From positions 237,374-269,373 of the forward strand of contig JBHLMN010000001.1 in assembly GCA_048938105.1 (NCBI GenBank): a stretch of 32,000 nt of DNA, given 5' to 3'. This DNA comes from Promethearchaeota archaeon (GTDB lineage Archaea > Asgardarchaeota > Heimdallarchaeia > Hodarchaeales > Hodarchaeaceae). Numbering within the stretch: the first letter of the stretch is position 1; the number at the start of each line of letters is the position of its first letter. The position numbers and the translations under genes are program-made. This document shows positions 1 through 32,000 of this stretch, one piece after another. Below the pieces are notes generated by a model. That model had not been told where the DNA came from and ran no database searches. It saw nothing but the letters and a program-made list of their open reading frames with translations.

Positions 1-812
1 CTCAATTGCCATTTCTCTTTTCTTGCATGCCAATATCCTTTCAAGATTTTCATTCCTCCTTTACCTGCTAAGATCACTTTCAGTAAAAGAAGAATGGGAT
101 TATAGCCGAAATGATATGTTAAACGTCCATTTCGATAAAGATCTCTCTTAACTACACGAGTAGTAGGACGACTTGTATAAAAGTAAGTTTCATCTATTTG
201 AGGGGTTTTGAATTTTCGAATTTTTGCTTTTGTGTTTATCCAAGTATCCCAAGTGACGTCAGGAAAGAGAGTTTGATCAATCGTTCTTAATAATGATGTT
301 CGGATAACTTTACCTGTGCCCCGAGCATCTTTTCTGCCCACCTTAGCCCCTATATTTATCTGTTCTTGATACTTTTCTGATGCAATACTAACTATAAGAG
401 CACCTGAAGCACAGGCAATATTTGGATTCAACTCCATCTTTTGAGTAATTATTTCATAATATTTTGGGTCTAGTTTGGCATCAACATCTAAAACTGAGAC
501 ATAATCATAATCACAATCCTTTATCTTTACCCATGCCTTTTTTAATCCTTTTCCCAAGGTATCCAAATCGGGTTCTTCTTTCAAAGGCATGCGTAAAGGT
601 TCTATGTTTAATTCAGAGTATTTAACAGCTAATCTTTTTATTTCTCTCAGAACTTTAGGATTTGGTGACCCATCGTCAATAATTATTATTCGTGTGGGTT
701 TAAGGCTTTGTTCATGTAAAGATTGAACAAGGTCTTCCAGCTCATCATATTCATTATAAACTTGTACAAAGACACATACTGTTTTTACATTAGTGGCTGT
801 TATTATCTTCAC
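1..812 (-). CDS. Family-2 (GT-A fold) glycosyltransferase, C-terminus cut by the window edge
   Basis: Absent from the ORF track because it runs off the window. My own minus-strand translation reads (GTG)KIITATNVKTVCVFVQVYNEYDELEDLVQSLHEQSLKPTRIIIIDDGSPNPKVLREIK...DYDYVSVLDVDAKLDPKYY... This shows the GT2 N-terminal pattern (hydrophobic strand-YNE, IIDDGS) and a DxD (DVD). Start assumed at GTG 812, overlapping the upstream gene stop by 23 nt; the start is uncertain. Confidence 0.7.
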   Translation of the reverse strand, partial: MKIITATNVKTVCVFVQVYNEYDELEDLVQSLHEQSLKPTRIIIIDDGSPNPKVLREIKRLAVKYSELNIEPLRMPLKEEPDLDTLGKGLKKAWVKIKDCDYDYVSVLDVDAKLDPKYYEIITQKMELNPNIACASGALIVSIASEKYQEQINIGAKVGRKDARGTGKVIRTSLLRTIDQTLFPDVTWDTWINTKAKIRKFKTPQIDETYFYTSRPTTRVVKRDLYRNGRLTYHFGYNPILLLLKVILAGKGGMKILKGYWHARKEKWQL

Positions 813-1809
813 CTTTCGGGAATATCAGATTTTTTTGTTCATTCTTTAGTGTTTTAATGTTCCAGAAAAGAAAAACCAATCCAATACCGACTCCAAACCA
901 TAAAGTTGTGAATCGAATTAATAAGGTTAATGCTACTGATAAGGTGTACTCAATTTCTAATAAATCTATTACAAAGAATTCTAAACCCCCCTCCATTAAT
1001 CCTAATCCTCCAGGTAGAAAGGATATCGCCCCTAGGATGGATGAAGTAGCATAGATAAATGTAGCCATTTGAAAACTCATAGAAATATTCAGGCTTTGAG
1101 CTATTAACATAAATGCTAAGCACTCACATGACCATCCAATAATACCTAAGATTGTTGCTACCAAAAAAGTCGTATAATGTAAAGTCATCAATACATCTGT
1201 TCGAAATTGATCAATATTCTTGCCAATAAAATCCCAAGGACCAATGCGAAATATCACCGAAAAAACATGATAGAGGGGATCAAACAAAAAAACAACAACA
1301 CTAAACATTACAACCAATAATATCACTAGGATGATTGGTAAATATGCTGATTCAAGCCCTAAGACCAAGATTCCAATTATTGATAATAATGTGACTGCTA
1401 ATAAATCAATTAATCTTTCTGAAAATGTTGAAGCAAGCCCTTTAGAAAGCTCAATATTGTTACTTTTTCTTAAAAGGAACGCTCTTATCGCTTCACCAGC
1501 TTTCGCTGGAGTTATTGCCAAGGAAAGTCCTGCAAAAAACACTTTGAAGTTATACCAGAAAGGAATAGTCAGATTGAGGCTTCTGGTAAATAGATTCCAC
1601 TTTAAAAATCGAAAAAGATAATTAACAAAACTCAATCCTAATGCAATTAGAATAATTGATATAGGTATAAAAGTCAAGTAATTCAACAACTGTTCCCAAT
1701 TACTTACTAAAATTAGAATCAAATAAACTAAAATGCCTAAAATTAGCCCGAAAGAAAAGTTTTTAAAGTTCAATGCTTTCCTTAACTGTATTTCATTCAC
1801 TGACCTCAC
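790..1809 (-). CDS. Polytopic membrane protein, UPF0104 / lysyl-phosphatidylglycerol-synthase-TM-like family
   Basis: 339 aa with many hydrophobic spans. Family-like motifs are LKWNLFTRSL...AITPAKAGEAIRAFLLRK and the C-terminal ISFLPGGLGLMEGGLE. It sits between a GT2 gene and a sugar-nucleotide gene, which is a common context for this family. Confidence 0.6.
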   Translation of the reverse strand: MRSVNEIQLRKALNFKNFSFGLILGILVYLILILVSNWEQLLNYLTFIPISIILIALGLSFVNYLFRFLKWNLFTRSLNLTIPFWYNFKVFFAGLSLAITPAKAGEAIRAFLLRKSNNIELSKGLASTFSERLIDLLAVTLLSIIGILVLGLESAYLPIILVILLVVMFSVVVFLFDPLYHVFSVIFRIGPWDFIGKNIDQFRTDVLMTLHYTTFLVATILGIIGWSCECLAFMLIAQSLNISMSFQMATFIYATSSILGAISFLPGGLGLMEGGLEFFVIDLLEIEYTLSVALTLLIRFTTLWFGVGIGLVFLFWNIKTLKNEQKNLIFPKGEDNNSH

Positions 1810-1858
1810 TAATTCCAGCTCACAGACTTTTTTACCTAAAAGAGAAAGATTTCCGCAA

Positions 1859-2920
1859 TTAATAGACCAATAACTTGTTTAAACGTGGATGATGTGCGAG
1901 TTCTTCTATCACTTGTTTTACATTTCGGGCTTTATGTTTGTGACAAACGAATACACAATCATCGGTATCGATAACTACTAAATTTGAAATTCCTAACGCT
2001 ATTACTGGTTTTTCTCCGAGAATCACACATTTCTTCACATCTATTCCCAGAAAATCTCCTTGAATAATGTTTCCATCGGAATCTGATTCTAAGATGCAGT
2101 CTAAAGAATCCCATGTACCTATATCGTCCCATGGAAAATCTCCTCTCACAACTACTAAATCGGATGTTTTCTCCATAACACCATAATCAATAGAGACTTT
2201 TGGAAGGGATAGAAACACGTTGTACGCTTCCTTTTCATTAAATTCTGACTTCCGTATTTTTTCTAAGGCTTGATAAAGAGTCGGCATATATTCACGAATT
2301 TTTTCATATAGCACAGAAGGTTTAACAATAAACATACCAGAATTCCATAAATACCCCTGTTTAATATATTCTTGGGCTTTAATTTCATCTGGTTTTTCCT
2401 TGAAGCTCTCAACGTTATAAACTGGAATAGGAGTTTGAACAATCTCTTTTCCAGGACTGATGTATCCAAAACGAGTTTCATTACGACTTGGTTTTATTCC
2501 AATCGTTGAAATTTTTCCTTTTTTAGCTAATTGAACCGCGGTTTTTACAACTTCTTTGAAGTGGCTTATATCTGGTAAATGATAATCCGCTCCCATAAAT
2601 AAAATTGCTTCATCTTTATTTTCGTGAAGAAATTGAGCGCAAACATAACCCATACCTGCTGCAGAATCACGACCCATTGGTTCTACTATCATTCTTACTT
2701 GTGGTAGTTGTTCTTGGATAATTGGTAAAAATTCTCTTCGTATAGACACTGATGTGTTCTTCTCTCCGGCAATTTGACAAGCAATCTTGAAAGTTCGTTG
2801 AATCAAAGATTCTTTTCCATCAAGAGAGATGAATTGTTTAGGTTTATTCTTACGTGATTTTGGCCATAACCGCTCTCCTCCTCCCCCAGCTAAAATTACT
2901 ATATAAACCACTGGTTTCAC
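1859..2920 (-). CDS. manC: Mannose-1-phosphate guanylyltransferase (NTP-transferase type, no C-terminal PMI/cupin domain)
   Basis: N-terminal IVILAGGGGERLWPKSRKNKPKQFISL matches the GDP-mannose pyrophosphorylase signature (LAGGxGxRLWPxSRxxxPKQF). GIKPSRNETRFGYI is also present. 353 aa. Confidence 0.78.
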   Translation of the reverse strand: MKPVVYIVILAGGGGERLWPKSRKNKPKQFISLDGKESLIQRTFKIACQIAGEKNTSVSIRREFLPIIQEQLPQVRMIVEPMGRDSAAGMGYVCAQFLHENKDEAILFMGADYHLPDISHFKEVVKTAVQLAKKGKISTIGIKPSRNETRFGYISPGKEIVQTPIPVYNVESFKEKPDEIKAQEYIKQGYLWNSGMFIVKPSVLYEKIREYMPTLYQALEKIRKSEFNEKEAYNVFLSLPKVSIDYGVMEKTSDLVVVRGDFPWDDIGTWDSLDCILESDSDGNIIQGDFLGIDVKKCVILGEKPVIALGISNLVVIDTDDCVFVCHKHKARNVKQVIEELAHHPRLNKLLVY

Positions 2921-3034
2921 CTTATTCTTACAGAAATGTCAGATATTTTCCTTTCTTTTTTTAAAATTGCCATTGAATTCATTGAGAGCTAATCAATATT
3001 TTGATCACTCCAATTTTACTCCTCAAGCTAATTT

Positions 3035-3409
3035 TCAAAGAATATGAAGATTTACTAGTCGGATCAGCTCTTTAGAACTAAAAGGTTTAGTGATATATTC
3101 AACAGCTCCAGCTTGTAGTCCTAATTCTATATCATGACTTAGAACCTTGGCAGAAAAAATGATAATTGGAATATGTTTGTATTTTTCATCCTTCTTCAGA
3201 TGGTGACATACATCAAGTCCAGATAATCCGCCAGGCATTTTAATGTCTAATAATATTAAATTAGGCATCTTCTGAACTTCTTTAAGGGCTTCTTTTCCAT
3301 TTGATGCTTCCCAAATTTCGAATCCTTCATATTCTAAAATTGTACGGAGTAGCCCGAGTGTATCGACTTCATCATCGACGACTAAAATGCTCTTTTTTCC
3401 GCTAGGCAT
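3035..3409 (-). CDS. Stand-alone CheY-like response regulator receiver domain
   Basis: Receiver motifs: SILVVDDEVD (acidic pocket), LILLDIKMPGGLSGLD (phospho-acceptor Asp), IPIIIFSAK, EYITKPFS (conserved Lys). The track ORF extends to 3514, but its first 35 codons are low-complexity hydrophobic. I place the start at ATG 3409 (MPSGKKSILVVDDE). Confidence 0.85.
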   Translation of the reverse strand: MPSGKKSILVVDDEVDTLGLLRTILEYEGFEIWEASNGKEALKEVQKMPNLILLDIKMPGGLSGLDVCHHLKKDEKYKHIPIIIFSAKVLSHDIELGLQAGAVEYITKPFSSKELIRLVNLHIL

Positions 3410-3602
3410 TGTTAAAAACCGAATTGAGTATTTTTTTCGGAAACACGAGTAAATATAATTCACTTTTAAAAAGGGTATATACATAATATCAAAGCTTAGG
3501 AATCTCAAACTCAACTAAGAGGAGGTGTTTGAAGAGATTATTTCACTCTTGCATCGTTATTCTATTAAGCTTTATAGAAAATAGCGAATTAAAACCTTGA
3601 AA

Positions 3603-3617
3603 TTGAACTCAGTTCAA
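3603..3617. promoter_or_regulatory. Perfect 7-bp inverted repeat TTGAACT-C-AGTTCAA in the cofH / receiver intergenic region
   Basis: Read directly from the sequence. It lies about 195 bp upstream of the receiver start and about 215 bp downstream of the cofH stop. The 1-nt spacer makes a DNA-binding site more likely than an RNA hairpin. Function unknown. Confidence 0.25.
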
Positions 3618-3832
3618 CTCCTAGCTGACAGAGCTGAAGAAATAGTACCTATGGATTAAAAAAAACAGGAATGACCTGAATAGTTTTCTTTTAAAAGGTT
3701 GATTTCTTAGATGGTTATAAAAAAGTGTCTGATTTTTTCTTGATCAATAGTTACTCCTCAGGAAAAACCTAGCTATTCTGAAAGTCATCAAAAGGGATAT
3801 TACTTGACTAAAAAAGATGTTGTGTAGATATG

Positions 3833-4993
3833 TTAACAGAGAAGATTATATAATGTCCCACGTTCACATGAAGTTCTTTGAAGTTGATGAATACTCATCT
3901 GAAATTTTTCAGGAGTAGCAAGCTGTCCAAATACTCCACCAGCAGAACGAGTGATATTTTCCTCAAATAATGTTCCGCCAAAATCATTACAACCAGTTGT
4001 TAATGTGATTTGAGCCATTGGAAACCCTAATTTTACCCAAGACGTTTGAATGTTCTTAAATAAATCTCCTAAATACAATCTGGAGACAGCATAGAATTTT
4101 ATATAGTCCAAACTACTTAATTCATGAAAAGAATGAGTCTGCTTTAATTGTGTATTTTCCGCAATGAATGGGAGAGGAATGAATTCTGTAAAACCATTGG
4201 TTTTTTCCTGTATCATTCGTAATATTGAGAGATGACGAACCCAATGATGATAATTTTCAATATGACCAAAAAGAATTGTGGCTGTTGTAGGAATCCCCAG
4301 CTGATGAGATAATTCTATAGTATGAATCCATTCAGAACTACTCAATTTATGAGGACATATGATTTTTCGAATATTATCATCTAGAATCTCGGCTGCTGTT
4401 CCAGGTACGGATCCTAGTCCCTGTTTTTTGAATTCCAGCAAAACATCTTCAACATCTTCTTCTATAGAATTAGCTGCATGAGTAATTTCTTGAGGAGAAA
4501 ACGCATGAATATGAAGAGTAGGATCAATCTCTTTCAGATTCTGAAGGATTTCAATGTATGCATTAAAATTCACTGCAGGATGAATCCCTCCTTGAACACA
4601 GACCTCTGTTATGTGATAAGGATAGGTCTCCTCAATTTTTTTTCTGAGGCCCTCCATTGAAATATCGAAATATCCATCTTTTGAATTAGGAGGTACAGAA
4701 TATGCACAAAACAAACAGTTATTTGAACATACATTAGTAAAGTTAATATTACGGTTAACAACATATGTTACTATAGATCCTACCTGACGTTCCCTTATTA
4801 TGTCAGCTACCTGACCTAAAAGATGAATTTCATGTCCCTGTGCTGAAAGTAAAATGTATAATTGTTCAACTGTAGGAATCTCATCGTTAAGTATTTGTTT
4901 CAATACATTACGGAGTTCTCTTCTAGCTTTTCTTAGATCAAGCTCCTCCTGATCAGCTAGTTTCGCCGTTTTACTTAACCATCCTTGTCTCAA
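3833..4993 (-). CDS. cofH: FO synthase subunit 2 (7,8-didemethyl-8-hydroxy-5-deazariboflavin synthase, radical SAM) CofH
   Basis: VTYVVNRNINFTNVCSNNCLFCAY is the CofH-type radical-SAM CxxxCxxC cluster region. 386 aa. It overlaps the stop of cofG by 23 nt. cofD and cofC in the same window support F420 rather than the futalosine (MqnC/E) pathway. Confidence 0.85.
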   Translation of the reverse strand: MRQGWLSKTAKLADQEELDLRKARRELRNVLKQILNDEIPTVEQLYILLSAQGHEIHLLGQVADIIRERQVGSIVTYVVNRNINFTNVCSNNCLFCAYSVPPNSKDGYFDISMEGLRKKIEETYPYHITEVCVQGGIHPAVNFNAYIEILQNLKEIDPTLHIHAFSPQEITHAANSIEEDVEDVLLEFKKQGLGSVPGTAAEILDDNIRKIICPHKLSSSEWIHTIELSHQLGIPTTATILFGHIENYHHWVRHLSILRMIQEKTNGFTEFIPLPFIAENTQLKQTHSFHELSSLDYIKFYAVSRLYLGDLFKNIQTSWVKLGFPMAQITLTTGCNDFGGTLFEENITRSAGGVFGQLATPEKFQMSIHQLQRTSCERGTLYNLLC

Positions 4994-6119
4994 GTTTCTT
5001 AACAGAAGCTATCTTATATACTTGCGGTGAGAGCCACTCTAAATTAATGTAGCGAGGGTATACTGGAAGTCTCTCCTGCAATTGATACCCACCTTTTCGT
5101 GTAATCCGCTCTAGTTGAAAAAACGAAGGCCAATTATGATCTGGATTTATGAAATCAACAGACATAGAAGAAATTCCTCCCCAATCAGACATTCCTGATC
5201 CTATAAAACGATGTTCATGACTTTTCACAAGATTTGGGGGGATTTGAATCGAAATTTCTGACGGGAGGATATGACGTGCAATGATGAGGATTTTTTCCAT
5301 CAAATCTATTGATGGGGGAGGAAAGTTCGCCATAACACTATCTTTATGAGGTTGAAAATTCTGAATAATCACTTCCTGAAGGTGTCGATACTTCTGATGA
5401 ACCTTTTTCAAAGCAAATAAACTTCTTATTATTTCTTCTTGAGTTTCACCAATTCCAATTAAAATCCCACTTGTAAATGGGATTTTCAGTTTTCCTGCAT
5501 TTTTAATGGTTGACATCCTTTTTTTGGGGTGTTTATCAGGAGAATGTTCATGGGGGAAACCCCTATGTGTCAATCTTGAACTTATTGTTTCAAGCATCAG
5601 CCCTATACTGGCTGATACCTCATGTAAATATCTAAGTTCATCAAAAGCCAATGTTCCACTATTTATATGGGGTAATAACTCGTATTTCAAAGCTTTTTCA
5701 GCGATGAAGTAGGTATATTCTACTGTTGTATCAAATCCATGATTAGACAGCCATTTCCTTGCAGAAAAATATTTTTTCTCAGGTTTATCTCCATTTGTAA
5801 TGAGTACTTCGGACACCTTATGATCTCTAGCAGCGGATAGAATCTTCTCTATCTTTTCTAATGTTAAGAATTCTTGGCCTAGAGGAACCTTAGAGCGACG
5901 AAATCCACAATAATGACATGTATTCCGACAAAGAAACGTCAAAGGAATGAAGACATTATTCGAGAATGTAATTTTGTTTTGATAAACACTTGAAGCAATA
6001 GATCTTGCAGATTGTTTCCAAAGATTTATTTCATCTGGATTATTTTGATGTAAAAATTCTAGTGCATGGTCAATAGTTATTGATTCAGGAGGACTAAGTG
6101 AGGAAGAATTGTGTACCAA
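4971..6119 (-). CDS. cofG: FO synthase subunit 1 (radical SAM) CofG
   Basis: ITFSNNVFIPLTFLCRNTCHYCGFRR is the CofG-type cluster motif (NVFIPLTxxCRNxCxYCGF). 382 aa, immediately upstream of and overlapping cofH. Confidence 0.85.
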   Translation of the reverse strand: MVHNSSSLSPPESITIDHALEFLHQNNPDEINLWKQSARSIASSVYQNKITFSNNVFIPLTFLCRNTCHYCGFRRSKVPLGQEFLTLEKIEKILSAARDHKVSEVLITNGDKPEKKYFSARKWLSNHGFDTTVEYTYFIAEKALKYELLPHINSGTLAFDELRYLHEVSASIGLMLETISSRLTHRGFPHEHSPDKHPKKRMSTIKNAGKLKIPFTSGILIGIGETQEEIIRSLFALKKVHQKYRHLQEVIIQNFQPHKDSVMANFPPPSIDLMEKILIIARHILPSEISIQIPPNLVKSHEHRFIGSGMSDWGGISSMSVDFINPDHNWPSFFQLERITRKGGYQLQERLPVYPRYINLEWLSPQVYKIASVKKLETRMVK

Positions 6120-6271
6120 AACAATGCCTCTACTTGTTAAGATGAAATTGGGCTATTAAAACAGATATACTAATTTTATTTCAATTTTATTGTTTTAATT
6201 TACTACATTCAAATATTGCTTCAATTACATAGACGAATTTACTCTCATTTACATTGTGGGAATCATCATTC

Positions 6272-6874
6272 TCATTTGAGTCTGTCAAAAATGTAGATAC
6301 CAGCAGAAATCAGTCCTTTTCTATGAAAAATAGGAGCTCCAAAAATAGGATAGTTGATTGTGAACACTTTACATGAATATTTCAATCCCTTGAATATACA
6401 TATTTCAGATGGGTAGAATTCATAGTAATGACCTTGAAAAATGAAATTATCAACCCCACGTAACATTCGACGAAGAAAATTAAAAATTGGACGAATAAAA
6501 CGATTTTTCGTTGTTGGTACAATAATGATAACCCGACGGTTTGCTGTTCTTAACATATCCTTAATAACTGCTGAATAATTTTTGATATGTTCAATGACAT
6601 CAAAAGATACAACATATTCAATTGATTGATCTGCAAACGGAATATGCGATGCACTAGCTTTGATTGCATTCTTTCGTCGCCCAGGATGGATATCAATTCC
6701 AATTACTTCTTTATATTTCTGCTTTAAACGATTATGGCAATAAAGGTGACCTGTAACATCAATATCTCCGCAGCCGACATCTAATACACGGCCTGATCCT
6801 TTAGGAATAAGCTGTTCAACAATATCCATTTTATTCATGCAATATCGGAGATAAATATCAGGAATATAACTCAC
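6272..6874 (-). CDS. Class I SAM-dependent methyltransferase
   Basis: Motif I VLDVGCGD, then IGIDIHP, then FADQSIEYVVSFDVIEHI (Methyltransf_11-like layout). Substrate unknown. Confidence 0.7.
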   Translation of the reverse strand: MSYIPDIYLRYCMNKMDIVEQLIPKGSGRVLDVGCGDIDVTGHLYCHNRLKQKYKEVIGIDIHPGRRKNAIKASASHIPFADQSIEYVVSFDVIEHIKNYSAVIKDMLRTANRRVIIIVPTTKNRFIRPIFNFLRRMLRGVDNFIFQGHYYEFYPSEICIFKGLKYSCKVFTINYPIFGAPIFHRKGLISAGIYIFDRLK

Positions 6875-7134
6875 CTTTTTTAGATTCAGTATAGGATTAT
6901 TACGAACAAACAGAGTTTAATAATTGTCGGATTTAGTTCATAAAGAAGAAGTCTAATTGAGATATTGTCTGATTTAAGCCTCTGAAAAGTAATAAAGTCA
7001 TCGTCATTGAAGTTTATTGCAGTTTAAAGATGATGATAAAAAAAGTTATTTGTAAAGGGACATTGAAATTTCTATCAAATGATTACCACAAACAGCGGTA
7101 GTTATAATTGATATAGTCTCAATATAATTAAAAG

Positions 7135-7142
7135 AAGGAGGT
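7135..7142 (+). promoter_or_regulatory. Shine-Dalgarno sequence AAGGAGGT for priL
   Basis: AAGGAGGT is followed by a 4-nt spacer (AATC) and ATG 7147. Similar SD-like motifs precede cofD (AAGGAG 14091-14096), the 226-aa gene (AGGAG 25028-25032), and NTPase gene 2 and the nuclease gene. Confidence 0.55.
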
Positions 7143-7146
7143 AATC

Positions 7147-8478
7147 ATGTCCCTACCAGACTGGTTCATTTTACAATCTCCGCCTGACCTCGATATTGAT
7201 GTCAATCAGTGGAAGCAATTAGCATGGGATCGAGTCAAACTTCTCGAACAATTACCCCAAAATCCTTCGCAAATTATGCGAGATCGTTTCCCAATATATG
7301 ATGATGCATTGAACCAGATATACAATGATTACCGTTTAGGGGCATATTTACTTCGGTTAGTAGCTGCCACTAATCGCCGTTTAGAAGCATGGTTTATAGA
7401 GGCAGAGGGAGATTTATTTGAACGATTATATTTTGATCGGACATCGTCGGAAGACAAACGAGCCATTTTCAAGTATTTATTCGGTTCAGAGAATGTTATG
7501 GAATATGAAGAGTATAAGTACAAAATGGATGAAAAACGAAATGAAAATTTAGCAGAGCTATATAATCAATATCATTCATCCCGAGGAAGAACAACAAGTG
7601 ACTTCTTAATATGTGTTCATTTTTCACAGATCCCGTGGATGGTTTCGAATCGTAGAGGTTATCTTCGTAAGGGATGGGTCATCTCAAACGAGGTTTCTTA
7701 TCGGGGAAGCCTTAAAAAAGCCTTTGAAAAAAAGCTTCAAAATAAAATTGAAGAAGCTCAAGATTTACTAGGAGTCAACGAGAATATAGACCAAATAGTT
7801 CAGGAAATTGAGCAAAAACTAGCTAAACATACCCAAATTCGTTCACAATTTTCCTCTACTGAATTTGAAGGTAAAGATTTACAATCACATCCAGAAGTTT
7901 TCCCCCCGTGTATGATATTCTTATACTCTGAATTCGAGAAAACTGGTCGTTTGATACATACCCATCGGCTTCAATTAGGTTTTTTTCTGAAGAAAATAGG
8001 AATGTCTGTTGATGATCAATTGCATTACTGGTTTGAAAAGTCTGTAGACAACCTGAATATAAGTTATGCGGAATTTCAACGAACAGCAGGATACCAAATA
8101 CGTCATTTGTATGGACTGGAAGGTGGAAAAAAAGATTATGATGTTCCAAAGTGTTCTACCATAGCCACCAGTTACTTCTGTCCATTTGTTCACTTAGATC
8201 CAGGAATATTAATAGAATTTCTTAGTAATAATTATCTAACACATAAGAAATCAGTAGCTCCTTCGAAAAAACAATTAGAAAAGATCGTTTCTACTAGTAG
8301 TCGTGACCCAACCTTAGCCTGCAAAGACTACTTTCCTTTTATTTATAAAAAAAGCTTGTATAGGAAAATCGTTCATCCGTTACAATGGGCTAGGTATGCC
8401 AGTAAATTTGAAGGATTAATAGTAGAACAGGATGAAACTAATTCTTCAATGATAATTGAGGCGGAAACAGATCAGTGA
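7147..8478 (+). CDS. priL: DNA primase large (regulatory) subunit PriL
   Basis: The C-terminal Fe-S domain pattern resembles eukaryotic/archaeal Pri2: EVFPPCM ... FQRTAGYQIRHLYGLEGGKKDYDVPKCSTIATSYFCPF. It overlaps the priS start by 4 nt (GTGA). Confidence 0.85.
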   Translation: MSLPDWFILQSPPDLDIDVNQWKQLAWDRVKLLEQLPQNPSQIMRDRFPIYDDALNQIYNDYRLGAYLLRLVAATNRRLEAWFIEAEGDLFERLYFDRTSSEDKRAIFKYLFGSENVMEYEEYKYKMDEKRNENLAELYNQYHSSRGRTTSDFLICVHFSQIPWMVSNRRGYLRKGWVISNEVSYRGSLKKAFEKKLQNKIEEAQDLLGVNENIDQIVQEIEQKLAKHTQIRSQFSSTEFEGKDLQSHPEVFPPCMIFLYSEFEKTGRLIHTHRLQLGFFLKKIGMSVDDQLHYWFEKSVDNLNISYAEFQRTAGYQIRHLYGLEGGKKDYDVPKCSTIATSYFCPFVHLDPGILIEFLSNNYLTHKKSVAPSKKQLEKIVSTSSRDPTLACKDYFPFIYKKSLYRKIVHPLQWARYASKFEGLIVEQDETNSSMIIEAETDQ

Positions 8479-9458
8479 ATCGAACTAATCAAAGAACCAC
8501 CCTTCGGGATTATTATTCTACAAATTTCAACATAGATGGGCTTGCATCGATTATTGACTTCTCAACTTTTTCAACCCGTGAATTCGGTTTCGCTACTCTT
8601 GGAGGGAAGTTTTTTCGAAACATTTCATTTGAAAATCCTAAAGCATTGATTGACTTCTTGGTGGATCGAACGCCATATCATGCTTACGTTGGAGCTGTGT
8701 ATAATGATCCACCTTCTCGGGAAACGCCTATTCATACCCTAGAATGGCTAGGGCATGAACTTGTCTTTGATATCGACCTGAATGAATATGATGCTGTACG
8801 TCAATATGTTTGTGAATGTCAAGGTGCTGATCAGGTGTGTTTGCGTTGTTGGCAATTAATAAATCTCGCAGTCTATATTATTGATGAAACATTACGACTG
8901 GATTTCGGGATGAAAGACATTAAATGGATTTTTTCTGGGCGACGGGGAGTACATGGATGGGTTATTGATGATTCAACTTTTTCATTAGATCAAGAACAAC
9001 GAATGTCTATAATAAATTACCTATCAGTTATCCACGGAGAAGCAGAGAAAGCTCGAATTCAGGATCGTACAAAATTACAATATGATTTTCGCTACCGAAT
9101 TGAACACACTGTTTTTAAGTATTTCCTTGAGAATATCAGACGAAAAGACCTCATAGATCTGGGTTTCAGCTCTTCTGTTGCATCCAATATCATAAAGCAA
9201 TTAGAACACCAAAACGGACAGATTGATGAGAATTTATTAAGAAATTTCAATCTTCGGGTTGCAAAAATAAATAAATACGATGAAATCCTACGACGATGGG
9301 TACCACGCATAGATCACAAAGTTTCTATCGATTTACGACGATTACTTCGATTACCCAACTCCATCCACGGGAAAACTGGTAAAGTGGCACGAATTTTAGA
9401 TCCTAGTAAAATATTCTCCTTTAATCCTGATGAGGAACCTTCAATCTTCTCTAGTTAA
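8475..9458 (+). CDS. priS: DNA primase small (catalytic) subunit PriS
   Basis: AEP catalytic motifs ELVFDIDLNEYD (DxD), SGRRGVHGWV and RLLRLPNSIHGKTG, plus the zinc motif CECQGADQVCLRCW. GTG start. Confidence 0.9.
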   Translation: MNRTNQRTTLRDYYSTNFNIDGLASIIDFSTFSTREFGFATLGGKFFRNISFENPKALIDFLVDRTPYHAYVGAVYNDPPSRETPIHTLEWLGHELVFDIDLNEYDAVRQYVCECQGADQVCLRCWQLINLAVYIIDETLRLDFGMKDIKWIFSGRRGVHGWVIDDSTFSLDQEQRMSIINYLSVIHGEAEKARIQDRTKLQYDFRYRIEHTVFKYFLENIRRKDLIDLGFSSSVASNIIKQLEHQNGQIDENLLRNFNLRVAKINKYDEILRRWVPRIDHKVSIDLRRLLRLPNSIHGKTGKVARILDPSKIFSFNPDEEPSIFSS

Positions 9459-9488
9459 AGCTTCGTATAAGAACTGCTTGCTATTGAC

Positions 9489-10118
9489 TCAAACAGATTT
9501 TTGGGCTGCAATACCAAGCCATCCTGGAGGATGACAAATTTTTCTGACGCGGAGCTCCTCGTTTTGAAAGAGTAGAATAAAATCTTTGAGAAGGAGGGGA
9601 TTTTCGTAACCAAATATCCATTGTTTTGTCCGTTCTAAATACCATCTATTTAAACGGTACAAAATGTCTGGAGTTGGCACCCAGCAGACTAACCATCCCC
9701 CTGGCCTAACACACTTGGCATGATTATGAAACGCGACTCGTTGAACAGACTTTCTAAAATGTTCGAGCAAACCATGTGAATGTACAAAATCAAATTGCCG
9801 ATTAATTGACAAGTTCAATACATCTTGTTGGATCAATTTCGGAGATATCTTGGCTTCTCTAAAAAGCTTATTTGCAATAGCCAAGGCAAGTTTTGAAGTG
9901 TCAACTAAAGTTGGACTTAGCTTGTATTTTTTAGCAAGACGAAGAGAATTTTGGCCTGAAGAAGATCCTATCTCTAATAAGGTTCCTTGAGGTATTTTCA
10001 ATCCATGTAACAAATAGAGATAATTTCGCCACACAGTGAAGAAATAATGAGCTCGTATGATAGCAGATGATGTATTTTTAGCATAAGAATCCCAATCTGC
10101 AGAAGTAAGTGGCATCAT
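9489..10118 (-). CDS. Class I SAM-dependent methyltransferase
   Basis: LLEIGSSSGQNS (motif I), LVDTS, QQDVLNL, FDFVHSHGLLEHF, VRPGGWLV. Substrate unknown. Confidence 0.7.
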   Translation of the reverse strand: MMPLTSADWDSYAKNTSSAIIRAHYFFTVWRNYLYLLHGLKIPQGTLLEIGSSSGQNSLRLAKKYKLSPTLVDTSKLALAIANKLFREAKISPKLIQQDVLNLSINRQFDFVHSHGLLEHFRKSVQRVAFHNHAKCVRPGGWLVCWVPTPDILYRLNRWYLERTKQWIFGYENPLLLKDFILLFQNEELRVRKICHPPGWLGIAAQKSV

Positions 10119-10201
10119 TATTTCACTTTAATGATAGAAAGTATTAGTAATTGAGAATAATGTTCAAGTCAAATACTAGGTTATCGCTCCTGTTCAAAAT
10201 G

Positions 10202-11515
10202 TTAAAGATTATTAACACTCTTGACACAAAATTGTTTGTACGAAGTTTGGAATAAATCCCTTATTCGGGCAGGCTGAAACCATAAACAGCCCCTATTGAC
10301 TAGGTTTTTAATAAAACCATCGCCAATTACTTTTCTTAAGATATTTAATGCCCCATTCACATCCGCATTAATCAAATAATTCACGCTTTGAAATAACCCA
10401 CGATTACGACGCGTCCCGAGATAATGCTTATGTTTGTTAATGCGTTCTAAATCTAACGCACTACATTTAGAGGTATAAGCTTCATTAACCTCATAGACCT
10501 TAATACCAACTAAATCAGCTTTGTATTTGAGCATTTGTTTGAGTCGATAGAATGGAATAGTAACGAAATTTTGGTTTGTTTTTTTACCTAATTGGATACC
10601 GTCCTTGATATCCTTTAATTCCCCCAGACAAATGTTGCCTATCTTGTAATGCAAACAATAGTCAATGATAAACCGACTAGTTTTATGCAGATAGTCTGTA
10701 ATAGTCATGTTGCGATTCCTGGTAATCTCCTCTAATTTGGCTGTGAATTGCTTGTGTTTTTGTTTGTCTTTAATCGAAGTCAATTGAGCTTTCTGTTTAT
10801 TCCAACCTTGATTGATGGATTTGAGGATACTCCCTGAAATGATGATTGGGGTTTTGTTTTGGTTTTCTACCATTGTAATCAGATTGTTTAATCCAAAATC
10901 AATCCCCAGATAAGCACGAGTGTCTAAAGCGGAATTAACACCAGTAACTTTGTAAATCACTTCAATCTCAAAATATTTTTTCCGAGGCAAAACTCTGATC
11001 TGCTGATAATCAACAAAATTGATTGTTCTTGTGTGATGTTTGGGAATAGGAATTGTGATAGGCTCTTTCAAGTCAGGATATTTGGCTTGGAAGGTTTTCG
11101 ACATAGTTAAGATGATTTTGCTTTTATTGGTGTCGATTTTACTATTTTGATTAGTAAAGATAAGTAAAAAAGGTTCTGCTTTGGGTTTATAACGGGGGGG
11201 ATTCGGTTTCCCCCGATACTTATCAGGATTGTGGTTCCAGTCTCTGATCGCTTTGAAATAGGAACTCCAATTCTTATCAATCACTTTCAAGAGTTGTTGA
11301 GCCGTCTGTGCCTTTAATAACCGGTAATGAATGGAATCAGCCTTCAAAAGCCTGTTCAGCTCTAAATACCTCAACCATTTCTTTGTTAGTTGGAGCTCTT
11401 GGTTGATTAAATAATTGGCTTGATTATAAAGATTCTTGGAAGTATAGCATAGCTGTCTTAACTGGTCTAAGTGGGGATATCGGGGATAATAGCGAAATTT
11501 ATAGGTTAATCTCAT
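10202..11515 (-). CDS. tnpB: TnpB-like RNA-guided endonuclease (IS200/IS605-IS607 OrfB)
   Basis: N-terminal MRLTYKFRYYP...LRQLCYTSKNLYNQA is OrfB-like. RuvC-I is YLGIDFGLNNLIT, RuvC-II is EVNEAYTSKCS, RuvC-III is INADVNGALNILRK. The usual CxxC...CxxC zinc ribbon between RuvC-II and III is reduced to a single Cys. Confidence 0.85.
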   Translation of the reverse strand: MRLTYKFRYYPRYPHLDQLRQLCYTSKNLYNQANYLINQELQLTKKWLRYLELNRLLKADSIHYRLLKAQTAQQLLKVIDKNWSSYFKAIRDWNHNPDKYRGKPNPPRYKPKAEPFLLIFTNQNSKIDTNKSKIILTMSKTFQAKYPDLKEPITIPIPKHHTRTINFVDYQQIRVLPRKKYFEIEVIYKVTGVNSALDTRAYLGIDFGLNNLITMVENQNKTPIIISGSILKSINQGWNKQKAQLTSIKDKQKHKQFTAKLEEITRNRNMTITDYLHKTSRFIIDYCLHYKIGNICLGELKDIKDGIQLGKKTNQNFVTIPFYRLKQMLKYKADLVGIKVYEVNEAYTSKCSALDLERINKHKHYLGTRRNRGLFQSVNYLINADVNGALNILRKVIGDGFIKNLVNRGCLWFQPARIRDLFQTSYKQFCVKSVNNL

Positions 11516-12101
11516 TTTGAAATTCCTTGATCCTTTTTTTGGTAAAGTTTTTTCTTCTTGTTGAATACATTGACATCGTATAGCAGTGTAATAACGAAAT
11601 TATTTCCTGAAAGATTTCCTGCTCTGTGGAAACTGATTCTAACTCATTCAACACAATTAATTCTGCACCAAATTCATGAAAAAAGGCATTAAACAATTCG
11701 AACCCAATTCTACTTAGTCTATCTTTATGGGAGATGATGATTTTCTCAATTTTATAGTTGATCAGTTCTCTTAATAAGCTCATTAACTTCTCCCGTTTGA
11801 ATCGCATGCCTGAGGCAATATCCTCATAGATAGCATTTAAGACTATCCCATTTTGAAAGCAATAGTTTTTAATGAATTGAACTTGATTTTCTAAATCAGG
11901 TTTTTGTTTTTTGGTAGACACTCTGGCATATGCAACCGTTTTTCGAGGTAAATCTTTGTTTAGAAACTTATAGACTGATTTTTCATTATAATCATACCTT
12001 CCATTTGGTAGAGTAGTTACTTCAATTGTGCCTTCTTTCACATACTTTGAGAGAGTCACCCTTGAGATTCTGAGTAAGTTTAACACTTCTTTTGCTTTCA
12101 T
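11499..12101 (-). CDS. tnpA: IS607-type serine recombinase TnpA (MerR-like HTH + resolvase catalytic domain)
   Basis: MKAKEVLNLLRISRVTLSKYVKEG (HTH), then VAYARVSTKKQKPDLENQ (catalytic Ser motif). I place the start at ATG 12101; the track ORF begins 9 codons earlier at 12128. Confidence 0.85.
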   Translation of the reverse strand: MKAKEVLNLLRISRVTLSKYVKEGTIEVTTLPNGRYDYNEKSVYKFLNKDLPRKTVAYARVSTKKQKPDLENQVQFIKNYCFQNGIVLNAIYEDIASGMRFKREKLMSLLRELINYKIEKIIISHKDRLSRIGFELFNAFFHEFGAELIVLNELESVSTEQEIFQEIISLLHCYTMSMYSTRRKNFTKKRIKEFQNEINL

Positions 12102-12238
12102 GATTATTACTATTCTGAAGTAATACATAAATTTTGTTAAATTAATTTAATATTCTTAATTATTTTCTACATTATAAATACTATATTTCTTTCATTGATA
12201 AATAATTAAAATCATATTTATGAGTAACGGGATAAGAT

Positions 12239-12865
12239 ATGAGATCATTACTATTGACTGGTTTTGAACCTTTTGGGGGATATAACGTCAATCCTTCTGA
12301 CATAATTGCACAAGAATTGAATGATACAACAATTTCACATATTAAAATAATTGGAAAAACGATTCCATTAAGATTTGCTGAAATAAAATCCGCAATTACT
12401 CAAGTAATAGACGAAACAAACCCCGAAATTATAATCAATACTGGACAAGCTTCACGTCCTTCGATTTCCATTGAACGAGTCGCCATTAATCTAGCAGATG
12501 CTTCAAAAGTAGCGTATAATTGTGGTACAAAACCGAATGAAAAAACATTGGTAGAAGGAGGGCCAGTGGCATATTTTAGTACTCTACCTATCAAATATAT
12601 AGAAAAATATCTGAAGAAAAACGATATTCCATGCTACATTTCGAATTCGGCGGGAACTTTTGGTTGTAACCAAGTTATGTATCACACCTTGAATTATCTA
12701 GATTCATCTTTCCGGTATAATTCGGTTTTAGCAGGGTTTATTCACTTTCCACTCCTGCCAGAACAGATAGTTAACTCTCCTCAGTCCTCTTCAATGAGTT
12801 TGGATGTTATGAGAAAAGCAATTACCTTGGTTATCAAATGCTTAAAAAATTATGAAAAGAGTTGA
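12239..12865 (+). CDS. pcp: Pyrrolidone-carboxylate (pyroglutamyl) peptidase I
   Basis: LLTGFEPFGGYNVNPS, SNSAGTFGCNQVMY (nucleophile Cys) and GFIHFP (His). 208 aa, the typical length. Confidence 0.9.
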   Translation: MRSLLLTGFEPFGGYNVNPSDIIAQELNDTTISHIKIIGKTIPLRFAEIKSAITQVIDETNPEIIINTGQASRPSISIERVAINLADASKVAYNCGTKPNEKTLVEGGPVAYFSTLPIKYIEKYLKKNDIPCYISNSAGTFGCNQVMYHTLNYLDSSFRYNSVLAGFIHFPLLPEQIVNSPQSSSMSLDVMRKAITLVIKCLKNYEKS

Positions 12866-12877
12866 AGTAACTGAATG

Positions 12878-13996
12878 TTAAGAGCTGCTAGTAATACTCT
12901 GATAAGCCTTATATATAGATTGGGCAAGATCTTCAGATGTAGTGCCAGGACTTTCGCAGTTATTTCTGTTTAAAAATGATTTTATATACAATCCGAGATC
13001 TACTTTGTTCAGATTGACATTACGTAGATGTTGTTCCAATTGGGGAAGAATAAAGTCAGGATAAATCCAGAAGTCACCGCTTATAAGAATGTCAACGAGA
13101 ACTGCCTCCTGAAACTCACAAATCACCTGTATTAAGCCACCAGTTGACTTGTGTGTTCCTTCTACCACATAATTTGACGCACGAATCTTGACTTTATGAA
13201 TTAAGTTTTTTCCTCTACGAGCTACTTGGAATCTCCATTCATCGGTCAGATAGGTAGTTCTCAGTTGTTGCATTAATTCAAGGGTCTCTGGTTCGAGTGT
13301 GGTTGGTGTAAGAGAAATATCCAAGATTGATTCAAGATTATGTGTATATACTTCAATTATCTCATTTCGATTTGGAATATACCCAAGTTCGTCCTGAAAG
13401 GAAGTTATTCCTGCTTCTAAAGATTTATAGACCTTATCACGGAATTTCTCGCTTGGTACTCGCAATATTTGAGTCATACCTCTGCGAGGAAAATCTAAAA
13501 TGAAATTCCCAACTAAAACTTGTGCACTCTCGAGAAGTGCAGCTCCATTTCCTGAAATTTTACGTCCTCTAACCAGGATATCATTAATCGGATGATAATT
13601 TGCCTCAATATTGAAATGACGGTATGTCTTAACAACAGGTTCAAGAAGGCTCGAATATAAAGCATTAATCCGCCGTGGAACTTTTTTTGAGTTTATATGA
13701 GCTATAACATTGTAAAATAACTGGTTTGAGTCCAGTAAAACTGCTCCTCCACCACATACTCGCCGAACGACTGGAATATTGTTTGATTCACAGAATTTCA
13801 TGTCTACAACTTGGTTTAAGGATTGATGGAGTCCACAACAGACAATTGGATCTTTTGGCCAATCAATAATCACAAGGTCGTGTTCTTGAATCCCCCTACT
13901 CCTTGTTAGGGTGGCAGCATGCCATATCGTCTGAGTATTGATGCTATCATTTTCTCCAATGAAAATAAGATCCCATTCATTGTTTTGAGTAGACAT
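12878..13996 (-). CDS. Lipoate-protein ligase A family protein (BPL/LPL catalytic domain)
   Basis: VVRRVCGGGAVLLD and VRGRKISGNGAALL match the LplA motifs RRxSGGGAVxHD and GxKxSGxA. There is an extra C-terminal domain. Confidence 0.65.
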   Translation of the reverse strand: MSTQNNEWDLIFIGENDSINTQTIWHAATLTRSRGIQEHDLVIIDWPKDPIVCCGLHQSLNQVVDMKFCESNNIPVVRRVCGGGAVLLDSNQLFYNVIAHINSKKVPRRINALYSSLLEPVVKTYRHFNIEANYHPINDILVRGRKISGNGAALLESAQVLVGNFILDFPRRGMTQILRVPSEKFRDKVYKSLEAGITSFQDELGYIPNRNEIIEVYTHNLESILDISLTPTTLEPETLELMQQLRTTYLTDEWRFQVARRGKNLIHKVKIRASNYVVEGTHKSTGGLIQVICEFQEAVLVDILISGDFWIYPDFILPQLEQHLRNVNLNKVDLGLYIKSFLNRNNCESPGTTSEDLAQSIYKAYQSITSSS

Positions 13997-14104
13997 AACT
14001 ATTCATTGACTGCAATAATTTATGGACTATTATTAAAATAATGGCATTGAATACGCAAAAAAAAGGTAATATAATGTCTTATTTTCAGTCAAGGAGATAA
14101 CAGA

Positions 14105-15037
14105 TTGCACTCCTCTAGAGTTGTTTTTTTGTCAGGGGGTACTGGAACACCAAAACTATTACAGGGTGCGGTAGAGGTAATTGATGCCGATGATATTGCA
14201 GTAATTGGAAACACTGGGGATGACTGGGATTTCTACGGGTTACATGTATCACCTGACATCGATAGTATATTATTTACATTAGCAAATCTTATAGATACAA
14301 AGAAATGGTGGGGAATAAAGGATGATACTTTCAAATTAATTTTCTTTTTGAAAGAACGATTAAAAGAAGAAATCTGGTTCAATCTTGGCGATTTCGACGC
14401 AGGACTTTGTTTATTGAGAACTCATCTATTAAGAAAAGGAAAAAGCCTAACAGAGGCAATAGAAATTATTAGGAAACGATTAGATATTCAATCTTCTGTA
14501 CTACCAATGGCAGATCAAACTATTCAAACAAAAGTTCGTATATCAAACAAAACAATACATCTACAGGAGTTTTGGGTTAAATATAAGGGAAAATTAGATG
14601 TAAAAAATGTTTTTTTTGAAGGAGACCTGAGAAAAACAACCAATCAGGTTTTAGATGCCATTAAGCAAGCTAGTACTATTATAATAGGTCCAAGTAATCC
14701 TGTTTCCTCGATTGGTCCAATCTTGGCAATACAACCTTTACGTGAAGCTTTACAAAACGCTTCTGGATACCGAGTCGCTATAAGTCCAATTATCGGAACA
14801 AATCCGGTTTCTGGTCCAACATCATCTTTTTTAAGAGCTTGGGGATATAATATTTCCCCTGTAGTAATTGCAGAACTATTTCATGATGTTTTAGATGTCT
14901 TAATGATTCATGATACTGATAAACAATATTTAAATGATATTAAAAAGAAGGATCTCACTCCACTTTTAGAAGACATTTATATTCATTCTAAGAGTGATGC
15001 TGTACGATTATTTAAGCGAATAATGGATCGTAAATGA
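14105..15037 (+). CDS. cofD: 2-phospho-L-lactate transferase (LPPG:FO transferase) CofD
   Basis: VVFLSGGTGTPKLLQG and IIIGPSNPVSSIGPIL are CofD signatures. TTG start preceded by AAGGAG at 8-nt spacing. Confidence 0.85.
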   Translation: MHSSRVVFLSGGTGTPKLLQGAVEVIDADDIAVIGNTGDDWDFYGLHVSPDIDSILFTLANLIDTKKWWGIKDDTFKLIFFLKERLKEEIWFNLGDFDAGLCLLRTHLLRKGKSLTEAIEIIRKRLDIQSSVLPMADQTIQTKVRISNKTIHLQEFWVKYKGKLDVKNVFFEGDLRKTTNQVLDAIKQASTIIIGPSNPVSSIGPILAIQPLREALQNASGYRVAISPIIGTNPVSGPTSSFLRAWGYNISPVVIAELFHDVLDVLMIHDTDKQYLNDIKKKDLTPLLEDIYIHSKSDAVRLFKRIMDRK

Positions 15038-15793
15038 ATGGGGAACTTAAGGAATCCAAGTATATTAGCTGCAATGGCTGGTATAACGGATGGTGATTTT
15101 GCAAGACATTGTTTGCTGAAAGGCGGAGCAGGAATGGTTACTATTGGAGGATATTCTATTGGAAAAGAAATGATAACAGCTTCAAAGCAAGTTACTCAAA
15201 GAGGCAGAAAGGAATTCATTCTACGTGTTGGAAAAGAGGCAAATGATATATTGAGAGAAGCACACATTGTCTCCACTTTGACCAAGCTCATCATCAACCT
15301 AAGGCTCAATAGCTTAAAGGTTACCAGAAATTTTGTTCAAAAATTTGAAGATCTCATCAATATAAGCCCGATAATTGAAATTAATGCCCATTGTCGGCAA
15401 AAAGAAATTTTGCATATAGGAGGAGGTCAAAGTCTTTTACAACGTTTTGATGTCCTTACAAATATTATCAAGATATTCCATTCTAAAGATTTTAAGGTTT
15501 CTTTAAAAGTACGTGGAAATGCTGTACATCCAGATATATTAATCCCTCAAGTGAATCAATGGCAGCTCGACTATTTACACATTGATTCTTATAAAACAGG
15601 AGAGGAAGGAACCGATTTGGAGTTGTTGGAGCTTTATTCTAATGAAATAAATGTTCCTCTTATAGGAAACAATTCAGTGGTAGATAAAGAAAGTGCTCAA
15701 GCTATTTTAGACACAGGGATCCAATATTTCTCAGTTGCAAGAGCAGCAAGAATGAATCCCTCTATCTTTAAAACTCTCGTGAAAAATTATTAG
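15038..15793 (+). CDS. Dus/NifR3-like FMN-binding TIM-barrel protein (archaeal NifR3-related type)
   Basis: ILAAMAGITDGDFARHCL resembles the Dus N-terminal motif (LAPMAGVTDxxFR), and EINAHCRQKEI...GGGQSLL resembles DxNxGCP...GxGxxLL. The ATG directly abuts the cofD stop (TGAATG). Confidence 0.5.
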   Translation: MGNLRNPSILAAMAGITDGDFARHCLLKGGAGMVTIGGYSIGKEMITASKQVTQRGRKEFILRVGKEANDILREAHIVSTLTKLIINLRLNSLKVTRNFVQKFEDLINISPIIEINAHCRQKEILHIGGGQSLLQRFDVLTNIIKIFHSKDFKVSLKVRGNAVHPDILIPQVNQWQLDYLHIDSYKTGEEGTDLELLELYSNEINVPLIGNNSVVDKESAQAILDTGIQYFSVARAARMNPSIFKTLVKNY

Positions 15794-15857
15794 AATTGAT
15801 TTTTTTACTTCCTCTTGAATAAACGAAGGTGTTTAGCTTCTGGAAAAATCTGAGATT

Positions 15858-16508
15858 ATGATACTTATTCCTATTAAAGATTTTTTTGAAACAAAAACAC
15901 GAATAAAGTCAGCTATACCTGCAAGGTTTTCCTCGCTTATAGATAATTTAGTAGAAGTCACATTTTTCCAAACCATTGATATTATAAGATCAACTTCATA
16001 TCTTTTTGGTGTTATTTCTCCTTCGATTTCTATTCTAAACCAAAGTAAGGAATTAGGAGCTATATTTACTTATTGTGACTTGGGTATCGATTTAAATTTA
16101 GCGTTAACAGAAGCTATTCAAGAAATAGCACGAGAACAGCAAATTCTAATCCTTATGCCAGATTTACCATACATATCTCAAGAATTTTTACAACAGTTGG
16201 TTAATGAAACTGTAAATAATGATGTACTGATCGTTCCATCAATTTCAAGTGATGAAAATTCAGGAACCGCTGCATTGTATTTAAAAAAACCTGATTTATT
16301 ATCATTTCAATACGGAAAATATAGTTCCAAACGATTTCAATCAGAAGCTAATTCCAAGAACCTCAAGTGTCATGTAATCAACTTTGATCCTTTTGCTAGA
16401 GATTTAGATACTATAAATGATGTTGAATATTTAAAACAGCATTTGATGTTGGTTTTTGAGCCTAATCGCTTTAGAAAAATATTAGAACAGATAGAGGTAA
16501 TGAAATAG
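15858..16508 (+). CDS. cofC: 2-phospho-L-lactate (or related) guanylyltransferase CofC
   Basis: MILIPIKDFFETKTRI (IPxKxxxxxKxRL), LILMPDLPYIS (ADLPL-like), IVPS...SGTAALYL and DLDTINDV follow the CofC layout. The genomic context with cofD supports the call. Confidence 0.68.
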   Translation: MILIPIKDFFETKTRIKSAIPARFSSLIDNLVEVTFFQTIDIIRSTSYLFGVISPSISILNQSKELGAIFTYCDLGIDLNLALTEAIQEIAREQQILILMPDLPYISQEFLQQLVNETVNNDVLIVPSISSDENSGTAALYLKKPDLLSFQYGKYSSKRFQSEANSKNLKCHVINFDPFARDLDTINDVEYLKQHLMLVFEPNRFRKILEQIEVMK

Positions 16509-16510
16509 CT

Positions 16511-17686
16511 CTAAATAGAGATTTCCTTTAATTCCTTAGATGTAACACGAGTTTTCCCTGCAATATAAGCGAAAATTCCTGTAATAATGATAAAATAGAA
16601 TTTCACTAATTGAACTAATATTGCACCAGCAGCAGATGTATCTGTTCCCAAATTCAATCCCATCTCTAAGAAGACTGTCAAGGTGATCTCCTTCAATCCA
16701 GCCATCCCAGGAATGCCGACAGGGATTGCATCAATTGTTCCTCCAAGAAAATTAATTGCAGCTACCTGATCAAGCAATATTTGAATACCAATAGAGTGTA
16801 GAATTAAATAAATAGAAATCCAATGTGCAACTTGAGAAAAAAAGGCTAATATTAGTGTAACAAAAGACAATAACTTATTTTGAGCTAAATATTTGAACTG
16901 GATACTAAAATCATCAATAATTTTTTCACTTGGCTCTATTGCATCTTTTGCAAATCTTCCAACAAGAGGAAAGGGGTATAGTGCTTTTAAAATAAGTGTT
17001 ACAACTCTTTTTGCCATATTAGGGCTTATTGCAATAAGAATAAAGAAAATTATGACTAAAATAGATAGTAGAGAGATAATTAGTACAAAAATAATTGCCA
17101 CATCATCAGACAAAGGTTGACCTGTTCTATGCTCGATTATATTGCTAAAATATTTTAGCATTGCAAATGCTACAAAGGTTGATATGGGAATGAATGCTAT
17201 CAAACCACAGAGTCTATGAGCTACAACACTAGAAAGTATTTCTCCACTAGTCGCATTGCGATTTTCTCTTTCATTAATGAACGTTTTAGTTCCCAATGCA
17301 ATCCTCATCAGACTTTCAATAGCTCCAGCGCTCGGAATCAGTAATCCATAAGAAAATGAAGCAAGTTGAATACGATAAACTGCTGAAGTAGAAGGTCGAA
17401 TAGAAGAGATTCCTAAGAGTATTTTCCATGCAAGAGTATCAAACAGAATGGCAATAAAAGTAAAAAACGCCCCTGAAACTAAAATAATGAGATCTGCACT
17501 CAACATAATTTCAAGCATTGTGAAAATACTTACATTTCCTAAATACAGATAGATAAATAAAACTATAACAGCGAAACTTAGCAATAATAAAGTTTTCTTA
17601 TCAAATGCTTGTCTTAGAGAGAATTCGGTCTCTTCTACAAATAATTCCGATGAGGGTTCCACAAAATAGACCTCAGATGAGGTCAT
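16511..17686 (-). CDS. Polytopic membrane protein, second UPF0104/LPG-synthase-TM-like paralogue (tentative)
   Basis: 391 aa, highly hydrophobic. DTLAWKILLG...LLIPSAGAIESLMRIALGTK and the C-terminal IPVGIPGMAGLKEITL parallel the motifs of the 790-1809 protein. Confidence 0.5.
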   Translation of the reverse strand: MTSSEVYFVEPSSELFVEETEFSLRQAFDKKTLLLLSFAVIVLFIYLYLGNVSIFTMLEIMLSADLIILVSGAFFTFIAILFDTLAWKILLGISSIRPSTSAVYRIQLASFSYGLLIPSAGAIESLMRIALGTKTFINERENRNATSGEILSSVVAHRLCGLIAFIPISTFVAFAMLKYFSNIIEHRTGQPLSDDVAIIFVLIISLLSILVIIFFILIAISPNMAKRVVTLILKALYPFPLVGRFAKDAIEPSEKIIDDFSIQFKYLAQNKLLSFVTLILAFFSQVAHWISIYLILHSIGIQILLDQVAAINFLGGTIDAIPVGIPGMAGLKEITLTVFLEMGLNLGTDTSAAGAILVQLVKFYFIIITGIFAYIAGKTRVTSKELKEISI

Positions 17687-17756
17687 GAGGCGAGACCTTC
17701 ATATATTCTTTTGCTAAAAAACGATATGTGCCAACCATAACATAAGATGGTCTAAA

Positions 17757-17966
17757 ATGGATATTCCTGAACTGGTCTTCGTTTACTTGGGGCCCATTCT
17801 ATACAATCTTGTTTTCATTTCATTATGGATCCTCTGGTTTATATACCATCGAGATGAAGAAAATCGTGGTGTAAAACGCTTTTTCAGACGATATCTCCAA
17901 AACGATAAATGGTTCTATCCTATTACTGGATTATTAATTGTGGCTTTCCTGTACATACTTCTTTGA
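17757..17966 (+). pseudogene. 69-codon 5' fragment paralogous to the N-terminus of the 19527-20717 membrane protein
   Basis: MDIPELVFVYLGPILYNLVFISLWILWFIYH...FYPITGLLIVAFLYILL aligns by hand with MDISELIFINLGPFLYNLIFILLWILWFLYH...FYPITGCLIVIFLYLLF. An identical 10-mer CATAAGATGG sits exactly 6 nt upstream of both ATGs (17741-17750 and 19511-19520). The frame stops inside the 3' end of the LAGLIDADG gene. It could still be expressed as a two-TM micro-protein. Confidence 0.6.
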
Positions 17967-19214
17967 TATGATGTGACTTGTTCCATAGCTATTCTGATAT
18001 TCTTTGATCAACATTTTAGGATCATTGAAGGCAGGAATAACCCACACATAAGGTTTTGTTACTCGTTGTCCTTTCTTTATCTGATGAATGAACCCCCTTT
18101 CATGAAGATATTTTAGTCGCTGAATCAAAAAATCAGGATGTCGCCCTTTGAGTAAAGTTTTTAGTTTTGAATGGAATCGAAGCTCATTTGTATTGCGAAT
18201 TTTGTGATCTCCTAGAATTTTAATTATTGTAAGACAAACTTTTTTTGCAAATTCTCTAGCATAAACTGTTTTCAAGTCATAAGAAGCCACTAATGTTTTT
18301 AATTCGTCATGCTTATGCCATAATCCGAGTAAAGGATCTTTAGAAACAGACATGCAAAGATCATTGTAGAATTGTATGACTCCTCGCTGATATAGTCCAA
18401 ATGTATACCCTCTACCACGAAGTTTGGGAGGATAGGGGGTATGTTCATAACCTAATTGATCACATAGCCTCATTACATTTTCTAGTAATACCTTATTTTT
18501 TTGACCAAAGTATAAATTTTTACTTACACAACCATCATCAAGAAGAAATGCAGCAAGAAACTGTACTTTCCATGCATGATATATTGGAGGAAGGTCTATT
18601 ATAAATTGAATGAACTTAGGGGTTTTTAAATCGTTTAAAGTAAAACTTGGCATAGTAGAGATAATTAGATAAGTTAATCCCTTTGGAAAGTTTACCCTTT
18701 CGCTTTTACCACCAGGACGACGACTCAAACGCTCTAATAGGTCACGCATAAATCCTTGATTTTTTGGTTGTTGAGTCCAAGTTAATGTAGGACTTGAATT
18801 TCTTTTATCAATAGTTCCATCTCCAATAATGTGACAGAGTGCTCGCCAGGCGTATATATTCATAGTAAAGGGAAAAGAAAGATTTTCTTTCTTACCGTGA
18901 GAAGAAAAACGTATTGTTTGAACTGATTTCTCAACTATCTTGAGATCTAATTTAGCTGCTTTACAGAGCTTCCAGAGGTTGGAAACTGAAATTGACATAT
19001 TTGGATTGTTACGAATATTGCTCAAAACTTTGTAATAAATTGAAAGTCGACCTGACAACTTTGAGAGATTACTTCTCCTCAAGAAATTAGAAACAGAAAG
19101 CCAAGTATTATAATCTAGAATGACATAAAAATCTTTTAAATCCCATAGATGTATCTCATTGAAAAAGTTATTATCCCACATTTTCCTGATAAGTGTTTCA
19201 CATATTGATATCAC
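17934..19214 (-). CDS. Free-standing double-motif LAGLIDADG homing-endonuclease-like protein with C-terminal winged-helix-like tail
   Basis: Two LAGLIDADG-type motifs: WRALCHIIGDGTID and FLAAFLLDDGCVSK, both keeping the acidic residue. The C-terminus LKYLHERGFIHQIKKGQRVTKPYVWVI looks wHTH-like. The start is ambiguous: GTG 19214 or ATG 19181. Confidence 0.7.
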   Translation of the reverse strand: MISICETLIRKMWDNNFFNEIHLWDLKDFYVILDYNTWLSVSNFLRRSNLSKLSGRLSIYYKVLSNIRNNPNMSISVSNLWKLCKAAKLDLKIVEKSVQTIRFSSHGKKENLSFPFTMNIYAWRALCHIIGDGTIDKRNSSPTLTWTQQPKNQGFMRDLLERLSRRPGGKSERVNFPKGLTYLIISTMPSFTLNDLKTPKFIQFIIDLPPIYHAWKVQFLAAFLLDDGCVSKNLYFGQKNKVLLENVMRLCDQLGYEHTPYPPKLRGRGYTFGLYQRGVIQFYNDLCMSVSKDPLLGLWHKHDELKTLVASYDLKTVYAREFAKKVCLTIIKILGDHKIRNTNELRFHSKLKTLLKGRHPDFLIQRLKYLHERGFIHQIKKGQRVTKPYVWVIPAFNDPKMLIKEYQNSYGTSHIISKKYVQESHN

Positions 19215-19389
19215 ATTATAAGGGAGATTCTATGATTAAAAAGGTTTCAGACATCTTTCAAATTATATTTCGGTCTCTTTTAGATTATTTTTAGTTCAGG
19301 TCCCCTAAATAATATGCTTCTATAGATAATTCTGTGAGACAAACTCTTTAGGCTTGTATTCAGAATTCCTCATACTGCTGAATCAATGA

Positions 19390-19416
19390 GATTCCTATCG
19401 ATTCCTATATATATAC
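19390..19416. repeat. Tandem decamer (GATTCCTATC GATTCCTATA) running into a (TA)n stretch
   Basis: Read directly: GATTCCTAT at 19390-19398 and 19400-19408, followed by TATATATAC. It lies in the 312-bp AT-rich spacer between the LAGLIDADG gene and the full-length membrane-protein gene. It may be a TATA/operator element for either gene. Confidence 0.4.
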
Positions 19417-19526
19417 AGTTAATATTATATCAGATTATAAAAAATACAAAGGAATCAAAGTAATAAAACTTAATAAATCATGTATTATAATTTTCATTTC
19501 TAATAAATTGCATAAGATGGAAAGAC

Positions 19527-20717
19527 ATGGATATTTCAGAGTTAATCTTCATTAATCTAGGGCCATTTCTTTATAATCTCATTTTCATTTTGTTATGGAT
19601 CCTTTGGTTTCTTTATCATAAAAAAGATCCTTTCATTCAAAAAGCATTCAAAACCTATCTTAAAAGAAATTACCTTTTCTATCCTATAACAGGATGTTTA
19701 ATTGTCATATTTCTCTATCTATTGTTCTCTTATGCGATAATAAACACCGATGTTGATGATGCTATAACATCTGCCGTCCGGGCTTTTCTAGAGGGAAGTA
19801 ATCCCTATCAAGAAAATGTTGTAGAGCATTATATAGATTCTGAAATGGTTCTTGGTCGTTATCATTATTTTCCTCCAGATCTACTCATATATAGTCTCTT
19901 TTACATCCTTATTGGTCATGTCTTCTATGAAGACATCTCCCTTTTGGGAAGGGATATCTCCCTTTTAGGCACATATTGGTTCGTACCATTGCACTTTTTA
20001 TTAGTAATCCCAGGATATTGGATAATTACCCAGCTTGTAGATTGGCCTCATTATAGATTGTTTCCTTTTACTTTACTTCTAATTACTCCCTTTTTGTTCA
20101 CCAATTCAATGCTCATGTGGTTTTTTTTCCTTATAGGATATTATTATTATGAAAAAAAAGAAAGACACATCCTTGGTATGGTATTCTACGTACTAGCAGC
20201 CTCAGTAAAATACATGGTGGGTTTTATTATTCTCTTTTATTTTATTCGTACCATAAAAGAAATTTATAAAGAGGAAGACCCCTTAAACAATTTGAATTTA
20301 ACTGGATATAAACTTGCTCCTTATATTCTCTCCAGTTTGGTCTTAACTTTAATTTGTTTGCCATTTGGGCTCATCAACGTCATAGATTCAGTTTTTATAT
20401 CTCAAGGAGATCCCCAACACAGAGAGGATGTTGCTCAATCAGTGGGTCCTTTATTGATTGAAGTCCTTAAATTCTTAAATTTGAAATCTCTCTATCTCCC
20501 TATAGTAGGAACCATTGCTATTCTAGCTTTCATTATCCTAATGAGACAGCCTACATATGACCAAATCATTCACTTCTCTTTCCTTTCTATGATTATTCTC
20601 CCATTTTATGCTACAGAGCTGTTCATCACCCTTCCTTTCTTCTTTTGGTTTAAAGAGGGAGCTGAATCTATAAAACTAAACATTAATACTGATATCCCAT
20701 CAGAACTACCGCCCTGA
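19527..20717 (+). CDS. Polytopic membrane protein, GT-C-fold glycosyl/mannosyltransferase-like (PIG-M / DUF2029-like first-loop motif)
   Basis: 396 aa, about 10 hydrophobic spans. The first extracytoplasmic loop reads TDVDDAITSAVRAFLEGSNPYQ...RYHYFPPDLL, resembling the DxD...G.(S/N)PY...Y.Y(P/T)P pattern of PIG-M/GT87-type enzymes. Assignment is by motif only. Confidence 0.45.
   Translation: MDISELIFINLGPFLYNLIFILLWILWFLYHKKDPFIQKAFKTYLKRNYLFYPITGCLIVIFLYLLFSYAIINTDVDDAITSAVRAFLEGSNPYQENVVEHYIDSEMVLGRYHYFPPDLLIYSLFYILIGHVFYEDISLLGRDISLLGTYWFVPLHFLLVIPGYWIITQLVDWPHYRLFPFTLLLITPFLFTNSMLMWFFFLIGYYYYEKKERHILGMVFYVLAASVKYMVGFIILFYFIRTIKEIYKEEDPLNNLNLTGYKLAPYILSSLVLTLICLPFGLINVIDSVFISQGDPQHREDVAQSVGPLLIEVLKFLNLKSLYLPIVGTIAILAFIILMRQPTYDQIIHFSFLSMIILPFYATELFITLPFFFWFKEGAESIKLNINTDIPSELPP
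19932..19973 (+). repeat. In-frame 21-bp tandem duplication inside the membrane-protein gene (DISLLGR / DISLLGT)
   Basis: GACATCTCCCTTTTGGGAAGG followed by GATATCTCCCTTTTAGGCACA, 16 of 21 identical by hand count. Confidence 0.8.
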
Positions 20718-20742
20718 CCCCTAAAACCGCTTCAACAGGATG

Positions 20743-20985
20743 TTACCTTTTTCTATCAGCAATTGTAGTAATTACAGAAATACTGCGCACAGAAAAACGT
20801 TCATCAACATAAAGAATACGCACATGCTTCTCTTCTGAGTCAGTGAGACCATGTATGTCTACAACTTGACAGACTCCGGAGATTGAAGGTTTATAATCGT
20901 TCTTATTCATCTTTAAGGGTATTGCCTTCTTGCATATTGAGCAAGGTTCGCAATTGAGATCCACTAAATCAGTCTTAGATGACAT
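20743..20985 (-). CDS. Small hypothetical protein with an N-terminal CxxCxxC cluster
   Basis: 80-aa ORF with LNCEPCSICKKAIPL. No family recognised. Coding status is inferred only from ORF length in AT-rich DNA. Confidence 0.35.
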   Translation of the reverse strand: MSSKTDLVDLNCEPCSICKKAIPLKMNKNDYKPSISGVCQVVDIHGLTDSEEKHVRILYVDERFSVRSISVITTIADRKR

Positions 20986-21163
20986 TGTCCGTCTCGCCTG
21001 TTATGCTTTTGTGAAAGAACTCCAATCTTTATAGCTTCAAAAACCTTTGCTAATTCTTCGTATTAACTTTCATAAACTACCGATTACATAAATTTAAATA
21101 GAGATGTTTTCTCTAAAAACTAAGAGTATATAACTATTCAACTTAAAATCAGGGGTTCTACTA

Positions 21164-21499
21164 GTGGATGATGAGGAACTTGTTGCAGACACTCCTTGGG
21201 GAAAGTTAATCACCTCAAAAGGATTAAAAATACTTTTAACAGGATTTGAGAATGATTTGGAAAAATTAGGGAAAAGCCTAGCTCGCATTGAAACACGCTT
21301 AGCTGAAATAGAAGGTACCCATTCAGATAAAAATGTGAAAAGTCGAATTCAGGCAATTGAAGGGTCTTTAAAGTCACTTGAAGATGATATTCAAGAATTT
21401 CGTACTAATCAGACTGCTTTTGCTGCACATATGAAGAAAACTCTTCAAATATTCTACTCTAAACTTGATGAAATGACGATTAATAAAGACATAATCTGA
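21164..21499 (+). CDS. Small coiled-coil protein, unknown function
   Basis: 111 aa with heptad-like helical sequence (LEKLGKSLARIETRLAEIEGT...IQAIEGSLKSLEDDIQEF). It overlaps only a shadow ORF on the other strand. Confidence 0.45.
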   Translation: MDDEELVADTPWGKLITSKGLKILLTGFENDLEKLGKSLARIETRLAEIEGTHSDKNVKSRIQAIEGSLKSLEDDIQEFRTNQTAFAAHMKKTLQIFYSKLDEMTINKDII

Positions 21500-21519
21500 A
21501 GATGATTTGAAGGGGTAAA

Positions 21520-23778
21520 TTATGGGAGAGTACGATCCCCTGGAGAGCTAAAAACAGTTTGAATTCGAATGGCGAGTTTTTTTCCAATTTGTGGAACATT
21601 AGTCAATTCTTCTAAACTAGCTGAAGCGATAGCCTGAATAGTTGTAAATTTGTCTAATAAATTCTTCGCTTTTGTTAAATTAATACCTGGGATGGCAGCT
21701 AACATGAATAATTGAATTTCTCTTATATTTTGTTCTTTTTTTGATACTGTAGGTAACGAAAACTCTGTAGGAGTATCCTTTTGTTCACGTTTCGCCAATT
21801 GAAACATAAGTGTTGCAGTTTCTGAATCATTTCGAGTAAAAACTAAAGGAATCTGGAAATCAAGAATTATTGAACTAATAGCACCCATAATACTGTTTAT
21901 GTGAATTTGTCGTCCTATTACTTCTGATTCCAACTGAATTAATAATAAAGGCAGCCTTTGCTGTGAAAGTCTTGTTAATTGGGATTGTTGTCCAGGGGAT
22001 GAGGGGTGAAATAATCGTCCATCTATTATGGAACTCACAAAATCTGAATAAGTTTTTCGTTCTACAACCAATCGGTTTGAAAGAACGTAATCACCTACTT
22101 CTAGTTCTTGGGATTGTAAGCGAGCTCCTTGTTGTTTTAATAATTTAGGTACACGAGTTGAAGCCTCACGAGTATCGATAATAATCAAAGGAGTTGAAGG
22201 CCCAGGTTCGATGATATCCTTTTTTTCTTGTCTTACGAAGAATTTATCTAAAGTTTCGATGGTATCGTGAGCTTCCTTTTTTTCTAACAGAAGTTGTAAT
22301 TCATTCTTCAAGAAATCATTCATTTTCTTGTTCTTTCTATTAATTGCCCAGTACATTGACTCATCGCGAGTATCTTTGGTCACTAGGTGGATGACTCGAG
22401 ATTTCTTCTTCCTACCTCTTCCTCGACGTTGAATTGCCCTGATGATAGAAGGTACTGAATCATAAAACACAACTAAATCGCAATTTCCAACATCTAAACC
22501 CTCCTCACCAACTGAAGTGCTTAAAAGAATCTGTAGATCACCTCGTTTGAATTCTTCAACAACCTCTAGTTGTTGTTTTTGGGTCAACCCTTTATCTTCC
22601 TTCGAGCTTGAATGACCAATGAATATTCCAGCTTCAATACCACAATTAGATAATTCTTTATGCAGGAACCGAATTGTATCGCGATAATTACTGAATATGA
22701 TGATCCTAGAGTCTTGGGAGGTGGTTCTTTTTAGAACATTAGTAATTTCATCTATTAAATGCTGAAGTTTAGGATGAATCAGCGATTTATCTGATAGCAC
22801 TTTCTCTAGGGCGACAATTCTATGGTCTTCTAAAAATAACCTTAGGGCTTTTGAAGAGGACTTTCGACGCCATTTTTGAAGGCTATTAAACGCTTGAGGG
22901 AATCCTTGACTTTCAACGAGTTCTTTTAGGTGCTGCACCCGAATTAAATTCGAACTGAATATCAGCAATCCCCCAAAACTAGACTCTTGCTTAGTAAGCT
23001 TTACAACTTGTTGGTGAATCCCTAATGCTTCTCTTTTTCCTATATATTTGAAATCTAAAGCCCCTGGTATTTGTTCTTTTAGGGAAAGAATTAATTCATC
23101 CTGATAGCTATGTAGTGTTTTGAGAACCTGAGTATATTTCTCAGGAAGCTTAATCCAGATGACTTTCGGAGTATGTATAGAAATATATTCTTTAACATCC
23201 AAATCAGTAGTATCTGTTACAGATACTTTAGTAATCTTGAGATTCTCACACACCTCCAGGATTTTCTCCGGATTGTTTCCAGGTGTTGCAGTAAATCCTA
23301 TGATCTGACTTTTAGCTTGAGCAGCAATTCCTACGTATGCATAATCACCAGTAGCTCTATGAACCTCATCGATACAAATTAATCCGATTTTTCTTAAATC
23401 TAGGCGATCATAAGTTACGTCGTTTTCAATTGTTTGAGGTGTACCTACAATAATCTTGGCATTCGGATAGCTTTCCTTCCGTTTTGGAGGAGGAACTTCT
23501 CCTGATACCTCAAGAACCATATCAGAGGATAAATTACCAATGAATTCACATAACATTTCCTTAATCTGATGAACGAGGGGTCTGGTTGGAGTTAAAATAA
23601 GAATTTGTTTGGTAGGGTCTTTCTTCAGGTAATAAGCTGATAAGTATGCCATAATAACCGTTTTACCTAACCCTGTTGGAAGGACGACGAGGGTATTCCC
23701 TGAATTCGTTACACACTCAGAAAAAATGACTTGTTGATATATTCGCGGTTCAGCAGTAGTAATGAAAGATTCATCCAA
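21520..23778 (-). CDS. hef: Hef: SF2 helicase fused to XPF/ERCC4-type nuclease and (HhH)2
   Basis: Walker A VVLPTGLGKTVIMA, DEVH box LICIDEVHRA, helicase motif VI QRRGRGRK, ERCC4 motif VGDYVLSNRLVVERKTYSDFVSS (GDx(n)ERKx3D intact), and C-terminal HhH repeats IPGINLTKAKNLL...VPQIGKKLAIRI. Confidence 0.9.
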   Translation of the reverse strand: MDESFITTAEPRIYQQVIFSECVTNSGNTLVVLPTGLGKTVIMAYLSAYYLKKDPTKQILILTPTRPLVHQIKEMLCEFIGNLSSDMVLEVSGEVPPPKRKESYPNAKIIVGTPQTIENDVTYDRLDLRKIGLICIDEVHRATGDYAYVGIAAQAKSQIIGFTATPGNNPEKILEVCENLKITKVSVTDTTDLDVKEYISIHTPKVIWIKLPEKYTQVLKTLHSYQDELILSLKEQIPGALDFKYIGKREALGIHQQVVKLTKQESSFGGLLIFSSNLIRVQHLKELVESQGFPQAFNSLQKWRRKSSSKALRLFLEDHRIVALEKVLSDKSLIHPKLQHLIDEITNVLKRTTSQDSRIIIFSNYRDTIRFLHKELSNCGIEAGIFIGHSSSKEDKGLTQKQQLEVVEEFKRGDLQILLSTSVGEEGLDVGNCDLVVFYDSVPSIIRAIQRRGRGRKKKSRVIHLVTKDTRDESMYWAINRKNKKMNDFLKNELQLLLEKKEAHDTIETLDKFFVRQEKKDIIEPGPSTPLIIIDTREASTRVPKLLKQQGARLQSQELEVGDYVLSNRLVVERKTYSDFVSSIIDGRLFHPSSPGQQSQLTRLSQQRLPLLLIQLESEVIGRQIHINSIMGAISSIILDFQIPLVFTRNDSETATLMFQLAKREQKDTPTEFSLPTVSKKEQNIREIQLFMLAAIPGINLTKAKNLLDKFTTIQAIASASLEELTNVPQIGKKLAIRIQTVFSSPGDRTLP

Positions 23779-24188
23779 AATTAATCTAACTCACAGATAC
23801 TAGCTCATAAAAACACTCAAAGATATATTTTCCTGTGAATATTAAGCATTTTTTGTTTATCAATGAAACATTATATTCGTACCAATTCACTTAAAAAACC
23901 TAGACAGCACTTGATACAGAATAAAATGATGGATAATAAGAGATTCTTAATTCTATTCCACGTTCAAAAAATTTTTAGAATAGAGAAAAGAAGAGACTGT
24001 ACTAATTCTAGTTTATGAGAAATTTTTTCTAGAAAACGAGAATTAATACAATTAAAAACATTAATATGTCATTAATAGCCTATGTTTTCCAGAAAAAAAA
24101 GTTACGAGAATATAAAGATTCATTTGAAAAATATCTTTAAAAAAGGGGGATCAGGTAATTCATTAAAAATAAGTATTTAACTAAAAAA

Positions 24189-25022
24189 GTGATAAAAATG
24201 GCTGAAAAAGAAGAACCTCAAGAAGAAGCGACACCCATTACTGAGATAGAACGGAAAATTACCGTAGACCTTTGGAAAACAAAACTACACGGGGAAATTG
24301 TAGGAATAAAACAAAAAGAAGAATATATGGCTAAATCCCGTCAATTTACTAGAGATCTTGAACTGATTGGTGAAGTTAAGGAAAAAAAGAAAGGGGAAGA
24401 AGAGACCATTGGATATGTAGGTTATCGAAAAGGGCTATGGGATGATGAAGAAGATAAATTAGAAAGACGCTTAGTAATTAAACTATTTTCGAAATCAATG
24501 TATTATCAAGGCACCCTAGAAGAAATGGTCGGTCGGGAGTTCACCCGTTCATTATCCGCACGACATGATTTTCCTAGTTTTAACTTAATGATTGATGATT
24601 ATGAATACTTAATTCCGCTAAATAAGATTCGTGGCGGAAAGTTCGTTCCAGAATGGTTTGTTTTCCGTATTGATGATGAAGAAGGATTTATTCCGATTAT
24701 TTTAAAGCATAAGATGGGACTTGGAATCGATTATCGGGTAGTTCACGGAATAGGTGACACACAATTTGGTAAAATTGATGGGAAAAAGTTCGATGTAGGG
24801 GGACGATATGACATCAGCCTTAAATCCACGGATGAACGTTTGGTTGATAATGTTCTTGTACGAGTATTAATCCTCTTTGCAGCTTCTTTGAAGTTTCATG
24901 AAGAAATTTTTAAGAAAATTAAGAAGGGGACGAAAAAAATGAGAAAGAATGAATGGCAACCAACACTTTCGAATGAAGAAAAACTTCTTCGACGTAATCC
25001 ACGAGCGATTCTACGGAAATAA
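24189..25022 (+). CDS. Tubby-C/YxjI/LURP-one-like beta-barrel protein with acidic N-terminal extension (tentative)
   Basis: The C-terminal part GKIDGKKFDVGGRYDISLKSTDERLVDNVLVRVLILFAASLKF resembles the end of YxjI/LOR-family proteins (KKWxSWGDxYELxI followed by a hydrophobic central helix). The start may be ATG 24198 rather than GTG 24189. Confidence 0.4.
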   Translation: MIKMAEKEEPQEEATPITEIERKITVDLWKTKLHGEIVGIKQKEEYMAKSRQFTRDLELIGEVKEKKKGEEETIGYVGYRKGLWDDEEDKLERRLVIKLFSKSMYYQGTLEEMVGREFTRSLSARHDFPSFNLMIDDYEYLIPLNKIRGGKFVPEWFVFRIDDEEGFIPIILKHKMGLGIDYRVVHGIGDTQFGKIDGKKFDVGGRYDISLKSTDERLVDNVLVRVLILFAASLKFHEEIFKKIKKGTKKMRKNEWQPTLSNEEKLLRRNPRAILRK

Positions 25023-25040
25023 ATCACAGGAGTCTTATCA

Positions 25041-25721
25041 TTGATCCCTGAAGATGAGAGCTTAGAATTCGTAATCGAACATCTCAAGGATATGATTCAA
25101 GAACAAGCAGATAAAAAAATAGAAAAAGTATCAGATCTGACAGATATTCTTTCTAATTTTATGGCCACATTTTTAATAGTGGTTGATGCGTTAATTTCAA
25201 GCAGTCAGTCAAGATTTGGGGCAATTGATGAAAAATTAGCTGAATTTGAGGATCTTCTACAGGGTACTTCTATTAAAGGGTTATCAGAGCCATCAGAAAT
25301 ATCGGAGAAAAGGCCTATTGAAGAAAAAAAACAACCAATAGAAGAGTCCGTAGTTAAATCATCCAAAACCCCGCCGATTCCATCGAGTGATGTTGTAATC
25401 TCTCCACCACCTCCACCGCCCCCTTCCCCTTTCCCTTCCATAACCGTTGCGGAAGAACAGAAACCTGTAGTTGAAACCACAGAAATCATGGAAGATGAAA
25501 TCACTGAAGACGAAGCCATCGAAACATCAGAAGATATGGAAGAAATGGAGGTGGAAGATCTTGCAGCATTTGCATTTCAACGGCGCGAAAAAAAAGAAAA
25601 AGTCCCTCCCTCTCGTCAAGTCGATTCAGGACTTAGTGCAGGATCACTCAAATTGGAATTAATGAAAGAACTAAAAAAGAAATTCAGTAGTGAAAAAGAC
25701 ACTCAAAATGAATCTAATTGA
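25041..25721 (+). CDS. Acidic, proline-rich protein of unknown function
   Basis: 226 aa. TTG start preceded by AGGAG at 8-nt spacing, 18 nt after the upstream stop, so probably co-transcribed. The N-terminus is helical, followed by TPPIPSSDVVISPPPPPPPSPFPS, a strongly acidic block (EIMEDEITEDEAIETSEDMEEMEVEDL), and a basic C-terminal helix LKLELMKELKKKF. Confidence 0.5.
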   Translation: MIPEDESLEFVIEHLKDMIQEQADKKIEKVSDLTDILSNFMATFLIVVDALISSSQSRFGAIDEKLAEFEDLLQGTSIKGLSEPSEISEKRPIEEKKQPIEESVVKSSKTPPIPSSDVVISPPPPPPPSPFPSITVAEEQKPVVETTEIMEDEITEDEAIETSEDMEEMEVEDLAAFAFQRREKKEKVPPSRQVDSGLSAGSLKLELMKELKKKFSSEKDTQNESN

Positions 25722-26471
25722 AATCTATCAAGATGGGGGGATTCATATCTCCAAGGAGATTTTTAGCAAGCAAAGAGCAACCTTCAGTCCCTCCTGAAGC
25801 AATATGTCATTAGGTATGTGAAAACAACCACAATTGATCCAGTATTTGTCATACTTCTATTCAGACACCATAAAAAGACACAATAAAATCGAATCCCAAT
25901 TAATATGAGAGGAACAGTACCTCATTTACACTTTCTTTCTTTATTATAGAACCCCCACTTGATTTAAAAAAAGCAGGTTAGTATTGAAACTGATTATCCT
26001 CAAGAAATGGATCTAAAGACCACTCCTTAAGGATGTCAGAGAGAGTGCGATATATATATCGTTTTCCGTAATTCAAAGCCGTCTTTAATAATCCTTCAAT
26101 GGATAGGGCATCATCAGACAAAAGAGATCCTTCGTACCTAGCGAGGTGGAAGGGGTTCTTAAAGGTAACGAAATAGGCCAGAATTACAGAAGAGTATTAC
26201 TGTCTACATAGGAAGGTATCTCAACAGATTTGTGAAATTAATACCAGAAAAAAAGTAACGACTAAAATGACGCTTTAATGATGAAGAACTTGCCTGAGAA
26301 TAATGGAGTCTCTGAAAAATCTAAAATTATGGAAGGGAAAACCAATTAAAATCTAGGTCTAGTTCTCCTCTTACTGTTCCCCTCTGTAAGTCTTAATTGT
26401 ATTCAGAAAATGGAAGCTGATCAAAGTAGTGACGCCATAAGGCTATATAATGAATTTTCTGGCCGAATCAG

Positions 26472-26882
26472 CTAGTATAGTATCACATTCTGGCCATCTG
26501 AATCATCTTCGGTTGGTGTCGCGGTTTTAATGCCAGACGAAAGAATTCGGATTAAGTCATTTCGAGTTAATAGAAAGATTCGAATTCTTTCCGCGAGAGA
26601 TCGTGCTGGGTCGGAAAAGAGATTTGTGACAATGAGCATTTTTGAAAGAAGGCGATTGTTTTTCATGATCTTTTCGGCACGAATAATGATATCTACGCCA
26701 ACAGCACGTTTCCAGTCTTTGATCATAACTCCAATACCCTCATTTTCATCACCATTTTGGATGATGAGGTCAACATTTTCATTCCGATAATTTTGTACGC
26801 CGTGGCTAACAATTAAACCACGTTGGCGACAGTACTCGAGCGTTAGCTCTTCTAATCCAAGTGAATCATAATTAATCTTCAT
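26472..26882 (-). CDS. Minimal Mrr-type restriction-endonuclease-fold (PD-(D/E)xK) protein
   Basis: NVDLIIQNGDENEGIGVMIKDWK gives a possible D...(D)xK motif with 17-residue spacing. It is followed by VGVDIIIRAEKIM...MLIVTNLFSDPARSLAERIRIFLLTRNDLIRIL, which mirrors the Mrr_cat C-terminal pattern (hhVTxxxFSxxAxxxAxxxxIxLIDgxxLxxL). I place the start at ATG 26882 because GAGGGG lies 7 nt upstream; the track ORF starts at 26933. Confidence 0.6.
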   Translation of the reverse strand: MKINYDSLGLEELTLEYCRQRGLIVSHGVQNYRNENVDLIIQNGDENEGIGVMIKDWKRAVGVDIIIRAEKIMKNNRLLSKMLIVTNLFSDPARSLAERIRIFLLTRNDLIRILSSGIKTATPTEDDSDGQNVILY

Positions 26883-27963
26883 GGTAAATCCCCTCTGGGG
26901 TGATTCGAGCATCCTTAGTAATGGATGATTCAAACGCCAGATGCTCTAAAATGCCAAAGATCGCTCTATTAGGGCGATAGGCTTTCTCACGTTTATCTCG
27001 ATCTGTTGATTGCTCATAGATCAAATTAGAATTTAATAAATCAGCTAAATGATGACTAATTGTACTTTTAGTCTTATTCATCATGTAAGTAAGCTCTTTA
27101 TGAATGATATATTCACGTCTATCAAGTTCGTTCTGAACCTGAACCTCTCGAACAAGTATTTCGCGGAGAATAGAAATCTTACTTCGTGGAAAACTGCTTA
27201 AAACTTTGGGGTTAATTCCAAAGGTAAAACGCAAACCGTCTGATCCCAGATAGAAATGCTCTTTCAGAATTTGAATAGCAACACCAGGATTACCTAAAGC
27301 AAGGGAAGCAATATTCGAAATGGTTGTATCAGTAATATGGGAAGAATCTTGCTTTGTGGCACAGACATTTAAACGTCGTTGAAGAAGATGCTCAATTTCA
27401 GTCCTGGTAAGGGAAGGCATAACCAAAAAGTGACGATATGAGATGTCACCAGTCGGAATACACAGGCGACGATAGATTTCAAATTCAGTGCTATCCATGA
27501 TTGCAATGATTTTAGGGGAGGGAGAGGAAGAAGACGAATTCAAACTTAATAGGGTCTTATGTAAACGAAAAGCATTATCAAGAAAGAGGATATCGTCAGA
27601 TTGCACATTAGTGTTGAAAAGGTGTGAAGCATCCTGATAAATAGTGTTTAATTTATGATAATGTCGAAATTCTTCAAAAATGCGGGCAAAGATTGTTTTA
27701 CCAGACCCTCGAGGGCCTTTGAGGAAGAGAATGTCAGAAGGAGAGTCTTGAATAAATTCGATAATCTTGATAATGAGGGATTTGAATTGCGGATTTGTCT
27801 CGCCATAAAACGCCATAGGTTGGTGGAGAGGGAGGAGAGGATCACAGGGATCACACTGATAACCTAATTGCACTAGCTGCTTCCGTTGTTTTCGTTGGAT
27901 TAAGTCAGACATGGCTGATTCAAATAGGGTGCCCGGGGGAAGATCATCACGGTCATGACTCAT
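26872..27963 (-). CDS. P-loop NTPase (Orc1/Cdc6- or Arch_ATPase-like) with C-terminal ArsR-type winged helix, paralogue 2
   Basis: Walker A FLKGPRGSGKTIFA; Walker-B-like DDILFLDNA with no catalytic Glu; C-terminal HTH ELTYMMNKTKSTISHHLADLLNSNLIYE. AGGAGGG (27971-27977) lies 7 nt upstream of the ATG. ATGA overlap with the upstream gene. Confidence 0.7.
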   Translation of the reverse strand: MSHDRDDLPPGTLFESAMSDLIQRKQRKQLVQLGYQCDPCDPLLPLHQPMAFYGETNPQFKSLIIKIIEFIQDSPSDILFLKGPRGSGKTIFARIFEEFRHYHKLNTIYQDASHLFNTNVQSDDILFLDNAFRLHKTLLSLNSSSSSPSPKIIAIMDSTEFEIYRRLCIPTGDISYRHFLVMPSLTRTEIEHLLQRRLNVCATKQDSSHITDTTISNIASLALGNPGVAIQILKEHFYLGSDGLRFTFGINPKVLSSFPRSKISILREILVREVQVQNELDRREYIIHKELTYMMNKTKSTISHHLADLLNSNLIYEQSTDRDKREKAYRPNRAIFGILEHLAFESSITKDARITPEGIYHED

Positions 27964-29396
27964 GGGGACTCCCTCCTAGCAACAAGAATGGTGGATAGCT
28001 TGATATCATATTTCTTGGGTTTGAGGCGATGGAAGACAGTGATAATTTCCAAGGCGCTAGCGATGTGGGAATCCCAATCAATACAAATTATCTTTGAACG
28101 AGCGTCAACCACATCGTCGATCGCTGATAAGATAGGAACGGGTAAAGAGGATGTTAGAGGTTTGAGATGGTAATTCATGGTAGACAGATTAACACCCAAT
28201 GCATTTGCAAGAGAAGTGCTACGTAAACCATCCACACCCGTGTTTGGGAAGAAGTAGCGTTCCCGAAGTTGATGATTAAGGAGTAAAAAAATAATCTCTC
28301 GCCGTTTCGCTGTAAGAAGACTTGCTATTTCCTCGTCAGCATTATTGTCTATAGATTCAACTAAACGAACAACTAAATCATAACCTAACCGCTGTATTAA
28401 GGGTTTGATTGTATCTATTGTTGCTTTATCAAGGTCTTGTAAGATTAATTCGTGCAAACAAAACGAAGCAAATTGTAATGCGAGTAATGGGATCCCTAAA
28501 CTGTGATCTGCAATTAATTCGATGATTTCTTGTGAAAAAAAGTTGGTAGGGAGGCGAGCAACTTTGATACGCTGAGATAATAGTTTCATTATTTCGTATT
28601 TGGAAAATACTGGGAAAAAGAAGTGGCGAGGATGAAAAAAGGTAAGAAAAGATCGAGAGAGTTCAAGATATTCATCCTCCAAAAGAACAGTCAAGGTCAA
28701 ACTATTTACAAAACCAATAACAATGACACCATGCTGCGCTTGAGTTTCAATTTCAGTAATAAACTCCCTAATACGGGGAATCGCAGCTGTACCAGTGATA
28801 GTATAATCTAAGTTGTTAATGAAAATGATGAGAGGCTTCTCAACAAGTTGAATTCGATTGAGAAAATCTTCATATGTTTCTAAGACTTTAGTAGAGGAAC
28901 TGAAAGGCTCTAATATCTCACGAGGTTCACGCCAATCAGATAAATCGGTATATAAAGTGTCATAATCTTGAAAACCAATGTGATCCCATTCACGGTCGAA
29001 ATGACGGGCTAAAGAAGATTTACCACAGCCTCGCAAACCATGAGCCAGAAGATGTCGAAACGGGGACTGAGAATCTTCAAATAAACGAATCGCATTCCCA
29101 ATACGAATGGCAAAGTCGTATAGAACATCCTCGCGCTCAATTAGAAAGTCAGGATTATGGGGATCAATATCAGGGCTGAAAGGGTCTTGGGTGAGACCAA
29201 AACGTTCAAACGCGGATTCTTTAACAAGCTTGCCAGAACGGCCAGCTTTTAAGGCCTCACGAAGCCGGTCAGCCAACTTAGTCACGAGATACAGACACCT
29301 ACGCAAGCGATGATTCGCGAGAATCGAGCTTATAAAGTCGAGAAGATTGGAATGAAATGAGGAAATAATGGTGAACGAGGAGGAAAGGGCAGTCAC
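27960..29396 (-). CDS. P-loop NTPase (Orc1/Cdc6- or Arch_ATPase-like) with C-terminal ArsR-type winged helix, paralogue 1
   Basis: The lead-in FGLTQDPFSPDIDPHNPDFLIEREDVL is Cdc6/Arch_ATPase-like. Walker A is LAHGLRGCGKSSLA; the Walker-B-like strand is KPLIIFINNLD; the C-terminal HTH is LRSTSLANALGVNLSTMNYHLKPL. The track start 29396 is a GTG with no SD. GTG 29285 (MTKLADRLREAL...) has AGGTG 10 nt upstream and a TATA-like box at 29329-29337, so it may be the true start. Confidence 0.7.
   Translation of the reverse strand: MTALSSSFTIISSFHSNLLDFISSILANHRLRRCLYLVTKLADRLREALKAGRSGKLVKESAFERFGLTQDPFSPDIDPHNPDFLIEREDVLYDFAIRIGNAIRLFEDSQSPFRHLLAHGLRGCGKSSLARHFDREWDHIGFQDYDTLYTDLSDWREPREILEPFSSSTKVLETYEDFLNRIQLVEKPLIIFINNLDYTITGTAAIPRIREFITEIETQAQHGVIVIGFVNSLTLTVLLEDEYLELSRSFLTFFHPRHFFFPVFSKYEIMKLLSQRIKVARLPTNFFSQEIIELIADHSLGIPLLALQFASFCLHELILQDLDKATIDTIKPLIQRLGYDLVVRLVESIDNNADEEIASLLTAKRREIIFLLLNHQLRERYFFPNTGVDGLRSTSLANALGVNLSTMNYHLKPLTSSLPVPILSAIDDVVDARSKIICIDWDSHIASALEIITVFHRLKPKKYDIKLSTILVARRESP
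29329..29337 (-). promoter_or_regulatory. Candidate TATA box (CTTTATAAG on the minus strand) for the NTPase/nuclease operon
   Basis: It lies about 45 nt upstream of the alternative GTG 29285 and about 30 nt upstream of the AGGTG SD-like motif (29296-29300). It is only meaningful if 29285 is the real start. Confidence 0.3.
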
Positions 29397-29610
29397 TCAC
29401 ACAGGAGAGGGCAGGAGGAGTGAAGAGGGGCACGAGATAAGCTCGCCCGCATCTTTTCGAACTAATCGAACCATTCCTTATAAACCTAACTCTAGGCGCT
29501 TCTTTATAAATAAAATTCATTCCCTTAGATACAAAGTAACTATTAGGTCTCGTTTTATAACTTAATATTAATTACGATATCATTACAAAGTCATCATTAT
29601 CGAACTAACT

Positions 29611-30870
29611 TCATCGATACTTATATCGTTCTTTGGTAAAGTCTACGGGTAGCTCCCCTGTCTCCAGATACCTTCTGAGTGCCTCGCGTTTCCAGTTAAA
29701 CTCTGTGATGGTCTTCTGGCGAACCGTCTCGCTCGCCAAGTATGCCTGTATTTCCGCCCGTAACTCCTGATAAAGATTCTCTGCCAGTGCCTGTGCTTTT
29801 TCGAAGAATGCTTCGTCCGCTGTCGTCCCTAGCGTTTCTTCAGTGTCATCAATCCTATGATCCTTAAATGCTTCATGAATGTGGAACACTCCTGCTTCTG
29901 TCTTCCCCCATTCTTTTATTTCATGCTCTATCTCCATTTTCAACCCCAAACTCCTTATTGTATCCTTGAGGATCACTTCCAGCATCTCCACTTCCTCGGT
30001 GATATCCGCGAGTTCTTCTACCTCAGGGAAGTTCTCTTCCACCTTGAACAGTCGCGCCATCTTCTTGAACAGGAGCTTTTGCATCTCGAACTGAATGCGT
30101 GGGATCATCTCCAGCACCCTCGCGTGGAACTTGTTGCTGTACTCTTCTGGTCTTAAGTCCCCGAACTCTTCCTCCAGTTCTACCCTGTATTTGTCATAGT
30201 TGAACACTGTTTCAAATCCCTCACGGTTCTTTAAGTCCGAATAAACATCTTTTTTCAGCATAGGCCACATCATCTTCTCGGGGTAACCTTTTATCATCTT
30301 CTCAGTATAAATAAATGCGTTATACTGACCCATCAGGTACCCAATCTGATCTGCCAAGTCAGTTGCGTCTAACTCTGCCTCTGTTTTCGGATAGTATGGG
30401 TAATTCTTATCGATACCCTTCCAGTGATACAGAAATTGGTTATCTGGCATCCCCCCTTCCGTTTTTTCGTGATTTTCAAGTGTTTCTGAATGTGGTGGGA
30501 ACACCAACTTGATTCCTTTTAGCCGTGCACTTACTTCTTCTTCCTTTAATATGTAGATCTTGTTGCAATGTCGTTCACAGTGAAAGATCATATAACCTTC
30601 ATCTGTGGTTTTTAGTTTCCCTGTTACGGCAAAAGCGTCCGTTTTTTCGTTACACCCTGGACAAGTAACGTTAGTGATCTCAGCTACATAAGTGGTTGAC
30701 ACTGTCAGCCCATCTATCGTAATAAAAGCGGGTCGTGATCTATACTGATGCATTCCCTTAAGCAGCCCCTCTGATATTTTTTTAAAAGACGGTTTTGCCA
30801 CCAGATCTCTAAGTGACACCTCAGGTACAATTGTTCTCACATTATTCTCTCCTTTATTTGACCACACCAT
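29611..30870 (-). CDS. Hypothetical protein with N-terminal zinc-ribbon-like CxxC-x24-CxxxC and an acidic helical C-terminal half
   Basis: 419-aa ORF covering almost the entire ~50% G+C block. The cysteine motif is CPGCNEKTD...MIFHCERHC. I recognise no family. Three plus-strand ORFs on the opposite strand (29857-30156, 29879-30094, 30315-30512) are shadows. Confidence 0.6.
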   Translation of the reverse strand: MVWSNKGENNVRTIVPEVSLRDLVAKPSFKKISEGLLKGMHQYRSRPAFITIDGLTVSTTYVAEITNVTCPGCNEKTDAFAVTGKLKTTDEGYMIFHCERHCNKIYILKEEEVSARLKGIKLVFPPHSETLENHEKTEGGMPDNQFLYHWKGIDKNYPYYPKTEAELDATDLADQIGYLMGQYNAFIYTEKMIKGYPEKMMWPMLKKDVYSDLKNREGFETVFNYDKYRVELEEEFGDLRPEEYSNKFHARVLEMIPRIQFEMQKLLFKKMARLFKVEENFPEVEELADITEEVEMLEVILKDTIRSLGLKMEIEHEIKEWGKTEAGVFHIHEAFKDHRIDDTEETLGTTADEAFFEKAQALAENLYQELRAEIQAYLASETVRQKTITEFNWKREALRRYLETGELPVDFTKERYKYR

Positions 30871-30897
30871 CTCTTATACTTTATAATTCCAATTTTT

Positions 30898-30905
30898 CTT
30901 TATAA
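30898..30905 (-). promoter_or_regulatory. Candidate TATA box (TTATAAAG, duplicated at 30879-30886) upstream of the 419-aa gene
   Basis: On the minus strand the sequence reads cTTATAAAGaaaaattggaaTTATAAAGtataagagATG. The distal copy ends 27 nt upstream of the ATG, consistent with a leaderless or short-leader archaeal transcript. Confidence 0.35.
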
Positions 30906-30954
30906 GACTATACCCGAGAACTCCGAAAGTGCTGAAAGTGATCAGCATTTATGT

Positions 30955-31113
30955 CTAAGATAGTAGCCCCCGTCCCACGCGCTCGCTGTAATCTTCCCCG
31001 TACCACTCGAACTTTGCGAAGTCGTATGGTAGCTGTCGTTGAATGAACCACATGACCACAATCCGCCCTACTGTCCCATCTATGTCGTAGATCCAGTCGT
31101 ACACTACTACCAT
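30955..31113 (-). CDS. Unannotated 52-codon ORF in the G+C-rich cassette (hypothetical)
   Basis: My own translation: MVVVYDWIYDIDGTVGRIVVMWFIQRQLPYDFAKFEWYGEDYSERVGRGLLS. It is below the 60-aa cutoff of the ORF track. It shares strand and G+C-rich composition with the 419-aa gene 84 nt downstream. No SD was seen. Confidence 0.3.
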   Translation of the reverse strand: MVVVYDWIYDIDGTVGRIVVMWFIQRQLPYDFAKFEWYGEDYSERVGRGLLS

Positions 31114-31364
31114 CTGTCTTAAAGCCGTGCGCGATACCTTACCTGAGTACTCTTCCTACCCCTTACCTCGACTCCCTCGTAAGACCCGAAAGGTGCTTAC
31201 CAACAAATTGTGGCAACTCGACCAAATCAAAGTCCATTTATAATAAAATGAAAGAAGGGGGTGAATGCAGTTTTTGATACTGTAGCACGGAGTGTCGTTA
31301 ACTTTATAAGTTATTGAGTTCATAAAACTCAAATTAAATCTATGAAAATCCAAGGAGGATTGGT

Positions 31365-32000
31365 TGGGTTTGACAAAATTAAATGTGAAATCGAATTTTA
31401 TTATAATGATAGTTCTTAGCTTATTTCTTGTAGGAAGTCTTAGAAGTCTCACCAACAATATTGAACTATTAGAGAAAGATCAAAGCGATCTCCAGGAACA
31501 ATACTTAGAGGCACTCCAAGATTCAGGGAACAACCCTGATATAAACGAGGATAGCAGAGGGAAAATCGAGGGAATCACTAGTTATGAGGAGCATGCTCCT
31601 ATATCTATTACTAGCAATACTGATTTCAATAATACTGCTGATGCTGAAGGATGGCCTGGGAATGGCTCTGTTGTCAACCCGTATATTATACAGGGACTCA
31701 ATATCACGGGTCAATCAGGGGATAGCTTGATTTTTATAGAATTCACAAATGTCTATTTTCAGATAAATAACTGTCTTTTAGCGGGTGGTGATTATGGATT
31801 ATTCCTGTCTAGTATTAGTAATGGTTTGATATCCAATAACACCATTGTTTCCAACACTTGTGGATGTTGGCTTGAAAGTTCCCAGAACACCATTTTTTTC
31901 AATAATTCTTTCTCTGACAACCAATATGGAGTTTATCTTATGTCCTCCTCAAATAATAATCTTCTAAATAATTCTTTCTCCAGTAACTTCAAAAGTGGAG
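31365..32000 (+). CDS. Secreted/surface protein with right-handed parallel beta-helix (PbH1/NosD-like) repeats, C-terminus beyond the window
   Basis: Absent from the ORF track because it runs off the window. My translation reads ...KSNFIIMIVLSLFLVGSLRSL (signal/anchor), then ...WPGNGSVVNPYIIQGLNITG..., then repeated LISNNTIVSN / FFNNSFSDNQYG / LLNNSFSSN units. GGAGG (31354-31358) precedes TTG 31365. Alternative starts are 31371, 31386 and 31407. Confidence 0.6.

Follow-up and report, generated by a model that had tools for sequence, protein, structure and literature searches.

Three overlapping genes on the minus strand of the window (the whole 32,000-nucleotide stretch of DNA analysed) form a real operon, which Hodarchaeales-type Asgard archaea inherit vertically at a single fixed place in the chromosome. 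Two of its products, ATP1 and ATP2, are true, very divergent Orc1/Cdc6-like paralogues, and the third, Mrr136, is a bare Mrr-type nuclease domain. We give about an even chance to the reading that this lineage-specific operon specifies a hetero-oligomer that binds DNA, is switched by ATP, regulates its own expression and has a partner with a nuclease fold. A trio of this kind appears to be undescribed, and PADLOC assigns it to no named system, which agrees with the preliminary description, where none was recognised. The genes and their junctions are as follows.

27960..29285, minus strand: ATP1, a 441-aa Orc1/Cdc6-like AAA+ protein with a C-terminal ArsR-like wHTH, GTG start at 29285
26872..27963, minus strand: ATP2, a 363-aa paralogue of ATP1 with AAA+ base, lid and ArsR-type wHTH
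26472..26882, minus strand: Mrr136, a bare 136-aa Mrr_cat (PD-(D/E)xK) domain protein, ATG at 26882
27960..27963, minus strand: ATGA stop/start overlap of ATP1 and ATP2
26872..26882, minus strand: overlap of 11 nt between the 3' end of ATP2 and the beginning of Mrr136 (8-11 nt in orthologous loci)

Both overlaps had been described before and are present in the sequence, as are the SD-like motifs AGGAGGG and GAGGGG, each 7 nt 5' of the ATG of the second and third genes, respectively. The proposal of a single coupled expression unit is borne out by orthologous loci, which keep the ATP1-ATP2-Mrr overlaps, and co-occurrence of the three families in other genomes was confirmed in related loci. The gene models of ATP2 (363 aa) and Mrr136 (136 aa) stood, but the 478-aa model of ATP1 starting at 29396 was rejected: 48/48 homologues and the NCBI model begin at GTG 29285 (MTKLAD...), and the 37 surplus codons fall within the 5' leader, which is not conserved.

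The window, with PriL/PriS, Hef and F420 genes, belongs to the core chromosome of an Asgard archaeon of Hodarchaeales type. ATP1 and Mrr136 were found together in 19/19 related loci (18 loci plus L024, all retrieved through ATP1), and ATP2 in 13/19. The trio occupies one syntenic block with the same genes on both sides, even in MAGs whose ATP1 is 38-72% identical to that of the window. Where the flank suffices, the upstream neighbours are g19527, g21164, Hef and p277, with p226 and a 46-aa ORF in most loci, and the downstream neighbours are clusters c4, c0, c1, c2, c3 and c5. All three genes are under strong purifying selection (dN/dS 0.02-0.17), and in the same genome pairs the flanking Hef and p277 show an equal dS. 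In the lineage of the window and L002, the trio has undergone a local inversion. The segment upstream of ATP1 is variable, with insertions of 4-7 kb in L005, L008 and L010 and the gene p419 in the window. The raised G+C noted earlier is real, though small (0.40 in the trio vs 0.35 for the remaining window); as a sign of recent transfer it fails, since an excess of 2-5 points recurs in every orthologous locus and is therefore intrinsic to the trio genes. The adjoining "clearly foreign cassette" corresponds to p419 (29611-30870, GC 0.44), which lies outside the conserved unit, and the trio itself is not foreign. An IS607-like element occurs elsewhere in the window.

The nucleotide-binding and DNA-binding motifs ascribed to the two NTPases were all found (Walker A HGLRGCGKSS and KGPRGSGKTI, Walker B-like LIIFINNLD and ILFLDNAF, wHTH LSTMNYHLKPL and KSTISHHLADLLNSNLI, for ATP1 and ATP2, respectively), at these positions.

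29016-29039, minus strand: ATP1 Walker A, GLRGCGKS
28806-28832, minus strand: ATP1 Walker B-like strand, LIIFINNLD
about 28154-28186, minus strand: ATP1 wHTH recognition region, LSTMNYHLKPL
27694-27717, minus strand: ATP2 Walker A, GPRGSGKT
27568-27591, minus strand: ATP2 Walker B, ILFLDNAF
about 26971-27117, minus strand: ATP2 wHTH

The Walker A Lys is kept in 42/42 aligned ATP1 sequences. The Walker B Asp is present in 39 of the 42, the window copy having Asn, and the next residue is Glu in a single sequence and otherwise D, S or N. In ATP2, all 43 sequences have the Walker B Asp and none a following Glu (N, K or R instead). At the sensor-2 position ATP2 has Gly and ATP1 has G-I-P, and Arg is found in neither family. 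Both proteins thus depart from a competent ATPase site, which has Walker B D-E and the sensor-2 Arg. Given that Walker A is intact in both, ATP1 and ATP2 probably bind ATP; with neither the catalytic Glu nor a sensor-2 Arg, they are expected to be slow nucleotide switches. The earlier suggestion of switch rather than motor behaviour is therefore likely to be correct.

The two NTPases had been proposed to be divergent paralogues with one architecture, and this is what comparison of the families indicates: BLASTP gave collinear matches at E 7e-5 and 0.006, and the profiles aligned in hhalign at 98.2% (E 3e-14, 341 columns). The AF2 model of ATP2 (pLDDT 78, pTM 0.80) has an AAA+ base, a lid and a C-terminal winged helix, and its best PDB matches in Foldseek were the Cdc6/Orc1 chains 1fnn, 2qby, 7jgr_G and 1w5t (E 2e-8 to 1e-7, about 370 columns), with RuvB and clamp-loader subunits scoring almost equally. 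The same Cdc6/Orc1 chains led for ATP1, from a poor model (pLDDT 54). Both proteins end in a winged helix of ArsR/SmtB type. That of ATP2, a protein with 44 orthologues, matches HTH_5 (25.3 bits vs a cut-off of 22), as do those of 19/22 orthologues; that of ATP1 matches HTH_20 at 16 bits, under the cut-off, and aligns with the ATP2 wHTH in hhalign and with PDB 5duk. The AAA-type Pfam matches are weak in both proteins; in ATP1 this holds for AAA_16 and AAA, and also for HTH_20. By curated score, neither belongs to the Orc1/Cdc6 initiator family. TIGR02928 (orc1/cdc6) matched ATP1 at E 1e-5 with 24 bits vs a cut-off of 181.3, weak matches recurred in 13/18 members of the ATP1 family, and the same search with ATP2 gave no match. 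Pfam searches of ATP1 and ATP2 found neither Cdc6_lid nor WHD_Cdc6, both of which are present in the true Cdc6 of L024.

The Mrr-type fold proposed for the third protein was confirmed by Pfam Mrr_cat (E 9.1e-13, 48.8 bits vs a cut-off of 21, HMM positions 7-115 of 115), and the 136 residues amount to the catalytic domain alone, the N-terminal DNA-recognition (winged-helix) domain being absent. A match to NA-iREase1 was weak. Residues were placed on the D...(D/E)xK motif by eye from the Pfam match, and the arrangement reported earlier (D38, then 17 residues, then D56-W-K58) is present, so that the window copy carries the full D38...D56-x-K58.

26769-26771, minus strand: Mrr136 D38 codon
26709-26717, minus strand: Mrr136 D56-W57-K58

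Among the Mrr136 orthologues (n=108, all from one lineage; residues counted over 104), K55, D56, W57, R59, D64, R68 and E70 never vary. At position 38, 80/104 have Asp and 24/104 (23%) another residue (N 12, A 4, S 2, E 2 and 4 others un-itemised), and at position 58, 84/104 have Lys (R 18, N 2).

Upstream of ATP1, a conserved 9-bp box, TAGTTCGA(W), was found in 17/18 loci as a tandem pair just past a TATA box together with a distal copy. In the window, this region comprises the following elements.

29478..29484, minus strand: TATA-like box TTTATAA of the distal promoter; predicted transcription start near 29455, leader about 170 nt
29456..29472, minus strand: tandem 9-bp boxes GGTTCGAT TAGTTCGAA, 5 nt downstream of the TATA-like box; putative operator
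29599..29607, minus strand: distal single box TTAGTTCGAT, at -321, abutting the p419 stop codon
29286..29455, minus strand: leader from operator to ATP1 start, about 170 nt, differing in sequence in distant loci

The TATA-then-tandem-box layout lies at -170 to -233 in 17/18 loci, and most of these 17 loci have the TATA-like box within about 1-5 nt on the 5' side of the tandem boxes. Most loci have the distal copy at -310 to -390, and the divergent L024 has it at -495; in the window, this copy delimits the conserved unit on its upstream side. Over the 800 nt upstream of ATP1 there are 3.75 boxes per kb vs 0.30 per kb elsewhere, and two of the three exact TAGTTCGA matches in the window fall inside a 325-nt upstream region. 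The boxes travelled with the trio upon inversion in the lineage of the window and L002. They are mostly direct, TATA-adjacent repeats, and no ORB-like inverted repeats around an AT-rich unwinding element were found near the trio; the boxes look like a promoter operator rather than ORB/DUE origin elements. The leader holds a second TATA-like box at about 29331-29337, nearer the start codon, and the spurious GTG 29396, and it shows no unusual RNA structure (z -0.83).

We propose that ATP1 and ATP2 are ancient paralogues from the initiator (Orc1/Cdc6-STAND) branch of AAA+ proteins that would form an ATP-dependent hetero-oligomer, with ATP1 forming a homo-oligomer in lineages without ATP2. Judging by co-location alone, their winged helices may read the TAGTTCGA(W) box arrays. 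In the promoter of the operon itself, the array with the strongest conservation is placed between the TATA box and the predicted start site, and another site lies some 120-200 bp further upstream. Because of this position, the complex is predicted to repress, at minimum, transcription of its own operon. Mrr136, being translationally coupled, would be a stoichiometric partner, either a subunit that binds or senses DNA or a nuclease of weak, regulated activity. In the cell, the complex would act in, or regulate, some transaction of chromosomal DNA (replication, repair, damage response) and would not serve strain-variable immunity. Saccharolobus Orc1-2, an Orc1/Cdc6 paralogue that works as a transcription regulator, provides a precedent (PMC12490963). 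Against this proposal count the poor model of ATP1 and the second TATA-like box closer to the start codon. A further point against it is that immune sensors also typically combine a nuclease-fold partner with hydrolysis-poor NTPases.

The last point leads to a doubtful, though not negligible, alternative, a chromosomally fixed anti-virus or anti-plasmid system in which the pair of wHTH NTPases senses foreign DNA or infection and switches on an Mrr-type nuclease effector. The architecture fits such a system (switch-type NTPases, DNA-binding domains and a PD-(D/E)xK protein), and the window Mrr136 has the complete catalytic motif; yet 24/104 orthologues have N, A, S or E for the first catalytic Asp, and 20/104 have R or N for K58. 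Relatives have weak to borderline matches to conflict-NTPase models: nSTAND_NTPase5 weakly matches 13/22 ATP2 orthologues (best E 6e-6; PF25199 is a precomputed label on 3), and nSTAND3 matches one distant relative, P0099, at 32.7 bits vs a cut-off of 27.2; the window proteins matched neither at E up to 0.1. The weak NA-iREase1 match of Mrr136, the distant paralogous pairs followed by NurA and HerA in L020, and the variability of the segment upstream of ATP1 (the insertions and p419) also speak for defence. Against it, searches of the trio with PADLOC-DB v2 returned only wHTH matches to Csa3/CARF-HTH models, with none on the ATPase domains or Mrr136, and PHROGs gave no match to the ATPase or nuclease components. 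The trio comes with no methyltransferase or other gene for self-protection, is under purifying selection of the same strength as Hef, and has its own conserved cis-operator. Nor is the distribution patchy, in variable islands or on MGEs, as related loci are orthologous with conserved flanks over a deep clade. The earlier framing as a defence-island or MGE module finds no support in the syntenic position, the flank-like dS, the purifying selection, the lack of phage or defence family matches and the replacement of the catalytic Asp in 24/104 orthologues.

The same synteny largely refutes, and leaves with a very small probability, an origin of the trio as the remnant or the maintenance genes of an integrated mobile element (from the partition or replication genes of a plasmid or virus), gained recently with the neighbouring high-GC cassette. 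The slightly raised GC, the adjoining high-GC p419, the IS607-like element and the local inversion would suit such an origin; however, the trio is found between the same flanks in all related genomes, its dS matches that of the flanking genes, and every genome shows the GC offset. No integrase, tRNA, flanking repeats or viral family matches were found, and the box motif was not found in Asgard-virus-like contigs. Improbable, to a lesser degree, is a replication-origin module in which ATP1 and ATP2 are divergent initiator paralogues and the TAGTTCGA boxes are origin-recognition elements of a secondary or lineage-specific origin. Orc1/Cdc6 initiators beside ORB repeats had been anticipated as an alternative; the Orc1/Cdc6-like fold and the adjoining repeats are real, but the repeats look more like a promoter operator than ORB/DUE origin elements. 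The best structural matches, which include the Orc1-1/Orc1-3 heterodimer on origin DNA (2qby), and the weak TIGR02928 matches in the ATP1 family favour an origin, as do the unusually long intergenic region upstream of ATP1 (about 600-740 nt, of constant size, with 3-5 repeated boxes), the abundance of replication and repair genes nearby (PriL/PriS, Hef) and a canonical Cdc6 1.4 kb downstream of Mrr in L024. Against this stand a score of 24 bits where the Orc1/Cdc6 cut-off is 181, an ArsR-type wHTH without any Cdc6 WHD or lid match, and the missing Walker B Glu and sensor-2 Arg. The boxes themselves are short and mostly in direct orientation, they come right after a TATA box, and inverted ORB pairs flanking a clear AT-rich unwinding element were not found. 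An inversion split the ancestral intergenic region in the window lineage while the module was kept, no canonical Cdc6 lies within 8 kb in loci other than L024, and the Mrr partner is left unexplained.

With the Mrr type IV restriction endonuclease (PF04471), Mrr136 shares the catalytic-domain fold and, in the window, D...DxK; unlike that enzyme, it is a bare 136-aa domain without N-terminal DNA recognition, has a variable first catalytic Asp, is always coupled to one or more AAA+-wHTH genes and is vertically inherited. STAND/NACHT-type conflict NTPases (nSTAND3, nSTAND_NTPase5, NA-iREase1) resemble the trio in joining an ORC/Cdc6-branch switch NTPase, a winged helix and a restriction-endonuclease-fold module, with weak HMM matches, most of them under curated cut-offs; the trio proteins, in contrast, lack repeat-sensor domains and are separate rather than fused, and the module is core-genome and syntenic rather than variable. 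DnaA with its 9-mer boxes is an analogy only, in that an initiator-clade AAA+ protein with a C-terminal HTH reads 9-bp arrays, including those of its own promoter, as predicted for the trio; it belongs to another domain of life and has another HTH type, and homology is claimed no further than the AAA+ clade. DnaA reads such boxes also in its own promoter, which is autoregulation. The Orc1/Cdc6 initiators (S. solfataricus Orc1-1/Orc1-3, 2qby; P. aerophilum Cdc6, 1fnn) share with ATP1 and ATP2 the AAA+ base, lid and C-terminal winged helix, a segment of the type "...P..l..RE..l" before Walker A, the motif "hF.P.s..Ei..Ll..Rl" after sensor 1, and the encoding of two paralogues together. However, ATP1 and ATP2 are only 11-17% identical to them, have an ArsR-type wHTH with an extra helical linker instead of the Cdc6 WHD, lack the Walker B Glu and sensor-2 Arg, and are coupled to an Mrr-fold protein, with operator-like 9-mers nearby and not ORBs. 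Orc1-2 of Saccharolobus islandicus is a bona fide member of the Orc1/Cdc6 family, a single protein without a nuclease partner, and its likeness to the trio is one of logic only. An AAA+-WH protein of the initiator type, it has exchanged replication initiation for the sequence-specific binding of promoters and acts as a global transcription regulator of the DNA-damage response (PMC12490963); by analogy, it is the favoured functional model for the trio.

The operon consists of three minus-strand genes encoding two Orc1/Cdc6-like AAA+ proteins with a C-terminal winged helix (ATP1 and ATP2) and a 136-aa Mrr_cat-domain protein (Mrr136). The genes are placed as follows:

26472-26882, minus strand, Mrr136 gene, 136 aa, from the ATG at 26882
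26872-27963, minus strand, ATP2 gene, an ORF of 363 aa
start at GTG 29285, minus strand, ATP1 gene, 441 aa (MTKLAD...), with the start used in homologues

The preliminary description had reported three packed ORFs, and this was confirmed. The ATP1 stop and the ATP2 start share an ATGA at 27960-27963, the ATG of Mrr136 lies 11 nt within ATP2, and the SD-like motifs AGGAGGG and GAGGGG are each found 7 nt 5' of the two internal ATGs. The strings quoted there for Walker A, the Walker B-like strand and the wHTH likewise occur in the sequence. The observation itself was essentially correct. One gene call needs revision: the first gene had been read as 478 aa from GTG 29396, the longest ORF, but the NCBI model of the identical protein and 48/48 homologues start at the equivalent of GTG 29285, and the 37 surplus codons fall within a non-conserved leader.

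The domain-level reading was also correct. Mrr136 matches Pfam Mrr_cat over the whole model (E 9.1e-13), and ATP2 passes the threshold of HTH_5 (ArsR), with weak matches to AAA_14, ATPase_2 and RuvB_N. ATP1 gave weak matches to AAA_16, AAA and HTH_20, and to the orc1/cdc6 model TIGR02928 (E 1e-5, 24 bits versus a cut-off of 181); the last was repeated in 13 of 18 ATP1 family members. ATP1 and ATP2 had been taken for divergent paralogues of one architecture, and their comparison upheld this: BLASTP alignments were collinear (E 7e-5 and 0.006), and profile-profile alignment gave 98.2% probability (E 3e-14, 341 columns) over a span that includes the N-terminal 'FG..(N/D)P(F/C)' motif, Walker A, Walker B, the lid, the wHTH and the wing. 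The best PDB matches of the AF2 model of ATP2 (pLDDT 78, pTM 0.80) were archaeal and eukaryotic Cdc6/Orc1 structures (1fnn, 2qby A/B, 7jgr_G and 1w5t; E 2e-8 to 1e-7, about 370 columns), with RuvB, clamp-loader subunits and DnaA ranking close after them. The ATP1 model was poor (pLDDT 54), and its top Foldseek matches, again Cdc6/Orc1, lend weak support only. PDB sequence searches with the ATP1 and ATP2 profiles found nothing beyond generic wHTH or AAA+ matches, and the Mrr profile had no match. Given the paralogy, the weak TIGR02928 matches and the structural matches to Cdc6/Orc1, ATP1 and ATP2 are placed in the initiator (ORC/Cdc6-STAND) branch of AAA+ proteins, outside the Orc1/Cdc6 family at every curated threshold.

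The ATPase motifs were read from family alignments of 42 ATP1 and 43 ATP2 sequences:

Walker A Gly-Lys-Ser/Thr: Gly-Lys invariant in ATP1 (42/42) and in ATP2 (43/43)
Walker B Asp: Asp in 39/42 ATP1 sequences, with Asn in the window copy and those nearest to it, and in 43/43 ATP2 sequences
Residue after the Walker B Asp: D, S or N in ATP1, Glu once; N, K or R in ATP2, never Glu
Sensor-2 position in the lid: G-I-P in ATP1; G-N-P-G in ATP2

The sensor-2 Arg is thus absent from both families, and this, together with the near absence of Glu after the Walker B Asp, supports the earlier proposal of a switch rather than a motor. Judged by what is established about AAA+ catalytic residues, ATP1 and ATP2 are predicted nucleotide switches. 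The Asp-to-Asn change in Walker B of ATP1 (FINNLD or FINSLD; 28806-28832, minus strand) occurs in 3/42 sequences, in the lineage that also carries an inversion of the locus. A RuvB-like branch-migration motor with a resolvase, suggested by the near-equal RuvB Foldseek scores and the adjacent Hef gene, was rejected, as ATP1 and ATP2 have degenerate ATPase sites and Mrr136 does not resemble Hjc.

Residues of Mrr136 were counted over 104 orthologues. No variation was seen at K55, D56, W57, R59, G62, D64, R68 and E70, and very little at K74, N87 and in the motif F89-S-D-P-A. The position mapping to the first catalytic Asp (D38) is Asp in 80/104 (N in 12, A in 4, S in 2 and E in 2), and K58 is Lys in 84/104 (R in 18, N in 2); the window protein keeps all three canonical residues. 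Since the metal-binding Asp is lost in some members while many other residues are invariant, the family is more readily taken for a putative subunit that binds DNA or acts as an adaptor, or for a nuclease whose site is non-canonical.

The intergenic region 5' of ATP1 is long (about 600-740 nt), and its alignment revealed a repeated 9-bp box, TAGTTCGA(W), upstream of ATP1 in 17/18 loci; in the remaining locus (L012), as in its close relative L016, the array is degenerate, TGTTTGAATAGTTCGG. The boxes form a tandem pair, at times a triplet, with a 9-bp period at -170 to -233, and most loci have a single distal box at -310 to -390 (-495 in L024). An extra inverted box at -153 to -185 and a proximal box at -53 or -58 are found in some loci. 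Box density is 3.75 per kb in the 800 nt upstream versus 0.30 per kb over the rest of about 238 kb of loci. A TATA-like box lies about 1-5 nt 5' of the tandem pair in most box-bearing loci. The elements in the window are:

29456-29464 and 29465-29472, tandem pair of boxes
29478-29484, TATA-like box TTTATAA
29599-29607, distal single box

The exact TAGTTCGA occurs three times in the 32 kb, two of them within the 325-nt upstream stretch. The only one outside it (8480-8487, minus strand) is at the PriL/PriS junction and is compatible with chance (0.9 expected per window). With the promoter geometry usual in archaea, the boxes would lie downstream of the TATA box and upstream of the transcription start predicted near 29455, which in archaea is the classic place of a repressor operator. 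The stop codon of the non-conserved neighbour p419 directly adjoins the distal box, and the inversion carried the boxes along with the trio, so 26472-29607 is taken as the functional unit. Scans with the tandem box TAGTTCGAWTAGTTCGAW gave seven unrelated matches in the viral collection and, among the metagenome matches listed, two trio loci (L141 and L117). A structured-RNA 5' leader was considered and rejected, with z-scores of -0.83 in the window and -1.96 in L004 and no sequence conservation between distant loci.

The window is Asgard core chromosome, with Hef (658 bits, NCBIfam equivalog), PriL/PriS and F420 biosynthesis genes. All homologues of the three proteins are in MAGs labelled Hodarchaeales, Heimdallarchaeota or 'Promethearchaeota'. 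Nineteen loci were compared, 18 from a one-genome-per-species scan and the divergent orthologue locus L024. The association of the genes held up: ATP1 is next to Mrr136 in 19/19 loci, with ATP2 between them in 13/19. Where ATP2 is missing (L013, L014, L015, L018, L019 and L024), Mrr136 follows ATP1 after about 80-130 nt. The flanks are kept on both sides in loci whose sequence reaches far enough, with g19527, g21164, Hef and p277 (and, in most loci, p226 and a 46-aa ORF) upstream, and clusters c4, c0, (response regulators), c1, c2, c3 and c5 downstream. In close genome pairs, dN/dS was 0.04-0.12 for ATP1, 0.10-0.17 for ATP2 and 0.02-0.12 for Mrr136 (Hef, 0.05-0.14), and the dS of the trio was the same as that of the flanking genes.

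Patchily high G+C had been noted at the locus. The trio exceeds its surroundings by 2-5 points in every genome, so its G+C in the window is no sign of transfer. Given the conserved flanks, the dN/dS, the flank-equal dS and the universal G+C offset, the pattern is that expected of a vertically inherited, selected chromosomal function and is unlike that of defence islands or integrated elements. The framing as a foreign defence or MGE module finds no support in the conserved flanks, the purifying selection and the flank-like dS.

Apart from an inversion, nothing in placement, selection or G+C sets the window copy apart. The trio is inverted relative to p277, p226 and the small ORF only in the window and its nearest relative, L002, and, together with its box-bearing upstream region, relative to Hef as well (versus L004, L006 and others). 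An intergenic region that ancestrally measured about 680 nt is now in two pieces, 26122-26471 (about 350 nt) and 29286-29610 (about 325 nt), and no inverted repeats were found at the breakpoints. MAG H2S.126 holds two trio copies (L009 and L017) with 76% DNA identity, L017 being nearer to L005 (83%); these probably reflect mixed populations in the bin, not a true duplication. In L024 (8001-12465), a divergent ATP1 and Mrr136 without ATP2 stand between Hef and a canonical Orc1/Cdc6 gene (AAA_22, Cdc6_lid, WHD_Cdc6) 1.4 kb downstream; otherwise, no canonical Cdc6, NurA or HerA was found near the trio in the available flanks of other loci.

Other features of the window are:

10202-12128, minus strand, IS607-type element in which a serine-recombinase/resolvase gene (11499-12128) and a TnpB/Cas12f-like OrfB gene (10202-11515) overlap
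24189-25022, plus strand, p277, 70-94% identity across the order, more conserved than Hef
25041-25721, plus strand, p226, after p277, low-complexity, Pro/Glu-rich
25743-25844, plus strand, 34-aa remnant, 50% identity to a 114-134-aa gene after p226 in L003, L006 and L008
25984-26121, minus strand, conserved small ORF, about 46 aa long (…LLKTALNYGKQYLYRTLSNILKEWSLD…), with 91% identity to L004 7181-7318
29611-30870, minus strand, p419, GC 0.44, CxxC pairs near the N-terminus

p277 had no Pfam, NCBIfam or PHROG match, and neither p419 nor the 46-aa ORF had a family match. In nearly every related locus the latter separates p226 from the trio, and it is below the default ORF-list length. In most genomes p277 and p226 are co-directional with the trio, from which the inversion sets them apart in the window. 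The 'empty' stretch of 750 nt at 25722-26471 contains the 34-aa remnant, probably a decayed pseudogene. A p419 homologue (36% identity) holds the same place in L009 (6907-7647), where its stop codon likewise abuts the distal TAGTTCGA box; p419 is absent from other loci, and the segment upstream of ATP1 is variable, with 4-7 kb insertions in L005, L008 and L010. Rfam and tRNA scans of the window found nothing.

An exhaustive profile search found only 107 representatives of the wider family at E below 1e-3. None of the full-length ones examined has a dedicated Pfam family, and where a source is named for these it is an Asgard MAG. Among the names in the source records are 'ArsR family regulator', 'restriction endonuclease', 'ExeA' and 'DNA polymerase III delta prime'. 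This is an unnamed Asgard protein superfamily, whose members are missed or mislabelled by defence and replication annotation pipelines. By BLAST matrix its members tend to stand as tandem paralogues, and more distant modules are:

L020 (Hermodarchaeota-labelled MAG), 1032-6848: an 83-aa gene, 442-aa and 436-aa paralogues, NurA and HerA (DUF87)
L021-23: a 477-aa and 450-aa pair, no nuclease
L025/26 (Odinarchaeota): adjacent 474-, 410- and 408-aa paralogues and an RHH protein

The start and stop of the L020 pair share 1 nt, with NurA-like and HerA genes directly after; several copies of a repeat, AAATTGTTCAAAA…, lie upstream. The L020 pair and two of the three Odinarchaeota genes are much nearer to each other than to members of other modules, the L023 pair is not, and ATP2 is the most divergent superfamily member. 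Duplication thus seems recurrent, though not in every module.

As to function, we give about even credence to a model in which ATP1 and ATP2 would form an ATP-switched hetero-oligomer (an ATP1 homo-oligomer where ATP2 is missing), whose ArsR-type winged helices would bind the 9-bp box arrays. The complex would repress its own promoter, would carry Mrr136 as a stoichiometric partner, and would act in or regulate a chromosomal DNA transaction. That the trio is a chromosomally fixed defence system is rather unlikely, even though for the whole superfamily the NurA-HerA association and weak nSTAND matches leave room for an immunity-type logic: the inheritance pattern differs from that of defence islands, and PADLOC gave just wHTH matches to Csa3/CARF-HTH models and none for the ATPase domains or the nuclease. 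Were the trio such a system, its fixation at a single locus throughout an order would be rare for defence. We consider a secondary origin or initiator module improbable. An MGE remnant, whose integrated state the inheritance pattern does not resemble, is scarcely credible; PHROGs gave no meaningful match to the trio, and a repeat search around it for ORB-like inverted repeats or MGE borders returned short chance-level matches only.

The trio appears to be an undescribed, order-wide operon with a defined cis-element; its interest is moderate, and would be higher if an ORC-like heteromer is the right reading. Few known archaea are as closely related to eukaryotes as Hodarchaeales, and the path from a single archaeal Orc1/Cdc6 to the eukaryotic ORC, which is heteromeric and in part ATPase-dead, has yet to be explained. 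We advance as a long shot that tandem duplications in Asgard archaea repeatedly made a divergent Orc1/Cdc6-like AAA+-winged-helix protein heteromeric, and that the Hodarchaeales trio may be a hetero-oligomer of ORC-like type that has become fixed, reading arrays of the 9-bp box and bringing a nuclease-fold subunit to chromosomal DNA. Candidate heteromeric sets are, besides ATP1/ATP2, the L020 and L021-23 pairs and, in L025/26, the three neighbouring ATP1-like genes. An ATPase-degenerate Orc/Cdc6-like pair with a cis-element and a nuclease-fold partner offers a testable system for heteromeric initiator-type AAA+ DNA binding in Hodarchaeales. No description of an ATP1-ATP2-Mrr136 module was found in the literature searched. 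A 2025 survey of the Asgard replisome regards ORC2-5 as a gain in LECA, and its passages on Orc1/Cdc6, ORC and Hodarchaeales do not mention ATP1, ATP2 or Mrr136 (PMC12680538). In Saccharolobus, the Orc1/Cdc6 paralogue Orc1-2 is a transcription regulator (PMC12490963), a precedent for an Orc1/Cdc6-type protein acting as a regulator, as is proposed for ATP1 and ATP2.
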